Virus record (IMG/VR): IMGVR_UViG_3300042554_001750
DNA from: a virus
Taxonomy: Duplodnaviria; Caudoviricetes
Length of the DNA: 64,000 nucleotides
Reading direction: 5' to 3' (one strand)
Part shown: piece by piece, positions 1 to 64,000 of the stretch
Layout of the letters: every line of letters begins with the position of its first letter
Position numbering within the stretch: the first letter of the stretch is position 1
Notes under the pieces: generated by a model
What the model was told of the DNA's origin: nothing
Databases searched by the model: none
Seen by the model: only the letters and a program-made list of their open reading frames with translations
Translations under genes and position numbers: made by a program

Positions 1-2
1 GA

Positions 3-176
3 AGATTTGATGCCACACTATATGTATGGAAAAATGCCATAACAGGAGAAGTTATTAATTCTACCCGTTATGACATGATACATGTTTATGGATTAAACAA
101 AAATGAAATTATCAAAATGATTACAGGCAAAAGAAAATCCGCACATATGAATTGGTATTTTGTCACCAAGCCTTAA
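3..176 (+). CDS. C-terminal fragment of a probable homing endonuclease (NUMOD1/HTH-like DNA-binding tail); partial, runs off window start
   Basis: Open frame from position 3 to TAA 174-176 reads RFDATLYVWKNAITGEVINSTRYDMIHVYGLNKNEIIKMITGKRKSAHMNWYFVTKP, resembling the C-terminal modules of phage HNH/GIY-YIG endonucleases. Not in the ORF track; translated by hand. Confidence 0.45.
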   Translation, partial: RFDATLYVWKNAITGEVINSTRYDMIHVYGLNKNEIIKMITGKRKSAHMNWYFVTKP

Positions 177-1359
177 GAATTAACATATTCTCATTCGTTC
201 TTCCATTAAATGATGTTGCCACTGCCTTAATGTCAGCAAAAAACTTTCTACCTGAGGGCTTACCGAGTTTTAGAAATTCTTTTAATTGTTCTCCTGGTTT
301 GCGAATAGTTTTGACTTGACTTTTACCGGAGTCAAACCCAAGAATAGCAGTACCTTTCACAGTAAATGACTTGCTATACTCATCCGCACATAGATAGATT
401 AACTTGCGTTTGGCACTGTCGTATAGATAACATTCACTAGCACCATGCAGTTTAACAGGATGCAAACTAACAAGGTCCAATTTCATTGCAGGATCTTTGA
501 ACTCCTTCAGATACTTAAGCTTACTGACAAGCTTTTCAACAGGAACTGCCTTACGGGCCCGGGGTGCCTTAGCTGCCTTCTTGACGCTAATATAACTATT
601 AAGGTCAGCGATTACCTGTTCAATAAATTTGATAATATTTTTAACTTGTGTTTTGGTTAGGTAGCTGTATCCCTCAACCAATTGCTTGTCCTTAGCCTCA
701 AGCAACTCAGTAAATTCATTTAGTTTCTTTTTCCAAACATCAGTTAGAATACTGATATGCTGAGGCAATACATTCTTTTTAGCAACTTCATCCAGTGCTT
801 TAGTAGCAAACTTACTAGGTGCGCCGGATAGTACAAAGTCGTCAAAGAGTCCTTCAAGTTCGCCCCCTGCTTCCCGTGCCTTTTCCTTCATAATTTCTTG
901 CACATTGGGACGATTGACAGGTTCTTTATCCTCAGCAATCTTAGTTACACTGGTTTTACTGACTTTGATTTCGGGCTTATGAACTGCCTTGATTAGCCGT
1001 TGAATCTCGTTTTCTAGTGTAGTTTCTTCATGTTCTGTCAATTCCAAACCACGAAGTTTCATTCGTGCGACCCAACACCAACTCATCATTAGTTCATTGT
1101 CGGCAACTTTTCTAATGATTTTAGCATCATCTTTGCGGTTGCTCAGTTCCAAATATTGAATGAGTAGGTCTTTTGCGTCTTTGCGGCCATAAAACTTACT
1201 GTACCAGTTCAGTGCGCGACCAAGAGCATGATTACGCAAGTCAGGCTCGGGTTGTAGCGCAAACAAAGGCTCATCACCCATATACTTGGTGTCCGGATCC
1301 CGTGGATTCAATGCTCGGACACCAGTAGTATCAATAACCTTCTTAGATTTCTTAGTCAT
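163..1359 (-). CDS. Hypothetical phage protein, 398 aa
   Basis: Long ORF with GGAG RBS and its own sigma70-type promoter; no recognisable catalytic motif. Confidence 0.8.
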   Translation of the reverse strand: MTKKSKKVIDTTGVRALNPRDPDTKYMGDEPLFALQPEPDLRNHALGRALNWYSKFYGRKDAKDLLIQYLELSNRKDDAKIIRKVADNELMMSWCWVARMKLRGLELTEHEETTLENEIQRLIKAVHKPEIKVSKTSVTKIAEDKEPVNRPNVQEIMKEKAREAGGELEGLFDDFVLSGAPSKFATKALDEVAKKNVLPQHISILTDVWKKKLNEFTELLEAKDKQLVEGYSYLTKTQVKNIIKFIEQVIADLNSYISVKKAAKAPRARKAVPVEKLVSKLKYLKEFKDPAMKLDLVSLHPVKLHGASECYLYDSAKRKLIYLCADEYSKSFTVKGTAILGFDSGKSQVKTIRKPGEQLKEFLKLGKPSGRKFFADIKAVATSFNGRTNENMLILKAW

Positions 1360-1388
1360 GTTGACTCCAAATTAACATTTATACGATG

Positions 1389-1417
1389 ATTATATATCAA
1401 TAACCATTTTCTGTCAA
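1389..1417 (-). promoter_or_regulatory. Sigma70-type early promoter
   Basis: Minus strand TTGACA-17 nt-TATAAT, upstream of 163..1359. Confidence 0.85.
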
Positions 1418-1426
1418 GCCTATTCC

Positions 1427-1434
1427 GATAAATA
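1427..1434 (+). promoter_or_regulatory. T4-like late promoter (GATAAATA)
   Basis: ATAAATA 4 nt before the ATG of the neck gene. The same motif precedes most structural genes (minus strand at 6620, 9260, 11059, 12007, 13929, 41124, 47780, 50487, 52375, 54468, 55529). Resembles the T4 TATAAATA late promoter. Confidence 0.7.
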
Positions 1435-1438
1435 CAAT

Positions 1439-3151
1439 ATGCCAAGATTATCCTTATACCGCCCTAACAAGCAAAACGATTACCGATTCTTAGATAGAAC
1501 TATTTCGGAACAATTGACTGTTGGCGGTACTGATTTATACATCCACAAGTATCTAGGTCCAACGGATCAAGGTGCGTCAATAGACTATACTCAGCCCCAG
1601 TATGATAAACTAGATCCTACAAATATTCAAGATTTGTTGTTCCTTGAAAACAGAGACAGAACATACGATCCTAATATTTATAGATTGCGCGGTCATTATA
1701 ATGTTCAAAATCTAGATTTTGATTTAAGTCAGTTTGGATTGTTCTTAAACAACGATATTATTTTCATCACCGTTCACTATAACGACATGATTGATATTGT
1801 GGGTCGTAAATTGATGGTTGGTGATGTTCTTGAATTGCCGCATTTACTTGATTACAATCCTTTAAAAGAATCTATTCCCACAGCGTTGAAAAGATTTATG
1901 CAAATCACCGACGCAAACTATGCTAGTGAAGGTTTCAGTCAAACATGGTTCCCACACTTGTGGCGTATTAAATGCGAACCATTAGTTGATAGTCAAGAGT
2001 TTAGTCAGATATTACAAGAACCAGTAAACCAAGACAATTATCTTGGTTTATGGGATAAGGATAAAACATACCCACCGGGCTATGTTATCAGTTATGGTGA
2101 CAAGAATTATATCTCTAAGATTGAAGTACCTATAGGTATTGCTCCGCCCAACGACACATATTGGGAATTGGACACTGCCGAGAATCTCAAAGATATTCTT
2201 GCTACTTACAATAGAAATATTGAAATTAATAATGCACAACTAGAAGAAGCACAACGCTTAGTGCCCAAAGCAGGTTACGATAGAAGTCAAATGTATATTG
2301 TACCTACTTATGGCACCTACGAAACAAATACACAATTATCTGGAAAAACAAATCAACCTGCACCACCCATCAATGTTGTCATTGACGGTACTGGTGGCCC
2401 AACAACGGCTACTGGTAGTGTATTAATGATTAGAGATCCAAAGTTCAAGAAAGCAAGTCCTGTCATTAGAATTCCTCAACAAGCTGTTCAAAGCATATGG
2501 GACATGACAGCCGACATGGATCATGCAGAGATACTAGATAAATTTGCGACTACTAGTTTAGAAATTGTTGAGAAAGCTCCGACAAAGCTTGACACTGGTT
2601 CGGGCGCACTAGAGGGAGAGTTAGTTCTATCTGTACAATCATTGGGTACAATTACAGGACCATATGGTACTGCTGACAATACATATGCTACAGCAGACCA
2701 AGATCCAACACAACCCGGATTTACTGGAACAATTACTCCACAAATGGACTTCCGTGCAGACTGCGATCCAAGATTCCAATATATTACAAGAAGCAGTCCT
2801 AGAACATTCGGTTACACAATGGGTTATCTTGATGGAACCGATCAAGCTCCCAACGGTGAACCAACTGGTGCAGGAATCAGTTTCCCACAAAATCCAAAAG
2901 TTGGAGACTATTTCTTGCGCATTGACTATTTCCCACAAATACTATATCGCTGGGACGGTAAACTTTGGGTCAGAATTTCTACCAATGTAAGAACAGATAC
3001 TGGCTTCACACAGAATGATACATCACAGTTGTCAGGCTTCATAAATAACAGTAATGTGACGGTTAAGACTGATGGGGCAATAGTACCGCAGAAACAGGGA
3101 TTATCAACTATACTTCAGTTAACACCTGACCCTATTCCACCTAGAACATAA
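1439..3151 (+). CDS. Neck/head-completion protein, T4 gp14-like, with long C-terminal extension
   Basis: N-terminal EQLTVGGTDLYI...DLLFLEN...SQFGLFLNNDIIFITV...VGDVLELP pattern matches gp14; lies directly upstream of a gp15-like gene. Confidence 0.7.
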   Translation: MPRLSLYRPNKQNDYRFLDRTISEQLTVGGTDLYIHKYLGPTDQGASIDYTQPQYDKLDPTNIQDLLFLENRDRTYDPNIYRLRGHYNVQNLDFDLSQFGLFLNNDIIFITVHYNDMIDIVGRKLMVGDVLELPHLLDYNPLKESIPTALKRFMQITDANYASEGFSQTWFPHLWRIKCEPLVDSQEFSQILQEPVNQDNYLGLWDKDKTYPPGYVISYGDKNYISKIEVPIGIAPPNDTYWELDTAENLKDILATYNRNIEINNAQLEEAQRLVPKAGYDRSQMYIVPTYGTYETNTQLSGKTNQPAPPINVVIDGTGGPTTATGSVLMIRDPKFKKASPVIRIPQQAVQSIWDMTADMDHAEILDKFATTSLEIVEKAPTKLDTGSGALEGELVLSVQSLGTITGPYGTADNTYATADQDPTQPGFTGTITPQMDFRADCDPRFQYITRSSPRTFGYTMGYLDGTDQAPNGEPTGAGISFPQNPKVGDYFLRIDYFPQILYRWDGKLWVRISTNVRTDTGFTQNDTSQLSGFINNSNVTVKTDGAIVPQKQGLSTILQLTPDPIPPRT

Positions 3152-3153
3152 AC

Positions 3154-4524
3154 ATGGCACAATACTTTTATGATAATCAGGTACGAAGGTTCCTGATTCA
3201 ATTTGCAAAAATCTTTAGCAACTGGTATGTAACTAAAGGTAAAGATCCAGCCGGTAATGATATATTGGTTCGTGTACCCGTGATGTACGGTGACAGCAGT
3301 AGACAAGCTAGCACAATTATCGCAAACAATAGTGCAAGTAATTTACCTAGTGCACCACTAATCACCTATTACATAACAGCATTAGAGTATGACCAGCGTA
3401 GAACACAAGATCCTACATTTGTTGATAGAATAAATGTAAGACAAAGGGCATATAACCAAGAAAATCAACAGTATGAAACTACGCAGGGCCAAGCATTTAC
3501 GATTGAAAGATTAATGCCTGTGCCATACACACTAAGAATAACAGTAGATTTTTGGACTACCAATTATAATCAAAAGTTAGAACTTATTGAACAACTTGGT
3601 GCATTGTTTAACCCGTCATTAGAAATTCAAAGTACTGACAACTTCATTGATTGGACATCATTGAGTGTTGTATACCAAGATGGATTGACATTCACCAGTA
3701 GAAGTATACCACAGGGCACAGGTAATCCAATTGATGTAATGACCTGGAAGTTTTACATGCCTATTTGGATTAGCACCGCAGCTAAACTTAAAAAGATGGG
3801 TGTTATTCAGAAAATCATCGCAAGTATTTTTGCAGGCAAAGCAATGTCAGACATTCAGGACGATGATTTATTGTTGGGCACAAGACAAAAAATTACGCCG
3901 TACGGCTACAAGGTTTTATTGTTAGGCAATACATTACAGTTGTTGCCAGCCAATCAAGCATTTTATCCTAGCAATGCTAACTTGGATGCGCCACCTGCAC
4001 CCAACACAAATTTATATTGGTCTAGTTTATTGAATGTATACGGTACATTAAGACCCGGTATAAGTCAAATTTGGTTGCAAAACCCATTCATGGATACTGA
4101 GATTGTAGGAACTATCGTACCAGATCCAATGGATGATAGATTGTTAATCTATAATATTGACCCAGACACATTACCACAAAACACACTTAATCCAGTTGAT
4201 AGTGTTATCAATCCATTGGTATCGGGACCTAATGCAGGATTGCCCGGACCTGTACAGGGTCGTAGATATCTAATCGTTGAAAATATAGGAAGCGACAATA
4301 ATACTACCACTGCTTGGGGAGACTTGATTGCTGAAGCCAATGACATTATTGAATATAATGTTGGTACAGGAAAATGGTTTGTAAGTTTTAATGCGTCAGC
4401 ATCTACAACAGTTCAGTATGTTACTAACCTTACAACCAATATTCAATATAGATATACCGATAACATGTGGATGAAATCGTATGAGGGCTGGTATGATCAG
4501 GGAGATTATTCTATTGTGATTTAA
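3154..4524 (+). CDS. Tail sheath stabilizer/tail terminator, T4 gp15-like, extended
   Basis: MAQYFYDNQVRRFLIQFAKIFSN...RVPVMYG...PVPY motifs typical of gp15. Confidence 0.8.
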   Translation: MAQYFYDNQVRRFLIQFAKIFSNWYVTKGKDPAGNDILVRVPVMYGDSSRQASTIIANNSASNLPSAPLITYYITALEYDQRRTQDPTFVDRINVRQRAYNQENQQYETTQGQAFTIERLMPVPYTLRITVDFWTTNYNQKLELIEQLGALFNPSLEIQSTDNFIDWTSLSVVYQDGLTFTSRSIPQGTGNPIDVMTWKFYMPIWISTAAKLKKMGVIQKIIASIFAGKAMSDIQDDDLLLGTRQKITPYGYKVLLLGNTLQLLPANQAFYPSNANLDAPPAPNTNLYWSSLLNVYGTLRPGISQIWLQNPFMDTEIVGTIVPDPMDDRLLIYNIDPDTLPQNTLNPVDSVINPLVSGPNAGLPGPVQGRRYLIVENIGSDNNTTTAWGDLIAEANDIIEYNVGTGKWFVSFNASASTTVQYVTNLTTNIQYRYTDNMWMKSYEGWYDQGDYSIVI

Positions 4525-4541
4525 TTTAGATAAATCATAGT

Positions 4542-4955
4542 ATGAGTCAATCAGCAGGCGTTTTCTTTTATTCCAAATCAACAGATAGATTTTTATATCT
4601 CCTAAGGTCAGATAATAAAAATCCATCTAATTGGGGTATTCCTGGCGGAAAAATTGAAGCCGGCGAAATGATTCTTGAGGGATTAGAAAGAGAGTGCATT
4701 GAAGAAATTAATTTTTGGCCCCCGGATTCTAAATTAATTCCTATACAAAAGTTTGTGAATAATACATTCACTTATCACACATTCTTCTGCCAAGTTGACA
4801 ATGAATTTATACCAGAGTTGAATTATGAACATTGCGGATATGCCTGGGTAGGGGATAATCAGTATCCAAAACCATTACATCCGGGATTGTTCAGTACAGT
4901 CAATTTTGACGTAGTACAAGAAAAATTAAAGTCATTAACAAAAAAGGGGCCTTAA
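4542..4955 (+). CDS. NUDIX hydrolase
   Basis: Nudix box GGKIEAGEMILEGLERECIEE. Confidence 0.9.
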   Translation: MSQSAGVFFYSKSTDRFLYLLRSDNKNPSNWGIPGGKIEAGEMILEGLERECIEEINFWPPDSKLIPIQKFVNNTFTYHTFFCQVDNEFIPELNYEHCGYAWVGDNQYPKPLHPGLFSTVNFDVVQEKLKSLTKKGP

Positions 4956-4965
4956 GCCCCTTTTT
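4941..4965. terminator. Bidirectional rho-independent terminator
   Basis: AAAAAGGGGC-CTTAA-GCCCCTTTTT between convergent genes. Confidence 0.8.
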
Positions 4966-5276
4966 CATTGTAGCAATTTAGCTATCGCGTCAAATCCTAA
5001 CGAACCGATAACAATACCGGCTCCCATCATCATCCATCTCCATTTTTCTAAAGCTGAAACTTTTGATGCTAGAGATGCATGAGCTTTTGAATCGCTTTCT
5101 TGCATCTCCTTAATCATTTGTTTCATCTCATCACTATTCCTATCCAAACACTCATGCACGGATTTCAAGTCGTCCTTTAATTCACCGATTTTTTCCTCGA
5201 TGTTTTGAACTTGAACTTGAAGAACTGCAATATCAGTTTGTGCTTGCTGTGGCATAGTTATAGTCTTGGCTATCAT
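4965..5276 (-). CDS. Coiled-coil protein with C-terminal transmembrane helix (holin/XhlA-like candidate)
   Basis: Heptad-rich region followed by WRWMMMGAGIVIGSLGF. Confidence 0.55.
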   Translation of the reverse strand: MIAKTITMPQQAQTDIAVLQVQVQNIEEKIGELKDDLKSVHECLDRNSDEMKQMIKEMQESDSKAHASLASKVSALEKWRWMMMGAGIVIGSLGFDAIAKLLQ

Positions 5277-5278
5277 GA

Positions 5279-6535
5279 TTATGCATTAGAAATTGTAACT
5301 AAGTTGTATGGCATAGCGTTAGATGTATTAGCATCTTCGGCTGTGTTAAATGTCACATAAACTGGTGTAGCATTGGCTAATACAATGTTTCCAGTTGCGA
5401 TTGGACCGGATGTAGCTGTAAACAACTCACCTGTATGATCGCTTAGACTTTGAACAGTTTGTGTAGCACTATTGGCGTAGGTAGCAAGAACACGCATTGT
5501 ATTTGGTGTTAATGCAGTATTTGCAACGTTAGCCATTAAGCACTGTGCTGTCAAGCCTGATGTACTACCTGTTACCAAATACTTTTGCTTGCCTTTTTGA
5601 CGAACAATGTAACCTGCTTCGTCATTTGCATACACAAACGCCGCGCCTTCAAAGTTTGCAGTAGCATTTGCCGTCAATACAGTAACGTCAATAGTAGCAT
5701 TTGCCGCTGTTGTACCAGTTGTAACTGCTCTTACAGGACCATATTGTGTATTAGATACTGTAAATGCGGCTGCGTTGGCAATAGTTTTAACAAAGTATGT
5801 TGAGCCTGCAACTAAGCCACCGGTGTTTGCATCAAATGTTACTGGAGCACCAACAAACAATGTTTGTGCATTACCTGAAGTACCAATTACATTACCAGTA
5901 GCGTTTGTATTAGCAACTGCAACGGTGATGTATCCGGTATTAGTAGAAACGAAACCAACTGTTGTATAGTCAGTACCACCGTTAATATTTGCAGAAGCAA
6001 CTTGAACAGCAGAACCAACGGATAATGTATTGGCAAAATCTGTACCAGAACCATATACGTTCATATTAGCTGTATCACCATAAAGTGTACCTGTACCATT
6101 GATACCGATAGCAACTTGTGCTAATACTTGTGGGCCAATAATAGCTGTATTACCACCAACTACGCTATATGTATTGCTATTTGTTGTTGGGAAACCAACG
6201 CCACCATTTGGATTGTTAAAATATGCATCAACTACACCAACTGATGTTGATACTGTTGTTCCACTTGTTGCACTCAAATTAACTGGAGTATATGTTGGAT
6301 TAGCACTTAGTTCAGTTGCGGATGCAGTGAAAGTAGTATTACTTGTTACATTTAAAATCCAGTAAGTTGTATTGGCAGTTAAACCACCTGTTGTGCTTGC
6401 TGGAATGAACGGCATACCTTTGATAACACCTAAAGTTGATAGGTTTTGTGAAACCGTTACTTCTTCAGATGTTGCATCTGTACCCGTGATTGTTAATATG
6501 GCTTGCGCCTTTGCGATTTTTAGAGGACGTCCCAT
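5279..6535 (-). CDS. Virion structural protein, 418 aa
   Basis: Thr/Ala/Asn/Gly-rich with two internal GGL(T/V)A.TY(W/F) repeats; late promoter upstream. Confidence 0.65.
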   Translation of the reverse strand: MGRPLKIAKAQAILTITGTDATSEEVTVSQNLSTLGVIKGMPFIPASTTGGLTANTTYWILNVTSNTTFTASATELSANPTYTPVNLSATSGTTVSTSVGVVDAYFNNPNGGVGFPTTNSNTYSVVGGNTAIIGPQVLAQVAIGINGTGTLYGDTANMNVYGSGTDFANTLSVGSAVQVASANINGGTDYTTVGFVSTNTGYITVAVANTNATGNVIGTSGNAQTLFVGAPVTFDANTGGLVAGSTYFVKTIANAAAFTVSNTQYGPVRAVTTGTTAANATIDVTVLTANATANFEGAAFVYANDEAGYIVRQKGKQKYLVTGSTSGLTAQCLMANVANTALTPNTMRVLATYANSATQTVQSLSDHTGELFTATSGPIATGNIVLANATPVYVTFNTAEDANTSNAMPYNLVTISNA

Positions 6536-6555
6536 TTGTTTTTCCTTTGTAAAAT

Positions 6556-6626
6556 TAGCGGGTTCTAGCCGCTACGCAGTGGGTTACTGCATAAACTCTC
6601 CGAATGAGAGTGTATAATGTATTTAT
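6556..6626 (-). promoter_or_regulatory. Late promoter plus three tandem hairpins in the 5' leader
   Basis: ATAAATA (6620-6626), then stems ACTCTC/GAGAGT, TATGCAGT/ACTGCGTA and TAGCGG/CCGCTA. Confidence 0.6.
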
Positions 6627-6638
6627 CAATAATAAGTA

Positions 6639-6926
6639 TTATTCTGTGCCGGTATTAGCGTGATTCATACCTAATGTACTAACACTAAATGCACCTGCTG
6701 TACCGGCTACGTTAATATATGCTATGTAATTACCTTGTCCAACTAAAAAGTTGTTGTCTACTGTGTTTGCAGGAATGATCTCACCTGTTGTTAGATTAGC
6801 AGTAACACTAGAGTTACCTACCGCTACCGCGATTGCTGATGTTGTTGTAGCAATACGCACTTTATCAGTAGTTGCTACTGCTGTTAGTTGACTTGTACCA
6901 TTTGCTGTGTAAATTGCTGATGCCAT
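6639..6926 (-). CDS. Small virion structural protein, 95 aa
   Basis: Ala/Thr-rich beta-type composition within the late structural block. Confidence 0.6.
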   Translation of the reverse strand: MASAIYTANGTSQLTAVATTDKVRIATTTSAIAVAVGNSSVTANLTTGEIIPANTVDNNFLVGQGNYIAYINVAGTAGAFSVSTLGMNHANTGTE

Positions 6927-6938
6927 TTTATTTTCCTA

Positions 6939-9233
6939 TTATAATCTTCCGACAGCAACTTCAATGACGCCTTCGATTCCGTCAAAGTTTTCTAGTGCTT
7001 TGCCGATAACTGACCCCATTACTGGAGAGTTACAGGGTCTAGCATATCCATTACCACCGCTAATCATCATATCACCTTTAGATACAATGCCACGAACTTT
7101 TACCGGAACACGACCTTGAAGTGCTATAGCAACTGCAATACCTTTACATCCTGTATTCATTGCGTATGCAGGATCAGTTGACACTACACCCGCAACACGA
7201 ATCGTAGCATCTTCGGCAACAGTTACTTCTTTCTCTCCGCCGAACTCTAAAACTGTTCCGGGTTCATAGTGCTGGTCAGCTTCATAGTATTCTGCCAAGT
7301 CAGCGTATGTTGCATTAAGCCTTGATCCAGAAGTTAATGTCCAATTTCCGGTAATGTAACCAAGAGTTACATTTGATCCTGCTGTTAAGTTTGTAGTTGT
7401 TAATGCTCCATTGCTACCAACAGTTAAAGAAGTTAATGTACCTACGCTTGTGATGTTTGGTTGTGCGTTTGTTGTAACTGTGCCTGCAGTCGTTGCTGAT
7501 GTAGCTGACGTTGCTGATGTGGCTGTCGTTGCTGATGTGGCTGTCGTTGCTGAGCCTGCACTAGTGGCGTATGCTGCATTAGCGACCGTTCCGGTAACAT
7601 TTGCTCCTGCCAGCTGACTTAATCCACTACCATTTCCTGTAAAGACACCTGTATTTGCTGTAATGTTAGCTGCTGTTATATTTCCATTTACACCCAATGA
7701 TGTTAATGTGCCTACGCTAGTAATATTAGGTTGGGCATTGGTATATACTGTACCCGCAACAAGAGCATTTGCTACTTGTCCAGATATATTTCCACCTGCA
7801 AGATTAGTCAAGCCCGAACCATTGCCTGTAAATATACCTGTATTTGCTGTAAAGTTTGCAGCGGTAACTGTTCCATTAACACCTAACCCTGTTAATGTAC
7901 CTACTGATGTAATATTTGGTTGGGCCGCAGTTGCTAATGTGCCTGTTAATAATGTTGCTGAAATGTTTCCCGCAGATACATTACCTGTTATAGAAGCATT
8001 GCCAGCTGTAACAAGGTTTCCACCAGTGATATTACCGGTAGCAACAATTAATCCACTAGTTCCTAAATTTCCTACATTAGCGTTTGATGTAACATTTAAT
8101 AATGTTGCACCTAAATTACCAGTTGCAGAATTAAATGTTAAATTAGCGTTAGCACTTTCGGAAACATTTCCTGTTAATGCATTTGAAAGCAACACATACT
8201 GTGTTCCTGTAGTAGAGGTTGTTATGTTGACAAAATCTGAAACATTGGAATAGCTTACATTTAAGTTAGGAACGCGAGTGGTTGATGATACTTGTAATGG
8301 TGTTGTACCCGTAGACACATTAGATATAAATCTAGAAGCTGTCACTAAACTTGTACTATTCAAATTTCCTACATTAGCATTACCAGTTAAAGTTAAAACA
8401 TTTGTAACTGAGTTATATGTAAAGTTTGCGCTACCACTTGAAATATTACTAGAATTATATTGAACGGTGCTGTTTGCTCCGCCTGCAACACCACCGCCAC
8501 CTCCACTTAGGTCAGTAACAGCAATAGCATTTGGACTATTTGTATATGTCAGAGAACCTAAAGTAAAAGCATTCGCAGAAACTAAATCACTTGTTGTGAA
8601 TAGTATTGTATTTCCTGAAGTTGGAAAATCGGTTGCCAACTTCACATAAAATGTACTTGAGTTAATTGATGAATTACTGACACCATTTACACCTGAAATG
8701 GTTACTGCTGCACCATTGGTATATGGTGTAGTGTTAGCAACACGCATAATCACAGCATTTGCCAATATACCAAACGAATTGGATGTGTCTCGGGTCAAGC
8801 CAATAACATTAGCTCTAATAGTTCCCTTAGGTGTCCAACTTAAGTTACCAGTGCCGTCAGTTTCAAGGACATAACCGATTGCTCCGCCACCGATTTTAAC
8901 ATTTGAAACGGTGCCTAAATTGATTAGTCCACCTGCATTGCCTCCAGCATTGATCCAATTATTGCCATCAAATGCTAATACTTCTCCCACACTATTCGCT
9001 GCAACATTAGCATTACTAATGCTAATGTTGAGATTACCGTACGAACCTTCAATTTGACTGAAATCTATATTAGAATATGAAGTCAGTACTTCAATATTTT
9101 CGTTGGGTGTAGTTTTACCAATAAAAAGTCTTTTTGCATCCGTAGCCCAGCCCAGTTCGCCTTCATCAAGTTGAGGTAAATCAACTAAGTTCCCTGATCT
9201 TGTTTGGATTTTTGATATCTGTACAATTGCCAT
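6939..9233 (-). CDS. Tail fibre/spike with Mtd-like N-terminus and C-terminal peptidase G2/intramolecular-chaperone-like domain
   Basis: Probable start MAIVQISKIQTRSG...LPQLDEGELGW at 9233 (track start 9269); three AQPNITSVGTLT repeats; C-terminal YADLAEYY...ALQGRVPVKV...VIGKALE. Confidence 0.75.
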   Translation of the reverse strand: MAIVQISKIQTRSGNLVDLPQLDEGELGWATDAKRLFIGKTTPNENIEVLTSYSNIDFSQIEGSYGNLNISISNANVAANSVGEVLAFDGNNWINAGGNAGGLINLGTVSNVKIGGGAIGYVLETDGTGNLSWTPKGTIRANVIGLTRDTSNSFGILANAVIMRVANTTPYTNGAAVTISGVNGVSNSSINSSTFYVKLATDFPTSGNTILFTTSDLVSANAFTLGSLTYTNSPNAIAVTDLSGGGGGVAGGANSTVQYNSSNISSGSANFTYNSVTNVLTLTGNANVGNLNSTSLVTASRFISNVSTGTTPLQVSSTTRVPNLNVSYSNVSDFVNITTSTTGTQYVLLSNALTGNVSESANANLTFNSATGNLGATLLNVTSNANVGNLGTSGLIVATGNITGGNLVTAGNASITGNVSAGNISATLLTGTLATAAQPNITSVGTLTGLGVNGTVTAANFTANTGIFTGNGSGLTNLAGGNISGQVANALVAGTVYTNAQPNITSVGTLTSLGVNGNITAANITANTGVFTGNGSGLSQLAGANVTGTVANAAYATSAGSATTATSATTATSATSATSATTAGTVTTNAQPNITSVGTLTSLTVGSNGALTTTNLTAGSNVTLGYITGNWTLTSGSRLNATYADLAEYYEADQHYEPGTVLEFGGEKEVTVAEDATIRVAGVVSTDPAYAMNTGCKGIAVAIALQGRVPVKVRGIVSKGDMMISGGNGYARPCNSPVMGSVIGKALENFDGIEGVIEVAVGRL

Positions 9234-9266
9234 AAGTGTAATCTTTAGGTTATTACACTTATTTAT
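9234..9266 (-). promoter_or_regulatory. Late promoter overlapped by a 9-bp hairpin abutting the start codon
   Basis: AAGTGTAAT-9 nt-ATTACACTT stem, ATAAATA at 9260-9266. Confidence 0.6.
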
Positions 9267-9275
9267 CAAATTTCT

Positions 9276-9959
9276 TTAGACAAACTTCATGTAATATTCT
9301 TCTACCCGTTTAAACCACTTATCTGTCCATTGATCAAATTCATTACCCTCAACAATGAATTCTTGGTAAATGTTGTCTGCTGTACACATAAAAATAACAC
9401 CCTTGCGTATGTTAGTACCGTGTACTTCGTTGTGTGCATTAGCATAGGCTACTAATTGTAAGAAGTAATCCTCAATCCACTCGCGCTTCTTTAATTTGTT
9501 AGATTGCTTGTGATCCATGATAGCAGGACTGCCATCATGTACGCCCACTAAGTCGGTAGTTCCTGCGTATATTTTAGGAAAGTATAATGATACTTCTGTG
9601 CCCCAAAACTCATTACACTTGATAAGTCCTTGATTAATGATAGATTGAGCCATTTGATGACTTTGAATGCTATATGGATTAGAACCGGGCGTCCCCAGTT
9701 CACCAGTCTTAATATAATCTTCAATCCACTTATGCATGCGAGTTCCGCGGCCCGCTGCCTCAGTAGTTATAGCTTGCGCTTGCTTTTCACCGACCCGTTG
9801 ACGCCATTCACGCAAAGCTTTTTTTGCTTCCTCTGGTTTTGTTGCATCTAAAATCGTAGTAACGCTTGGAAGCTTTTCACCGTCAGGTGTGGCGTATTTA
9901 CGGGCGCCATCTATGTTTTCGCGGTTGATCGCTGTGTAATTAAATTTTTGAGTAAGCAT
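9276..9959 (-). CDS. PD-(D/E)XK exonuclease (RecB/MGME1-like phage exonuclease)
   Basis: LPSVTTIL...GTRMH...EVSL...AGTTDLVG...MDHKQ...QLVAYA motifs. Confidence 0.8.
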   Translation of the reverse strand: MLTQKFNYTAINRENIDGARKYATPDGEKLPSVTTILDATKPEEAKKALREWRQRVGEKQAQAITTEAAGRGTRMHKWIEDYIKTGELGTPGSNPYSIQSHQMAQSIINQGLIKCNEFWGTEVSLYFPKIYAGTTDLVGVHDGSPAIMDHKQSNKLKKREWIEDYFLQLVAYANAHNEVHGTNIRKGVIFMCTADNIYQEFIVEGNEFDQWTDKWFKRVEEYYMKFV

Positions 9960-9965
9960 TAGGAA

Positions 9966-9994
9966 ATTGTAATGCTTTCATGAACAGATTGCAA
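9966..9994 (-). promoter_or_regulatory. Sigma70-type promoter (leaderless transcript predicted)
   Basis: TTGCAA-17 nt-TACAAT, 6 nt before the ATG at 9959. Confidence 0.65.
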
Positions 9995-10003
9995 CAAAAA
10001 AGG

Positions 10004-10327
10004 TTACTTAATGGCTCTTTTAGCCATTTGTTGAACAACTTTCTTTTGTTGGTCAACAGGTGCAGATACTCCTAAATCGTACCCTTTAAATATAACTTGA
10101 TCACCCTTGATATTAGAAATCAATTTGTTTAAGGGTGGTCTCTTAATCATATTGTATAAATCTTGATTACTCAATGAAATATCGTACTTGCGTAGGTACT
10201 TTAATAGTTCTTCCAGTGACATTTCAGGTGAAATGTCACCGGCATCTAAATCGGATTTTAATTGGTCAGTGACCGCAGCTAGTGCGGTCGCTCTAGGATC
10301 AATTTGATCCAATTCAAATATACGCAT
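10004..10327 (-). CDS. Hypothetical protein, probable internal head protein
   Basis: Likely start MRIFELDQ at 10327, directly after the upstream stop (track start 10366). Confidence 0.6.
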   Translation of the reverse strand: MRIFELDQIDPRATALAAVTDQLKSDLDAGDISPEMSLEELLKYLRKYDISLSNQDLYNMIKRPPLNKLISNIKGDQVIFKGYDLGVSAPVDQQKKVVQQMAKRAIK

Positions 10328-10328
10328 A

Positions 10329-11033
10329 TTAACGCTTTTCTCTACCAGCGCCTCCGACTGGACCAACTTCTGGCTCTTCAGGCTCTAAGTCTGGCTCAGG
10401 TAATTCTGCCATTTCATCGTCGGACACATCAAGGTCAACCTCTTCTTCAGATCCCATATCTGCTCCCATATCAGGAGCGGCAAATGCATCAGGTTGTGCA
10501 CCTTGACCTGTGATTGTATTCAATGCACCTTGCATAGAAGCCTTTGATTGGCTAAGTGCGGTTTGTAGAGAAGTCAATGCTTCTGTGGCTTGATTGTTGA
10601 ATTGTTCGCTTTCGTTAACACCCATTTCAGATTGAATGCTATTAACTAAAGCAGGCAATTCTTTAACTAACATGTCACTGACATCTTCAACCATTTTTTG
10701 AATGCTGTCAACCATGTCTTGTGCCGCTAAAACAACTTGAGACTTTTCAACTTCTTCGTTTTCAATAACGATACGAGGTTGTGGTCTTGCCATTAGTTCA
10801 TTGTGATGACTAACAAGTGCCTGCTCCATGAACACTAGTTTCATGTATGAAGGCTTTGAACTTTCTGTGTAAAAGTCTTTGTCTTGTTTAGCTTCCATTG
10901 CCAAAGCTCTTACCTTTTGCAACATCATTTTTACTTCAGGTAATGTCATTTTTGACACATCAAAAGAAACTTTATAGTTTTCTTTAAGTGCTTTAGCAGC
11001 ATAGTCTTTTTTATCAAAATCTGTTAATTTCAT
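10329..11033 (-). CDS. Acidic helical protein, prohead core/scaffold-like
   Basis: Coiled-coil, very acidic C-terminus, late promoter at 11059-11065. Confidence 0.55.
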   Translation of the reverse strand: MKLTDFDKKDYAAKALKENYKVSFDVSKMTLPEVKMMLQKVRALAMEAKQDKDFYTESSKPSYMKLVFMEQALVSHHNELMARPQPRIVIENEEVEKSQVVLAAQDMVDSIQKMVEDVSDMLVKELPALVNSIQSEMGVNESEQFNNQATEALTSLQTALSQSKASMQGALNTITGQGAQPDAFAAPDMGADMGSEEEVDLDVSDDEMAELPEPDLEPEEPEVGPVGGAGREKR

Positions 11034-11076
11034 AGTGGTTTTCCAAAATGTTATAATGTATTTATCTTTAATGAAT

Positions 11077-11556
11077 TTATTTTTGGTCTTTTAAGTAAAG
11101 AGTATTATACTGATGGAATTTAGCGGTTGCTGAGTAACCTTCTAGTTCCGCCAGCATAGTCTTTCTTTTGAGTTTTTCTTCATTAAGCTTTATCATATGC
11201 AAAAACTTTGCATCTAAATTGTTTTCTTTTGCTATTAATCTTTTAATAATAGACATAGAAACTTCAAGTCCGGATATTTTAGCATCCAGTTCTGCTACTC
11301 TGTTAGAAATCTGCCATTTTTTACGCTTTTCATAGATGCACCAGGTAACTGCATTTTTAAGGTTTGAAAAGATTGATTTAGAATCTCCATATAATCCGAT
11401 AACTTCAAATAGATTAGAATCTATTCTAGTTATTTTATATCGGTTAAACAACTCATAATTTCCATCTTCATTTTTAAAGATGGATAAATCTCCAGTAACC
11501 GAGTTCATTTCTCGGATGAAAAAATTTGTTACCTTTGTTTCTATGTTTTTATTCAT
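11077..11556 (-). CDS. Hypothetical protein, 159 aa
   Basis: ORF tiles with neighbours in operon. Confidence 0.7.
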   Translation of the reverse strand: MNKNIETKVTNFFIREMNSVTGDLSIFKNEDGNYELFNRYKITRIDSNLFEVIGLYGDSKSIFSNLKNAVTWCIYEKRKKWQISNRVAELDAKISGLEVSMSIIKRLIAKENNLDAKFLHMIKLNEEKLKRKTMLAELEGYSATAKFHQYNTLYLKDQK

Positions 11557-12001
11557 TTACAATACTAAAATAAATGTTTCTAAGTTCAGGAGTTGAATCC
11601 AAAAAATTGTTAGTTTTTGGATATTCGTTTCCCGACAACAACATCGGCACTCCATGACAATCATTATATAATGCCCCTAATTCAGTTATACCATTATAAA
11701 ATACACTGGGATGTTGTACAGAAAAATTAAATGTCCAGCAGGGTACAGAAACTGTTTCTTGTTCAGATAGTAAAAACCCAAAATATTCAACTTCGTTTAA
11801 TTTTAAATCAAATTTTTTAGGTACCGATATTTGTTCAGGCTGTGATCTTAATGAGATTACCTGCAAGATGGTATCTAGGTTGCATTGAGAATTTCTTTTT
11901 GACTTCCATTCTTCAATGTGATCTTCAGGTGGTTTGGACCTATTTGACACCCCTGTTTGAGTAATATCAAATAATGTATAGCAAATCATCCTATGGCTCA
12001 T
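11549..12001 (-). CDS. Hypothetical protein, 150 aa
   Basis: ORF with late promoter 5 nt upstream of the ATG. Confidence 0.7.
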   Translation of the reverse strand: MSHRMICYTLFDITQTGVSNRSKPPEDHIEEWKSKRNSQCNLDTILQVISLRSQPEQISVPKKFDLKLNEVEYFGFLLSEQETVSVPCWTFNFSVQHPSVFYNGITELGALYNDCHGVPMLLSGNEYPKTNNFLDSTPELRNIYFSIVNE

Positions 12002-12018
12002 GAAGATATTTATGAGGT

Positions 12019-12049
12019 AAAAAAACCCGAGAATAATTCTCGGGTTTTT
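12019..12049 (-). terminator. Rho-independent terminator
   Basis: AAAAACCCGAGAAT/ATTCTCGGGTTTTT inverted repeat with T-tracts. Confidence 0.85.
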
Positions 12050-12065
12050 GTGTCAAACTAAAAGA

Positions 12066-12434
12066 TTAGTTTGTGAATGTAGCACTTGCAGCTACTGTTA
12101 CTGCAATACCAGCTGCTGTTACAGCGGTATCTAATGTTGCTGCTGTCCATGCACCAACTGGATATACAGCCATTGCGAATGTATCGTCAGAAGCGTCTGT
12201 ATACTCATAGATATAGATTGTAGCTAATTGCTGAACAGTCTGAACGATTGTAGCAACGTTTGCTGTGCTGAATGCACCTGTGTCCTTGGTTAGAGTGAAG
12301 AACTCTAGCTTAGGACCTTGTGGTTGAACTGTTGCACCAGAAACAACTGCGTTTAAGCCATTGTTGGTATATGCTGGAGAGTCATAGTTGATGACTGGTT
12401 GAAAGTCGCCGTTAACTTTTGTAAATTGTGCCAT
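12066..12434 (-). CDS. Small virion structural protein, 122 aa
   Basis: Own late promoter, 5' hairpin (TGCAAC/GTTGCA), AAGGA RBS and own terminator suggest an abundant monocistronic product. Confidence 0.65.
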   Translation of the reverse strand: MAQFTKVNGDFQPVINYDSPAYTNNGLNAVVSGATVQPQGPKLEFFTLTKDTGAFSTANVATIVQTVQQLATIYIYEYTDASDDTFAMAVYPVGAWTAATLDTAVTAAGIAVTVAASATFTN

Positions 12435-12513
12435 TTTAATATTCCTTAAATAAGTTGCAACCTACTGTTGCATGATAGTATTTATGCCTGGCACAAAAAA
12501 ATGTTGGTTTTGG

Positions 12514-13671
12514 TTAGGTTCTTCCGGCTAAATTTTGTGCTGAAAAGCCCATTCTATCTACAAATTTCAAGCCCTGACTGACGAATCCTTCTTGGGTTCT
12601 AGTACCGTCTTGTAGGTAACCCTGTACAGGAGCAGATTCAGCGGCTTTGTTTAGTTGCTGAACTACAGCCATTTTTAAGTTGTATAATGCTATCCAAATT
12701 CTAAATGCACCCAACAAGCCTTCTTTATTAGCTTCAATATGCTGTGTCAATTTAGTACGCATATTATCTGTCATGGGTCTACTTTCAAAGTATTCCATAA
12801 ACCCGTCATACAAATTACTTAAATTTTTACTAACTATTTTTTTGTTTATGTAGGTAGTGAACAAGTTTTGAAATGCGCTAGCAGCCTGAGGGGCTGTACT
12901 CATTAGTTTATCTACAGCAGGTCCATACTTGGTAATCTCAGCTTGTGCATTTCTAATCAATTTAGGATCTACTCTAAGATCAGGAGTCATGGGCATCTTA
13001 GCAGGAACAATCGCTACATCACTTGCGTTCTTTAAATTACCTATAGTACCATTTAATGGAGTAGCCTGATCGGTTGTGATAGCTCCCTCGGGAATATATT
13101 GATGAACTACAATTCCTGCTGTTTTGTTTGTTAATTCTTTTCCAATTTCACTATCAGGATCTACTGTGTATTCTATACCGTTTGGATTAGCTTTAAAATG
13201 ATATAATCCATCATTGCTGGGTTTTAACGGTTGACTAAACAATAAGTCTCCCCAGTAATAGCCCTTACCCGGGGTTGACTTTTCTAACCCAGACCATATC
13301 TCACCAATTAGTTGATGTAACTGACTTCTATCTACTCCCCTATCACTGTCATATTTGACAAACTGACTAGGGCTGTAGATTGCTCTACCGGACCCGTCTT
13401 TTTTGTTGAACATATGCTTGTCCATGATAGAAAACTTCCCATCAGAACCACGCCCGAATATCAATGCAGGATATCCGTCCCATTTAATTGTAATTGCTTT
13501 GGGATTTTTAACGGTGTTTACAATTGCATCTACAGCTTGATTGGCGCCGTCACTTCCACCTAAAAATACCAGATCCTCAGGATGGTCTAAATGACCCTTT
13601 GCCTCAAAGACTAAAGAATCCAAATCCTTTAGCCTGTCTGTCAATTTAGATAAAGATTCCGATAAGTTCAT
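12514..13671 (-). CDS. DUF6267-like protein with ATP-dependent ligase-type motifs
   Basis: HLDHPEDL, TIKWDGYPALIFG, WGDLLF and QEGFV motifs. Confidence 0.6.
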   Translation of the reverse strand: MNLSESLSKLTDRLKDLDSLVFEAKGHLDHPEDLVFLGGSDGANQAVDAIVNTVKNPKAITIKWDGYPALIFGRGSDGKFSIMDKHMFNKKDGSGRAIYSPSQFVKYDSDRGVDRSQLHQLIGEIWSGLEKSTPGKGYYWGDLLFSQPLKPSNDGLYHFKANPNGIEYTVDPDSEIGKELTNKTAGIVVHQYIPEGAITTDQATPLNGTIGNLKNASDVAIVPAKMPMTPDLRVDPKLIRNAQAEITKYGPAVDKLMSTAPQAASAFQNLFTTYINKKIVSKNLSNLYDGFMEYFESRPMTDNMRTKLTQHIEANKEGLLGAFRIWIALYNLKMAVVQQLNKAAESAPVQGYLQDGTRTQEGFVSQGLKFVDRMGFSAQNLAGRT

Positions 13672-13672
13672 A

Positions 13673-13924
13673 TTATTCGTCTTGTTCTTTAGTTTTCTTT
13701 AATGATTTTGAAAAACGGTTTTGGTCTCTGCTTTTTATAGCATTCAAAAGTTTTCTTTCTAAAACCTCAGACTTATCTTTATCGTAATGTCTATTAATAA
13801 GTTCTAGTAAATTAATAGCACTGGTAATGATATTATGAGCCCTATTTTCAATAATATGTGACATGTCACGATTACTGCCAATGGACTCTAATTCTTCTAA
13901 TAGGCTACGGGTTTTCTTTTGCAT
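13673..13924 (-). CDS. Hypothetical protein, 83 aa
   Basis: Late promoter 4 nt upstream of the ATG. Confidence 0.7.
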   Translation of the reverse strand: MQKKTRSLLEELESIGSNRDMSHIIENRAHNIITSAINLLELINRHYDKDKSEVLERKLLNAIKSRDQNRFSKSLKKTKEQDE

Positions 13925-13947
13925 CTAGTATTTATCTAGTATCTAGA

Positions 13948-15363
13948 TTATTTTTTGAGCGAATTTAATAGGGCCTTGAGTTTTGCACTTCCTACATCAG
14001 CGACCACTTTCTTAGTTTCAGGCTGAATTTCGCCTGTGTTTGGATCTACAGTTTCTGAAACTACTGTACTCTGAGTTTTAAGCCTATTCATTAGATCATT
14101 GGGACTAGGTTGCGGAGCTTTGTAAGTATTTGCGTCAGGATTAGGATCCGTAATTCTTAATGTTTCTACATTAAATTCCAACTCAATCTTTTGTCCCACA
14201 CCCGAACTACTACGGGTTTTCATTAACTGTAATTGATACTGTCCACGCTCACGCATAGACCTAGAAGTAAAGATACCGAACACATTATCTGCTGTGTTAA
14301 TCTTTGAAATACCACCTGAGATATGACTATGATCAAATTCAATTTCTTCTACAGCACTACGGTTCAACTGACTTGCTGTGACAAATAATACATTTAATTC
14401 TTTAGCCAAGTTACGCAACTCTTCCGATACATATTTGTCTTTCACAAACAAGTCTGAAGGACTGACCTTTGCGCTGACAGGCATGAGCAAGTCCAAATAG
14501 TCTACACACAAAAAGTCAAGTCTCAAACCTGTTTGAATTTGAAGTTCTTTACAATATGCTCTTAAATCATTTACTGTACTTTGAGCAGGCATATATTTGA
14601 TTCGCAAGCCACCTGCTTTCTTTTGTAGCATCTTGACCTTCATTTCAACATTGTCAATGTCTTTGAAGATTTCACGGCTGCTTGTATCTGTCATCATACT
14701 ATCAATACGCATACTACACAAGCCCTCACTAAGTTCTAGTGTTACATACACACCGTTTAATCCTGCTTGTGCCCAGTTAACTGCTAAATTCTGCATGAAC
14801 AAACTCTTGCCTGATCCTGAGCCACCTGCAAAAATTTGAAGTTCACCGCGATTGAAACCACCATATAATTTCTGATCCATACTAGGCCAGCCAGTGCTAT
14901 TCTGTCCATTGTTAGATTTCAATGCCATCAATCGTGCTCTAGGATCAGCAAAGTAATCTGTACCCATATCTTTCTGTAGACTAATCTGCACGGCGTCTTT
15001 GATTAGTTTTTCTACAGGACCATACTCACCCTTTTCAAGTAAGTCTGCTGATTTAAGAATCGCTCTTTCAAGTTCTTGTCGTTTAGTGAATTGTTCAAAT
15101 TCATCTAGAAACCACTGATAGTGCCCATCATCAAGTTCTGAAATGTTTTCAACTTCAACTCCTGTTGATGCCTTTACCTGCGCAGGGTCGGGCATAATGT
15201 TATATTTTTTGCTATGCTCTACTAAAAATTCTGCTACAGGTTTTAATTTGCGGTCAAAATTACTTGGGTTCATGATATTCATGACCCGTGTATACAGTTC
15301 TGCGTTTGTAACCATCATACGCAAAAACAACAACTGCATATCACTATTATATTCTGTGCTCAA
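13948..15363 (-). CDS. Replicative DnaB-family helicase (T4 gp41-like)
   Basis: Walker A GGSGSGKS, VDYLDL, TASQLNR and MKTR motifs. Confidence 0.92.
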   Translation of the reverse strand: MSTEYNSDMQLLFLRMMVTNAELYTRVMNIMNPSNFDRKLKPVAEFLVEHSKKYNIMPDPAQVKASTGVEVENISELDDGHYQWFLDEFEQFTKRQELERAILKSADLLEKGEYGPVEKLIKDAVQISLQKDMGTDYFADPRARLMALKSNNGQNSTGWPSMDQKLYGGFNRGELQIFAGGSGSGKSLFMQNLAVNWAQAGLNGVYVTLELSEGLCSMRIDSMMTDTSSREIFKDIDNVEMKVKMLQKKAGGLRIKYMPAQSTVNDLRAYCKELQIQTGLRLDFLCVDYLDLLMPVSAKVSPSDLFVKDKYVSEELRNLAKELNVLFVTASQLNRSAVEEIEFDHSHISGGISKINTADNVFGIFTSRSMRERGQYQLQLMKTRSSSGVGQKIELEFNVETLRITDPNPDANTYKAPQPSPNDLMNRLKTQSTVVSETVDPNTGEIQPETKKVVADVGSAKLKALLNSLKK

Positions 15364-16321
15364 GTTTTCTCCTCTGTATTTCTATTTTGACTTTACTTGT
15401 AGTTGCACTCTGTAAGATACTTAGTAATGTAGGGAGTTTACCATATTTTACTACTGCATCGTTTACATCTTTTACATCATTGTCCCAATTTGGTATACTA
15501 ACACTATATCCTAATTCTAATGCTTTATCACAAGTACTAAGCCCTGTCTTATCACGATCTGGTACAAAGATAATTTTTCTATTGAGTTGGCTCAATAACT
15601 CAACTTGGTCATCATTAATTGTGTTATGAGTTAACGCACAACCATTGATACTTAATGCGTCAAAAATACCTTCTACCAATATACAAACTTCATATTCAGG
15701 TTTTTGAAAATCAATACCAAACACATATCCTTGCTGTTGCTCATTGATGTATTTAGGTGTCTTGTTGTCTAAGAAGCGACTGGTGTGACCTACAATTTTA
15801 TTTTGATAGGTATATGGAATGATTATTCTATTGCCTTGGCGACCACTTTCATTTGGTGTAATCATGAACGGGTAGTCACTAACATTTATACCCCGTGCCT
15901 GCACATAATCCACATATACTTTGTGTAATGGATTGTTTACATCAAGTAATTCACCTTCGGGAAGAGTATGTTCTTTAAACTTGATTTTCTTTTTATTCTT
16001 TTTAACTTGTACATAAGACAATAAATCTTTATGCTGTAAACTTTCAAGGCTCCAGCGTTGGATTTGCTGTTCGTCTATGCCAGACCACATCAATAATTGT
16101 TTTGTATTTTTGGTTATGCTTTTTCCCAACATGAATCCACACTTGAACCCACAGTTGAAACAATGCATACTCCAATTATCACCGTCCATTCTGATTCCGC
16201 CGCGACTGCGTTTATCGGGTTTGTGACCACGATTATGGCAACACACTGCGTTGAAACTATGCCAACCGCTTTGTGTGAGTTTTTTCTTACCCGGAATAAC
16301 AGACAGGATATCAAACATCAT
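15347..16321 (-). CDS. DNA primase (T4 gp61/DnaG-like)
   Basis: N-terminal Cys/His zinc-binding region (CCH...HCFNC); TOPRIM VEGIFDA and PDRD. Confidence 0.9.
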   Translation of the reverse strand: MMFDILSVIPGKKKLTQSGWHSFNAVCCHNRGHKPDKRSRGGIRMDGDNWSMHCFNCGFKCGFMLGKSITKNTKQLLMWSGIDEQQIQRWSLESLQHKDLLSYVQVKKNKKKIKFKEHTLPEGELLDVNNPLHKVYVDYVQARGINVSDYPFMITPNESGRQGNRIIIPYTYQNKIVGHTSRFLDNKTPKYINEQQQGYVFGIDFQKPEYEVCILVEGIFDALSINGCALTHNTINDDQVELLSQLNRKIIFVPDRDKTGLSTCDKALELGYSVSIPNWDNDVKDVNDAVVKYGKLPTLLSILQSATTSKVKIEIQRRKLEHRI

Positions 16322-16324
16322 GTA

Positions 16325-16353
16325 AGTATAACATGATTTCTATAGAAGATCAA
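16325..16353 (-). promoter_or_regulatory. Sigma70-type promoter for primase-helicase
   Basis: TTGATC-17 nt-TATACT. Confidence 0.6.
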
Positions 16354-16356
16354 CTA

Positions 16357-17139
16357 TTATCTAGCCAATATGTTTGTTGCAACGCCGGCGTTGCTCGTAA
16401 ATACCATTCTTACATATGGGTGATATCCACGAATAGACCATCCAAATGTGTCAGTTACATTGGCATAATCTTCACTAATAGTAATTGGATACCAATCACC
16501 GTCAACAATAGTAGATCCTTCAATTCCAACCGTACCGTTAAACTCTGTCAAATGAGTTTGTATGGTTAGTACGGGATTGTCTTCTGTGTTGATAACACTA
16601 CTATAGTAAATGTTAGCGTTAGGTAATGGATTATTGGGATTTACATCAGGATTTAAATTAGGAAACGGTTGTCCTGTAGGAATTGTAATAGTTTCGCTAG
16701 GAATAAATGCAGGTAATACAGAATTAACAATATACAAATCTCCGCGGGCGCCTGCATTCTGATCCACGAAAACCGGGAAATCAAATTCACCGATTGGAAT
16801 TTCTAATGAATAATGTGCTCTTTGTGCATCAATATTTTCAATGTCTGCTGCATTCAAATATAATGATGCGATACCTGTTAATGGTAACTGTAATGTCAAT
16901 GCTTTTCGCAATAGAACTTCGCTACCATTATAACTGATAGCTCTAAAAACTATGCTTTTTCCAGTAATGTCAACTGGCTTTTGTTCTTGATTTAAAAATT
17001 GAAACTGGAGCTGATTGTCAACTCCCTTATGTAGAGTTAGAGGTTTGGCATACTGTGGCATATATTTCCTTACTGAATTGCCCGTCAATAACACAACTAT
17101 CTGTCGTTGTGTGTAAATAAAAACCGATGTTGAATACAC
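16357..17139 (-). CDS. Probable virion protein (BppU-like N-terminal beta-sandwich)
   Basis: LQFQFLNQEQKPVDITGKSIVF pattern; CTAAATA late-like promoter upstream. Confidence 0.5.
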   Translation of the reverse strand: MYSTSVFIYTQRQIVVLLTGNSVRKYMPQYAKPLTLHKGVDNQLQFQFLNQEQKPVDITGKSIVFRAISYNGSEVLLRKALTLQLPLTGIASLYLNAADIENIDAQRAHYSLEIPIGEFDFPVFVDQNAGARGDLYIVNSVLPAFIPSETITIPTGQPFPNLNPDVNPNNPLPNANIYYSSVINTEDNPVLTIQTHLTEFNGTVGIEGSTIVDGDWYPITISEDYANVTDTFGWSIRGYHPYVRMVFTSNAGVATNILAR

Positions 17140-17231
17140 AAAAGATTTCCTTTACTGTATTTAGCATGAAAAAAATTAAAATAAATAGTTCGGGTAAGGT
17201 GAGTAAATAATAGTTATTCATATAATAATTA

Positions 17232-17612
17232 ATGGCTTTAAACGATTTTTTTAAGAAGTTGAGCGAAAATCATCCCTTTATAACGGTTTGCTCATACGCT
17301 AATCAAGACTATGTAGGAATAGTGCAAAACAGGGATGATACAGTCACCACAATATATGATTACGGAGCCATTGTTGATCAGGAAATCAAGAGTAAATTCT
17401 TAGAACTAGGTGATATTTGGTGGTGGGAAAGCAATAGACTTATACCTATAAATCTATTTTTGAAAGATGAATGGAGTATTTTTAAGCCCTATCTAAGAAC
17501 TTTTAATAATAAAAGTTTAGTAATTTTACACGGGCCCACATGTAGTATGAATGAACTTCACAAACGCCGTAGTAAGAGGCGTAGTATCACGCTAGTCAAG
17601 CGTATTTCCTAA
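17232..17612 (+). CDS. Hypothetical protein, 126 aa
   Basis: Isolated plus-strand ORF, divergent from 16357..17139, TAAATA upstream. Confidence 0.7.
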   Translation: MALNDFFKKLSENHPFITVCSYANQDYVGIVQNRDDTVTTIYDYGAIVDQEIKSKFLELGDIWWWESNRLIPINLFLKDEWSIFKPYLRTFNNKSLVILHGPTCSMNELHKRRSKRRSITLVKRIS

Positions 17613-18176
17613 TTCTACTAATAAATTCATATGTACTGCTACTAGCCACGCATACCCAACCGCGTGTGCTTTCTTAAACTGATATCCGTCAGTGCCACGA
17701 TCCCATATTGTTTTTGCTACTTCAATCCAGGGTAGTCCAATCAGATGCTTTTTTCCCGGGCGAATCAATGCTAGAAACATAGCAAGTCTAGGAATACTAT
17801 TGACTGGTTCGGGCATCTTAGTTAGTGACGGATAATGATTTCCAATATGAATTAGTTTTTCTACAAAGAACGGATCATTCAATTTCTTCCAGTCAGGATC
17901 CCGCATAAGTTCTATCAAATGCTTTTCATCACGGACATGCTTATAAACATGTACATTCAATAAATCCAACTTAAAATAACCCCTCTTTTCTGCGTCTGAA
18001 TAGTCAATAGCTGCCATATCATTTACAGGATCGTAGGGTATTTCTGTAATATGAACTCCAGTAGCATGCTTGCGAATAGGATTTACCTTTAGCATAGCTG
18101 AAGGGATATGTTTTATATGTTGCAGTAATGTACTTCTATCTGCTAAGTCAATGTCTACATCAGTATCAATTTTCAT
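17592..18176 (-). CDS. Miniature family-C (DnaE/Pol III alpha-like) polymerase core, 194 aa
   Basis: Collinear DnaE motifs DVDID, KHATGV, GYFKLDLL, ALIRPG and GYQFKKAHAVGY. Confidence 0.75.
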   Translation of the reverse strand: MKIDTDVDIDLADRSTLLQHIKHIPSAMLKVNPIRKHATGVHITEIPYDPVNDMAAIDYSDAEKRGYFKLDLLNVHVYKHVRDEKHLIELMRDPDWKKLNDPFFVEKLIHIGNHYPSLTKMPEPVNSIPRLAMFLALIRPGKKHLIGLPWIEVAKTIWDRGTDGYQFKKAHAVGYAWLVAVHMNLLVELGNTLD

Positions 18177-18763
18177 AATTGTATTGTTTTTATGCCACGC
18201 AATAACATTTCAACGCTAACTGCTACCAATATAAGACCCATTAATCTTTCCATAGCAATTAAAAATCTATTACCCAATAGATGTTGTATTCTATCACCTA
18301 TTAATAAAGCAATCATACTTATGGTAATACCTACTCCCATCGCTGCCACCCATACCCAAAACTCATCGGGTTGCTGACTAACTAATAACATCACAGTAGC
18401 TAACGCACTAGGTCCTGCAATCAATGGTATTGCCAATGGCACTATAAATGGTTCATGGTCCAATATTTCTTCTTCAACATTAGAATCATTAGGAAATACC
18501 ATTTTTATAGCAATAAGAAATAAAATAACTGCGCCTGCTAATTGGAGACTAGCATTACTTAATCCCAATGCACTTAAAAAGTGCTGACCCACAATCATAA
18601 AAAGAAATAGAATACCGAAAGCAATAAAATGCTCACGCACGATAATCCAACTTCTTTTTTCTACGCTATACTTTTTTAGTGTACTACTAAAGATGGGAAA
18701 ATTTCCAAACGGATCAAATATAAGTATCAGTAGCATCAATGCTGAAACAAATGTGTAGGTCAT
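18173..18763 (-). CDS. marC: MarC/NAAT-family integral membrane protein
   Basis: Six hydrophobic segments; DPFGN, AGAVILF, IVPLAIPLIAGP and ERLMGLIL signatures. Confidence 0.88.
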   Translation of the reverse strand: MTYTFVSALMLLILIFDPFGNFPIFSSTLKKYSVEKRSWIIVREHFIAFGILFLFMIVGQHFLSALGLSNASLQLAGAVILFLIAIKMVFPNDSNVEEEILDHEPFIVPLAIPLIAGPSALATVMLLVSQQPDEFWVWVAAMGVGITISMIALLIGDRIQHLLGNRFLIAMERLMGLILVAVSVEMLLRGIKTIQL

Positions 18764-19317
18764 GACATAAAACCTGCCTTCATTAATTTCATGTAAGCCT
18801 GTTGTACAACAATTGCCTGTCGTTCAGCATCTTCTACTGCTTTGTGACTAGTCTTGTGTCCACCATCTTTTAATTTTACTCCGGCAATCTCATACAATGT
18901 TCTAGTATCACGAACAGTATAGAAAGGCCAGGGTATAGGATTAGGATAATCAGTTAATGTTTGACGCATGCCTGTTTCGCATGCGACCACATCAAATGCC
19001 GCTCCGTTACTCCAAACTGCTCTACGATTCCAACAAAACTTATAAAGTTGTTCCATACATTCTTTAAATGAAATACGATCCCTATCTCCCAATGCTTCTT
19101 CCATTGCTTCAGGACTTTGTGTACTCCACCAACGCAATGTATCTTCGTTGATAACTCTGTTGTGTATTTCTGTCTGATCCTCAATTGTAGGACGCAACTC
19201 TAACCGTTCTATAACACCTTGACCCTTAGGATCAAATCTCACAGCCCCGATGGTAAGTATAACACAATAAGGGCTTGTGTCAAGCGTCTCCAGATCAACC
19301 ATTATATCATTTGCCAT
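18760..19317 (-). CDS. DEDDh 3'-5' exonuclease (Rv2179c/RNase T-like)
   Basis: MVDLETL, WSNGAAFD, RDTRT and H.AVEDA motifs. Confidence 0.85.
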   Translation of the reverse strand: MANDIMVDLETLDTSPYCVILTIGAVRFDPKGQGVIERLELRPTIEDQTEIHNRVINEDTLRWWSTQSPEAMEEALGDRDRISFKECMEQLYKFCWNRRAVWSNGAAFDVVACETGMRQTLTDYPNPIPWPFYTVRDTRTLYEIAGVKLKDGGHKTSHKAVEDAERQAIVVQQAYMKLMKAGFMS

Positions 19318-19598
19318 TACTGAAACTTTAATAGAAATAGTAAATATTTTTTCTCGTCCATAATCTTGTAACCATCAGTAATGTTACCATTGACCATGTT
19401 CATCTTTACACCATAATTATTTTCTAGATAATCTTCAAATTCGTAGGCATCAAATTGATTACTTGATGTATCCAAGATACTCATATATTCTTGCCGAACT
19501 TGTTTTAATGCTGCCCAGTAATCCCAGCGTTTTTTCCGTTGATCGTTCAACGGGTCATCTTCATCATAGTCTTGAAAACTTTTAGGGATGCTAGCCAT
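19317..19598 (-). CDS. Small hypothetical protein (paralog family)
   Basis: C-terminal YKIMDEKKYLLFLLKFQ. Confidence 0.7.
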   Translation of the reverse strand: MASIPKSFQDYDEDDPLNDQRKKRWDYWAALKQVRQEYMSILDTSSNQFDAYEFEDYLENNYGVKMNMVNGNITDGYKIMDEKKYLLFLLKFQ

Positions 19599-20292
19599 TA
19601 CTTTGCCAAATATTATCTAGACTTCTTACATCTTCAATGATACTACTGTCAAGATAATTAAGCAAGAGAGCTGGGCGATTTTGTTTAGTAGGATTGGGCA
19701 TACTAGAATGCAATACCCTAGAGTTATATAGCAACACACTACCTTTTGGTAAAGAGGGCTGAATAGAATTCGCTTTAAAGAATCCGTCGTACATTCCCTG
19801 ATAACAAAAATCTATATTGTAATTTACCATTTGACTTTTAGGAACTATACCTGTAGCTCCATTAGTTTTATCTAAGTCATATAAGGAAACTATAGCTTGT
19901 ATGCCTAAAAAGTTTTTGTTAAAGTTATATTTTTTAAATCTATGCGGAGTATCAACATGGGGATTGATCCAAGTAGATCCTGCGTTTATAGTTACAATGT
20001 CGCTAGCATACCATTCTGCTTTAGGCAGATGCATATTAACTGTGGGGTTTATTAATTGTTCTATTTGTATAACTTCGGGCCAATCCATAACAAATTGGCT
20101 CCACCAAACACTTACATTAGGTAATTTTTCAATCTCATTACGCTCGGCATACTTTTTGTTACTAGAACTAGCACGAACTGGATACAGTAATTCTTTTTTA
20201 GCCAAGATACTATCAATCAATTCATCTGGTATTATTTTTTCAAGGATAAGGTAGCCGTTGCCTGTGGTAAGCTGGTGTTTAACTACATTCAT
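19591..20292 (-). CDS. 2OG-Fe(II) dioxygenase, PhyH-like
   Basis: HxD (PHVD), distal H (VLHSS) followed by R, and GATGIVP...GSVLLY. Confidence 0.85.
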   Translation of the reverse strand: MNVVKHQLTTGNGYLILEKIIPDELIDSILAKKELLYPVRASSSNKKYAERNEIEKLPNVSVWWSQFVMDWPEVIQIEQLINPTVNMHLPKAEWYASDIVTINAGSTWINPHVDTPHRFKKYNFNKNFLGIQAIVSLYDLDKTNGATGIVPKSQMVNYNIDFCYQGMYDGFFKANSIQPSLPKGSVLLYNSRVLHSSMPNPTKQNRPALLLNYLDSSIIEDVRSLDNIWQSNG

Positions 20293-20293
20293 A

Positions 20294-20527
20294 CTATTCC
20301 CATTTTAATTTATATAAGGTAGCATGAGCAGGGTTTTTAAAAATAAATTCTACTTTTGATGTTGCGTCCTCAGTAGGTGTATACCATACCCATTGAAAAT
20401 CAACATCAAGAACAAGACCTGCTCTTATAAGTTCATACTTGTAGTCTATTGCTTCTGTAGCTTTAATTTTGTACAGCCTAACTACATTATCTACCCATTC
20501 TATATTTATGCTTTTAGGAGTTTCCAC
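20294..20527 (-). CDS. Small hypothetical protein (paralog family)
   Basis: C-terminal FIFKNPAHATLYKLKWE. Confidence 0.65.
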   Translation of the reverse strand: METPKSINIEWVDNVVRLYKIKATEAIDYKYELIRAGLVLDVDFQWVWYTPTEDATSKVEFIFKNPAHATLYKLKWE

Positions 20528-20844
20528 ATGTACCTTTTTTCTAATTCTGTTTGTAGGTCAGTTGCGTGTTCTTTACTATCAAACACAACTCCAGTAATGT
20601 TATATTGGCTCATTAACCATTCGCTATAATTCATTCCACTATTGCTATACCAAACATGGGCATTAATAGTAACCATGTTGTCGGTATTCAATAGCAACTG
20701 CACCTGATTTAATTTAAATTTTTCAAATAACATTTTGAGTAAGTTATTGCAACTGTCATTACCTCGTATGTCGTGGAATGCGGGCCATGTAACTGTGTAT
20801 TTGTGTTTTAACTTATTTAATATAAAAGGGCTACTCATGACCAT
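20506..20844 (-). CDS. Hypothetical protein, 112 aa
   Basis: Tiles in operon. Confidence 0.6.
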   Translation of the reverse strand: MVMSSPFILNKLKHKYTVTWPAFHDIRGNDSCNNLLKMLFEKFKLNQVQLLLNTDNMVTINAHVWYSNSGMNYSEWLMSQYNITGVVFDSKEHATDLQTELEKRYMWKLLKA

Positions 20845-21086
20845 CTCAATGTAAACATAATATAATCACGCTCATATCTAAATTTAAAGCCAGAACTTTC
20901 CGCAAATCGTATCCATCTAGTATGCCGTTCAGTTCCATCTATATTCTCATAGAGCCAAGTTACTATTTCAGAGTGTTTGAACGGACTTGTGTTTTCTAAA
21001 ATGATAGTATACCATCCTGGATTAGTATTGTCCCATCCTTTATCATAATCATAGTAATTAAAGACAGCAACATCAGTCTTGCTCAC
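20835..21086 (-). CDS. Small hypothetical protein (paralog family)
   Basis: C-terminal FKFRYERDYIMFTLRWS. Confidence 0.7.
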   Translation of the reverse strand: MSKTDVAVFNYYDYDKGWDNTNPGWYTIILENTSPFKHSEIVTWLYENIDGTERHTRWIRFAESSGFKFRYERDYIMFTLRWS

Positions 21087-21339
21087 CTGTAATCTCTTTT
21101 TCTACTAATGTGTATGGGCGCCAATCATCGTTAGGATCATACATCAATGTAAAGTATGTATAGTCACTTTCTTTAGTGAACCATACAAACAATTCATAAC
21201 CCGCAGTTTGATACTTAAACTCTACACCTTGTTCTTTGCGGAATCGTTCAAATCTTCTTAGTACTAATGCTCTAGCCATTTGCGCTGACATACCACCAGC
21301 ACCATATGGCAAATCAAATTTTAGTAATTTTATAAACAT
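21073..21339 (-). CDS. Small hypothetical protein (paralog family)
   Basis: VWFTKESDYTYFTLMY motif. Confidence 0.65.
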   Translation of the reverse strand: MFIKLLKFDLPYGAGGMSAQMARALVLRRFERFRKEQGVEFKYQTAGYELFVWFTKESDYTYFTLMYDPNDDWRPYTLVEKEITGEQD

Positions 21340-21542
21340 ACTAAAGAAAAATGTATAGCGTCCTTTTCTTCCATAAAAATAAAATCCATACTATCTTCGG
21401 TAAGATGAGTAATATACTTCAACCCCGGAAGTCCAAATGTTTCTATGGCAAAGATACATTTTTCATCCCAATTTGAAATTGTATCTCCGTACTTCCATGG
21501 AATATTGACGGTATACTTGTATTTAGTATCCTGCGGCATCAA
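21330..21542 (-). CDS. Small hypothetical protein (paralog family)
   Basis: C-terminal FIFMEEKDAIHFSLVCL. Confidence 0.65.
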   Translation of the reverse strand: MMPQDTKYKYTVNIPWKYGDTISNWDEKCIFAIETFGLPGLKYITHLTEDSMDFIFMEEKDAIHFSLVCL

Positions 21543-22233
21543 GCAAACCCTTGATTTCTTTTACTTTGTCGGGATTCCGTTTAAATTTGATAGCCCATAG
21601 TTCAGGATTAATATAATCAAGAACCATCTTAACCTGTGTTTGATCTAGTTCATCTAAAAACTTTGTGCCACTATTACTTTGATATAACATCCATGGGCTA
21701 ATTTTACCTGTTGTTATCGCATAACAAACACGGTTACGGTTAGCATAACGCAATACATCTTTAGTTTGTATCGTTTCAACTTCAGCTAGTTTTTGTGTTG
21801 TTTCAATACTTCTTGCAACTGCATCAAGTGGATCTTCTTCACGCAAGTATTCAACTAGAAATTTTGTATAGGTGGTGTCAGTATTCCATGTATCAATCTT
21901 GACTTGATTCTTTAACAGCCAATCTACAAATCTGCTAACATTCAACACATTGGCATCACTACAATATGTGCCGAATTTTACGAATGCAGTATAGTATGCC
22001 GACTTAATAAATTCTTCGTAGGTTTTTTGCTTTTTAGTACTAGTATTCTTTTTGTAAAACTGTAGCCATGCTTGAAAGCCCAGTCTATTACCTTGCAGTT
22101 CTTTGTTCAACCATCGTTGTTTGTATTCACACAAATGCTTTGCGATGGTAGTCTCGCGCAAAAAACTACGCCCACAAAAATCACAACTAAAATTTTTAGT
22201 TTCAGTTGCCCCTGTCTTTTTCATATTGTTCAA
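21523..22233 (-). CDS. Hypothetical protein with N-terminal C2H2-like zinc finger
   Basis: FSCDFCGRSFLRETTIAKHLC. Confidence 0.7.
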   Translation of the reverse strand: MNNMKKTGATETKNFSCDFCGRSFLRETTIAKHLCEYKQRWLNKELQGNRLGFQAWLQFYKKNTSTKKQKTYEEFIKSAYYTAFVKFGTYCSDANVLNVSRFVDWLLKNQVKIDTWNTDTTYTKFLVEYLREEDPLDAVARSIETTQKLAEVETIQTKDVLRYANRNRVCYAITTGKISPWMLYQSNSGTKFLDELDQTQVKMVLDYINPELWAIKFKRNPDKVKEIKGLLDAAGY

Positions 22234-22792
22234 TGTCTTTGTCGGTTACGATTTGATTTAATGTTTCAATATCTTCAATTTTAAGATAAGGAAACAATTC
22301 ACTTAAATGAATTTTACGCTTGTTGTCTCGGACGAATTCTTCTGCGAATTCTTGCAATGTACTACTATCTGTGTTTGGATATACCTTTGCAAAGTACTCT
22401 TTAATGTCTTTGACTTTTGCCGGAGATTTTAACTTACTTACACTACTTGAGATATGCGGGATCCACTGATGAAACTGTTTACCTACACCCGGACTTGATG
22501 CACACAACATCATCCAAACTAGTTTAGGATGCTTTTGTACATTTTCATTAAACAAATATTTGTTAGCGAACTGGTTAACGCTCATTACATAGTAACGGCT
22601 TAAGCCTTCACTACCTTTGATTGCGCTCATCCAATGAGTCATCATAAAGGGAACAAACTTTTTCTGTTGCTCCTCAGTCAACTTATCATAGTATCCATAA
22701 TCTTTTTTGTCTAAAGCCGCAAGCACTTCAAACAAGTCAAGATCCTGCTTTTCAAACTTTTCGTCTTTGGATAACTTTTCTTTTGCCATCAA
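22202..22792 (-). CDS. Clamp-loader small subunit, T4 gp62-like (candidate)
   Basis: LFEVLAAL...FVPFMMTHWMS...VNQFAN...HPKLVW...FHQWI pattern. Confidence 0.6.
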   Translation of the reverse strand: MMAKEKLSKDEKFEKQDLDLFEVLAALDKKDYGYYDKLTEEQQKKFVPFMMTHWMSAIKGSEGLSRYYVMSVNQFANKYLFNENVQKHPKLVWMMLCASSPGVGKQFHQWIPHISSSVSKLKSPAKVKDIKEYFAKVYPNTDSSTLQEFAEEFVRDNKRKIHLSELFPYLKIEDIETLNQIVTDKDIEQYEKDRGN

Positions 22793-23289
22793 AACGCCTG
22801 ATTATAATCTACAATCTCACAGTTTCTACTAATCTCTTTAACAAAGTAAACACATCTGGGCTTAGGACCATCGTCAATGGGCACAGATAAAAACTGCCCG
22901 TTCTTTAATCTAGGAGCATACCAAGTTACATCATGGTATATGTCTATGATTTCAATGGGTAGAAAATCTGGTCTAAAGCTACTAAGTGGATTAAATTCAA
23001 ATGCTGAAAAGCCCCTGTCGTTAATACTAGTAAGTGGAAGTGTTTCTAAGTCGCCGTGTTCTTTCTCACCGATAAGTATCTGCCAATCTACTGGCATCTT
23101 AATACGCTTGTTGCCAATGTTTAATACCAGTGCAGGCGCACTAAAGCTTTCTAAAAAGATTAATGGAATATAATGATAGTCTACATTTTGTGGATTACTG
23201 TTGTCTAGTATTGCAAAACGCAGATCGTCTATTTCTTCGGGAAGATTTTCTAGGTTGTAAGGTTGATTGTCTAATGTTAATATCCGCAT
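22789..23289 (-). CDS. Stand-alone degenerate Hint-fold-like protein (inferred)
   Basis: Hydrophobic pattern parallels intein blocks A, B and F, but without Cys1, the block-B His or a terminal Asn. Confidence 0.45.
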   Translation of the reverse strand: MRILTLDNQPYNLENLPEEIDDLRFAILDNSNPQNVDYHYIPLIFLESFSAPALVLNIGNKRIKMPVDWQILIGEKEHGDLETLPLTSINDRGFSAFEFNPLSSFRPDFLPIEIIDIYHDVTWYAPRLKNGQFLSVPIDDGPKPRCVYFVKEISRNCEIVDYNQAF

Positions 23290-23301
23290 ATTATGAATAT
23301 A

Positions 23302-24759
23302 TCACTTATAATTAAGTTTTTCAATATCAAATGGATAACTTGCCTCTTTGTAAAAGGCTTTTCGTTGGCTCAAATGCCGTTTGGCAAACTTGCAACTACT
23401 TGTTATGTCCCAGATTTGTACGAAGTCCTTGTCCTCAGCTTTTCTAATGCCTCGCCCAATAGATTGTATAACCCTAACAAAGCTTTTTCCGGGCTCCAAA
23501 AGAACCAGATTAAAAATCCGAGGAATATTAATACCCACAGCGGCCACACCGTAAGTCGCCACAATAATCTTATCACTACTCGTCGCCACCTCATCATATT
23601 CTTCTTTTCTTTCAGTTAATTTTGTTTCGCCACTGACAAATACTGCATTAGGTAATCGGTCTACTAATTCTTTGCCGGCTGCTACACGGTCAACAAGGAT
23701 TAAAGTATTACCACTGTCTTTTATTTTTAAGATTAGCTCGGCGATTGTGTCTAATCTTTTCTTATCTTCTAATAGATGTTTTAGCTCACTTTGATAGTTT
23801 GTAAACTCTACGCCATCTTGTAACTGCACAATGTTTACATGACATTGTGCCAACACACCTTTGTCTTGTAATTCGCTGGCACTTAGTTTTCCTACAACGG
23901 ACCCGATACTAACAAACAATGCTTGTGCTTCAAACTTTGCTTTGGGAATAGTTCCAGTAAGACCCCAACGAATAGGTACATGACTGAATACGCTAGTCAT
24001 TAGTGTTTTAAGTGCGTCTGCCTTTGCTTGATGCACCTCGTCTACAATGATACAAACAACATCTTCAATAAACTCACCGATAGGAATTTCTGCTTCACCT
24101 GCTTTAGTTTTCTTCAACATATTGTTGAGACTTTGCCAAGTACAAATTGTGTGTGTCTTGCCTATTTCTTTTCTATCACCGAAGTAGACACCTACATCTA
24201 ATCCTACATTGCGATAATCTTCTTCTGTTTGTGTAACAAGTGACTTGTTAGGAACGATTACGATACTGCGACCATAGTTTTGTATGCTATAACTCAATGC
24301 TGCCGTTGTAATTGTTTTACCTGCACCTGTTGCTACTTCCTGAATACACTGCGGATTCTCTAAGAAACGGTTGATAACTTCTACTTGATAGTCACGCAAC
24401 TTAATAGGCTGACCCTCTAATGGATGCTTCTTGGGCCATACATGTTGAGAAAATAGATCCTCGGACACTTGAGCAAAATTGAATGTTGTGGAGTATTCGC
24501 GCAAGTCCTCTAACTGAATGTCATATCCTGCCTGATCAAGTAAGGGCAAAATCTCAGGCAATAGATTAAGATAAGTGCTACCACCTAAACTAAAATAACT
24601 TACCTTACCATTCCAACGACCTAACCTAACCGCGGGCAAATACCTTGCACCAGGAATTTCGTACTCAAACATATGAAGTAACGTTTTTCTGTCTCCTAAA
24701 TCCAAGTTTTCTATTTTACAATTAACTTCATCCTTAACAATAATTTTACAAGTTTTCAT
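23302..24759 (-). CDS. uvsW: SF2 DNA helicase, UvsW-like
   Basis: LRDYQ, ATGAGKT, DEVH, GLTGT, GINIP and QSIGRGIR. Confidence 0.9.
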   Translation of the reverse strand: MKTCKIIVKDEVNCKIENLDLGDRKTLLHMFEYEIPGARYLPAVRLGRWNGKVSYFSLGGSTYLNLLPEILPLLDQAGYDIQLEDLREYSTTFNFAQVSEDLFSQHVWPKKHPLEGQPIKLRDYQVEVINRFLENPQCIQEVATGAGKTITTAALSYSIQNYGRSIVIVPNKSLVTQTEEDYRNVGLDVGVYFGDRKEIGKTHTICTWQSLNNMLKKTKAGEAEIPIGEFIEDVVCIIVDEVHQAKADALKTLMTSVFSHVPIRWGLTGTIPKAKFEAQALFVSIGSVVGKLSASELQDKGVLAQCHVNIVQLQDGVEFTNYQSELKHLLEDKKRLDTIAELILKIKDSGNTLILVDRVAAGKELVDRLPNAVFVSGETKLTERKEEYDEVATSSDKIIVATYGVAAVGINIPRIFNLVLLEPGKSFVRVIQSIGRGIRKAEDKDFVQIWDITSSCKFAKRHLSQRKAFYKEASYPFDIEKLNYK

Positions 24760-25787
24760 GATATCTTTATGGGAGTGTTGTTGAGTACTTTGATTCTTTT
24801 AGTAATGTTAAGATCGGATACAGTATGCTTGTAATTCATTTTGCTAGAAAAATAAATGATAGCTATTTTTTTAGTTTGATAACTATCAACATCTTCTAAG
24901 AATAATTTCATTAAATTAAAAACTTGAATTCCAGATTCAGAAAACTTTTGTCTTAGTTCGGTCTTCAATGATTGGGGCAAAGAGTGTTCTGCAATTATAC
25001 CAACTGCATCGCATTCTATTTCACGAAGCCAATGAGGTAGATCAAAAATATCTTCAATTAAAATTTCAGTATCGTATTCACTAGCAAATTTGGTTTTTTT
25101 GTTTTGAAATTTTATCTCGTCTGAGATATCTACACCTAGAGTAGAAAGATATGCTAGTGTTTTTATATCAGTATTTAGTGTTATATTAGACAACTGATTA
25201 TGAATATGATTGTTGATAGCCGCAATCATATACTGATTATTTACCTTTACCAGAGTTGGGTTCCAATACTTGACAGAATCATGTCTTTTTAGTTTTTCTA
25301 AAAGTGTTTTAGTCGTATCGCAGTAATTAATCACTGGATAATATTTTTTAGCTGTGTCTAAAATCAACTTCAAAGAATACGACCCATACGGAGCCGAATA
25401 TCTTTTGTTATCCTTATCCCATTTAAAAAAATGAGTTTGTGTTCTTAAATCACTTATAAATTTTTTACTGAAGGGGGACCGAAAGTATATGAAATTGTTT
25501 TCAATAGAAACCTTTGCCTCTGTATATTCTTTTTCGCTGGGGACAATATTGGTTGCTTGCCAATTTAATTTAGATATCAAGGTAGGTGAAATTTTATTTT
25601 TTGTTAGTTGTCGTTGATACTTAATCACTAATTTTTCAAATAACGCTATTTGGTTTGTAGTCACAGACTGATTTTGTAAAATGGCAAAGTGCAAATTAGT
25701 AACAAACTTTAAGTCCAACGAACTTAGTTTCATCATTCCAACCTGCATGTAGTATACCAAATGTTCCCGAGTTTTTAATTCAATCAT
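24756..25787 (-). CDS. Hypothetical protein, 343 aa
   Basis: Long AT-rich ORF coupled to uvsW by an ATGA overlap. Confidence 0.75.
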   Translation of the reverse strand: MIELKTREHLVYYMQVGMMKLSSLDLKFVTNLHFAILQNQSVTTNQIALFEKLVIKYQRQLTKNKISPTLISKLNWQATNIVPSEKEYTEAKVSIENNFIYFRSPFSKKFISDLRTQTHFFKWDKDNKRYSAPYGSYSLKLILDTAKKYYPVINYCDTTKTLLEKLKRHDSVKYWNPTLVKVNNQYMIAAINNHIHNQLSNITLNTDIKTLAYLSTLGVDISDEIKFQNKKTKFASEYDTEILIEDIFDLPHWLREIECDAVGIIAEHSLPQSLKTELRQKFSESGIQVFNLMKLFLEDVDSYQTKKIAIIYFSSKMNYKHTVSDLNITKRIKVLNNTPIKIS

Positions 25788-25833
25788 CTTTTGATTTTAG
25801 CATTTTACAATATACAATCACAAGTACAAAGGC

Positions 25834-25856
25834 AAAAAAAGGGAACCAAAGTCCCC
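25834..25856 (-). terminator. Rho-independent terminator
   Basis: Minus strand GGGGAC-TTTG-GTTCCC followed by T7. Confidence 0.7.
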
Positions 25857-25885
25857 TAAAACTTGTTTAATCTACTTACGGAATA

Positions 25886-26908
25886 TCAGCCCTTCATGCA
25901 CGTGGCACGTGCCAGATTCTGCCAATTGGTCGGGCTAATCTTAACCAAATCAGCAATCTTCAAAGTCATACGCAAGGACACTTCACGCAACTTGTTGTGA
26001 TTGTCCCACATGAAATTCAGAATCGTTTCCTCTTGTTCCTTGTCAAACCCATAGTCAACGAACAACCCGGGGTCAGCATCACGATGGACTTGCTTGATAC
26101 GGAGCATCTTATCACGCTCGGTGTTGATAGTCAGGTCCAAGAAGTGACTGCGAGACTGGAGAGCATCCAAGTGCGGCTGAATCTTAGTGGCTCGCTTGTT
26201 ATCAAAGGTCTTGTTAGTGATAAAAATGATAGAACCATGGAAGTCAAAAGTGTTGGGGACACCTTCTTCACGCAACAGTCGGCTATCCTTGTTGTAAGAG
26301 ATACGACGGGTCTTGCCTGAATCCAAAGCACCCTTGAGAATATTCACAGCATCCTGATCTTCCCAAATGTCGCAATCGTCAAAGACCAATACATTCTTGC
26401 GATCCGAATACTTGTACAACAGAGCAAACAATCCGATAGCGGACATAGTACCCTTGACAATTTCAAAACGCAACTTGCGGCCTACAACCTGATCAAACAG
26501 GCTAGCCTTTTCCATTTGCGTAGTGACGCCGAAACTCTTACCGACACCGGGGGGGCCAGTCACAATCATAGCACGGATATCACCTGAGATACATGCCTTA
26601 GACATTTCATCAAGGACTGCAAAACGCTCCTTGATGCGGTCCATAGCCTGCTCATCAGTCTCGGTAACAACCTCAGCAGGAGCCTCGGACACTTGACTGA
26701 CAACCGAAGAGCCGTTCAGAAATTCAATAGCCTGCATATTGTCAACCTTGATTTTAATCTCATCACTGTAGCCGGGAAACTGGCCGTCATTCTTGACAGT
26801 AACATAGTTACCTTTCTTGCCGGTTTGAAAACCCTTGACAAGGGTAAAAACCTCGTTACGAACGGTTTGATTGCGATACGAACCAGAGAGAATGCGAATC
26901 GTTGACAT
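25886..26908 (-). CDS. AAA+ ATPase with N-terminal extra domain (early gene)
   Basis: GPPGVGKS, LVFDDCD, FITN and ALQSRS; own sigma70 promoter and terminator. Confidence 0.85.
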   Translation of the reverse strand: MSTIRILSGSYRNQTVRNEVFTLVKGFQTGKKGNYVTVKNDGQFPGYSDEIKIKVDNMQAIEFLNGSSVVSQVSEAPAEVVTETDEQAMDRIKERFAVLDEMSKACISGDIRAMIVTGPPGVGKSFGVTTQMEKASLFDQVVGRKLRFEIVKGTMSAIGLFALLYKYSDRKNVLVFDDCDIWEDQDAVNILKGALDSGKTRRISYNKDSRLLREEGVPNTFDFHGSIIFITNKTFDNKRATKIQPHLDALQSRSHFLDLTINTERDKMLRIKQVHRDADPGLFVDYGFDKEQEETILNFMWDNHNKLREVSLRMTLKIADLVKISPTNWQNLARATCMKG

Positions 26909-26941
26909 ATTTGCTCCTGTGTCTTAACTGTCTATGTATGT

Positions 26942-26972
26942 ATTATATAGCCAAATCCATTTATTGTCAACC
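26942..26972 (-). promoter_or_regulatory. Sigma70-type early promoter (cassette repeat)
   Basis: GGTTGACAATAAATGGATTTGGCTATATAAT; 17-nt spacer. Confidence 0.9.
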
Positions 26973-26974
26973 TA

Positions 26975-27163
26975 TTAAAAATCTACAAATCCTAGGTTGT
27001 ACATTGCGTCACGGAAAGGTTCATAGCAATCCGGATCTCCGAATGAATAAATCAGTTCACGCAATTCCTCGGTGCATCCATCTTCAAACAAGTCAAAAAT
27101 TGCATAGTTATCCAAGGTCTTGCAGGCTTCAATAAAATCAGAAAGATCGGAAAGTAGAGTCAT
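26975..27163 (-). CDS. Small acidic hypothetical protein
   Basis: ORF between two promoter repeats, AGGA RBS. Confidence 0.65.
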   Translation of the reverse strand: MTLLSDLSDFIEACKTLDNYAIFDLFEDGCTEELRELIYSFGDPDCYEPFRDAMYNLGFVDF

Positions 27164-27193
27164 GTTTATTCCTGAAGTTGACTGAAAGATCCT

Positions 27194-27224
27194 AGTTTAA
27201 CACAGGATCCATTTATTGTCAACC
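27194..27224 (-). promoter_or_regulatory. Sigma70-type early promoter (cassette repeat)
   Basis: GGTTGACAATAAATGGATCCTGTGTTAAACT; 17-nt spacer. Confidence 0.8.
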
Positions 27225-27536
27225 TCAGGCCGTGATCCAAACTTCCTCAGATTCTAATACCAATGATTCGGAGCCATCGTATTCATCAATACGAAACTGT
27301 GCCCCTTCAGGTACCCACTTTACAATCAAGTCGCCTGCTCCGCCAGTGTACCCCTCAGGGTACTTCAAGTCAGCATAAGCCACAAGTTCCTCAGACTCAG
27401 CACCGCTCAATACCAAATCCACAAGGGTGGGATCAAACAACAATTCGGGCATTTCTTTGTTCCAAGTATACCAGCCGGCACCGAAGCCGGGAGATACTAG
27501 CACGGCAACCATGCCGTCACGCACAATTTTATCCAT
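27225..27536 (-). CDS. Hypothetical phage protein, 103 aa
   Basis: VAVLVSPGFGAGW...FRIDEYDGSE, typical of small phage early proteins. Confidence 0.75.
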   Translation of the reverse strand: MDKIVRDGMVAVLVSPGFGAGWYTWNKEMPELLFDPTLVDLVLSGAESEELVAYADLKYPEGYTGGAGDLIVKWVPEGAQFRIDEYDGSESLVLESEEVWITA

Positions 27537-28003
27537 TACGCAGCCTTTGCGAGGTATTCGGACACTTGATCACCGGTGACAATTGCTCCGTCACGCATCG
27601 TATACACAACACGATAGTTGGCACGACCGCCAGCCATCTCCATATCATACTCCTCGGTCTTACGCTCGACCTTGGAGTTCATATAGCCATACTCACCGTT
27701 CTCAACGGTGCGATTAGCGATCCAACGACCGCCGATCCAACGGAGTTCAAACGGGGTCTCCCACGGCTCGGTAACCTTAACATCATTGTCAAGGATGGCG
27801 TAGTCAACCACATACTCCTCAAACATATCCGAATGGGTTTCAATCAATGCCTTGAGGGTGGGTATACCACGCTCCTTGACCTTAAGGGTTTGTTCAACTG
27901 TCAGATCGGGAACAACAAAGACCTCACCGCCCTTCATCTTCCAGTAGGGTTCAGCAACGGTACCGTAGTTTTCGCGGACTTGAGTGTAAATGACGACCTT
28001 CAT
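27536..28003 (-). CDS. Hypothetical phage protein, 155 aa
   Basis: GGAG RBS, downstream of promoter repeat. Confidence 0.75.
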   Translation of the reverse strand: MKVVIYTQVRENYGTVAEPYWKMKGGEVFVVPDLTVEQTLKVKERGIPTLKALIETHSDMFEEYVVDYAILDNDVKVTEPWETPFELRWIGGRWIANRTVENGEYGYMNSKVERKTEEYDMEMAGGRANYRVVYTMRDGAIVTGDQVSEYLAKAA

Positions 28004-28014
28004 ATTTGCTCCGT

Positions 28015-28066
28015 TATCTAACTGTCTATGAGACTATTATATAACCAAATCCAATTATTGTCAACC
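28015..28066 (-). repeat. 52-bp exact direct repeat, copy 1 (contains sigma70 promoter and start of leader)
   Basis: TATCTAACTGTCTATGAGACTATTATATAACCAAATCCAATTATTGTCAACC, identical to 28847..28898. Confidence 0.95.
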
Positions 28067-28231
28067 TCAGGAATTCACCGTGCTGAACGGATCAAAATCC
28101 TCAGATTTAGATTCCATGGATTCTAGGGTGTCATAGACCCAACTCAACGGAATATTAAGAATCCTAGCAATCTTAGTGGGGTGCATACCCTCTTCCAAAT
28201 ATTCTTGAATATCCATGGAAATATCACTCAT
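28067..28231 (-). CDS. Small HTH-like protein, 54 aa
   Basis: Hand-translated MSDISMDIQEYLEEGMHPTKIARILNIPLSWVYDTL...; below ORF-track cutoff. Confidence 0.55.
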   Translation of the reverse strand: MSDISMDIQEYLEEGMHPTKIARILNIPLSWVYDTLESMESKSEDFDPFSTVNS

Positions 28232-28254
28232 CCTAGACATTTTTTGTCAACCTT

Positions 28255-28467
28255 TCAGCGTGAGAGAAAACGAGCCAACTCCTCATTGAGAGTGTTCATT
28301 TCAAATTGTTCAACATAGAAATCAGTCTTGGGATCCCAGTATTGACCTGCCTTCGGATCGTAATACAATACACGACCACCCACGAAAGCAAACGGACCCT
28401 CAAGACCCTTGATAGGCTTGTACCCACCATAAACATCTTCAGTGCGACCAAGAACCTTGTAACCCAT
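28255..28467 (-). CDS. Hypothetical phage protein, 70 aa
   Basis: LEGPF...GRVLYYDPKAGQYWDP. Confidence 0.7.
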   Translation of the reverse strand: MGYKVLGRTEDVYGGYKPIKGLEGPFAFVGGRVLYYDPKAGQYWDPKTDFYVEQFEMNTLNEELARFLSR

Positions 28468-28468
28468 T

Positions 28469-28558
28469 TTACTGACCCTTCCATGCTTGGTCTTGAATAC
28501 GCTTCCATGTCTCAGCTACCCATTTATTCATCTGGGCCGAGGTGATCATCTTAGCCAT
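28469..28558 (-). CDS. Micro-ORF, 29 aa
   Basis: AGGAG RBS; MAKMITSAQMNKWVAETWKRIQDQAWKGQ; fills the gap exactly. Confidence 0.55.
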   Translation of the reverse strand: MAKMITSAQMNKWVAETWKRIQDQAWKGQ

Positions 28559-28567
28559 AATTACTCC

Positions 28568-28834
28568 TTAAATGAGGTCAACTTGAACCTGAACATCAAC
28601 CTTTTGACCATCGTGGTCATAGGCATTGTATGTACGGGCGATACCAGTAATTTCCTTGCCCGTCAGAGCCTGACTAGTACCGATGGTTTGTAGAGCCATA
28701 AGCACAGAGACACGCTGGGCAATAAAACACATATCAAACACGCCAGCCACCGTAGTAAAGAAGCCAACACCGTCAACAATCACACGGATTTTTTGGCTGT
28801 TATTCAGACCTTCAACCAAACGCTTTGCACGCAT
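28568..28834 (-). CDS. Hypothetical protein, 88 aa
   Basis: AGGAG RBS, downstream of repeat copy 2. Confidence 0.7.
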   Translation of the reverse strand: MRAKRLVEGLNNSQKIRVIVDGVGFFTTVAGVFDMCFIAQRVSVLMALQTIGTSQALTGKEITGIARTYNAYDHDGQKVDVQVQVDLI

Positions 28835-28846
28835 AATTCGCTCCTG

Positions 28847-28898
28847 TATCTAACTGTCTATGAGACTATTATATAACCAAATCCAATTATTGTCAACC
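28847..28898 (-). repeat. 52-bp exact direct repeat, copy 2
   Basis: Identical to 28015..28066. Confidence 0.95.
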
Positions 28899-29066
28899 AA
28901 TAATTGTAAGGAAAGTATACACTCGGACATCACGCTTTGCGAGCGTCCGAGCATCATGCAGGGCTCCGATTTTTGCGCCCTTGAGTGTTTTGTATTGCTT
29001 ACCCATCTCGGCCCAAAGATAGCCCTCGGCGTTCTTAATTAGGGTAACATGTTGTTTTTTCAGCAT
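28893..29066 (-). CDS. Small basic protein, 57 aa, probably leaderless
   Basis: Hand-translated MLKKQHVTLIKNAEGYLWAEMGKQYKTLKGAK...; ATG is 6 nt after TATAAT. Confidence 0.55.
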   Translation of the reverse strand: MLKKQHVTLIKNAEGYLWAEMGKQYKTLKGAKIGALHDARTLAKRDVRVYTFLTIIG

Positions 29067-29072
29067 ATTTGT

Positions 29073-29103
29073 ATTATATGCCCAAATCCAATTATTGTCA
29101 ACC
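29073..29103 (-). promoter_or_regulatory. Sigma70-type early promoter (cassette repeat)
   Basis: GGTTGACAATAATTGGATTTGGGCATATAAT. Confidence 0.9.
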
Positions 29104-29385
29104 GTTTTTTAGTGCTAGAAAAATCAGTTTAGTGTCACGGGGAGTCCAACGCTTTCCGTCAGGACCACAGGCTTCGTAGGTTCCACGCATTACATTGCAA
29201 CTATGAAAATAACCCGGGGTAATTTTACCGAACACCGGGTCATACTTTTCCTCATTCCAGGACTCGGGAATATGGCACTTGAAAAAATAACTTTCACGCA
29301 ATAGCCGAGCCATGAATGAGCCCTTGGCGTGTTTACAATCCTTGCACTTAAGTTCCTTATTGTACACAGGCTGTGACATGTTCAT
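29098..29385 (-). CDS. Small Cys-rich hypothetical protein
   Basis: CKDCKH...C...C...CGPDGK pattern. Confidence 0.7.
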   Translation of the reverse strand: MNMSQPVYNKELKCKDCKHAKGSFMARLLRESYFFKCHIPESWNEEKYDPVFGKITPGYFHSCNVMRGTYEACGPDGKRWTPRDTKLIFLALKNG

Positions 29386-29503
29386 CCTTCAAAATCTGTT
29401 GTGAAAAAACAACGCCACCGTATGCTTGCTGGTAGCACAATGCAGTGGCTTCAATGTAGAAAGTGTAGATACGACCTTGGGGAGTTACCAGAGTGTAGTT
29501 CAT
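29357..29503 (-). CDS. Micro-ORF, 48 aa
   Basis: Hand-translated MNYTLVTPQGRIYTFYIEATALCYQQAYGGVVFSQQ..., downstream of a promoter with AAGGA RBS. Confidence 0.5.
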   Translation of the reverse strand: MNYTLVTPQGRIYTFYIEATALCYQQAYGGVVFSQQILKDEHVTACVQ

Positions 29504-29527
29504 ACAGTTCCTTATCAACTATACCTT

Positions 29528-29556
29528 AGTATAGCACAGGAACCATTTATTGTCAA
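29528..29556 (-). promoter_or_regulatory. Sigma70-type early promoter (cassette repeat)
   Basis: TTGACAATAAATGGTTCCTGTGCTATACT. Confidence 0.85.
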
Positions 29557-29558
29557 AT

Positions 29559-30551
29559 TTAGTTTTTATAGACTACAGTGGTATCCGCACTCTTGGCATT
29601 CTTTTGTGAAGTCTGATTGCTTTGCCTTTTACTGCTCACCACATTGAGGGTGTTCACAACACTAAAACCCAATTCTTTATGGTAGGCAAGTACATCATCA
29701 CTCATGTCCCGATTGCGTACCTTACCTACATTCCAGCAACTAACACCATCTTCTTTAAGATGTTCAATGCTCAAATGAATGATCCCACGCAAAAAAGTAT
29801 CTGCCCAAGCTTGGTAGGTTGGTGTATTGGTAATTGATTGCGTATTTTGATGTGCGTATACTTCAAGGTCAAAGTAGGGAGGACTTGTTAAAACTAAATC
29901 TACCTTAGGTAGGTTGTATTTTTTCATGTTTAACGCATCATCACAAATCAAGGTCACACGATTTTGTATCCCCAAAAAGTTCACAATGTCATTTAGATTT
30001 TTATAAGTTTCAGTGTTTGGTTCAAATGCTATGTAATGGGCCCCATACGATACTGCACCGAGCATGCGACCTCCCCAACCTGCACAAGGATCAAGGACTA
30101 TTTCAGGCTTGTATTTTATGCAGGCTAGTTTCATCATTTGAGGTCTGTACATTGTGTTTTTTGTTAGACCACAACAAAAGTAAATGCCACGCTTTAACTC
30201 ACTCATGTACGGGGTGCTATGACTTTTACGGTTCCATCTTAGAATTTTTTCTAAATTTTCTGCCTTCCACAAACTCTTAAAACTAGTTCCTGTTGCACTT
30301 TCAATATCATAGAAATTAGGGCAAAAGTGTTCACTCAATTTCATACCCAATCTAGAGGTAGAATTGATATCGTTATCTGTGGTAGTCCATTTGCAAAGTT
30401 TTTGCCAATCTTTTTTTAATTCGTCAACAGAATAATTATGTAGGAAACTAGTTTGTTCTAACTCTTTAGCAAGATGGGGCAATAGATTTTCAAAATCAGA
30501 ATTTGATAAATTTCTTAAACTAAATCTTTTATTTAAATAATTTAAAATCAT
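29559..30551 (-). CDS. Amino-type (m4C/m6A) DNA methyltransferase
   Basis: SAM-binding LDPCAGWGG and catalytic TSPPY. Confidence 0.8.
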   Translation of the reverse strand: MILNYLNKRFSLRNLSNSDFENLLPHLAKELEQTSFLHNYSVDELKKDWQKLCKWTTTDNDINSTSRLGMKLSEHFCPNFYDIESATGTSFKSLWKAENLEKILRWNRKSHSTPYMSELKRGIYFCCGLTKNTMYRPQMMKLACIKYKPEIVLDPCAGWGGRMLGAVSYGAHYIAFEPNTETYKNLNDIVNFLGIQNRVTLICDDALNMKKYNLPKVDLVLTSPPYFDLEVYAHQNTQSITNTPTYQAWADTFLRGIIHLSIEHLKEDGVSCWNVGKVRNRDMSDDVLAYHKELGFSVVNTLNVVSSKRQSNQTSQKNAKSADTTVVYKN

Positions 30552-31144
30552 TTTGTTAGGTTTATAAATTTTTGAAGCATTACTTTACTCATACATTTTT
30601 TTGAATTATTTTCATCAAAGTAAAGTATTTCTAAATTTGGGCAGTCAATATATTGTTTATATCCAAATCTCACGGATTTACGAGTGGTTGAATTGTTAAT
30701 TTTCTTTAAGAGTTTTGCTTCTAAATCTGAAGTGATATGATTTGCAGGGAACCTCACCACAAAAAGGCATTTATCGTCTGCAAACCCTGAACAAAGAATA
30801 TCCCAGTCTTTAATATCATTGATTTTTTTCAAGGTAATATCATTAAAACTACCGCCACCTGTTAATTTTTTTTGTTTCCCCTTTTCATTTTTGTGAGCGT
30901 ATTCAGGTTTTACTTCAACATATTTTTTTCTTGTACTGTCATAGCCGTCTGCTCCTTGTTTTTTATCTATTTTTTTGCAACCTGCCACAGAAAGTGTTAG
31001 TTCCTCTCTTAATGTACTTGAATTTTTGTCAAATAAAAATGTCTCAATAATTTCTTGTGCTACTTTGGTCAATTTGTTAAATTCTTTTTTATCACCAAAA
31101 AAATAGTTTTTTATCAATTTAAGTGCATCTGGGCTAAGACTCAT
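30548..31144 (-). CDS. Putative type II-like restriction endonuclease (PD-(D/E)XK)
   Basis: E...QGADGYD...YVEVKPE motif; translationally coupled to the MTase. Confidence 0.5.
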   Translation of the reverse strand: MSLSPDALKLIKNYFFGDKKEFNKLTKVAQEIIETFLFDKNSSTLREELTLSVAGCKKIDKKQGADGYDSTRKKYVEVKPEYAHKNEKGKQKKLTGGGSFNDITLKKINDIKDWDILCSGFADDKCLFVVRFPANHITSDLEAKLLKKINNSTTRKSVRFGYKQYIDCPNLEILYFDENNSKKCMSKVMLQKFINLTK

Positions 31145-31174
31145 AAGTTCCTCTCAATAAACTGTATAGAATAA

Positions 31175-31203
31175 ATTATATAGTAATTTTACGGGTATGT
31201 CAA
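31175..31203 (-). promoter_or_regulatory. Sigma70-type promoter for nuclease-MTase pair
   Basis: TTGACA-17 nt-TATAAT. Confidence 0.85.
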
Positions 31204-31228
31204 CAAAAAAACCCGCACTAGGCGGGTT
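31204..31228 (-). terminator. Rho-independent terminator
   Basis: Minus strand AACCCGCC-TAG-TGCGGGTT followed by T-tract. Confidence 0.75.
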
Positions 31229-31249
31229 CTGTGTTAGTGTGTGAAACGA

Positions 31250-31489
31250 TTACTTTTTGTTCCAAGCCCAAAAAATAACTGCTAGGGCAATCAAGCCTAC
31301 AAGACCCTTCTCGCCTAATGCACCAACGAACTTAGCGATAGAGCCAACTACATCAATGCCTAGGAATGGTACTGCCGCACCAAATAGGATTTGTAGAACA
31401 ACGCCTACGGCAATCAGTTTGATTCCTAAATCCATAACATGACCTAGAAATACTCCTGCCATGCCAAATGCTTTGCTTACTTGTTCCAT
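31250..31489 (-). CDS. Small membrane protein, 79 aa
   Basis: Two to three hydrophobic helices; basic C-terminus. Confidence 0.7.
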   Translation of the reverse strand: MEQVSKAFGMAGVFLGHVMDLGIKLIAVGVVLQILFGAAVPFLGIDVVGSIAKFVGALGEKGLVGLIALAVIFWAWNKK

Positions 31490-31593
31490 GTTTTTTGTTT
31501 CCTTTCACAAACTAATATTTACCGTAATAAGGTACCATATTAAGTGTCAGGACTATGTGTAATAACATAGAACAGTTAGCACATTAACTGCGA

Positions 31594-32394
31594 TTAGTTA
31601 ACCAAATCATACTTTTCAACTTGATAGAATCCTATATCGTGCTTTCGTTTAGTATAATAAAGACCACTGAGAGTGATAGGATTTTGTATGAGTTGTTCAA
31701 ATATACCAGTCAATGGATTATTTTTATCTAAGTAAAGAGCAACAACATTATTGTTTTCGTCACTAAACCAATATTCATTACGCTTTAATGATCGGCGATC
31801 TAACACAGTTTTACTAATGAATGATAATGTTTTTAACTCTTTGCCTATAACATTTTTTGATACTACCGTTTTTCTTCCGCTGAAAATTTTATCAATCTCT
31901 ATATCATAGAAGTAGAACTGGGGCAAACGATATGCCAATCCAAATGTTTGCTCTACAAATTTAGTTCCATCGCTGTGAACAAATTTATTCAAGTCCTCAG
32001 TATAGTTAGAGATATGTTCGTTTTTTAATTTCAGCATCATAATTTTTTTGCTGTAATAGTCACGAACCTTACCTGCTAATTCTTTATCTTCGTCAGTTAC
32101 TAACGGGAACAAATCTCTATCCAGAAGCTTACTAATTGTAGGGCGAATGGCTAGATTAGTATCTGTAGAACTGTTTCGTATTCTATACCAAGCACAACTC
32201 AATGCCAACAAATCTTCTTCTGATTCGTAAATTTCGTATTTTTTAAAATACTTAGATTGTTGTTCTTCACCAAAAGAAAAAATATTCACATTTCCAGATC
32301 CTTGAATGGTACCGTTCGTAGACAAACTATTAGGGAAAGTAATGTTACCTAATATTTTATTAATTTGTTGAGCGGATAATTTTGTATTAGCCAA
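31594..32394 (-). CDS. Hypothetical protein, 266 aa
   Basis: Long ORF in recombination operon. Confidence 0.75.
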   Translation of the reverse strand: MANTKLSAQQINKILGNITFPNSLSTNGTIQGSGNVNIFSFGEEQQSKYFKKYEIYESEEDLLALSCAWYRIRNSSTDTNLAIRPTISKLLDRDLFPLVTDEDKELAGKVRDYYSKKIMMLKLKNEHISNYTEDLNKFVHSDGTKFVEQTFGLAYRLPQFYFYDIEIDKIFSGRKTVVSKNVIGKELKTLSFISKTVLDRRSLKRNEYWFSDENNNVVALYLDKNNPLTGIFEQLIQNPITLSGLYYTKRKHDIGFYQVEKYDLVN

Positions 32395-32845
32395 TTGTAA
32401 TGTCCTCCATACCGGCTGTTCGTAATCTTACAATGTGTCCCATCTGCCATTGTTTGGCTTCAAGACCCTTCATAATGCCTAACCAACGATTGCGTAGTAG
32501 TGCTACTTCATTGATAATGGTTTCAAAGTCAATGACTTCATCCTCACCATCAACATACTTTTCAGCATCACGGCTAGTCAATGCTCTATTATACGCTTCT
32601 AAATATTTTTGAAAATGCTTTCGGCGAATTTTCCTAAGTTGTATGTTGAGGTAATTTAACACAGCCTCAATTTCTTGAAGCTGGTTAAATCTATGCTCAG
32701 TAACACCCGGTAGGTTGGCAATGTTCTTTTCTACATTGCCATAAATGGAAACTTCTTTTTTTGCCGAGATTAATTCTGATTCATAATGTGTAATAAAATC
32801 GGGTATCACACCAAGATTTTGTGTGACTTTAGTGTACCAATTCAT
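32387..32845 (-). CDS. uvsY: Recombination mediator, UvsY-like
   Basis: Helical protein with AEKYVDGEDEV...GIMKGLEAKQWQMGHIVRLRTAG; close to uvsX. Confidence 0.8.
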   Translation of the reverse strand: MNWYTKVTQNLGVIPDFITHYESELISAKKEVSIYGNVEKNIANLPGVTEHRFNQLQEIEAVLNYLNIQLRKIRRKHFQKYLEAYNRALTSRDAEKYVDGEDEVIDFETIINEVALLRNRWLGIMKGLEAKQWQMGHIVRLRTAGMEDITIG

Positions 32846-32848
32846 TCA

Positions 32849-33094
32849 TCACCATTCTTCATCTTCGTCGTCGTAATCTTCTTCGTATTCTTCTTCTAAT
32901 TCATGTTCACTGACATAATCTTTGAGTGCGTTCAAAATTTCTTTTTCACCACGGAAAGATTCTTTGATTTCATCTGCTTCATAATTGTTGTCAATTAAAA
33001 AGCTAACCAATGTGTCAGCGGCATCTTTTCTTTCAGAGATATCAATATGACCTCTTAATGCATCCCATACTTCTGCTACAAAATCTAAACTCAT
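32849..33094 (-). CDS. Small acidic hypothetical protein
   Basis: Glu/Asp-rich tail. Confidence 0.7.
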   Translation of the reverse strand: MSLDFVAEVWDALRGHIDISERKDAADTLVSFLIDNNYEADEIKESFRGEKEILNALKDYVSEHELEEEYEEDYDDEDEEW

Positions 33095-33852
33095 TCTGTA
33101 ATGTTCTCCTCTGTTGATACATTACTTATCTTTGAATTATATTTTTCAACAAACCATCCTTTACATGAACCGCGGGCTGGTATCTTTTTATTTCTCATAA
33201 TCTTTTCCATAGTAGGCACACTTAAATTGTGTAGGTTACAAAAATTATAAAACCCCTCAGCTATATATTCAACTGAATCGGGTGAAATAAATCTATAGGT
33301 TTTTATATTGTTTTTGTTACCCTTCATTCTTTCTGAATGTTTCTTTTTGTTTTCGTCTGTGTGGTGCTTGTTATAAAACCCGTTCTTCTCACCTGTGACA
33401 CCTAACCCAATTTTCTTTTTTGTTTCTGCTGTCATGGGTTTTCTGCCATTTTCTAATAGAGTATTTTTATAACTTTCTATTCTTTTTTCTAAATGAGCAG
33501 GTGCTTGCTTTTTACCTTTATGAGAAGGGGGTCGTTTATCTAAACAAATGTTGGTCAATATACCGCCTTCATCAATATTTTCTCTCCCGTATTTTTTAAT
33601 ATAAGATGCCTCAATCTCATATGCGACATTTTCATCAATAATATTGTCAGTCAAAATACTTATAGGTATCTCGTATCCCTGTTCTCGTAAATATTGAATC
33701 TTAAAGAACTTATGACGATTATCAGTATTGTCAATAGTTTCCTTGAAGTGATCCAAATGTCTTTGATTTTCAGTTTTACCTTTACCTATATAAAAAGGAA
33801 GGTTGGTTCTATTATCTATTAGGGCGTATATGTAATACATAGCAGTCTCCAT
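33091..33852 (-). CDS. Free-standing GIY-YIG homing endonuclease
   Basis: YIYALID...FYIGKG; NUMOD3-like KKKIGL...GEKNGFYNKHHT..KKK; probable true start at the second Met (33840) behind GGAG. Confidence 0.8.
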   Translation of the reverse strand: METAMYYIYALIDNRTNLPFYIGKGKTENQRHLDHFKETIDNTDNRHKFFKIQYLREQGYEIPISILTDNIIDENVAYEIEASYIKKYGRENIDEGGILTNICLDKRPPSHKGKKQAPAHLEKRIESYKNTLLENGRKPMTAETKKKIGLGVTGEKNGFYNKHHTDENKKKHSERMKGNKNNIKTYRFISPDSVEYIAEGFYNFCNLHNLSVPTMEKIMRNKKIPARGSCKGWFVEKYNSKISNVSTEENITE

Positions 33853-33887
33853 AATATTATTTATGCTAACTGCTATGAATCCATATT

Positions 33888-34943
33888 TTATTCTTCATCA
33901 GGAGATTCCATCGGAGTTTCTTTGGGTGAAAGCATGATATCTTTCATTACAATATTCAGACAATTATCGTCATTTCGCTCCCAGCCTTTGCGAAACTTTT
34001 TTATGATTTCTCCGTCTTTTGTGGTATATACCAGACTATTACCTTCTTTTGAGAGTAATCCTTTTCCTTCAATCAAATCTGTAAGACCTGAAAACGGACT
34101 CATACCTTGGTCGTACGGGATCTTAACTTGAACACTTTCAAATGGTTTTGCGTAGCGAGTTTTCATAACCTTACAAGCACTACGAATACCTCTAACTTCA
34201 CTTACCTTGTTGCCATCTTCATCTTCTTTAAGTTTGAGTTTACGCATAGCAACAACAATACTTGAAGCATAGATAAAGCCTTGACCACCTGAAATCTTAT
34301 CATCAGGATCAAACATATCTTGTGAAGCATATGTGTGATTAGTCGCAACCAATCCTACATTGTGACTGCCAAACATATTAACACAGTTGCGAACAAGTGC
34401 CGTCAATGCCTTAGGCTTACGACCCATGTCACCCTTCATGTCACCTGCTTCAAACTGATTAACATCAGTAGGTGTCAGTAGCATACCTAGACTGTCAATG
34501 ATGAAAAGAACTTTAGGCTTATCATCAGCAGGCAGTGCCTTGTAGTTCTTCATAAACTCTGAAATAGTCTTGGCAACATCATCAATCATTGCCATGTTGA
34601 GTTTCAATAGTTTATCTTCACTGGTATCTACACCGAGTGCTTTCAGCCAATCTTCATCCAAGGCATTTTCTGAGTCAACCAAGACAACAAAGATGCCTTG
34701 TTGTTGTGCGTGTCTGACGAGGTTGCCTGAACAGATGTATGACTTTCCTGATCCTGACTCTCCGGCAAAGACAGTAACTTTACCAAGAGGTACGCCTTTA
34801 TTAAAGTCACCACTAATGAGGTAATTGAGAGCATAATTTCCTGTACTCACCCAATCTGTCGGGTCATTGAAACCAATGCTCAAGCCCTCAATAGACTTGG
34901 TGATATCCTTTCTAAATTTACTTACGTCAAATGGCTTTCCCAT
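33888..34943 (-). CDS. uvsX: RecA-like recombinase, UvsX
   Basis: Walker A GESGSGKS, IIDSLG, ISGGQG and KTR. Confidence 0.93.
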   Translation of the reverse strand: MGKPFDVSKFRKDITKSIEGLSIGFNDPTDWVSTGNYALNYLISGDFNKGVPLGKVTVFAGESGSGKSYICSGNLVRHAQQQGIFVVLVDSENALDEDWLKALGVDTSEDKLLKLNMAMIDDVAKTISEFMKNYKALPADDKPKVLFIIDSLGMLLTPTDVNQFEAGDMKGDMGRKPKALTALVRNCVNMFGSHNVGLVATNHTYASQDMFDPDDKISGGQGFIYASSIVVAMRKLKLKEDEDGNKVSEVRGIRSACKVMKTRYAKPFESVQVKIPYDQGMSPFSGLTDLIEGKGLLSKEGNSLVYTTKDGEIIKKFRKGWERNDDNCLNIVMKDIMLSPKETPMESPDEE

Positions 34944-34944
34944 A

Positions 34945-35133
34945 TTAATTATCCAACTTTTTAATGTTATATTCTTTAATCATTTCAATCAGTTGTTCTT
35001 CGGTGTTACACACAATTTTAGTAGTTTTCCAATCATTTTCTGTGTCACGCCCGCTGATTTCAATCATCCAACCATTATCATAACGATAAATGGTAAAGGA
35101 ATCACTTACTTTATCAAGTTTATTAAGTTTCAT
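34945..35133 (-). CDS. Small hypothetical protein, 62 aa
   Basis: Tiles in operon. Confidence 0.65.
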   Translation of the reverse strand: MKLNKLDKVSDSFTIYRYDNGWMIEISGRDTENDWKTTKIVCNTEEQLIEMIKEYNIKKLDN

Positions 35134-35142
35134 TTTATTTCC

Positions 35143-35379
35143 TTATTTTGTAATGCCGTTTGTATACAGTCTATCAGTAAATGATAGTTTGTCAAGGTAT
35201 TCTGGGCAGTTATCGGCAATCCGTTCTAGTTCAAAATCACTAGGATAATGCCTTAGGCAACCTCTTGCCCTATCTCTTACAACACTGGGTACTCTAGGAG
35301 TACGACCAGGATCGCATAACTCTTCCAGTAATTTTTTACTTTGCTTTAAAGCCCGAAATCTTTCATCTGGTAATGTCAT
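35143..35379 (-). CDS. BPSL0761-family-like small protein
   Basis: MTLPDERFRA...TPRVPSVVRDRARGCLRHYP; AGGAG RBS. Confidence 0.65.
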   Translation of the reverse strand: MTLPDERFRALKQSKKLLEELCDPGRTPRVPSVVRDRARGCLRHYPSDFELERIADNCPEYLDKLSFTDRLYTNGITK

Positions 35380-35394
35380 AGTTATCTCCTATGG

Positions 35395-35412
35395 AAGGGG
35401 CCTAAGCCCCTT
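35395..35412 (-). terminator. Terminator hairpin after gp32-like gene
   Basis: AAGGGGC-CTAA-GCCCCTT, nearly identical to the stem at 4945. Confidence 0.6.
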
Positions 35413-35419
35413 ATTCCGT

Positions 35420-36421
35420 TTAAGCAGACTTATTCTGTCTTGCTCGGATCATTGCCAAAATGTCTTGTGCTTTATCGCTTGATGGGGCACTAGGAACCTT
35501 GACAGGTTGTGAAGATGTTTGTGGTTCTTCATCTTCCCAAGGAGCAGAAGATTCTGCTACGGGTTGTTTAACGGGTGCACTGGTTCCAGCAGTCGCAGTT
35601 GGTTCAGCCGTTGTAGAACCTGCAGGAGCTTCAAGTCCATAAGGACGATAGTATTGACCCCAACGCTCATTATCGTAAGGCTTACCATCAACACTTGCTT
35701 CAAACATTTCTTTGATAACACGAAGTTCTGCTTCAGTGGGCTTCTTGGGCAAGAAGTCAGCAAGATTAAACAAGCCATGACTTTCAAGTGCGGCTTGTTC
35801 AGCCTCAGTCAATGAGCTTTCCTTACGGGCCCAGTTTGAAGTACTGTAATCAGCATAACCACCTTTGCTGGTCTTCTTAATGTTGAAATCAAGACCGCGC
35901 ATATAATCAGTTGGCAATTCTTCCATTTCAGGATCCATCAAACTAGACTTGATGATAGTAAAGATTTGCGGGCTGATAATGAACCTGCGAATAGGGTTAG
36001 CAGGAGCCTTGTCATCACCTAAAGGATTTGTACGAACGAAACCCTGGAACAAATAACTACGCTTCTTCCAATACTTGTTAGCCATTTCTTTCAATGACTC
36101 ATCCTTATACCAAGGACGAACTTCTGCCAAAACTGGGCAACTGTCGCCATACATCTCCGTGCACGGAACTTGTACAACAACTTGCTTCATGTTTGGATCA
36201 CCCTTCACACCATTGAAGGGAAGCTTAATGATTTGACGCTCTACCCAAAAGAATGTGTTGCTAGAGTTGGCATCGGGCAAAAATCGCACAGTAGCGATTG
36301 TACCTTCATCCATATTCCAGTGGGGGTAGATTGCGTTATCAGATGTAGCGCCTGATGCGCCTTTGTTTGACTTGTTTTCTTGGGCAGCAATTCGTGCCCT
36401 GATTTCTGCTAATGAGGCCAT
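35420..36421 (-). CDS. Single-stranded DNA-binding protein, T4 gp32-like
   Basis: Basic N-terminus, TVRFLPD, C...CPV, YWKKR and DYSTS; flexible acidic tail. Confidence 0.88.
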   Translation of the reverse strand: MASLAEIRARIAAQENKSNKGASGATSDNAIYPHWNMDEGTIATVRFLPDANSSNTFFWVERQIIKLPFNGVKGDPNMKQVVVQVPCTEMYGDSCPVLAEVRPWYKDESLKEMANKYWKKRSYLFQGFVRTNPLGDDKAPANPIRRFIISPQIFTIIKSSLMDPEMEELPTDYMRGLDFNIKKTSKGGYADYSTSNWARKESSLTEAEQAALESHGLFNLADFLPKKPTEAELRVIKEMFEASVDGKPYDNERWGQYYRPYGLEAPAGSTTAEPTATAGTSAPVKQPVAESSAPWEDEEPQTSSQPVKVPSAPSSDKAQDILAMIRARQNKSA

Positions 36422-36567
36422 AATATTTCTCCTTAAGTTGGTCTTTGTTGAGCCTAATATAAATTCGCTGATTCCCTATGAATCAACTAACATACACAAT
36501 ATGAATATTAAACTATTCTCGGTGCCTATGTCAATAGTATTTATCCCATTAATGGGAAAACACAAAA

Positions 36568-39500
36568 TTAAAACTGTATAACTGGTGATGTGGGCGGTGT
36601 GAAGTTAGCTGTATAACGGGCTACACCGTTTGTTACTCGTAAGTCATCTATGTAGCCGTTGAATTCAGTGAAATAACTTTCTCCCCCGTACCCTACATAG
36701 AGTGGTTGAGTGGTAAATGTAATATTTGTGCTATTTGACCCAGTGCCGGATGCCACCCCGTTTATATACCAAGTCCAAGTGCTTCCGTTACGCACAAACG
36801 CAAGGTGAGTCCAGGTATTTGCAGTGATCGCACTAGTGGCTGTTGTGTAAATATCCGAACCGCCTGTCAATCCGTTATAATGAATACTGGGTGTCCCTGC
36901 ATTAAGGTGCATCACAAATTTGGGCACACCACCAGGTCCGCCACTTAGTGCATAAAAACCGCGTATTCCGGCAATGCTACTTGGGTATAACCAGGCTTCA
37001 AAAGTAAAACTTCCAGTACCTAAATTATTATTTACTGAGAATGGTGAGACCAAGTAATCGCCAGTGCCATCAAACGACATACTGCTATTACCGTATTTCT
37101 TGATTACTCCAGTGGTACTAGCATTGCCCAGTGTTTCGTAAGTGGCCATCATGGCACTGTCGTAAATGGCTGCACTGGTACCGTTAGCCAATATCAGGGT
37201 GTTTTGTATAGGCTGTAATGGTGCCACTGGTGGTGCAAAAGACGCAGTATAAAGAACTGTGCCTCTAATGTATCTTAGATTAGATATGTATCCAGTCCAA
37301 AACTTTGCAGGATTTAAAGTGCTACCAATATAAAAATTTTGAGTTGTTTGATCATAATAAGTTCCTGTAGCGGAACTGCCAGACGCAACGCCATTTATAT
37401 AGTAACTGATAGTATTATCAGACCTAGTTACAACAACGTGGTTCCATTGATTTATGCGTACAACAGAAGAACCCGAAGATGTTCCAACGGATGCTCCGTC
37501 TCCATTATTATCTGACTGTACAGTTCCATTGGTGTTAACCATGAGACTTAATCCTCTGGAATTGCCGTTAAATGTACCAAAAAACGCACTTTGGGCTGCT
37601 AGACTGGTTGGATATAACCAAACCTCTATAGTCCAATTACCATTGGTAAGATTAAGTACTGGTGATAAAACACTAACTAAGTAATCCCCAGTACCATCAA
37701 AATACATGCTGCCACCGTAATTTGCCACACTGTAAGTAGCATTGCTACCAGTGGTACTAGTCCAGCCAAATGGGTTGAATTGAGTGGGCTGGCTGTTACC
37801 AAAGACGGTTATGGCGAAGTTGTTGGTGCTATTATCAACGAATGTGGCGTTTTGGCATGTTAGTAGACTTGTACCTGACACTGCGGTTAGTGGTGCAGTT
37901 GGGGGCGTGAATGCTGCTGTGTAAACTGCTGTGCCTTTGACCAAACGCACATTGGATATGTATCCTGTACATACACCTGTTACACTTCCGTTGAAAAATT
38001 CAGCTCCTATATACGTTGTTCCCGAAAATGTAGCCGATGAAGTCCAAGTACCCAGTGAAGCTCCGTTTAAATAGAGAGTCACTGTTGTTCCTGCCCGAAC
38101 CACAGCAACATGTGACCAAGTTCCAACTGCAGGTAATGTTGCACTACTGATACGGTTAGCTCCATTGGAATACACTATTAGTGCAGATCCTGTACTACCT
38201 ATATAAACTTCAATCCCCGTAGAAGTAAAAGAATCTCCAAGAGTAAAGAAAAAGTTGTTGCCGCTTGCAGAACGGTAAACCCAAAACTCAATAGTAAAGT
38301 CTGCATTTAGTGTAGTGGCAGCATTATTTGGCGCTGTCAAATAATCCCCAGTGCCATCAAAGTAACCACTATAACTTGTGGGAGTAGTCAACACTGGGTT
38401 GAAGGGGTTGAAGCGTTGTACGCTAACATCACCGTTTCTTGTTATAGTAAAGTTGTTACCACTGTCATCTATGAATCTATTATCAGCACAAGTTAGTAGG
38501 CTGGTGTTAGCGATTGGTGTGAGAGGTGCTGTGGGTGGCGTGAACGCTGCGGTATATACTGCTGTACCTCTTACTATGCGTAAATTTGAAATATAACCAT
38601 TGTATCCAGTATTTTGCACCGAACCTAAATTTAAGGTAGAACCCGAGGGCCCCTGTGGGGTACCAGATTTTGATACTGAAAATGCTTGAACCCCGTTAAT
38701 GTAACCCTTAAGGGTGGAATTTGAATTAGTGTAAACCATGGCAACATGAGTCCAGGTGTTCAAAGCAACAGTAGAAGTACTGACTGCGTTAGTTACTCCA
38801 GCACCATTATAGTAATAAAAATATAAGTTACCCGATGAATTTGTACCAAAACTCCAGTATGTATCTGCACTAGTTGGTAAACCATATGCAACTTGTAATG
38901 GCAAACTATTAGTAGCACTCTGGGCGTTTACTCTATTGAAAATCCACATTTCAATAGTGTAATCTGTGTCCCACCACTGGACTGTAGATGCACTGTAAGG
39001 CATTGTTAAATAATCTCCAGTGCCATCAAAATAATTGCTCCAGCCACCACCATAGGGCGTAAAACTGCCCTGTGTTGTATTACCATTTCTAGTAATTAAA
39101 AAGTTACTGGCACTACTATCCAAAAACATATTATTGTTGTTGGGCTGATTGTTTTGTAGTGTTAGTAGTTGTGTGTTTGCAACTGCGGTTAATGGTGCTG
39201 TGGGCACAGTTATAGTGGTTTGCGTAGGGTTATATACTGCTGTGCCCTTTACAAATCTTACATTTGATATGTAGCCAGTAACACCCTGTGCGACCGTTTC
39301 ATTATTGCCTATGCGAAGCTCACCTTGAGCAAAACTTGTACTATTAGTAACAGTACCGCCGTCTGTGCGAGAACCATTGATCCAGAGTGACATAGTAGTT
39401 CCGCTTCTTGATGCTGCAATATGTACCCATTGATTCAATGGCATATTGATGTTAGAAGTCAATAAATCGGCAACACCATAACTTCTAATTACAACCTTAC

Positions 39501-41097
39501 TGCCAGTAACATAAACAATCAAGCCGTTGGTTGCGTTTATCAAATAGAAAACTGGATTGCTGGCCAGACTCGAGGTGTATGCCCAGAACTCAACCGTGAA
39601 ATCCGCCGGTGCTGCAAATGCTGTATTACTGGCCAGTGAAAGATAATCACCAGTGCCATCAAAATATCCCGAACCATAAGTGCTGTAGGCACTGAGAGGT
39701 ATGAATGGATCAAAACCACTTATTGATACACTACCGCTGACCGTTACGGTGAAATTATTTGTGCTATTGTCAATGAATCTATTGCTCTGGCATGTGAGCA
39801 ATTGTGTATTTGTGATGGTTGTAAGCGGAGTTGTACTTGGGGTAAAGTTTCCAGTGTATACAATTGTACCACGGACATATCTGAGATTGCTTATAAATCC
39901 CTTCCAGCCCAGTGTTGATATACCAAAGTTACCAAATTGACCAATAGTCAAGGGTTGATTTGATGCAAAGATTGAGGCTGCGTCCGTGGTTGACCCAGTG
40001 GCGACACCATTCACATAAAATGTATAGACACCAGCACCAGTACGTGTAAAGGCAAAATGATACCATTGTCCCGCTGTTACAGTAAATGAGTTTGAATATA
40101 TAAATGCGTCTGTGCTTCCATTGGTCGTGTAGTAAACTTGTAGTTTTCCGTTTGCCAAACTAAAGCCCCATGCCCGTTGCCCGGTGGCCACTTGTGACAC
40201 AATGTAATATTGATCACTTGTGTTATATGATTCTAGATAACAGAATGCTTCAACAGTTATGTCAGTATCCAAATTCCAGGCTGCATTGTCAGGAACAGTA
40301 AGGGCATTAGTAGATGTAAAATAATTACTGTAATATCCGGGCGTATATGGACCAAAGTTATTTGGTCTTGTATCACCAATCACACTAACAGCAAAATTGT
40401 TTGTGCTGGCATCACTAACGAATGTGCTGGATGGATTACTAGCACTCAACAATGTGGTTACATATTCAAAGTTAGCATCGCCAGCAGCGATAGTAATACT
40501 AAATGCTCGGGGACTTTCTTGCGCTTGGCCGTCTATGGCTTCAACAGTAAAATTGTAGGTGGTTTCGCTAGTAATACCAGTAACTGTGCCACTCAACAAC
40601 CCACCGCTAGATAAACTTAGTCCGGGAGGTAATGTACTACCCGCCTGTAATGCATAAGTCACCGGGGCATCTCCCGTAGCACTGAACTGTATGCTAATTG
40701 CACTATCCACTTGGCCACCAGTGAGTGTGCTGCCAGTGACCCATGTGGGATCACCACTGTATGTTAAACCGTTTACTAATATTGCTACGCCACCATTGCT
40801 CACAGTAACATACACAATATATGTTCCGGCTGCTTGTGCGGGTACTTGCACATTTAAGGTTGTGCTGTTTACAAAAGTAACACTGGTTGCTGTCACACTG
40901 CCTATGACCACCTGAGTTCCAGCAGTAAAGTTAGTTCCGGTAATTTTAATATATCCACCACTAGTGCTTACAGCAGTATCGTCTTTGACAACATAACCAC
41001 TGGTTGTAATCTGAACTTGCGTGATAGTGGGGGCAGTTGAACTCAGTGCTGTGATAGTCGCAGGGCTAAGGTTGGTAAGGTCAATATAGGTTGGCAT
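36568..41097 (-). CDS. Large fibre/adhesin: IPT/TIG + Ig-like (He_PIG) + six LamG/concanavalin-A modules
   Basis: ITGTNF...VTFVNSTTL; LPPGLSLSSGGLLSGT; six units with (Y/S)FDGTGDYL...W.H.A..R...LY.NG...GYISNLR. Confidence 0.8.
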   Translation of the reverse strand: MPTYIDLTNLSPATITALSSTAPTITQVQITTSGYVVKDDTAVSTSGGYIKITGTNFTAGTQVVIGSVTATSVTFVNSTTLNVQVPAQAAGTYIVYVTVSNGGVAILVNGLTYSGDPTWVTGSTLTGGQVDSAISIQFSATGDAPVTYALQAGSTLPPGLSLSSGGLLSGTVTGITSETTYNFTVEAIDGQAQESPRAFSITIAAGDANFEYVTTLLSASNPSSTFVSDASTNNFAVSVIGDTRPNNFGPYTPGYYSNYFTSTNALTVPDNAAWNLDTDITVEAFCYLESYNTSDQYYIVSQVATGQRAWGFSLANGKLQVYYTTNGSTDAFIYSNSFTVTAGQWYHFAFTRTGAGVYTFYVNGVATGSTTDAASIFASNQPLTIGQFGNFGISTLGWKGFISNLRYVRGTIVYTGNFTPSTTPLTTITNTQLLTCQSNRFIDNSTNNFTVTVSGSVSISGFDPFIPLSAYSTYGSGYFDGTGDYLSLASNTAFAAPADFTVEFWAYTSSLASNPVFYLINATNGLIVYVTGSKVVIRSYGVADLLTSNINMPLNQWVHIAASRSGTTMSLWINGSRTDGGTVTNSTSFAQGELRIGNNETVAQGVTGYISNVRFVKGTAVYNPTQTTITVPTAPLTAVANTQLLTLQNNQPNNNNMFLDSSASNFLITRNGNTTQGSFTPYGGGWSNYFDGTGDYLTMPYSASTVQWWDTDYTIEMWIFNRVNAQSATNSLPLQVAYGLPTSADTYWSFGTNSSGNLYFYYYNGAGVTNAVSTSTVALNTWTHVAMVYTNSNSTLKGYINGVQAFSVSKSGTPQGPSGSTLNLGSVQNTGYNGYISNLRIVRGTAVYTAAFTPPTAPLTPIANTSLLTCADNRFIDDSGNNFTITRNGDVSVQRFNPFNPVLTTPTSYSGYFDGTGDYLTAPNNAATTLNADFTIEFWVYRSASGNNFFFTLGDSFTSTGIEVYIGSTGSALIVYSNGANRISSATLPAVGTWSHVAVVRAGTTVTLYLNGASLGTWTSSATFSGTTYIGAEFFNGSVTGVCTGYISNVRLVKGTAVYTAAFTPPTAPLTAVSGTSLLTCQNATFVDNSTNNFAITVFGNSQPTQFNPFGWTSTTGSNATYSVANYGGSMYFDGTGDYLVSVLSPVLNLTNGNWTIEVWLYPTSLAAQSAFFGTFNGNSRGLSLMVNTNGTVQSDNNGDGASVGTSSGSSVVRINQWNHVVVTRSDNTISYYINGVASGSSATGTYYDQTTQNFYIGSTLNPAKFWTGYISNLRYIRGTVLYTASFAPPVAPLQPIQNTLILANGTSAAIYDSAMMATYETLGNASTTGVIKKYGNSSMSFDGTGDYLVSPFSVNNNLGTGSFTFEAWLYPSSIAGIRGFYALSGGPGGVPKFVMHLNAGTPSIHYNGLTGGSDIYTTATSAITANTWTHLAFVRNGSTWTWYINGVASGTGSNSTNITFTTQPLYVGYGGESYFTEFNGYIDDLRVTNGVARYTANFTPPTSPVIQF

Positions 41098-41105
41098 AAG
41101 CAGTA

Positions 41106-41130
41106 ATACTCACAATATGTGAGTATTTAT
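41106..41130 (-). promoter_or_regulatory. Late promoter overlapped by a 9-bp hairpin
   Basis: ATACTCACA-3 nt-TGTGAGTAT stem; ATAAATA at 41124-41130. Confidence 0.6.
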
Positions 41131-41142
41131 CTGAAAAATGTT

Positions 41143-44100
41143 TTAGAATTGTATTACTGGGCTAGTGGGTGGTGTGAAGTTTGCAGTATAACGGGCCACG
41201 CCTCGGGTAATACGCACATCATCTAAATAACCATTTAAAGCTGCGTTATTAGTGGAACCGATAGTAAAGGGTATGTCTGTGCCTGATACCGGTGATCCTA
41301 CTATAGATGCAGTAGCTGATGAAACTCCGTTAATGTAAATAGCTAATGCTCCCCCATTGTTAACAAAAGCCAAATGATACCACTGTCCTGTTGCCAAAGC
41401 AGTGGTAGTTGTGAACGATTGTTGTGATCCCCTCCAGTAATAGAACCGTACTGTTCCGCCTGTGATAGGACCAAATGACCAATAATTACTAGAAGTAGTT
41501 GGATTCATGTTTCCGATTACTACGCTTTCGTTATTGCCGCCCTGGGTGAACGCATTCGCATAAATCCAATATTCTAAAGTAAAGTTACCTGAATACCAAT
41601 TCAAGAATGGTGCAAAATTATTTGACAAACTCAAATAATCTCCGGTGCCATCAAACGATAAACTGCTATTTCCGTACTTCTTGATTACCCCAGTAGTACT
41701 AGAATTGCCCAGTGTTTCGTATGTTGTGATCATGGCACTATCGTAGATGGCTGCACTGGTGCCGTTGACTTGTAAAACGGCGTTTGCATTGAATGACAAT
41801 GGTGCTACTGGTGGGGCGAAGTTACTGGTATACAGTGCTTGTCCTCTTAGTATACGAAGATTTGTTATGTATCCGTTAATGCTGCCACCGCTGGGCACAG
41901 AACCTACTCGCAATGCTCCTTGAGTTGTATAGTTTTGATCTGTAGTTGTGTTTGAACCAACTAGTACTCCGTTTTTGTACATAATGAATGTTGATCCACT
42001 TTTCATGATTGCCACATGAGTCCATTGATTTAACACGATGTTTGTTGGGTCTTGAACATTAATACTTCCAGCAGAAGTAAACCAGGATAATCTACTGTTA
42101 AAGAATGCCAATGCCCAACGGTTATTATACCCACCACTGGACGCAGCATCAGTCCAGGTTGTTGCCAAGGGAGCATAATTTGAAGGACTTGATGATAAGT
42201 AAAACCAGCATTCAATGGTAAAGTCGCCCGAAGATCCTAGGGTAAATGCTGGGTCGCTTGGCGTTAATAAAAAGTCACCAGTGCCATCAAAATACATGCT
42301 GCCACCGTAATTTGCGACACTGTAGGCTGCATTACTGCCAGTGGTACTAGTCCAGCCAAATGGGTTGAACTGAGTGGGCTGGCTGTTGCCGTTGGCAGTG
42401 ATCGTGAAGTTGTTGGTGCTGTTATCTACGAATGTGGCGTTTTGTAATGTCAATAAACTTGTATTGGCAATAGCAGTTAATGGTGTAGTACTTGGGGTAA
42501 AATTACTGGTATAGACTGCGGTGCCGTTGACCACTCTAAAGTTGCTAATGTATCCATTCACACTATGTGAAGCACTAAAGCCACTGCCACCTATTCTAAT
42601 TGTCCCAGTAGTAGTGCCAAAATTTGTTGAGTTGGTGGTGGTTGAACCCACCTGGGAGCCGTTCACGAATAATCTCAAAGATGTTCCTGATCTACTAACT
42701 GCTATGTGATTCCAGGCATTGGCGACTACCGCAGTAGTTGTAACTGCAACTATCGCGGCATTTCTTGCATCAAATTTTAATTGAGTTGCGCTCCAGTCGT
42801 AGCCAAATTCAGGAAAAGTTCCAGTATCATCCGGTCTTAGGAAAGCAGAGAAAGTGCCAGTGTTTGCCATGTAAGCCCAGAGTTCAATTGTAAAATCACT
42901 GGTGCCGAAGGCCAGCGAACTACCACCAGTATATGATAAACTGTCACCATTACCATCAAAGTAACCACTATAACTTGTGGGTGTGGTCAATGCGGGATTG
43001 AATGGATTAAAGCGTTGAATGCTTACATCACCGTTTCTTGTTATAGTAAAGTTGTTACCACTATCATCTACGAATCTGTTATCGGCACAAGTTAGCAATC
43101 TTGTATTAGCAATAGGTGTGAGCGGTGCAGTGGGTGGAGTAAAGGCAGTAGTGTAAACTGCTGTACCAATAACTATTCTATGATTTGAAATGTAGCCTGT
43201 AAAGTTAAATCCGCTTGGCATGCCCCCAATATAATTGGGTTGTGAAGTACTAAAAATTGAACTGGATCCCACATTAGTTGTGGTTCCTGCTACACCGTTT
43301 ATATATGGAGTAACTGTTGATCCATTTCTAACCAATGCTATATGATACCATGTATTTGCTGCAATATTTCCAAACGCAACACCAGAGGCAAGGTTCCAAG
43401 TAGTACCGTTGGAACTGAGATAATAATTTAATGTTCCGTTAGATGCAGTATAGATCGCCCAGTTAATTGTTGAGCCATCATATCCACAAAATGGTTGTTG
43501 TCCTGAAGCCACAGAATTAAAGTAAACCCATGCTTCAATGGTAAAATCACTATTGCTCAAGTATAAAGAACTACTGAAGGAAATACTCAAATAGTCACCA
43601 GTACCATCAAAATAATTACTCCAGCCACCACCATAGGGACTAAAACTTCCCTGTGTGGTGTTGCCGTTGCGGGTGATCAAGAAGTTATTGGTACTACTAT
43701 CCAAGAACATTGAATTGTTATTGGGCTGGTTGTTTTGTAGTGTTAGTAATTGAGTGTTTGCAACTGCGGTTAGTGGGGCAGCGGGTGGTGTAAATGAACT
43801 TGTATAAACTGCGGTACCTTTAACCAATCTGAAATCAGCCATGTAACCTGTATATAGTGTTTGACCGCTTTCAAATCCAATGTTTAGTGACCCTACAAAA
43901 TTAGTTGAATTTGAAGCTGTGCCCACGCTGACACCATTGACATATAATGTTATGGTATTACTGTTGCGTACTACTGCCACATGGTTCCAGGCATTGATGA
44001 CCACCGCATTATTTGCTGTAATCAGCAGGCTACCGCCATCAAACAAAGTAAAGCTATTTGTTGTATAAAGGAATAACCGTAAATTCGTGCCAACTGATCC

Positions 44101-45744
44101 GTACGAAAACAGATTTATATATCCTCCTGGGGCTGCGGCTATGTTGTACCAAAACTCTATAGTAAAGTTTCCTGAACCAGGTTGCAGATTTGCCTGGCCG
44201 GCCGGTAATGACAAATAATCCCCAGTGCCATCAAAATATCCTGAACCATAAGTGCTGTAAGCACTGACTGGTGCAAATGGATCAAACCCTGATACCAGTG
44301 TATCACCGTTGCGAGTAATAGTGAAGTTATTTGTGCTTGCGTCAATGAATCTGTTGCTTTGACATGTTAGCAGGGCCGTTTGTGTGCCTGTAATTACAGA
44401 GATATTTGTGCCTGAAGATTGTGTTGCAGCCAATGGTGAAGTTGGAGGTATAAACGATCCTGTGTAGACAGCGACACCTTTGACAATACGAAGGTTTGAT
44501 ATGTATCCGTTTACTTGCCTTGACACCAATGCGTTAGCGATATATAACAAACTAGCAGTCCCTGATGTTTGATTCCAGGAATTTGCTGTTGTTGATCTTT
44601 CTACACCATTTAAGTAAATTTTTGTAGTGCCTGATGATCTAACCAGTGCAACGTGATTCCAAGCATTCAATGAAATTAATGCGGCCGCTGTTTCTGTAAC
44701 AGGAGAATTAGGACTGTAACTTCCTGCATAAAATGTAATTGCCCCTGCATTCGTGAATCCAAATGAAATAGCATCAGTTGAGTATGTTCCTGCACCTTCT
44801 CTTACATCAACTACATTGTTAAATTCCTGAGGATAAGATACTAAATAAGCCCAAAACTCAATTGTGCAATTACTAGTTCCCAAAGCTAGAGTAGATCCAT
44901 ACGGAACTGTTAAAGAATCTCCGCTTGTATCAAAATATGCACTATAATATCCCGGTGTGTAGGGGCCAAAACTATTGGGTCGTGTATCGCCAAACACACT
45001 AACAGCAAAATTGTTTGTACTGGCATCAGTGACGAATGTACTACTGGGGTTAGCAGCACTCAACAATGTAGTAACATACTCAAAAAATTGATCACTTGCT
45101 GTAATCGTAATACTAAATGTTCTGGGACTTTCCTGAGCCTGAGCATCAATGGCTTCTATAGTAAAGTTGTAAGTGGTTTCAACTGTGATTCCAGTTACAG
45201 TGCCACTCAACAACCCACCACTGGTTAAAGTTAGTCCTGCGGGCAAACTACTGCCCGCTTGAAGTGCATATGTAACTGGAGCATCACCAGTAGCACTCAA
45301 TTGTATGCTAATTGCACTATCTACTTGCCCACTGGTTAATGTGCTACCAGTAACCCATGCGGGATCACCACTATAAGTCAGTCCATTAACCATGATAGCC
45401 ACGCTGCCAGTGTTTATGGTCACATAAACCACATATGTGCCAGCTGCCAGGGCTGGCACTTGAACATTCAGAGTGGTGCTATTTACAAAACCCACGCTAG
45501 TTGCAGGTGTACTACCAATTACAACTTGCGAACCAGCAGTAAAGTTAGTCCCAGTAATCTTGATATAACCACCACTGGTACTAACGGCTGTGTCATCTTT
45601 GACTACATACCCACTAGTGGTAATTTGTATTTGTGTGATTGTGGGAACTGCACTACCTTGCAAAGCATCAATTGTGCTCTGAGCAAGGTTAGTTGTCAGA
45701 ATCGTGTTACTTTGAATATTGGTGCTGGCTATTCTGGTAGTCAT
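41143..45744 (-). CDS. Large fibre/adhesin paralog: IPT/TIG + Ig-like + six LamG modules
   Basis: Same architecture as 36568..41097 and identical C-terminus VARYTANFTPPTSPVIQF. Confidence 0.8.
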   Translation of the reverse strand: MTTRIASTNIQSNTILTTNLAQSTIDALQGSAVPTITQIQITTSGYVVKDDTAVSTSGGYIKITGTNFTAGSQVVIGSTPATSVGFVNSTTLNVQVPALAAGTYVVYVTINTGSVAIMVNGLTYSGDPAWVTGSTLTSGQVDSAISIQLSATGDAPVTYALQAGSSLPAGLTLTSGGLLSGTVTGITVETTYNFTIEAIDAQAQESPRTFSITITASDQFFEYVTTLLSAANPSSTFVTDASTNNFAVSVFGDTRPNSFGPYTPGYYSAYFDTSGDSLTVPYGSTLALGTSNCTIEFWAYLVSYPQEFNNVVDVREGAGTYSTDAISFGFTNAGAITFYAGSYSPNSPVTETAAALISLNAWNHVALVRSSGTTKIYLNGVERSTTANSWNQTSGTASLLYIANALVSRQVNGYISNLRIVKGVAVYTGSFIPPTSPLAATQSSGTNISVITGTQTALLTCQSNRFIDASTNNFTITRNGDTLVSGFDPFAPVSAYSTYGSGYFDGTGDYLSLPAGQANLQPGSGNFTIEFWYNIAAAPGGYINLFSYGSVGTNLRLFLYTTNSFTLFDGGSLLITANNAVVINAWNHVAVVRNSNTITLYVNGVSVGTASNSTNFVGSLNIGFESGQTLYTGYMADFRLVKGTAVYTSSFTPPAAPLTAVANTQLLTLQNNQPNNNSMFLDSSTNNFLITRNGNTTQGSFSPYGGGWSNYFDGTGDYLSISFSSSLYLSNSDFTIEAWVYFNSVASGQQPFCGYDGSTINWAIYTASNGTLNYYLSSNGTTWNLASGVAFGNIAANTWYHIALVRNGSTVTPYINGVAGTTTNVGSSSIFSTSQPNYIGGMPSGFNFTGYISNHRIVIGTAVYTTAFTPPTAPLTPIANTRLLTCADNRFVDDSGNNFTITRNGDVSIQRFNPFNPALTTPTSYSGYFDGNGDSLSYTGGSSLAFGTSDFTIELWAYMANTGTFSAFLRPDDTGTFPEFGYDWSATQLKFDARNAAIVAVTTTAVVANAWNHIAVSRSGTSLRLFVNGSQVGSTTTNSTNFGTTTGTIRIGGSGFSASHSVNGYISNFRVVNGTAVYTSNFTPSTTPLTAIANTSLLTLQNATFVDNSTNNFTITANGNSQPTQFNPFGWTSTTGSNAAYSVANYGGSMYFDGTGDFLLTPSDPAFTLGSSGDFTIECWFYLSSSPSNYAPLATTWTDAASSGGYNNRWALAFFNSRLSWFTSAGSINVQDPTNIVLNQWTHVAIMKSGSTFIMYKNGVLVGSNTTTDQNYTTQGALRVGSVPSGGSINGYITNLRILRGQALYTSNFAPPVAPLSFNANAVLQVNGTSAAIYDSAMITTYETLGNSSTTGVIKKYGNSSLSFDGTGDYLSLSNNFAPFLNWYSGNFTLEYWIYANAFTQGGNNESVVIGNMNPTTSSNYWSFGPITGGTVRFYYWRGSQQSFTTTTALATGQWYHLAFVNNGGALAIYINGVSSATASIVGSPVSGTDIPFTIGSTNNAALNGYLDDVRITRGVARYTANFTPPTSPVIQF

Positions 45745-45747
45745 TCA

Positions 45748-47772
45748 TCATACTCTTTTTAGTAAAGCCTTTAGTTCTTGTAATTCATCTGGATCGTTTT
45801 CTGTGACTACAGCTTGTGCATCAGTATTAATGAAATTTTCATTAGCACCAACTAACTTGCCCATTGCACCTTTTGGTCCTACCTTTTCGTATGGGCCTAA
45901 TTGACCTACACGCTTTTGGTTGGCGTCTAAATCCTCTTCCACATCAAGTTTACTTTTAATGTCACGCTTCATTGCATCACTATCTTGTTTGTGAAGTTTA
46001 CCTAATTTAGTTATTCTATTAGGTGACATGTTTTTACGCATTTGTCTAAACTCTAAGTCATCGTGACCCATTGAATGACCAGGTCTTGGGAAATGCATAC
46101 TAGGACCGTTAACAATGCTATCGGCAGTGCTGTCACCAAACTCTGCACGAATTTGTGCAATAATATCGTCAGAGTCCTCGTCACCCATATACTCAGGATC
46201 AGTTGCATCACTATATGCATCAATTAGGTCTTTAAGTCTTGCTTTTTTTTCTGAATCTAACCCTTCCGCCACACTTACTTCATCTAACTTGTCATACTTG
46301 GCACGGATCTTTGCCATTTTTTCTTTGCTAGCACCATCTCTACCTGCTTGACGCAATGCGTCCATACCTTCTTTACCATACTTCTTGTTACCAAGATATG
46401 CTTGTAGACCGCTTTCTTCAACTTCTTGTTCATCAATTTGATCTAAGCGTTTTGTCAATGCGGCTAAACCTTCTTTACCGCTGATGTTACGCTCTTTAGC
46501 TTTTTCTAAATCTTTTGTAGTTGTCTTCCAGTCAGGATCGCCACTTTGCTTACGCATAAATGCAGGCATTTGAGTTTTCTTGTGTGCAACTTCTGCATCG
46601 TCAGCTTCGTCTAAATCAAATGCATCTAATCTAGATTTTTCAGTTGCCTGATTGTGTGCTAATGTTTCTGCACCTGCAGCTTCATCTAATGGATTATCTT
46701 CTGCACCACCTTCGCCTGCGTCACCTGCTGTATAAACATCAGTTTCTTCGCTGGCTTCACCACCGTCGCCGCCTTCTAGCAAGTTATCTGCCCATTCTGC
46801 CAACTCACTAACTTCCTTCATCTCACCTAAGTTCTTACTTAGTTTGCTAAGAATTGGCATCACACTTTCAATTCTTGGATCTAGTGTTTCTTGTACGAAT
46901 AATTCGTTTAAATTAGATTCATCATTTTCAGTCTCCATTAATGTAGGAGTCCAGCTTTCAAAATATGCGTTGTATCCACGACTGCCGCGCATCTTGCTCA
47001 ATGACTCACGCAAACTTTGATAGTGACCAAGACCTGCTTCAACTAATTTCTGAGCACTTTCATTGAACTGATTGCCGCGAACAGCACGGACAAAGCCTGC
47101 CATCTTACTATATTCTTCACAAAGGCTCTTGATATGATTCCAACGCTCATCGTTTGGTATTCCGCCTTCTGCCAAATGTCTAGCATAAACTTGTGCGATT
47201 CCTGGACGAGTAGTTGGGGCTAATATTCTTTCACCTTGACTATTCTCTAAAAAGATTTTAGCAATATTTCTAAATCTTTGTTCGCCTTCTTGTATTTGGC
47301 GTGTGTGCTGTAGTACAATTTTAACAGTAGGAATTGCATCATTGTAGCTAGCACTTTTACCCATTGGGTAGTATCCCTCAGAAATTTTTTCTTTTTGCTT
47401 CATATATTCCCTCTTAGACATATCATCAGATAAGCGGTCTTGGTTAATTGTTTGAAATCCTAATTGACGGCGTTGCGCCCATTTTTTCAATTGTATTAAA
47501 AAATCCATGAAACTTTTAGGATTCATGTCATCTTCTTTTAATGTGTTTAGTAACTTGTTATCGTAATATACTTTTAATTGTTGATTACCATCAACTGTCA
47601 CCCATGCAGGTCCGATTTCTTTACCATCTTGTTTGTAGGTAAATTTAATCACATCTGCATCATCACTAACTGGAATCGTCTCTCCCTTACTATTTTTTGG
47701 AACAGGATCAAATCCTTGAACTTTCAGTAGGTCGTATAGACGGTTGTTTAAAGAATTATTGCTAATTGGCAT
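45748..47772 (-). CDS. Large late protein, probable internal head protein, 674 aa
   Basis: Late promoter; acidic modular C-terminal half rich in L/V-x-E motifs. Confidence 0.55.
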   Translation of the reverse strand: MPISNNSLNNRLYDLLKVQGFDPVPKNSKGETIPVSDDADVIKFTYKQDGKEIGPAWVTVDGNQQLKVYYDNKLLNTLKEDDMNPKSFMDFLIQLKKWAQRRQLGFQTINQDRLSDDMSKREYMKQKEKISEGYYPMGKSASYNDAIPTVKIVLQHTRQIQEGEQRFRNIAKIFLENSQGERILAPTTRPGIAQVYARHLAEGGIPNDERWNHIKSLCEEYSKMAGFVRAVRGNQFNESAQKLVEAGLGHYQSLRESLSKMRGSRGYNAYFESWTPTLMETENDESNLNELFVQETLDPRIESVMPILSKLSKNLGEMKEVSELAEWADNLLEGGDGGEASEETDVYTAGDAGEGGAEDNPLDEAAGAETLAHNQATEKSRLDAFDLDEADDAEVAHKKTQMPAFMRKQSGDPDWKTTTKDLEKAKERNISGKEGLAALTKRLDQIDEQEVEESGLQAYLGNKKYGKEGMDALRQAGRDGASKEKMAKIRAKYDKLDEVSVAEGLDSEKKARLKDLIDAYSDATDPEYMGDEDSDDIIAQIRAEFGDSTADSIVNGPSMHFPRPGHSMGHDDLEFRQMRKNMSPNRITKLGKLHKQDSDAMKRDIKSKLDVEEDLDANQKRVGQLGPYEKVGPKGAMGKLVGANENFINTDAQAVVTENDPDELQELKALLKRV

Positions 47773-47785
47773 AGTATTGTATTTA

Positions 47786-48844
47786 TCAACTAATTACGGC
47801 AAAGAAGGGCAGAGGAGCAATGATTTCATCATGATCCTTGATTTGTGCTTCTAAATTATAATGATAATCACTCAATTGCTGTAAAATTCTGACTACAAGA
47901 AGTGCGGCCATGACCAAATCGTCGGTATCCCCGATTTTAGCTGCATAGCTGCCACCATTAGCTATAAAGCTTTTAAGTTCACTAATCAATGATTTACTAT
48001 GAACCTTCATTTTTTTGCTTTCTAGCAATGTTTTAAATTTAGCACATGCAGCTAGTTTTACCTTTTGTGTAGTATTGAAACCTTTGCGCTTTTTACCGGG
48101 CTCGGACAAAAAGATGCCAGGAATGTTACTTTCACCGTATTCATTCAATGAAATTAGTGCGGCTTCACCTATACTATTATTTTCTATACTGTAATAAAGA
48201 CTGTTAGGTTCATTAGTGCATTCTACAATATATTTGTTGATATCTGCTATAAGTTTGATTTGACTAGGAATGTCAGTTTTATTATGCTTCCATTCTCCTA
48301 TTTGCGTAGTAGTATTTGCTTCAAATATTTGTATAGCTGATGGATCACCGCCGGTGCCCAAGCTTGGATCTAGCCCTACAACATATATATTACCTTTCTC
48401 GGGTTTCTTATACCATCGGATTTGACCCATTCTATGAATAGGCTCTACACCTTCTAATTGAATTAAAGTATTAGGATTGATTAATGTTTCATCTGCAATA
48501 ATAAATTCGCAATTGGAACATAGTATCCCGTTGGCATAGAATCTTCTATTAGTTCCAACATTCACAAGGTCATATACTATTTCAATAGCATTTTCCTTTA
48601 CTGATAATACCTTTTGCAAACCAGTTACTGTTCTGACCTGAATTCCTGGTGTAAGCTGTTCTGCTTTTAATTTTGTAAAAGAATCTGTAAATACCTCATG
48701 ATCAGGAGTCAGAGTTAATTGAGTATTTTCTAAATTTACTATTATAGTATGCATAGCTCCTTTGTTAACAAGACCTTCAAATGTCTGCCAACCGGTATCC
48801 GTCAACACTTCTAAACCTAATTTATTTTTTAGTAATTCTACCAT
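47786..48844 (-). CDS. terL: Terminase large subunit, C-terminal part (IntC + nuclease domain)
   Basis: After intein end CSN the sequence continues CEFIIADETLI...VVGLDPSLGTGGD...DTDDLVMA (RNase H-like gp17 nuclease). Confidence 0.92.
   Translation of the reverse strand: MVELLKNKLGLEVLTDTGWQTFEGLVNKGAMHTIIVNLENTQLTLTPDHEVFTDSFTKLKAEQLTPGIQVRTVTGLQKVLSVKENAIEIVYDLVNVGTNRRFYANGILCSNCEFIIADETLINPNTLIQLEGVEPIHRMGQIRWYKKPEKGNIYVVGLDPSLGTGGDPSAIQIFEANTTTQIGEWKHNKTDIPSQIKLIADINKYIVECTNEPNSLYYSIENNSIGEAALISLNEYGESNIPGIFLSEPGKKRKGFNTTQKVKLAACAKFKTLLESKKMKVHSKSLISELKSFIANGGSYAAKIGDTDDLVMAALLVVRILQQLSDYHYNLEAQIKDHDEIIAPLPFFAVIS
48512..48844 (-). mobile_element. Split intein C-fragment (IntC, 111 aa)
   Basis: Block B LTLTPDH, block F VYDLVNV..RRFYANG, terminal ILCSN followed by Cys+1. 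Confidence 0.9.
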
Positions 48845-49496
48845 ATACGAACCCCTCAGGTTGAGATCCTTCCCTAAATTGACGATTTTCTACTCCATTA
48901 TTAAACCACTTCAATCCTTTTCTTGATTGGTTGGTTATCAATCGTCCTGCGTTAAATCCAGCCGGTATAGTATCCCCATAAAATTCATTGACCCCATTGT
49001 TATACCATTTTTTACCCAGGTTTATGCCTACTCTGCCCTTTTGAGCAACGCTTATATTCTTACACCTAATAGGATCTTTTAAATAATTATAGTAGTTTGG
49101 GTTGAATCTTGCTTTGCGCTGAGATTCTCTCTCGTCATCTGACCATAATGTTCCTTTATTACGGCCACCGTGACCAGGTAATCTTAACCCCTTATTCCAC
49201 GGAATACTATTTGTAGTTCCTTCTCCGCCGTCAGTTCTATTTCTTAATATACCCGTACCTAAATCTTTTCTACCGTATAACTGTATCATTTGGCATTCTA
49301 ATGAAATAGCTTCTACTTCCGTAAGTCCCTGTTCTAATATAACAATGTTTTTATATAAAGGTCGTTTAATATTTTCATGTAATTGCCAGGCACGTTTATT
49401 TTTGCCTTTGCCAATGTAATAAGGTGTTCCATTTTCCCTCAGATATGCATAAACATAATATCCGTCAGGAATTTTGTGCGGTGAATAAATAGTCAT
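48822..49496 (-). CDS. Free-standing GIY-YIG homing endonuclease between terL halves
   Basis: YVYAYLRENGTPYYIGKGK, LRNRTDGGEG, WNKG and two KW(Y/F)NNG repeats. Confidence 0.85.
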   Translation of the reverse strand: MTIYSPHKIPDGYYVYAYLRENGTPYYIGKGKNKRAWQLHENIKRPLYKNIVILEQGLTEVEAISLECQMIQLYGRKDLGTGILRNRTDGGEGTTNSIPWNKGLRLPGHGGRNKGTLWSDDERESQRKARFNPNYYNYLKDPIRCKNISVAQKGRVGINLGKKWYNNGVNEFYGDTIPAGFNAGRLITNQSRKGLKWFNNGVENRQFREGSQPEGFVYGRITKK

Positions 49497-49564
49497 GCTG
49501 ATTGCTCCTCTATAGCGTTAGAGTAGTTGGGGATTGCCGTCCCGCGAACTACACTTTTATTTAT
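49497..49564 (-). promoter_or_regulatory. Late promoter, two hairpins and GAGGAG RBS for the endonuclease
   Basis: ATAAATA (49558-49564); stems GTAGTT..GGGA/TCCC..AACTAC and CTCTA/TAGAG, the latter overlapping the SD. Confidence 0.65.
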
Positions 49565-50480
49565 CACCATTTAGCATTTTCTCCAATTCTGCCATGGTAG
49601 CAGTAATAATATTACCGGATGAATCTCTAAGAGTCATTCTGGTACTTGGTGCAAAACAACCAATTTCTCGGTTAAATCTATCTTCACCCAACTGGGCTTT
49701 CATTTCATCAGCCCATTTCTGATCACGACCGGGCTGTTCATTCCAATAAGCCCGATATGATTTAAAGCCGTTAATTCCTAGTTCAGTTTCATTTCCATAC
49801 TCATCTAGTGTTTTGTTGGCACCTTTCCAAATCAATGCAAATTGATCTTCATCACTGTTTGGAGTACTTGTAATAATTGCTTTACCACCAGTAGATAAGG
49901 TAGGCGTGATAGAAGTCCAAAATAATTCAGCAATGGAAGGTCTAACGAATGCAAACTCGTCTAAGTATAGCAATGAAATAGACATACCACGACCTGTATT
50001 TTCTGTCGTGGTTGCTGACACGATTCTAGAACCATTCTCAAAATCGAGGGACCCTTTATTATAAGTAGTCACGCCTGCCTTAATATGATCGGGACAGTTT
50101 TCATATGCATAGCGAATACGCTGCATAATTTCCTGTGCGCCGGTGTACTTATGTGCCGCAATAAGAATTGTACTGTCTGGTACAAACATAGCATACCACA
50201 ATAGATATCCAGCTGCACTTGTTGACTTACCACTCTGTCGTGGCATCAATGAAATAGAATATCTATAATTGTGATATGTGTGAATTAACTTTTTTTGATA
50301 ATCCCATGGGTGATACAACATACTGCCCTTAGTAGGATGTTGAATATAAAAGAAGTTATCCATAAAATATAGATAACCGGTATCAGGATCACAACACTTG
50401 ATAAAGTCCTGTAGTTCTTTATCCGTCTTAAAGACAGTTTTGGTGTATGGATCCTTAACTAAGGAAGGTGCGTTACTCAT
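49557..50480 (-). CDS. terL: Terminase large subunit, N-terminal part (ATPase domain + IntN)
   Basis: Walker A PRQSGKST, Walker B LYLDEFAF, ITSTPN; ends REIG-CFAPST... Confidence 0.93.
   Translation of the reverse strand: MSNAPSLVKDPYTKTVFKTDKELQDFIKCCDPDTGYLYFMDNFFYIQHPTKGSMLYHPWDYQKKLIHTYHNYRYSISLMPRQSGKSTSAAGYLLWYAMFVPDSTILIAAHKYTGAQEIMQRIRYAYENCPDHIKAGVTTYNKGSLDFENGSRIVSATTTENTGRGMSISLLYLDEFAFVRPSIAELFWTSITPTLSTGGKAIITSTPNSDEDQFALIWKGANKTLDEYGNETELGINGFKSYRAYWNEQPGRDQKWADEMKAQLGEDRFNREIGCFAPSTRMTLRDSSGNIITATMAELEKMLNGDK
49560..49658 (-). mobile_element. Split intein N-fragment (IntN, 33 aa)
   Basis: CFAPSTRMTLRDSSGNIITATMAELEKMLNGDK matches intein block A (CF..xT.V....G....xEL). Confidence 0.88.
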
Positions 50481-50508
50481 AGTGAGTATTTATTTGGGCA
50501 TTAACCTA

Positions 50509-52350
50509 TTAAGTTAATTCTTGCCAACCTAGTTCAGCCAACACATCAGCGTTGTTTGCGGTAGCGGCAATCGCTAATGTAACAACATCACTGACGCCGG
50601 CTAAAGTTCTACCTAACTGAAACTGAAAATAATCCACAGCACTGAGTTGTGCAAGTTCTCTGCTGGCAGCGTAGCCTGACTGAATTTCTATTCCACCTGA
50701 TATAGCAGTAGCCGCTAAGTCAATGTCTACCGTGCCAGTGGGGCTAGTAGAAGCAAAAGTAGCACCAGTCAGTGTTGGATTCTGTAACAATACCCAACGA
50801 TAGTAGTTTACACTAGGACTCAGTACGTCAATCTGTCGGGGAAATACTATACTGTCCAATCTGCTGGAGTTTAATTTAATGCTAACAATAGGATAATAAG
50901 TGTTGGCGTTGGACAGACGTTTTGCTGTAGTACCTGTACCAGCGCTTTGAGTAGTACCAAAACTATTATAACCACCTTCACTAATAACAGTGCTACAAAT
51001 TTGTGTCATTTGACTAGCACCGGCAGTTGCACCCGTGTTAGTAATCTCATAACGAATCGGCAATGTAGCCGTAGTCATATACACTTTGGTATTGCCAGTT
51101 TGATTAGCGTGTTGGAATGTGTGGCATATAATATACTGCCCGTTAATGATAAATCCCACACGTACATTACCTACACCCAACCACTCAACATCAGCGTAAT
51201 AAATCTGTGTGCGATTTGGATATAATGTAATACCTGATGGATTGTTAGCACCACCTGCACCGTTCAATCTATCACCATTCCAAGCATCTTGTCTTACTCT
51301 TTCTTCTACACCAGTAGATGCTGAACGAATGACCATATAGTTATATGTGCCATCGTTTTCAAAGAATACACCATCATTAGCACCAAACAATCCCACACGC
51401 TGGCGTAGATTTGTTTTTGGTGTATTCATACAGAATGTAAGCAATGTTAGTTGGCTCTTACCTGGCTGATAAGGAAATACTTTCATTGTTTCTCTTATCA
51501 CACTATCGTTCACAGATGACCCCACATTGAGTTGAAAACTACTTTGGTTAGCTACATAAACAACATTTGCTATACCATTGATAGCACTACTAAACTGTTG
51601 ATGGTCGTAATAACGACTGTTGGTATCAAATAGTGTATAGGGATTGCTTACACGCAAACGACCAAATGCGTCACTTGTTGCTCCGCTAAATCCTGAAATA
51701 ATAACATTGGCATTACTGTCTAATGTTGCGTTGACATTACCTGACACTACCCAAGGACTAGTACCTTGCTGCACTGTTACATTACCACCAGTGATGTTAG
51801 CGTTGACATTGGGCATCGTGCCTATATTGACATTACCTGTAACACCAACATTACCACTTACTGGTAGAGTATTACCTGTTAGAACAACATTACCTAAACT
51901 TGTTACACCTACATTTCCTGACACACTGGCATTAACATTAGGCATAGTGCCGATATTAACATTACCTGTCACACCGACATTGCCGTCAATAGTAAGACTA
52001 CCGCCACCATCTACTACCGTAACATTACCTGTGATACCCGCAATATTTCCTGTAATACTACTAACTGCTACAGTACCTGTTACTATGGCATTGACATTAC
52101 CACCTGATATAGTAACATTGCTGTTGCCGTCTATACTGACCGGCATCCAAGGAACTGTTAATTCACCACTTGTTCCAATTTGTGAAACATGTGAGTCAAC
52201 ATTCCCAGGAATGTTGACGTTTCCATCAATAACAATATTGCCAGTAAACCCGGTTCTAACATACACATTACCTGAGGCTTCATCTAAGGCTAGTGCCTGG
52301 TTGATGTTTCGTAAGTACCAGGGACTTACATTGCTGGGATTTGGTTCCAT
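50509..52350 (-). CDS. Virion structural/fibre protein with GNV repeats and C-terminal lectin-like domain
   Basis: GNV/GNI triplet repeats followed by DAFGRLRVSNPYTLFD...YQPGKSQ; late promoter. Confidence 0.7.
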   Translation of the reverse strand: MEPNPSNVSPWYLRNINQALALDEASGNVYVRTGFTGNIVIDGNVNIPGNVDSHVSQIGTSGELTVPWMPVSIDGNSNVTISGGNVNAIVTGTVAVSSITGNIAGITGNVTVVDGGGSLTIDGNVGVTGNVNIGTMPNVNASVSGNVGVTSLGNVVLTGNTLPVSGNVGVTGNVNIGTMPNVNANITGGNVTVQQGTSPWVVSGNVNATLDSNANVIISGFSGATSDAFGRLRVSNPYTLFDTNSRYYDHQQFSSAINGIANVVYVANQSSFQLNVGSSVNDSVIRETMKVFPYQPGKSQLTLLTFCMNTPKTNLRQRVGLFGANDGVFFENDGTYNYMVIRSASTGVEERVRQDAWNGDRLNGAGGANNPSGITLYPNRTQIYYADVEWLGVGNVRVGFIINGQYIICHTFQHANQTGNTKVYMTTATLPIRYEITNTGATAGASQMTQICSTVISEGGYNSFGTTQSAGTGTTAKRLSNANTYYPIVSIKLNSSRLDSIVFPRQIDVLSPSVNYYRWVLLQNPTLTGATFASTSPTGTVDIDLAATAISGGIEIQSGYAASRELAQLSAVDYFQFQLGRTLAGVSDVVTLAIAATANNADVLAELGWQELT

Positions 52351-52353
52351 TTA

Positions 52354-52381
52354 ACTCTCACCTTGTTATGAGAGTATTTAT
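52354..52381 (-). promoter_or_regulatory. Late promoter with hairpin sequestering the SD
   Basis: ATAAATA-CTCTCA-TAACAAGG-TGAGAGT; the AAGGTGAG SD overlaps the 3' arm. Confidence 0.65.
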
Positions 52382-52384
52382 CGT

Positions 52385-53083
52385 TTATTTAATATCTAAT
52401 GGTCTTGCTTTAGTAGCAACAATACAGAAATATTTTTCTTTGACAGGAACGGGTTGACCGTCTTGACCCTGCATGTTTAAATCAAATTCTAAATTATTAA
52501 ACTGATTAATATCAAACCCGGTGCGCTGCAACAATGCTGCTAATTGCGTAGATCCTAATATGCTGTAATGATTTAAGTTGAACTCATGCTTTCTATCACA
52601 ATCGGGCTGGGGAACTTCAATATAAATCTTGCCACCTTGTTTAAGAATACGGTTGTATTCCATCAAACTAAAAATAGGATATGGGCTATGTTCTAATGCA
52701 TGACGCAAGAAAATAAAGTCCACGGATTCATCATAATATCCGTCTTTTTGAGGGATAAAACTTAAGTCATAGGTCTTAACAGTATGACCCTTACTTTGGC
52801 ATAATTCAATATCACCGGGACTTAGTGTGACTCCGGTCAGATCGGTATATCCACGACTTTTCATTTCGTCTAAGAAATAGCCCGGGCCACAACCTAAATC
52901 TAAGATTTTAGAATCTTTAGGTAAATTCAGAGGGTCTATGTAAGTTTGAACTACTTGAGTAGTTAAATCTTTGTGAAATTGACTGTCACCTTCATCGTAA
53001 ATGTGAGCGGTGTACAACCATTCATTATAAAACTTTAATTTGATTAGGTCCAAAGTCGTGTTTATGTCAATTAAGTTCTTCAT
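52385..53083 (-). CDS. Class I SAM-dependent methyltransferase
   Basis: ILDLGCGPG, VDFIFLRHALEH and RILKQGG. Confidence 0.9.
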   Translation of the reverse strand: MKNLIDINTTLDLIKLKFYNEWLYTAHIYDEGDSQFHKDLTTQVVQTYIDPLNLPKDSKILDLGCGPGYFLDEMKSRGYTDLTGVTLSPGDIELCQSKGHTVKTYDLSFIPQKDGYYDESVDFIFLRHALEHSPYPIFSLMEYNRILKQGGKIYIEVPQPDCDRKHEFNLNHYSILGSTQLAALLQRTGFDINQFNNLEFDLNMQGQDGQPVPVKEKYFCIVATKARPLDIK

Positions 53084-53129
53084 TAAAAATCCTATTTTAT
53101 GAATCTACTTATTCAACACAAGCACGCAA

Positions 53130-53513
53130 TTATTTTTTCTTATAGCCCTTAAATGGTTTTAATGTACTAGTTTTATTAGTTGTGGGGTGTTCTTGACTTC
53201 TCAAGTCCCCATTATTCAAGTCTTTAAATTCTGTTCCATTCGCAGCGTATGCCATTTTTAACATGTTGTTTTCTTCAACGGTATATGGAGCTGCTATGTC
53301 ATATCTGCCGGCCCAACTTTCATGATCCATGTCTGGTACAAATGTGCCATCTGTTGCGGCTGCAGCCATCATAATACGGTTTAATTCATATAACCTATCT
53401 GCTAATGTTTCGTCACGGAACTTATGCAGACCTTTAGTAGCATATCTTTGGTAATTTTTCAAATGCCCTGTTTTTTTGGACTCAGAAATAGTTATAAATT
53501 CTTGGGCTCTCAT
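53130..53513 (-). CDS. Probable internal head protein (paralog A)
   Basis: N-terminal MRAQEFIT; C-terminal STLKPFKGYKKK. Confidence 0.6.
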   Translation of the reverse strand: MRAQEFITISESKKTGHLKNYQRYATKGLHKFRDETLADRLYELNRIMMAAAATDGTFVPDMDHESWAGRYDIAAPYTVEENNMLKMAYAANGTEFKDLNNGDLRSQEHPTTNKTSTLKPFKGYKKK

Positions 53514-53905
53514 TTTCTTTTATATCCACTGAAAGGTTTTAATGTACTTTTGATGCCAGTGCCTACTGGTTCTTCGCTTTTTTCAGTAGTTACTAATTTT
53601 GCATCGCCAATGGGGATGTTCATTTGTCTAAGAGCATCATGTAAATATTTTTCTAAAGAATCAACTCCTGCGTATGATACAACTACTTCATTTTCTCCCC
53701 AAACGGTTGTAGTTGCATATTCAGGTACACTATCTTTTTTGCGTTGTTCAGCACCTTTGGCACCTGCTAAAGCAACACCAAATCTATATTGTTTATAGAA
53801 GTCATTATTTTGTAACGAACTGATAACCCAAGCAGCAGGTAAGGTTCTTTGAACCTCAGGTAAAATGCTACCCGTTGATTCGGTGACAAATTCTCTAGCT
53901 CTCAT
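53510..53905 (-). CDS. Probable internal head protein (paralog B)
   Basis: N-terminal MRAREFVTE; C-terminal STLKPFSGYKRK. Confidence 0.6.
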   Translation of the reverse strand: MRAREFVTESTGSILPEVQRTLPAAWVISSLQNNDFYKQYRFGVALAGAKGAEQRKKDSVPEYATTTVWGENEVVVSYAGVDSLEKYLHDALRQMNIPIGDAKLVTTEKSEEPVGTGIKSTLKPFSGYKRK

Positions 53906-54444
53906 TAGACATTCTCTGTAGCAATGTCTACCAGATTTTCAGTAGACATAACATTATTGGGAGCGTACCCGTCTAGTTGAATTAATAAACCCGGTTCAGG
54001 TATACCAACAAATGTTACTTCACTAGATATAAAATGAAACAATACCGCGTCACGCAATGGATTAACAAGAATTCTAACATTCCCACCTACTATGTCCATG
54101 TCATAACTAGTAATAGGAGTACCATCAAATGTTGTTGCATATCCTGTCCACTTGACATTGGTGTTAGCATTATTGATGCTAGCTTTTAGTGTAATGTTTT
54201 GAGAGTCAACTGTTCCAGGATCATTACTGCGAATATTGAATATACCCTGACTAAATGCATTTGCAGGGGTTTCAAAAATCACTTGGCCTGCAATATTTCC
54301 TATGGAATATGCATTTGATGTAGTTATTGTCGTAGCAAATAAGTTACTAAAATTGTTGTTGATTTTCTGGAAGGCAACTCGTAACGGGTCACCTGTACCG
54401 TCATTGGGTAATGTACCAACTAAAATAACTTCTTGTGCTGACAT
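53905..54444 (-). CDS. Baseplate/fibre adaptor protein with T4 gp9/gp10-like N-terminus
   Basis: PNDGTGDPLRVAFQKINNNF. Confidence 0.65.
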   Translation of the reverse strand: MSAQEVILVGTLPNDGTGDPLRVAFQKINNNFSNLFATTITTSNAYSIGNIAGQVIFETPANAFSQGIFNIRSNDPGTVDSQNITLKASINNANTNVKWTGYATTFDGTPITSYDMDIVGGNVRILVNPLRDAVLFHFISSEVTFVGIPEPGLLIQLDGYAPNNVMSTENLVDIATENV

Positions 54445-54473
54445 ATTAAAAATCCAAATTGATAATGTATTTA

Positions 54474-54734
54474 TCAGAATCCAAATATGTTTCGCTTAGG
54501 GGCTTCAATAGCCATTGGGCTATTTTTACACTTTTCTGCTAGACTTATGGCTCCAACTTTAGCACTATTGTCTGCATTTTTTGCAATTTCGCTGATAGCT
54601 GACCAACATGCAGTTTGGCTCATAGTGTTATCTTTGCTGATTGCTTTAGCTGCGTCATAATACAATTGATTGTGGTTTGTAGCACAACCAACTGAAAACA
54701 ATGAGGCCATAGATAAAATAATTAAATTTTTCAT
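54474..54734 (-). CDS. Small lipoprotein
   Basis: Signal peptide and lipobox SVGC; three further Cys. Confidence 0.7.
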   Translation of the reverse strand: MKNLIILSMASLFSVGCATNHNQLYYDAAKAISKDNTMSQTACWSAISEIAKNADNSAKVGAISLAEKCKNSPMAIEAPKRNIFGF

Positions 54735-54753
54735 AGTATTCCTTAATATACGA

Positions 54754-55029
54754 CTATTTTACGCTGTCAAAAATCTTTTTCTGTTCATTATACCATTCTT
54801 GCCAACCATCTACTTTATTAGAACATTGGTAATACAATGAATAGTTCTCAACAATCACTTTTAGCATATCAGTAATAGGAACTGAAGTTCCTTCAACAGT
54901 TTTTAAATCTTCACATTTTTTCATTAACTCAGGTACTGAATCGGGAAACTTCTGTACCACTGGAACTGTTGTTTTAAACATTGCACAGCCGGATAATAGA
55001 AAAACAGGAATAAGAATTAGTAACTTCAT
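54754..55029 (-). CDS. o-spanin (Rz1-like lipoprotein)
   Basis: Lipobox LSGC, Pro-containing region, two periplasmic Cys; coupled to the i-spanin. Confidence 0.75.
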   Translation of the reverse strand: MKLLILIPVFLLSGCAMFKTTVPVVQKFPDSVPELMKKCEDLKTVEGTSVPITDMLKVIVENYSLYYQCSNKVDGWQEWYNEQKKIFDSVK

Positions 55030-55523
55030 TTCTTATCCCCTTTATTCAATTTTGCTGCGTTATTATGTATGTCTAACAACTCTTTAGGCACGGGACAGTT
55101 TTCTACATACTTGATAACTTCTTCAACGCGAACTCTTTCAGGGCCCTCAACTGTTTGAAGGACTGTACGGTCTTTATATCTATCAACATACTTGATGATA
55201 GTCTCGCCCTTTTCTTTGATTACTTTCCCTTTGTCTGCAACTGACGCTTGCAGTTCTGTGTTTAGTCTTGCAGACTCAGCCTCAGCCTTTGCAACTTTGG
55301 CTTCCATTTCTTTGACTTTTAGTTCCCATTCTTTGTAGTCAGCCAGTCCCCCTTCAAGGTAAAGCCCTAATGAAAAAACTAAAATACTAATAATCTGAAC
55401 TGGTAATTTGTATTTACCGATCAAGGGAACAAATCCTAGTACGAAACCAGCGATTAGTCCCAATATGCCTATAGCAAAAATTAAGTGTATTATGAATTCA
55501 GGTAAAACAGAAAGTATAAACAT
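55026..55523 (-). CDS. i-spanin (Rz-like)
   Basis: N-terminal TM segments, long coiled coil, C-terminal CPVP. Confidence 0.7.
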   Translation of the reverse strand: MFILSVLPEFIIHLIFAIGILGLIAGFVLGFVPLIGKYKLPVQIISILVFSLGLYLEGGLADYKEWELKVKEMEAKVAKAEAESARLNTELQASVADKGKVIKEKGETIIKYVDRYKDRTVLQTVEGPERVRVEEVIKYVENCPVPKELLDIHNNAAKLNKGDKK

Positions 55524-55531
55524 ATCCTTAT

Positions 55532-56611
55532 TTATGCGTGTTTATAAAACTCTTTTACCTTATTAACAATGTATTCTACTTCATTGTCCGTCAATTCAGG
55601 ATAAATTGGTAAACTTAGTACACCGCGCATAAGCATAAAACTAGTGCTTAACATGTTGGGTTTTATTTTAATGTTAGATGCAATTTCTAGTTCTGCTAGG
55701 GTATAATCATAATGTATTTTGCTGTCTATACCCGATACTAATAAATGCGTATGCAAACTGTTTCTATGCTCAGGAGTGTAAATAACAAACTTTTGATTGC
55801 TATGCGGAATATCAAAATCGTCACTTAAACACTTAACATAATTACTCAATTCATTAACATAAAATTGTCGTATTTGTTCTCTACGGTGTTGCCAGCTATC
55901 TAAATATTTGGTTCTAACTAGTATTTGAGCACAATCTTGCTCACTCATTTTTGTGTTACTTCCAGCAAAATCAAAATTAGGTTTGCCATTATTTCTTTGT
56001 TTAACGGCGTAATTATAAAAATCTTGATCGTTAGTGACGATAGCCCCTCCATTACCAGTGCTAGGCAAATTTTTAGTTGGGTCAAAACTTATAGACATAG
56101 CTAAACCAATATTGCCATCCGCTACTAACCAATGCTGCGCACCATCAACAATAATGTTTTTACCGTCTGTAAATTCTAAATCATGCCACGGACTTCTACC
56201 ATACAAACCAACTAAACAATATGTTTCCGCTACTGTCATTGATTTCTCTGATAGAATGCCATATTTGTCAGTATCTCTTAGTTCTATATTAATATCCTTA
56301 CTGACAAAGGCATTTAATGTAGCTGGATAGCTTATATTTGGTAAGACCACTGGAGGTTCAAAATTGCCAAAATATAAGTGCTTAATTTTAATATATTCAG
56401 CAATAATTTCTAACGCTTGTGTGCCACTATGCACGGTAATGGCGTAATCACTGCCGGTTTTAAACCTAAGCCAATTCTCAAATTGTCTAGTAAAAGGCCC
56501 GTCTAGGAACTGACCAGATTGTAATACCTGATCAGTTGCATCTAGTAATTCATCCCTCAGTTGCTTGCTTTGTCTTTGAAGACCAAAATGGGCTATTGTT
56601 AAGCCAGTCAT
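55532..56611 (-). CDS. DegT/DnrJ/EryC1/StrS-family PLP aminotransferase
   Basis: SGTQAL, VDGAQ, SFDPTKNL (PLP lysine) and LSLPIYPEL. Confidence 0.9.
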   Translation of the reverse strand: MTGLTIAHFGLQRQSKQLRDELLDATDQVLQSGQFLDGPFTRQFENWLRFKTGSDYAITVHSGTQALEIIAEYIKIKHLYFGNFEPPVVLPNISYPATLNAFVSKDINIELRDTDKYGILSEKSMTVAETYCLVGLYGRSPWHDLEFTDGKNIIVDGAQHWLVADGNIGLAMSISFDPTKNLPSTGNGGAIVTNDQDFYNYAVKQRNNGKPNFDFAGSNTKMSEQDCAQILVRTKYLDSWQHRREQIRQFYVNELSNYVKCLSDDFDIPHSNQKFVIYTPEHRNSLHTHLLVSGIDSKIHYDYTLAELEIASNIKIKPNMLSTSFMLMRGVLSLPIYPELTDNEVEYIVNKVKEFYKHA

Positions 56612-57536
56612 AGTATAGTTGAAATCCTTCTTCTACATCAACCTTAGGATCATAATCAAAATCTTTGCGGGCACTATCAATGTTCAATGCTCCGCGACTT
56701 GGAAAATCAACATCTTTATCCTGAACTTCAATCGTTCCTTTACCTGCAATTTTAACTGCCAATTCAGCAGCATACAGTAAACTACGGCTATGTGATTTTG
56801 TTATATTGTAAGTTTTGTTATTAGTGTTTTCACTTAAGCTTGCTCTGACGATTCCTTCGGCTGCGTCTTCAACATAGGTGAAGTCAAGGGTCTCTGTTGC
56901 TCCATTAACCTTGAGCACTCCACCGCGCATTGCAGTGAGCATGAATTTCGCAATAACTCTATCTTCCACATCAAGCGGGCCGTAAACAGCACTAGGGCGA
57001 ATGATAACATGATCAAAACAGCCTCTGCGAGTGTAATCTTTAACCAGGTGTTCCCCGGCGAGTTTGAGTATTCCATATTGTCCTTGTGGTTTGCAGTTAT
57101 AATCTTCAGTTACATCATCAGTAAAGTCACCATAGACCATACTTGAACTGATATAGATAAATTTCTTTACTTTGAATTTTTTGCTTAATTCAAGTAGATT
57201 AAGCAAGCCTTCACTCATTACTTGACTACCCCATATGGGATTAGCATTAACTACTTTTTGTCTAGGGAAGCTAGCCATGTGTATGATTGTATCAAACTTA
57301 TTGCTAGCAAAAAGATATTCCATATTTCTATAATCACAAATATCATATCTGTAAAAATTAGTATATGGAATCTTTTTCATCCGTTCTGTCATCAGATAAT
57401 CAATTTCATCTTGTGGAATAATTCCATAATTTGTTTTGATATCTGTTACAACTACATTCTGATTTAATTTTTGTAGTTTGTGTACTACATGGTGGCCTAT
57501 TAAACCTAACCCACCAGTAACTAATATTTTACTCAT
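56550..57536 (-). CDS. NAD-dependent nucleotide-sugar epimerase/dehydratase (extended SDR)
   Basis: TGGLGLIG, ISSSMVYG, YGILK and RDFTYV-like LDFTYVED. Confidence 0.92.
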   Translation of the reverse strand: MSKILVTGGLGLIGHHVVHKLQKLNQNVVVTDIKTNYGIIPQDEIDYLMTERMKKIPYTNFYRYDICDYRNMEYLFASNKFDTIIHMASFPRQKVVNANPIWGSQVMSEGLLNLLELSKKFKVKKFIYISSSMVYGDFTDDVTEDYNCKPQGQYGILKLAGEHLVKDYTRRGCFDHVIIRPSAVYGPLDVEDRVIAKFMLTAMRGGVLKVNGATETLDFTYVEDAAEGIVRASLSENTNNKTYNITKSHSRSLLYAAELAVKIAGKGTIEVQDKDVDFPSRGALNIDSARKDFDYDPKVDVEEGFQLYYDWLNNSPFWSSKTKQATEG

Positions 57537-57825
57537 ATTTTAACCTATAGTAAGTATAGTCTTTTTCAGTTAGATAAGCACAAATATGATATTCGTACCC
57601 ATATGCTCTGTAATCAACTTTTTTGTGATATGTGGGACTGGGCATAGAATGCCTCATTACCCACTTGCCTTTTTCAGTTTGTTGCCATTTATAAATTGGT
57701 TCTGCAATATAAATTTCAGGATCTTCTACATCACCCATGGTTATTGTATGTACATGGACTCTGTAATTTTTTGAGGTTGCAAACTCATCCATTTCAAACA
57801 GCCATTTTGGCTTTAAGTGGGCCAT
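57529..57825 (-). CDS. Small hypothetical protein (paralog family)
   Basis: C-terminal AYLTEKDYTYYRLKYE. Confidence 0.65.
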   Translation of the reverse strand: MAHLKPKWLFEMDEFATSKNYRVHVHTITMGDVEDPEIYIAEPIYKWQQTEKGKWVMRHSMPSPTYHKKVDYRAYGYEYHICAYLTEKDYTYYRLKYE

Positions 57826-58711
57826 GACATTGATATCCTTCTAGTGTAATATCTTCCATTGATATATCAAAAATATTAGTTTTATCCTTGTTCAAAGATA
57901 GAGTAGGCAATGGGAATTCTGTTCTTGTTAATTGCTCTTTGACCTGTTCAACGTGGTCTTTGTAAATATGCGTATCGCCAGTGCTAATAACTAATTCACC
58001 TACTTTGTATCCACAATGATGTGCAATCAAATGAGTTAGTAACGCATAACTCGCATAATTAAATGGGGCACCCAAAAAAACATCCTGACTTCTTTGATAC
58101 ATGTGGCAGCTCAATTCTTTATTTTTATTGACATAGAATTGACTCATGACATGACAGGGCGGTAATGCCATTTGATCCATTTCGGCAACATTCCAAGCAC
58201 TTAAAATATGTCTACGACCGTTGGGATCATTTTGCAATCCTTCAATCAAATTCTTTAATTGATCTACTTCAGTTCTATCAACTGCTACCCGATCACCGCC
58301 GAGGTGCGCTTTACCGAAGTTCCACCTCTCCGTATTCTTTTGCCAATGGCGCCACTGTACGCCGTATACCCTGCCGAGGTCACCTTCATATTTCGCTTTC
58401 GGCTTCCAATAGGGTGCAAGCGCATTTGGCGTCCAGATAGTAACCTTTCCTTCTGTGTTATCCTTACCGTGGGTGAGTTCTGCCAATCTACGTTCGTCAC
58501 CACTCCCTTCAATAAACCAGAGAAGTTCACCGACACAAGCTTTCCATGCAAGCTTTTTAGTAGTGATAGCGGGAAAGCCTCTACGCAAATCAAAGCGAAG
58601 ATGACGGCCAAAAACACTATAGGTGCCAACACCAGTTCTATCATCTTTTAGTTCTCCATTATCTAATATATCTTGTAATAATTCGTGATATTGCTTCATC
58701 GTTTTTTCCAA
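57794..58711 (-). CDS. thyA: Thymidylate synthase (ThyA/Td)
   Basis: DRTGVGT, GRVYGVQW, RRHILSAWN, LPPCH and YQRSQD; probable start at MKQY (58699). Confidence 0.96.
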   Translation of the reverse strand: MEKTMKQYHELLQDILDNGELKDDRTGVGTYSVFGRHLRFDLRRGFPAITTKKLAWKACVGELLWFIEGSGDERRLAELTHGKDNTEGKVTIWTPNALAPYWKPKAKYEGDLGRVYGVQWRHWQKNTERWNFGKAHLGGDRVAVDRTEVDQLKNLIEGLQNDPNGRRHILSAWNVAEMDQMALPPCHVMSQFYVNKNKELSCHMYQRSQDVFLGAPFNYASYALLTHLIAHHCGYKVGELVISTGDTHIYKDHVEQVKEQLTRTEFPLPTLSLNKDKTNIFDISMEDITLEGYQCHGPLKAKMAV

Positions 58712-59151
58712 ATTTCGTATGTATGGTCTGGATGTTCTTGCATTGAGACCATAGAAAATGTTTCTTTTAATTGTACTAAATCTATAAAAGTATCACAAGT
58801 GTATTCGGATATAGTTCTTGTTAAATAAATTTCATCTATTAAATCCCAACAACTATTAATAAGTTTTGCTCCACCAATTATCCAAACATTTTTAAATTGA
58901 GTAAAATGCGATAAGTCACTTATTCTTATTGCGCCAGGCGGAAGAATCAATTCTTGTGATGACACAATTAAATTCAATCTGCCGGATAATGGTTTCTTAG
59001 GTAGACTTTCCCAAGTATTTCTACCCATGACTACAACACCATTGTTAGTAAGATGTTTAAATCTTGGCAAATCGCCCTGAATGTTACTCCAGGGCAATTT
59101 GTTGTTGTAGCCTATTCCACCGTTTGGGTCACATGCTACAATTAGTTTCAT
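58696..59151 (-). CDS. folA: Dihydrofolate reductase
   Basis: GGIGYNNKLPW, VVMGRNTWESL, PLSGRLN and IIGGA. Confidence 0.95.
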   Translation of the reverse strand: MKLIVACDPNGGIGYNNKLPWSNIQGDLPRFKHLTNNGVVVMGRNTWESLPKKPLSGRLNLIVSSQELILPPGAIRISDLSHFTQFKNVWIIGGAKLINSCWDLIDEIYLTRTISEYTCDTFIDLVQLKETFSMVSMQEHPDHTYEIWKKR

Positions 59152-59444
59152 AGTTTATTAAGTAGTTTGTCTGTCTCAGGTTGTACTGTGTCTGCTATAT
59201 TTTGAACGTTTAGCACAAATTCTACGCTAACAATTTCCTCATCTAATTCATGCAATCTGCGTCCAACTGCTTCTTCAATTTGATCGGGTTCAAGTCCTTG
59301 ATTTAGAAACTTTTCAACATTAATTGTTGTTTGTCTTTTACCTTCTAATTTAACAATTATTTTTTTGATAAACTGTACTGGTATTTTTTGTTTCTCTATA
59401 TCTTCAAGAATATGTTCCCATTTAGATACGAATTCTGGGCTCAT
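59148..59444 (-). CDS. Hypothetical protein, 98 aa
   Basis: Tiles in operon. Confidence 0.7.
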   Translation of the reverse strand: MSPEFVSKWEHILEDIEKQKIPVQFIKKIIVKLEGKRQTTINVEKFLNQGLEPDQIEEAVGRRLHELDEEIVSVEFVLNVQNIADTVQPETDKLLNKL

Positions 59445-60103
59445 TATGCACTAACTTTGGTTTTTGTCTTTCTAGTTTTAGTAACTTTAGTTTCAATAGC
59501 AGGAGTAGGATCCATTGATGCAGCTTCTTTTAAGAGGCGTTCACTTTCAGCAATTAATCCTTTTGCCTCAGCAGCCATTTTAGCAGCCTGTTGACGCAAA
59601 TTATTTGCCAAGTCCATATCACCCATTAATCCTTGGGTAGAAGGTACATTATTAGTGTTTTGATTTCCACGCATTCTGCGCACAACATCTTGTGGATCCT
59701 GCAAGCCCATAGACTTATCCATTTCAGCCAAACGCTTCACAGCATCTTCACCTTGTTTCATCTCATCAAGAATCTTATTCAATTCGTTGAGCTTGATCTT
59801 GGTATTAGATTGCGGTGTCATAACAATCAATTCTGTGTTGACCTTCTTAAGCTGTCCTTCCATGTGCAATACCTGTAACATGGGTCTACCATCTTTTGTG
59901 AAAGTGCGATTTAATGCGTCGGCTAGATTCTCGCTACTTTGACCAATATCACTTTCAATGCACTTCATCATTGGGTCGTGAATATGTTGGTTCAATGTTT
60001 CAGTATATGTAACCAAGCACATATGAGGTTCTCCGGGAACTTCACGGAAAATAACTGCTACTTTGCGGTCACCGTGTTTCCCAACGTGTCGTGTAAAACT
60101 CAT
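59444..60103 (-). CDS. Hypothetical protein, 219 aa, C-terminal coiled coil
   Basis: GGAG RBS; tiles in operon. Confidence 0.75.
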   Translation of the reverse strand: MSFTRHVGKHGDRKVAVIFREVPGEPHMCLVTYTETLNQHIHDPMMKCIESDIGQSSENLADALNRTFTKDGRPMLQVLHMEGQLKKVNTELIVMTPQSNTKIKLNELNKILDEMKQGEDAVKRLAEMDKSMGLQDPQDVVRRMRGNQNTNNVPSTQGLMGDMDLANNLRQQAAKMAAEAKGLIAESERLLKEAASMDPTPAIETKVTKTRKTKTKVSA

Positions 60104-60159
60104 ACTGTGTTCTCCTTATAGCTTGTATTTACAGTTAGAAGATAGATGCAGAAAAAAAG

Positions 60160-60420
60160 TTAAGACCAACGCAAGGTAAAGTATGTAGCTTCTTGCGGAT
60201 CTTCAAATGCAAATTTATAATACTGAGATTTGGACAAACTTATAAATTCATTACCATCCAAAATAGTAAATCTACCTGAGAGGTTATTATATATCCATTC
60301 TACGATTTCATCCAATGATGTGTCGTATATAGCAGCATTGGCTATAATAAAATGGATCGGCTTATAGTCTAACTGCCGCTCAGTAAACCAAGTAATTTCA
60401 TCTATAGAATATTCAATCAT
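60160..60420 (-). CDS. Small hypothetical protein (paralog family)
   Basis: C-terminal FAFEDPQEATYFTLRWS. Confidence 0.7.
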   Translation of the reverse strand: MIEYSIDEITWFTERQLDYKPIHFIIANAAIYDTSLDEIVEWIYNNLSGRFTILDGNEFISLSKSQYYKFAFEDPQEATYFTLRWS

Positions 60421-60830
60421 TTAGTAAGACTATCTAATACTTTATATTTTTCGTAGGCTTCAATGACAGCGGGATTATCATTCAAACCAATAGGATTAAC
60501 TTCCATCCACAATGCCATTCTAGACATATCACCGTGTATAAATCCAGTATCGTGCCCATAATTTCTAGGCTGATGAATTTTACCGGCTAGGTAAAGTCTG
60601 GCTGTAAGCGATTTAACATCTTCTAAATTTACATCTTTACTGAACACATAATTAGAAGGGTGGCTGACATAATTATTACCGTCACGGTAGTATCCTTCAG
60701 CTACCTTTAACACACCCTCAAGGTCTTTGGCTCGTGTGCGTGTGATTATCAATAAAACATCTTCCTCGGACACTTCGCCTGCAAGAATAGATTTAAGACA
60801 CCCGCCAAAACTTGTACCGATGAGCATCAT
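60417..60830 (-). CDS. Hypothetical protein, 137 aa
   Basis: Coupled by 4-nt overlaps. Confidence 0.7.
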   Translation of the reverse strand: MMLIGTSFGGCLKSILAGEVSEEDVLLIITRTRAKDLEGVLKVAEGYYRDGNNYVSHPSNYVFSKDVNLEDVKSLTARLYLAGKIHQPRNYGHDTGFIHGDMSRMALWMEVNPIGLNDNPAVIEAYEKYKVLDSLTK

Positions 60831-61198
60831 ACAATCATTTTCCTTTTAGTCTTTTCGTAATCACTATAAATTTTATGCCCGTTTTCCCGAATCCAATCAA
60901 CAAGAGGTTGCGGATTTTTAGCAAACTCTTTCCGTAATTGATTCTCAGTCATGGTGCTGTTGAATTCGTAAATTTCATAACTGCGTTGGCTATTAAATTT
61001 GGCTCGCAAAATCATCATGTTGAGAGGAATAGGATTTGGTTTTTCACGGTGTGATTGTTCTTTTAATTTTGACCATATCGCTTCCTTTTCCCATCTTTCA
61101 ATTTCGGCTTTTGCCTGACCCACATCAAATATGCATTCAAGGCCCAGCATGTCCCACATTGCCAAATAATGTTTAACATTCTTTTTTCTTGAGAGCAT
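60827..61198 (-). CDS. Hypothetical protein, 123 aa
   Basis: Tiles in operon. Confidence 0.7.
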   Translation of the reverse strand: MLSRKKNVKHYLAMWDMLGLECIFDVGQAKAEIERWEKEAIWSKLKEQSHREKPNPIPLNMMILRAKFNSQRSYEIYEFNSTMTENQLRKEFAKNPQPLVDWIRENGHKIYSDYEKTKRKMIV

Positions 61199-61427
61199 AT
61201 AACATCTCCACTTTACTTATAGCATCGTTTAATGTTGGATCACTGTCAGCCATGAACACGGCTTCTTTTAAATTTACCCAGCGTATTTGCAACTCTTGTT
61301 CTTTTTGCCATACAGGATCTACACTATGTAGATGGCGAACGGTCTCGCCAGGTTTTTTAGCGTAGACCGTCTTGCCCCCGTCGGGGCTTTCATAGATGAT
61401 AATTTCCTCAGTTGACTTTATCATCAT
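61173..61427 (-). CDS. Hypothetical protein, about 84 aa
   Basis: Probable start MMIKSTEEIIIYESPDGGKTVY at 61427 (track start 61544 overlaps the vWA gene). Confidence 0.6.
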   Translation of the reverse strand: MMIKSTEEIIIYESPDGGKTVYAKKPGETVRHLHSVDPVWQKEQELQIRWVNLKEAVFMADSDPTLNDAISKVEMLYALKKKEC

Positions 61428-62691
61428 AGAGGGCAAACGTCCCGAACGGGGGATTAGGATCGGGGTCTCCGTGAATGATCCATGTAGTGTCGCAATAGTC
61501 AGGGTCGCCCCAACTACCGCAAGGATATCCATCAGTGAACACAATCAATCGCTTGGGTTCAATTGCATTTTCCTTGAGATATCGGAAGATAGCATCAAAG
61601 TCAGTGCCACCACCACCCATTGGTTCATAGCCATCAATCGTATCCATATTCTCACTGGTGAAGTCAGCAGGATTATAGATTTCCGTATCAAAACAGAATA
61701 CATGAACCTTGTAACCATCAAACGCTTCCATCATGCCCGCAATCTCACCCAAGAAAGCCTGAGCCTGCTTGTTAGAAATAGAACCTGACATATCAATGGC
61801 TACTGTAACATCAATTTCTTCACCGGGGGTCATACCGGGCATGACTGCATCCATATGCCAACCACGGCGTGAAGGACGCATCCAACTAAAGTCAGTACGG
61901 ATAGCACTGGTCAAGTTAGTCTGAATCAGTTCACGCCACGGCATGACAGGATTAGTATGTTGCTTGATCAGGCGTTCAACACCTTTGGGCAAACTACCTG
62001 CTTCGGCTGATTGTGCGGCGTTAAGAATTGCTTGCTTGACCTCTTGACGGACACGTTCACGTTCCTCAGGACTCATCTTGGGACGCTTACCCTTACCGTC
62101 CTTCTCATCTTCACCGTCGCCGTCGTCACTCTCATTGTCCATATGGTCGTCAATCATTTGATCAACCAAATCATCAATGGAAATCTTTTGCGCATTCTTC
62201 ATGAGGTCATCATAGATTTCCTCAGCAGGCTTGCCATCATACTTAGATTCATACAAGCAAGGCACAGTAGTAATGAACTGGCCAACCTTATGGCGCTTCA
62301 AGTCAGCATTAACAGCATAGTCATCGGCAATGTTCCAGATTTGCGGATCACGTGTACCACGGCGATCCATGTGATCATAAACCACATGCAACACTTCATG
62401 ACCTACAAGAAACTCAACCTCTTTGGGCTTGAGCATCATAATGAAACGGCTATTGTAATAAAACTTCAGACCGTCAGTAGCCGCTGTACCACACCACTCA
62501 TCGGCGTTGGTCAATTGAAGGCGTGTTGCAAGGTTACCGAAAAATGAGTGCCGAAGCAACAAACCGATTCGGGCAGTAACCAGCCGCTCACGGGCTTGTG
62601 CATCAATTTTAGGATCAGTGGGGCCGATCAGATTTTCAAACTTTTTGCTACTCTTACGCTTCTTTTTAGCAGGGGCAATTACATCACTCAT
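61408..62691 (-). CDS. DUF2201-like metallopeptidase + vWA domain protein
   Basis: HEVLH (HExxH), MIDDH, vWA MIDAS IDMSGS...GGGGT...FTDG. Confidence 0.88.
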   Translation of the reverse strand: MSDVIAPAKKKRKSSKKFENLIGPTDPKIDAQARERLVTARIGLLLRHSFFGNLATRLQLTNADEWCGTAATDGLKFYYNSRFIMMLKPKEVEFLVGHEVLHVVYDHMDRRGTRDPQIWNIADDYAVNADLKRHKVGQFITTVPCLYESKYDGKPAEEIYDDLMKNAQKISIDDLVDQMIDDHMDNESDDGDGEDEKDGKGKRPKMSPEERERVRQEVKQAILNAAQSAEAGSLPKGVERLIKQHTNPVMPWRELIQTNLTSAIRTDFSWMRPSRRGWHMDAVMPGMTPGEEIDVTVAIDMSGSISNKQAQAFLGEIAGMMEAFDGYKVHVFCFDTEIYNPADFTSENMDTIDGYEPMGGGGTDFDAIFRYLKENAIEPKRLIVFTDGYPCGSWGDPDYCDTTWIIHGDPDPNPPFGTFALYDDKVN

Positions 62692-62718
62692 TGTGGACTC
62701 CTATCAGATAATACACAT

Positions 62719-62747
62719 ATTCTAGCGGAAAACCGAATATTTGTCAA
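62719..62747 (-). promoter_or_regulatory. Sigma70-type promoter
   Basis: TTGACA-17 nt-TAGAAT. Confidence 0.8.
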
Positions 62748-62748
62748 A

Positions 62749-63000
62749 TTAATGTGTACTGCGGTTGCCACCGTTTTCCACTTGATCAATGAAATTTTCT
62801 AGTTGTTCAATTTCTTCTTCGGACCATGTACCATCTTCAATATCAACGGGTGTTGCCTTCTCAAGGAAACTTCCGTCAGCAAATCCATCTTCAATCTCTT
62901 TGATTAGGTTATCCAATTCTTCTTGGGTGCCCTCAAAATTATCAAACGCACCCGGTGCAAAAACAAGTTTCAAACCGTTTGGAAGTTTCTTATCAGTCAT
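62749..63000 (-). CDS. Small acidic hypothetical protein, 83 aa
   Basis: AGGA RBS. Confidence 0.65.
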   Translation of the reverse strand: MTDKKLPNGLKLVFAPGAFDNFEGTQEELDNLIKEIEDGFADGSFLEKATPVDIEDGTWSEEEIEQLENFIDQVENGGNRSTH

Positions 63001-63015
63001 AGAATTTCCTAAATT

Positions 63016-63042
63016 AAAAAAGGGTGGGTGTTACCCCACCCC
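63016..63042 (-). terminator. Rho-independent terminator
   Basis: Minus strand GGGGTGGG-GTAACA-CCCACCC followed by T6. Confidence 0.75.
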
Positions 63043-63080
63043 AAAGAGGGTATTGCTACCCCGGGAGTAAACAGATAATC

Positions 63081-64000
63081 TTAGTTACCTGCCTCAACAA
63101 TGTACTTACCATACTTCTTGTGGAACTCGTCAAAATTCTTCAACTGACTAGGTTCAATCGGAAGCTTGTAAGTCTTAAGTGCGATCTTAGCACCCATCAC
63201 AACCAACTCAGTCTCAAAGTTAGCCATGATGTAGTTAAAGAAGTTGTCTGCCATCTTGTGGAACTCTTTGTTGTCCACTCGCTTGTTGTCAAGTGCATCC
63301 TTCAATTCATAGCACATTGAAATGGTCAGTGAGTACATAGCGGACACTTCCTTGACTGCGAGATCCTTGACCTTACCGCTGAGAATGTCAGATGGCTCGG
63401 GCATCTTGCCTGCAATCTTGCGGTGAGCCATAAACTTAACAGCAAGACCTTCACCGATAGCACCTGCAACCAGATTGAACAAAGTGTCGTTATCAACATC
63501 CTCGTCCTTGATCAGGTCGCTAACGAAAACCCAACTACGGGGGGTAGCGAATGCACGGCTACTAGACTTGCTATCAAAGTCATAAATGTCCTGCTTTGCG
63601 AAGGACAAGTAACCAACCACATCCTTGTGAATGCCCTTGTTCACAGCCCAGTTTTGCCATGAAGCAAAATCGGGGCGCATTTCAATGTGAACGAAACGGT
63701 TAGCAAGGGGCATCGGCATGCGATAAGTAACACCCTTGTCACTATCGCGGTTACCTGCCGCAACAATACGAACATTGTCGGGCAACTTATACTTGCCAAC
63801 ACGACGGTTAAGAATAAGTTGATAACCCGCTGCCTGTACTGCGGGCGGGGCACTGTTCATTTCATCAAGGAACAATACAACGATGGGATACTGACTAGCA
63901 AGTTCCTCATCGGGAAGATCAACTGGGGGAGCCCAGTCCATCTTACCATTATCGCGGTTAAAGTAAGGGATACCACGAATATCAGTAGGCTCCATTTGAG
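63081..64000 (-). CDS. MoxR/AAA_5-like AAA+ ATPase (5' end off window)
   Basis: LFLDEMNSAPPAVQ, AAGN, PLANRF and TPRSW; Walker A lies beyond the window edge. Confidence 0.88.
   Translation of the reverse strand, partial: QMEPTDIRGIPYFNRDNGKMDWAPPVDLPDEELASQYPIVVLFLDEMNSAPPAVQAAGYQLILNRRVGKYKLPDNVRIVAAGNRDSDKGVTYRMPMPLANRFVHIEMRPDFASWQNWAVNKGIHKDVVGYLSFAKQDIYDFDSKSSSRAFATPRSWVFVSDLIKDEDVDNDTLFNLVAGAIGEGLAVKFMAHRKIAGKMPEPSDILSGKVKDLAVKEVSAMYSLTISMCYELKDALDNKRVDNKEFHKMADNFFNYIMANFETELVVMGAKIALKTYKLPIEPSQLKNFDEFHKKYGKYIVEAGN

Follow-up and report, generated by a model that had tools for sequence, protein, structure and literature searches.

The 194-residue protein under study is encoded on the minus strand of the window (the 64,000-nt stretch of DNA analyzed here, which derives from an uncultured freshwater lake jumbo phage) and is almost certainly the C-terminal chain of the split minimal DNA polymerase III alpha of group 2.2 jumbo phages. 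The best explanation of its features, and one that we regard as quite probable, is that it provides the C-terminal chain of a two-chain minimal family C nucleotidyltransferase in this T4-related group of phages. The split arrangement has been known since the sequence analysis of Iyer, Anantharaman, Krishnan, Burroughs, and Aravind (2021, Viruses 13:63, PMC7824862), and, going by what that paper says of the enzyme, the gene of the window is a further copy, from an uncultured freshwater phage. The two chains are referred to below as the C-half and the N-half.

The C-half gene is a complete ORF of 194 codons and, as the preliminary description had it, is coupled to its neighbors at both ends: its start codon lies in an ATGA overlap with the stop codon of the upstream gene, which encodes a MarC-family membrane protein, and its stop codon lies inside a convergent ORF, with an overlap of 21 nt (Table 1). 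The replication genes that had been named close by were also recovered, the primase and the DnaB-type helicase from synteny and a DnaB_C match and the DEDDh exonuclease from Pfam; the window thus holds UvsW-type, primase, and DnaB-type helicase genes. The order of UvsW, followed further on by the C-half, the convergent small gene, a virion protein, the primase, and the helicase, is conserved as a block in RaK2, PA5oct, and Phosso. The exonuclease adjoins the C-half only in the clade of the window, being ~5 kb away in RaK2, and none is annotated beside the C-half in Phosso or PA5oct. A single identical 252-nt contig (18082-18333, depth ~2, DNA carry-over possible) was found in one metatranscriptome run and extends across the MarC/C-half junction.

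Table 1. Features of the C-half gene, its motifs, and its neighbors in the window
Feature	Position	Strand	Evidence or equivalence
C-terminal half of split minimal Pol III alpha-like polymerase, 194 aa	17592..18176	-	ORF; phrog_11778; PDB profile; AF2; VIA
D6-V-D8-I-D10, metal-binding DxD strand at the extreme N terminus	18147..18161	-	Invariant in 79/79; E. coli D401/D403/D405
K36-H37-A-T-G40-V (residues 36-41), strand after the deleted thumb	18054..18071	-	H37 and G40 99% conserved; strand 35-42 in the model
K69-L-D71, third catalytic aspartate	17964..17972	-	K69 and D71 invariant; E. coli K553, D555
ALIRPG fingers motif, residues 136-141	17754..17771	-	R139 and P140 invariant; E. coli R639-P640-G641
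GYQFKKAHAVGY fingers motif, residues 164-175	17652..17687	-	K168, H171, and A176 at least 90% conserved; E. coli 753-764 GYGFNKSHSAAY
126-aa gene with basic tail, overlapping the 3' end of the C-half	17232..17612	+	phrog_11637, E 1.2e-31
MarC-family membrane protein gene, coupled (ATGA) to the C-half start; context only	18173..18763	-	PF01914, E 1.3e-47
DEDDh 3'-5' exonuclease (Rv2179c-like), same coupled gene string	18760..19317	-	PF16473, E 2e-30; phrog_255 'exonuclease'
Primase gene	15347..16321		Syntenic position relative to annotated genes of relatives
DnaB-type helicase gene	13948..15363		Precomputed DnaB_C Pfam match; synteny with relatives
UvsW-type helicase gene	23302..24759		Precomputed Pfam match

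Comparison of the family profile with the PDB returned nine distinct sequences, all of them DNA polymerase III alpha (from E. coli, M. tuberculosis, and T. aquaticus), at E values of 1.3e-5 to 2.4e-4. The alignment to E. coli alpha is collinear, whereby DxDxD falls on residues 401-405, KxD on 553-555, RP on 639-640, and F167...A176 on F756...A765. All five motifs of the preliminary description could be located in the translated ORF at the residues it had assigned, and its equation of the catalytic aspartates with E. coli D401/D403/D555 agrees with the family-profile alignment, which puts D6, D8, and D71 there. Used as a single sequence, the C-half gave chance-level matches only in the PDB (E ~1), and in Pfam no family was matched at E up to 1, the gathering score of PF07733 (DNA_pol3_alpha) not being reached.

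Residue conservation was examined in an alignment of 79 diverse representatives, each 30-54% identical to the C-half of the window. The residues invariant in all 79 are D6, D8, D10, K69, D71, R139, and P140, with H37, G40, W96, A132, K142, K168, H171, and A176 conserved in at least 90%; the chain ends 18 residues past the F.K.H..YA motif. As judged from these alignments of sequence, the motifs of the C-half are not chance matches.

The AlphaFold (AF2) model of the C-half has a pLDDT of 95.3 and a pTM of 0.89. By VIA-align, it could be superposed on PolC over 190 of its 194 residues (Z 9.8, rmsd 3.1, chain positions 968-1302), on Taq alpha (Z 9.3, 459-843), on M. tuberculosis DnaE1 (Z 8.8, 417-813), and on E. 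coli alpha (Z 8.5, 397-787). The next unrelated fold scored only Z 3.4, leaving the PolC/DnaE palm, matched over ~190 residues at Z 8.5-9.8, as the sole strong structural match. In a Foldseek search of the PDB, the top 14 matches were likewise all Pol III alpha; these were weak (E 3e-3, TM ~0.4, with none reaching E 0.001), since the C-half has lost half of the DnaE span.

The extent of this deletion can be read from the alignments, in which the 194 residues of the C-half cover ~390 residues of E. coli alpha. Between DxD and KxD lie 63 residues, compared with about 150 in E. coli alpha (152 when counted from D403 to D555, the equivalents of D8 and D71), and a thumb-sized segment is therefore missing, which bears out the thumb reduction described previously; in the model, just a short helix and a pair of strands separate the DxD strand from that of the third aspartate. 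From RP to F.K.H, the distance is 28 residues compared with 117 in E. coli alpha. The PHP, HhH, and OB domains had also been described as missing, and no Pfam match of any kind to them was found in the ORF, nor was any match to PHP (PF02811) or HHH_6 (PF14579) obtained at E up to 1 in five related genomes, the control genomes being positive. For the PF17657 finger model, the relatives gave a sub-threshold match only, which falls inside the Phosso C-half itself.

Full-length membership of phrog_11778, annotated 'DNA polymerase', was found at E 2.4e-55, with residues 2-188 aligned to profile positions 4-193 of 197. Among cultured jumbo phages, 96 records contain a C-half copy at 40-47% identity, including those of the RaK2 group, PA5oct, Atu_ph07, Phosso, GAP32, and a Vibrio phage; a few of the cultured-phage copies are annotated as DnaE-like. 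A large protein collection holds ~5,540 relatives of similar length, and across the 364 clusters formed at 50% identity both length and start point are constant. The identical protein is present on many freshwater metagenome contigs, one of which, 116.9 kb in length, is 99.995-100% identical to the window; no near-identical DNA was found in the cultured-phage collection. Pairwise dN/dS among 79 IMG/VR copies (933 pairs) is ~0.12 at the median and 0.38 at most. These values point to a real and widespread gene that is under strong purifying selection.

Only five residues precede DxD in the C-half, and the palm elements that contact the phosphates of the nucleotide (the strand ahead of DxD, the GRGS loop, and a helix) are absent from it. 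In family representatives the start lies 1-30 residues ahead of DxD, and in nearly all of the 79 aligned full-length ones the motif is reached within a few residues. By motif scan, no GRGS-type loop was found in the ORF or anywhere in the window, and no N-half homologue could be detected in the window by motif scan or tblastn. Stepwise exact-protein look-ups along metagenome contigs led to a 168-aa ORF (L100:15610-16116) with a GVGRGSS motif and a PF07733 match of 35.8 bits, for which the cut-off is 23.9 bits. Contig L100 shares 97.6% identity with another contig, which matches the window at 100%, and it is from the L100 strain that the N-half is known; a look-up of its exact protein gave no record on the contig equal to the window. 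The position of the ORF corresponds to ~23 kb before the start of the window; the two genes share a strand, with the N-half ~40.6 kb downstream, and in this lineage the N-half gene sits among morphogenesis genes.

The same two-gene layout was found in relatives. In Sinorhizobium phage Phosso, the N-half is a 177-aa ORF identified by PF07733, with the GRGS loop and the following helix at its end, and lies 224 kb from the C-half. Four IMG/VR relatives that are at least 95% complete have exactly one N-half each, of 168-174 aa and ~45 kb from the C-half; in most genomes both genes are on one strand, the C-half being the upstream one by 30-45 kb. For obligate partners, such a separation in different gene neighborhoods is unusual.

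The N-half model has a pLDDT of 88.6, and only its residues 70-168 match DnaE and PolC (M. tuberculosis DnaE1 305-413 at Z 10.4, PolC 821-964, and Taq 294-455). On every structural template, only 3-4 residues separate the end of the N-half from the start of the C-half; the break therefore has the GS-loop helix on one side and the DxD strand on the other and cuts the core sheet of the Pol-beta-like palm. The N-half stops right after the EFLK helix, and neither half has an intein-sized extension, so that the halves must remain separate chains.

Several observations connect the two halves. In the phage collection, the counts of C-half and N-half by host genus are matched for Escherichia (34/34), Pseudomonas (11/11), Erwinia (8/8), Salmonella (8/8), Xanthomonas (4/4), and Yersinia (4/4), and stand at 11/10 for Klebsiella, for which some records are partial. 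A fused form (P0167), consisting of the N-half and the C-half joined by a 10-residue linker in one protein of 375 aa, is encoded on the 2.4-kb metagenomic contig L106; PF07733 matches this protein across the junction, at 59.6 bits. An exhaustive search of cluster representatives yielded this as the only fused form, and a word-based search for longer, fused relatives of the C-half found none. When the two chains were modeled as a complex, the ipSAE was 0.91 in three runs and 0.01 for the best of 3 controls, in a benchmark in which 58 of 80 solved complexes, and 2 of 110 mismatched pairs, attained that mark, although this high score may reflect likeness to solved DnaE structures. Contacts agreed to at least 97% between runs, the partner pLDDT was at least 90, and residues 133-135 of the N-half are predicted to lie against residues 9-11 of the C-half as adjacent strands of one sheet.

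The C-half carries the DxD strand (D6 and D8), the third carboxylate (D71 with K69), and the reduced fingers (R139-P140, K168/K169, and H171); the first palm strand, the phosphate-binding GRGS loop, and the next helix are on the N-half. Because the break falls inside the beta-sheet of the palm core, neither chain would form an active site alone, and association of both would rebuild one palm. The assembled enzyme would have ~360 residues, without thumb, PHP, clamp-binding, HhH, or OB parts, and could act beside the family B replicase as a distributive, template-directed DNA polymerase, with tasks such as repair, the filling of gaps, or short primer extension. The break point, the invariant residues, the co-occurrence, the fused form, and the purifying selection make obligate association with the N-half and nucleotidyl transfer likely. 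Template-directed DNA synthesis is plausible, given that the family C fingers motifs are retained and that the gene lies among replication genes. Since the thumb and most DNA-contacting parts are missing, stable binding of a primer-template, and with it template dependence, is uncertain; the loss of the thumb, the DNA-holding parts, and the clamp-binding parts argues for a distributive enzyme at best, and template-independent activity is possible.

Small enzymes of the Pol-beta fold are often template-independent, and the assembled chains could be an active nucleotidyltransferase that does not copy a template but acts as a terminal transferase or tailing enzyme, modifies primer ends, or makes a nucleotide product that serves in conflict with the host. 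The deletion of the thumb (63 residues in place of about 150 in E. coli alpha) would fit such an enzyme, as would the absence, from the ORF and from the relatives alike, of clamp-binding, HhH, and OB parts, and a complete family B replicase is already present in every near-complete relative (~915 aa in 4 of 4). There would, however, be less reason for an enzyme without a template to keep the fingers motifs specific to family C (RPG and F.K.H..YA), which are invariant or retained, and the gene stays in a conserved block with UvsW, primase, and the replicative helicase as far as RaK2, PA5oct, and Phosso. On balance, we hold a non-templated activity to be unlikely, and a templated two-chain polymerase remains the favored reading.

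The main reading of the preliminary description had been of the 194-aa protein alone as a complete, radically minimized polymerase or nucleotidyltransferase, an interpretation to which the three carboxylates and the fingers motifs, all on one chain, and the confident folding of the C-half by itself in silico lend some weight. That the protein is a real, intact, and selected derivative of the family C core was correct; its palm, however, is incomplete, given that the GRGS loop with its strand and helix is absent from the C-half and carried by the N-half. The N-half moreover accompanies the C-half in all 4 near-complete relatives searched and shares its phage genera, a fused form exists, and the break point is fixed, with nearly all of the 79 representatives beginning within a few residues of DxD, all of which makes a stand-alone enzyme very improbable. 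The same description had offered, as another option, one subunit of a multi-protein polymerase, which proved the right choice, except that the partner is not a nearby hypothetical protein but the 168-aa protein ~40 kb away, outside the window. Even less credible is a non-catalytic remnant, whether a decaying fragment or a structural or decoy protein that keeps the DnaE shape: the C-half does correspond to only a fragment of a far larger, ancestor-like protein and is without a Pfam match, but its invariant positions are exactly the catalytic and nucleotide-contacting ones, dN/dS is ~0.12, length and start are constant across the 364 clusters at 50% identity, and the identical protein recurs on many independent metagenome contigs.

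The convergent gene that overlaps the 3' end of the C-half recurs at this position in RaK2, PA5oct, and Phosso (34-47% identical), and its product ends in a basic tail of the KRxKRR type. On contig L106, this gene is still present after the fused gene. A search of the ESM Atlas with the 126-aa ORF gave no usable match. The gene is a conserved companion of the C-half and a candidate member of the polymerase system; the DEDDh exonuclease is, similarly, a possible proofreader for the split polymerase. A more elaborate arrangement, which we think rather improbable, is that the two chains and the 126-aa protein, perhaps with the exonuclease, make up a self-contained second polymerase machine. The basic protein would here replace the thumb or the DNA-holding parts, and with the C-half supplied from the string of replication genes and the N-half from the morphogenesis region, assembly would time the activity to late infection, for example for gap filling before packaging.

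Compared with bacterial DnaE and PolC (PDB 2hnh, 2hpi/3e0d, 5lew, and 3f2b), the phage enzyme has in common the Pol-beta-like palm, the three carboxylates, and the RPG and FNKSH..Y fingers motifs, and both phage halves superpose on the palm and the proximal fingers. The bacterial enzymes comprise 1,100-1,400 residues in one chain, whereas the phage enzyme has ~360 in two and is without PHP, thumb, distal fingers, clamp-binding motif, HhH, and OB; their GS-type phosphate-binding loop is on the same polypeptide as the carboxylates, whereas in the phage it is on the separate N-half. A break at the same place, between FERFLN and PDIDTD, is found in the DnaE of Cellulophaga phage phi13:1, which is encoded by two genes (gp038 and gp039); that enzyme is full-size and its genes are adjacent, whereas the enzyme of the window's phage is minimal and its genes are far apart. 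Cyanobacterial DnaE is also naturally split between two genes, is full-size, and has its halves spliced by a split intein.

The closest known system is the split minimal polymerase III alpha of group 2.2 jumbo phages, described from sequence by Iyer et al. (2021). In its passages on this enzyme, that paper (PMC7824862) describes two chains from genes that lie far apart, of which the N-terminal one binds NTP and the C-terminal one binds Mg and the template, proposes cooperation with the family B enzyme in one-strand synthesis or repair, and offers the split enzyme as a picture of the ancestral form of the bacterial replicase. As far as those passages go, the C-half of the window belongs to the same family over its full length (phrog_11778, the N-half family being phrog_11127), with the same break, the same distant genes, and the same company of UvsW and gp41/gp61-type helicase and primase, a family B polymerase being present in the near-complete relatives; nothing essential differs. 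The 375-aa fused form, the mostly fixed gene order, and the convergent companion do not appear in the same passages. Literature searches returned no later or experimental work on the split enzyme beyond the 2021 sequence analysis.

An active enzyme would raise the question of why hundreds of jumbo phage lineages, already equipped with a replicase of the T4 type, should maintain a second and stripped polymerase that is strongly selected. Were the arrangement of a second polymerase machine to hold true, it would be the smallest known family C polymerase and a natural case of activity controlled by the timing of subunits. If the two chains are active, they would constitute by far the smallest family C polymerase, at ~360 residues in two chains, and would show which parts of the bacterial replicase catalysis truly needs.

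In most of the genomes compared (records of cultured jumbo phages and G001, G003, G004 and G005), the gene for the C-terminal polymerase chain (C-half) lies 30–46 kb upstream of that for the NTP-binding chain (N-half), on the same strand. This placement is found, for example, in the window clade, PA5oct, RaK2, GAP32, Serratia phage BF, and a Vibrio phage, so that gene order is the reverse of protein order. For Atu_ph07 and Phosso, 180–224 kb separate the two halves. The N-half gene is neighboured by morphogenesis genes, tail-fibre-like and Cpn10-like among them.

Coordinates of the features described
Feature	Location	Strand	Remarks
126-aa gene	window 17232-17612	+	convergent with polymerase half, 21-nt overlap
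MarC-family integral membrane protein gene	window 18173-18763	-	PF01914, E 1e-47
ORF, about 1,500 aa	window 36568-41097	-	virion and baseplate PHROG families
ORF, about 1,500 aa	window 41143-45744	-	virion and baseplate PHROG families
N-half	L100:15610-16116		contig of a 97.6% identical strain
N-half-like protein, 170 aa	L190:2638-3150		Alishewanella phage Slickus01; GVGRGSS motif
P0167, unsplit 375-aa mini-polymerase	L106:1066-2193	+	one metagenomic contig
phi13:1 gp038/gp039, full-size DnaE as two adjacent genes	L189:2014-5614		Cellulophaga phage

Residues 1–69 of the N-half returned no DnaE or PolC counterpart in a fold search. In the predicted complex of the two chains, this region contacts C-half residues 43–51 and 65–68, and it may be a phage-specific addition that would stabilize the two-chain palm. 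The N-half-like protein of Slickus01 is encoded in a genome of 141 kb, far under jumbo size.

Within the window, the polymerase half belongs to a translationally coupled string that comprises a PhyH dioxygenase, a small ORF, an exonuclease, MarC, and the polymerase half itself. The MarC-family gene had no match in a PHROG search and looks like a cellular acquisition. Such a string is an unusual location for a membrane protein gene. A single 252-nt contig from a lake metatranscriptome run, identical to window positions 18082–18333, covers the junction between MarC and the polymerase half; it gives a faint hint of transcription, with DNA carry-over as another possible source.

The 126-aa gene is the sole opposite-strand gene within a long co-directional block, and its protein has a basic C-terminal tail. 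Its convergent and overlapping layout is conserved in Phosso, PA5oct, and RaK2 (34–47% identity), and on contig L106 a counterpart follows the fused gene in the same arrangement. Pfam and Atlas searches with the 126-aa protein yielded no lead. Elsewhere in the window, the two giant ORFs are neighbours that match identical PHROG families and carry six repeated stretches each; a giant structural protein made up of repeats seems to have been duplicated in tandem here.

Of the 150 representatives listed, P0167 alone is fused; it joins the N-half to the C-half, in that order, through a 10-residue linker. In the DnaE of phi13:1, the break falls between FERFLN and PDIDTD, which is also where the mini-polymerase is divided. 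The phi13:1 enzyme is full-size and encoded by two adjacent genes, the first of which continues for ∼45 additional residues beyond the break. The shared break point may represent a recurrent split site of family C polymerases.

Follow-up and report, generated by a model that had tools for sequence, protein, structure and literature searches.

Organization of the terL locus

Within the 64-kb stretch of viral DNA analysed here (the window), three minus-strand open reading frames (ORFs), P0001, P0002 and P0003, correspond, in this order, to the 5' part of the large terminase gene (terL-N), a predicted endonuclease gene and the 3' part of the terminase gene (terL-C). The features of the locus are as follows:

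49557-50480, minus strand: terL-N (P0001), 307 aa; an N-extein of 274 aa followed by a 33-aa IntN
49659-50480, minus strand: terL N-extein, P0001 residues 1-274; TerL ATPase domain, ending in ...FNREIG
49557-49658, minus strand: IntN, 33 aa, CFAPSTRMTLRDSSGNIITATMAELEKMLNGDK, plus TAA stop codon; block A, two strands and the first helix
49497-49556, minus strand: leader of the endonuclease gene, 60 nt; hairpin, small second stem and GAGGAG ribosome-binding site
48822-49496, minus strand: predicted free-standing homing endonuclease gene (P0002), 224 aa
47786-48844, minus strand: terL-C (P0003), 352 aa; begins with a 111-aa IntC
48512-48844, minus strand: IntC, 111 aa; block B, T46 to H49; block F, V90-Y-D92...R101-F102; block G, ILCSN
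47786-48511, minus strand: terL C-extein, P0003 residues 112-352 plus stop codon; RNaseH-like nuclease domain, with Cys+1 opening CEFIIADETL

The Cys1 codon of IntN maps to positions 49656-49658, and the peptide reads CFAPSTRMTL...NGDK up to its stop codon; the ATG of P0003 lies inside the 3' end of P0002, resulting in a 23-nt overlap. The ORFs, coordinates and peptides quoted in an earlier, sequence-only reading of this DNA were reproduced exactly upon re-examination. The two halves of terL lie collinearly on one strand, with the parts of a split intein flanking a free-standing endonuclease ORF, which is the layout of fractured genes as defined by Dassa et al. (2009; PMC2677866). We consider it very likely that this is a fractured terL whose products undergo trans-splicing through an intein with an atypical split, and that the gene lodged between the halves encodes a free-standing homing endonuclease.

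Intein-less alleles and the extein junction

The N-extein ATPase matches the Pfam family Terminase_6N (PF03237; E = 2e-15) and phrog_36964 (E = 7e-63), and the nuclease domain of the C-extein matches Terminase_6C (PF17289; E = 5e-6). P0114, a natural intein-less TerL homologue of 515 aa (274 + 241), reads ...DRFNREIGCEFIIADETL... across the junction; the N-extein is 94.5% identical to residues 1-275 of this protein and the C-extein is 92.1% identical to residues 275-515. An empty site, with N-extein residue 274 adjoining residue 1 of the C-extein, is present in 56 of the 80 related viral loci. The insertion is in frame and precise relative to the intein-less homologues (REIG-CEF in P0114 and the 56 empty-site loci), bearing out the earlier prediction of a seamless REIG-CEF junction. 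In the extein tree, intein-bearing and empty alleles are interspersed, as expected from homing and loss.

Distribution and relatives of the locus

The locus was recovered from 20 runs in 17 studies, all from lake or freshwater; our search for RNA runs with the locus found none. Independent contigs run from the IntN stop codon through the leader and the endonuclease gene into the beginning of IntC and show 0-1 differences. Some contig joints skip ~1270-1310 nt around the cassette, with flanks of less than 30 nt, a length at odds with that of the exact 1147-nt cassette; such joints could stem from co-occurring intein-less relatives and were not counted as evidence.

These data bear on two possibilities raised in the sequence-only reading, namely, that the interruption is removed from the RNA, considered here as a group I intron carrying the GIY-YIG gene, or that it is an assembly artefact. 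GIY-YIG genes are indeed frequent in phage group I introns. However, a scan of positions 47000-51000 against Rfam yielded no family at E ≤ 1 on either strand, on which ground a group I intron was rejected, and the endonuclease gene is bordered by intein blocks A, B, F and G that are in frame with the exteins. An artefact is incompatible with the recurrence of the interruption, from the stop codon through the leader to the endonuclease gene, in independent contigs from other samples, in the 17 studies and in diverged relatives. Taken jointly, the intron and artefact explanations appear extremely improbable.

More than 100 homologues retain the split layout with open frames, and IntN varies from 31 to 34 aa among these natural variants. 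At the same split point, relatives carry GIY-YIG, HNH-like (L003) or DUF7487 (L002) genes, decayed endonuclease genes (broken in L004 and deleted in L009) or contiguous mini-inteins (L016, L027, L071 and P0120). The DUF7487 gene of L002 showed no meaningful match to PDB sequences. The existence of contiguous mini-inteins at the same site implies that IntN and IntC are parts of one intein; in the relatives, the contiguous forms possibly were re-fused from the split one.

Endonuclease decay in L004 and L009 could be read as a sign that terL itself is decaying, that is, that insertion of the endonuclease gene inactivated it and packaging is left to a further terminase gene at some other place in the 370-kb genome (recorded contigs of this phage reach 370 kb). 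However, the decay observed in the relatives hits the endonuclease gene and spares the intein and the exteins. Moreover, neither extein of the present locus is disrupted, their identity to uninterrupted alleles is 92-94%, the split layout with open frames persists in the homologues, and no second terL was found within the 64-kb window. Loss of terL function is, in our estimation, very unlikely.

Conservation of the splicing residues

Across 103 IntC homologues (59-100% identity), T46, H49, D92, N95, R101, F102, A104, N111 and Cys+1 are 100% conserved, and the penultimate Ser110 is 98% conserved. IntN begins with Cys in all 22 readable related loci; here, this residue is Cys275 of P0001, which follows ...REIG. 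The intein thus possesses the class 1 set of Cys1, block B TxxH, block F Asp (F:4), terminal Asn and Cys+1. Both assisting residues of this class are absent, the penultimate His (G:6) being replaced by Ser110 and the block F His (F:13) by Arg at position 100. The position equivalent to F:13 is occupied in the 103 homologues by Lys (64%), His (17%) or Arg (11%), together accounting for 92%. In addition, TIGR01445 (intein_Nterm) weakly matches IntC residues 28-53.

The penultimate and block F His residues are common among class 1 inteins, but not universal. Protein splicing without the penultimate His has been documented (references 74 and 87 of PMC4031507). Judging from the homologues, the CSN ending is typical of the clade. 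The earlier observation that blocks F and G lack His is correct (Arg100 and CSN), but the unusual chemistry proposed on this basis appears weakly grounded, given the clade-wide conservation of Ser110, the precedents for splicing without the penultimate His and the lack of His in the aligned block F stretch of the Cat IntC chain.

Predicted docking of the intein fragments

Sequence searches of the PDB with IntC retrieved split and mini-inteins, namely, VidaL (E = 1.4e-6), CatC (E = 7.5e-6), Spl DnaX (E = 1.7e-4), NrdJ-1 and gp41-1. The same search with IntN, a peptide too short for it, returned only a repeat-based match to an adhesin, which is spurious. A complex model of IntC (residues 1-130) with P0001 residues 258-307 scored 0.71, compared to 0.00 for the best of three controls; 51 of 78 solved complexes attain this mark, as do 2 of 108 mismatched pairs, although the model may partly recall the solved Cat and VidaL complexes. 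The docking runs agree on at least 80% of the contacts, with a partner pLDDT of at least 66. In the model, IntN residues 273-287 (strand region) and 292-305 (helix region) contact IntC, and block B residues 44-46 contact residue 276, the neighbour of Cys1. The modelling thus supports docking of IntN into IntC.

Because such a model reveals binding and no chemistry, and because the penultimate His is absent, it is conceivable that the halves associate without splicing, with the intein fragments serving as a non-covalent dimerisation module for a two-chain TerL, similar to the fragmented Aeh1 NrdA. Precedents exist for fragmented phage enzymes held together by interaction domains that stem from mobile elements (PMC3045599). 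Yet, the residues for all four splicing steps are invariant in the 103 diverged homologues, a degree of conservation that a docking module does not need, and the contiguous alleles L016, L027 and L071 must splice in cis to produce a working TerL. Furthermore, splicing is established for the related TerL inteins AceL-TerL, GOS-TerL and Cat, which are split as well (PMC11766414). Association without splicing is hence an improbable account of the locus. Trans-splicing, as proposed in the sequence-only reading, is instead favoured by the extein junction, the conservation of the catalytic residues, the predicted docking and the absence of an intron.

The endonuclease gene and its leader

P0002 is related to phrog_314, annotated as 'homing endonuclease' (E = 1.5e-6), and comprises a GIY-YIG nuclease domain in the N-terminal part (residues ~13-95) and a DNA-binding half in the C-terminal part (~101-224). 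It has no match to the Pfam GIY-YIG family (PF01541), nothing usable in NCBIfam and no match in a sequence search of the PDB. By contrast, when the AF2 model of the protein (pLDDT 79) was searched with Foldseek, the 13 best PDB matches were all GIY-YIG domains, including the N-domain of UvrC (probability 0.99, with a weak E of 0.055). Residues Y14, Y16, K30, G31 and E67 are invariant among 38 homologues, and Y26, Y27, G29, R35 and N86 are nearly so (at least 90%). These include the GIY-YIG motifs, YVY (Y14/Y16) and YYIG (Y26-Y27-x-G29), and the catalytic R35, E67 and N86. By its predicted fold and catalytic residues, P0002 is of the GIY-YIG type, and its position within terL together with the patchy distribution of the cassette suggests that, as a homing endonuclease, it would cleave the cassette-less allele site-specifically. 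The C-terminal half of P0002 is 55% identical to the C-terminal half of the HNH-like gene found at the same site in L003.

The outer stem of the leader hairpin, GTAGTT...AACTAC, is invariant in six loci, and compensatory changes occur at two of the inner pairs. Support for the hairpin consists of this conservation and the two compensatory pairs across six loci only; in the single sequence, the hairpin is not significant relative to shuffles (z = -1.18). A TGATAAATA box overlaps the IntN stop codon. The conserved 5' hairpin and this late-promoter-like box would probably restrain expression of the endonuclease.

Comparison with known split inteins

The locus adds a member to the fractured terminase/AceL-TerL/GOS-TerL family and does not constitute a novel type of system. 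The same unusual split has been described for a fractured gp17-like terminase from Lake Gatun (GOS), in a study that also found hairpins in endonuclease leaders (Dassa et al., 2009; PMC2677866). That terminase shares with the present locus the gp17-like myovirus terminase host, the freshwater source and the free-standing endonuclease gene between the halves. The 2009 terminase locus is said to have been characterised later as GOS-TerL. Compared by description, GOS-TerL differs in having Ser1, a 37-aa IntN and a 115-aa IntC (given as 122 aa in 2009), as opposed to Cys1, 33 aa and 111 aa here (PMC11766414). The sequence-only reading had singled out a candidate new split intein, but its novelty was overstated, the arrangement in a gp17-like terminase having been published in 2009 (PMC2677866).

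The features expected of atypically split TerL inteins are all found here: a terminase host, a short IntN (25-37 aa in this group) with block A only, an IntC with blocks B, F and G, and a split past helix 1. AceL-TerL and Cat (PDB 6dsl) likewise reside in TerL and are split past the first helix (S2), with an IntN of 25-30 aa and an IntC of 104 aa (PMC11766414, PMC13014065); they also have Cys1, Cys+1 and a C-extein that opens with CE. CatC (6dsl_B) is a distant match to IntC (29 bits, ~31% identity); the alignment spans residues 7-113 and takes in the opening CE of the extein. The aligned block F stretch of CatC, YDLLNVGEDNLYY, is devoid of His. As regards the insertion site within full-length TerL, the comparison covered the first two C-extein residues (CE) of the Cat construct. 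Unlike the present clade, with its CSN ending, Cat and AceL end in ...SHN (SHA in the crystallised chain), and block B of Cat reads SDNH, compared to TPDH here. The best IntC match in the PDB by sequence, VidaL (6vgv; residues 6-109), is also natural, atypically split and Cys-dependent, but is split earlier (S1, with a 16-aa IntN; PMC13014065) and has a His in block F.

Among cultured phages, the Straboviridae Yersinia phage MHG19 and Providencia phage PSTRCR_127 show the same succession of terL-N, a gene of ~236 aa and a terL-C opening with IntC. In MHG19, IntN is 37 aa long (CISRDS...), ...GILTHN closes IntC and CAEF opens the C-extein, at a boundary between ATPase and nuclease equivalent to the one here. 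The cultured relatives differ from the locus described here in that their IntC is 31% identical (E = 8e-13) and the penultimate His is present. In the database records of the two phages, the pieces are labelled merely 'terminase large subunit' or 'hypothetical protein'.

Proposed mechanism

We propose that, in a T4-like jumbo phage of lake water, a mini-intein resided at the boundary between the ATPase and nuclease domains of TerL and that a free-standing GIY-YIG gene would have split it past the first helix (S2 site). TerL-N-IntN (307 aa) and IntC-TerL-C (352 aa) would then be produced as separate chains, and the 33-aa IntN would complete the HINT fold by docking into the nearly complete IntC. 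Splicing would proceed through the class 1 steps, namely, formation of a thioester at Cys1, transfer to Cys+1, cyclisation of Asn111 and an S-to-N shift, and the resulting TerL would be 515 aa long and joined as ...REIG-CEF.... Intein-less terL alleles of co-infecting relatives are presumably the targets of the endonuclease, whose cut would lead to the whole cassette of intein and endonuclease gene being copied in.

Implications

Among ligation tools, split inteins whose N-fragment is within reach of synthesis are prized, and the natural examples characterised to date are few. AceL-TerL, GOS-TerL and Cat are much used for this purpose, and members of the family have served as tools since 2014. 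The allele described here, together with its natural variants (more than 100), offers a set diverse in sequence for tests of orthogonality, speed and extein tolerance.

A farther-reaching interpretation, which we rate as somewhat less likely than not, is that this freshwater jumbo-phage clade forms a subfamily of its own among the atypically split TerL inteins, characterised by ~31% identity to Cat, the penultimate Ser and Lys/Arg in the usual position of the block F His; given these traits, it may show orthogonality towards AceL-TerL, Cat and VidaL. This tentative reading extends to a full life cycle at one non-canonical split point, running from the empty site and the contiguous mini-intein to splitting by any of three nuclease genes unrelated to one another, decay of the endonuclease and, possibly, re-fusion, with GIY-YIG and HNH-like nucleases exchanged on one shared DNA-binding module. 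If it holds, the landing place of the endonuclease gene, and not intein structure, would dictate the natural split sites.

Current understanding is unchanged by these findings, which extend a known family. The related loci constitute a clean natural series backing the gene-breaking model of split-intein origin, including swapping of the nuclease domain with conservation of the DNA-binding half. For phage biology, we infer that, in an abundant group of lake phages, an essential packaging enzyme would depend on protein trans-splicing.

Organization of the locus and exact insertion of the intein

The terminase locus comprises three consecutive ORFs on the minus strand, exactly the layout claimed in the sequence-only reading:

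49557–50480, minus strand: P0001, 307 aa, T4-type TerL ATPase domain followed by IntN (Pfam Terminase_6N, E 2e-15; phrog_36964, E 7e-63)
48822–49496, minus strand: P0002, 224 aa, endonuclease gene, starting 60 nt 3' of P0001
47786–48844, minus strand: P0003, 352 aa, IntC followed by the TerL RNaseH-like nuclease domain (Pfam Terminase_6C, E 5e-6)

After ...FNREIG, P0001 carries a 33-residue tail with Cys as its first residue, closed by a TAA stop. The start of P0002 is preceded by a GAGGAG ribosome-binding site, and P0003 starts 23 nt ahead of the P0002 stop, so that the two genes overlap. The first 111 residues of P0003 hold LTPDH, VYDLVNVGTNRRFYANG and ILCSN, past which the protein continues as CEFIIADETL... 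into the nuclease domain.

A search with P0003 recovered more than 100 proteins of 351–361 aa, which have the IntC–nuclease fusion in common, given that the identity (59–100%) spans their full length. The same search recovered P0114, an uninterrupted TerL which reads ...AQLGEDRFNREIGCEFIIADETLVNPNTL... and whose 515 aa equal exactly the N-extein (274 aa) plus the C-extein (241 aa), with identities of 94.5% and 92.1%, respectively. In 56 of 80 related IMG/VR loci, the site is empty: N-extein residue 274 is followed immediately by C-extein residue 1. The seamless REIG-CEF junction expected from intein-less homologs is thus found in natural sequences. Among PDB sequences, IntC matched solved inteins, namely, VidaL (6vgv, E 1.4e-6), CatC (6dsl_B, the consensus atypical TerL intein, E 7.5e-6) and Spl DnaX (E 1.7e-4) and, more weakly, NrdJ-1 and gp41-1; the NCBIfam model intein_Nterm weakly matched residues 28–53, the block B region. 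A group I intron was considered as the source of the interruption and rejected, because an Rfam scan of 47000–51000 found no family on either strand.

Genomic setting and reality of the locus

The neighbours of the locus encode virion proteins, a gp32-like SSB and a UvsX-like recombinase, and P0003 is also on record on a 370-kb contig, together marking a T4-like jumbo phage. The 2.7-kb stretch is present in 20 sequencing runs from 17 studies (at least 60% of sampled words), and these runs come from lake or freshwater metagenomics. Among runs other than those flagged as the possible source, separate contigs with 0–1 differences cover 48307–49554 (IntC start and the entire endonuclease gene), 49525–49725 (IntN stop and Cys1) and 48868–49961 (endonuclease 5' end, leader, IntN and the N-extein end). 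Given these contigs over each junction and the recurrence of the three-gene layout in diverged relatives, an assembly artefact, which the sequence-only reading had named as a risk, is ruled out.

Elsewhere in the window, a 427-aa protein (61408–62691, minus strand) matches PHROG 1314 ‘HNH endonuclease’ (E 8e-111) and represents a further nuclease gene. Two adjacent minus-strand genes (36568–41097 and 41143–45744) encode giant paralogous virion proteins of 1509 and 1533 aa, which match the same repeat-containing PHROGs, annotated as baseplate wedge or virion structural protein, in up to six stretches each.

Splicing residues and predicted assembly

Across 103 IntC homologs, T46 and H49 of block B, D92, N95, R101, F102 and A104 of block F, the terminal N111 and Cys+1 are 100% conserved, and S110 is found in 98%. 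Cys is the first IntN residue in all 22 relatives with a readable IntN. We modelled P0003 1–130 (IntC and 19 extein residues) with P0001 258–307, alongside three controls. The complex scored 0.71, versus 0.00 for the best control. Of 78 solved complexes, 51 reach this value, as do 2 of 108 mismatched pairs. At least 80% of contacts were common to the three runs, with partner pLDDT of at least 66. Because the Cat and VidaL complexes have been solved, this score denotes likeness to a known assembly rather than binding of this particular copy. In the model, IntN 282–286 pairs with IntC 11–14, residue 276, next to Cys1, touches blocks B (44–46) and F (90–92), and the IntN helix (296–303) packs against residue 25; these predicted contacts fit the HINT fold. 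The exact empty sites, the invariant splicing residues and the docking model bear out the interpretation of the locus as a terminase fractured by a split intein. The intein is very likely functional, with splicing predicted, and would join the two TerL halves in trans.

The proposal of unusual chemistry holds only in part. Both histidines are indeed missing from the window allele (Ser110 and Arg100), but this is not exceptional. The fast cyanobacterial DnaE split inteins, too, have Ser-Asn or Ala-Asn as their last two residues, the CatC block F stretch contains no His in the PDB sequence alignment with IntC, and 92% of clade sequences have Lys, His or Arg at the position equivalent to residue 100. 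Furthermore, the penultimate and block F (F:13) histidines are described as assisting residues, positions F:4 and F:13 in particular are called less conserved, and both splicing and an Ssp DnaE catalytic model without the penultimate His are on record (PMC4031507 and papers cited therein).

The endonuclease gene and its leader

Pfam, NCBIfam and PDB sequence searches gave no name for P0002; its PHROGs match is ‘homing endonuclease’ (E 1.5e-6), and its homologs number in the thousands, some with NUMOD3 (PF07460). In an alignment of 38 homologs, Y14, Y16, K30, G31 and E67 never vary, while Y26, Y27, G29, R35 and N86 are conserved in at least 90%; these residues match the Tyr-Tyr-Arg-Glu-Asn set known from GIY-YIG enzymes. 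All 13 best PDB matches of the AF2 model (pLDDT 79) are GIY-YIG domains, namely the UvrC N-domain and PD-T4-3, with probabilities of 0.69–0.99 (11 of 13 at least 0.89) and weak E-values (0.05–0.5). We accept P0002 as a GIY-YIG enzyme with moderate strength, from fold model and conserved residues. A second GIY-YIG-like free-standing gene (33091–33852, minus strand), which shares 27% identity with P0002 (E 8e-5), is found directly downstream of the UvsX-like recombinase gene (33888–34943).

The 60-nt leader of P0002 is conserved above the flanking coding sequence. Its hairpin (single-sequence z-score -1.18) has an outer stem, GTAGTT/AACTAC, that is invariant in six sequences, and two inner pairs that vary on both sides yet stay paired; from these six sequences, evidence for a conserved hairpin is modest, and it is in line with the hairpins that Dassa et al. 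drew (PMC2677866). The TGATAAATA box (49552–49560) overlaps the IntN stop and is kept at the DNA level in a related locus (L008) with a different reading frame, which points to a late-promoter-like signal serving the endonuclease gene rather than to coding constraint.

Probable turnover of cassettes at the split site

Content of the split site in 24 intein-bearing loci
Intact homolog of the GIY-YIG gene: 4 loci (L001, L005, L007, L008)
Broken GIY-YIG homolog: L004
Mostly deleted GIY-YIG homolog: L009
HNH-like gene in place of GIY-YIG: 8 loci
Unrelated ~340-aa gene (Pfam DUF7487, E 3e-30) between IntN and IntC: 6 loci (L002:2995–4005; L010:2968–4011; L011, L012, L054, L056)
Contiguous mini-intein, no stop codon or inserted gene, IntN joined to IntC through a short linker: 3 loci (L016, L027, L071), as in protein P0120
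Cut off by contig end: L006

The HNH-like gene of L003 (2023–2838; Pfam HNH E 3.7e-4, just below the curated cut-off) encodes a protein whose last 122 residues share 55% identity with P0002 residues 103–224 (window 48822–49196; E 4e-43), whereas the nuclease domains are unrelated. Two different nuclease domains thus sit on one shared half, which presumably binds DNA and on which the nuclease module was swapped. The DUF7487 gene has no PDB sequence match and probably represents another homing endonuclease family.

For loci selected by their similarity to P0003, a midpoint-rooted FastTree phylogeny of concatenated exteins shows alleles with the intein interspersed with empty ones, and closely related backbones carrying endonucleases of different types. 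Such a pattern would be expected from repeated homing, turnover of endonuclease genes and loss, and it fits the gene-breaking model that Dassa et al. put forward in 2009. TerL relatives also carry IntC-like starts before CDEFAFV, in the Walker B region (L024:2748–3038; L071:1398–1718; protein P0111), and before STSAAG, in the P-loop (protein P0121). Given these further inteins, TerL of this phage group is a hotspot for inteins at several sites, a situation also reported for mycobacteriophages (PMC5050341).

Relationship to known split inteins

Dassa et al. (2009) described fractured-gene loci with a free-standing endonuclease gene between the halves, including a Lake Gatun locus resembling the gp17 terminase of Myoviridae (PMC2677866). 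AceL-TerL (IntN 25 aa, IntC 104 aa, Cys1), GOS-TerL (37 aa, 115 aa, Ser1; PMC11766414) and the Cat consensus (30 aa, 104 aa), three members characterised in later work, all serve in semisynthesis and are described as having their split after helix 1, at the S2 site. The intein of the window has host protein, architecture and split position in common with them, as well as a C-extein starting with CE, as compared on the Cat construct; its IntC is distant from CatC, at ~31% identity counted on the PDB sequence alignment. In Yersinia phage MHG19, terL-N ends in ...QEH followed by a 37-aa IntN (CISRDS...), a 236-aa gene and terL-C, where IntC ends in ...GILTHN before CAEF. Providencia phage PSTRCR_127 shows this three-gene arrangement too, and in both records the pieces are labelled only terminase or hypothetical proteins.

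The annotated terminase CDS of Campylobacter phage CP30A and ~40 other Campylobacter phage records (L082:2495–3823) opens with an IntC-like segment that shares 30% identity with the window's IntC. No terL N-half is annotated within 2.5 kb upstream, where the gene encodes a neck protein, and the halves may be encoded far apart. The C-part is longer, so the intein probably occupies a different site.

The observation holds and was read correctly: the window's intein is a member of the known atypically split TerL intein family and, arguably, of a new subfamily. The value of its clade lies in a diverse natural sequence resource and in a population-level picture of the life cycle of an intein and its endonuclease at a non-canonical split site.
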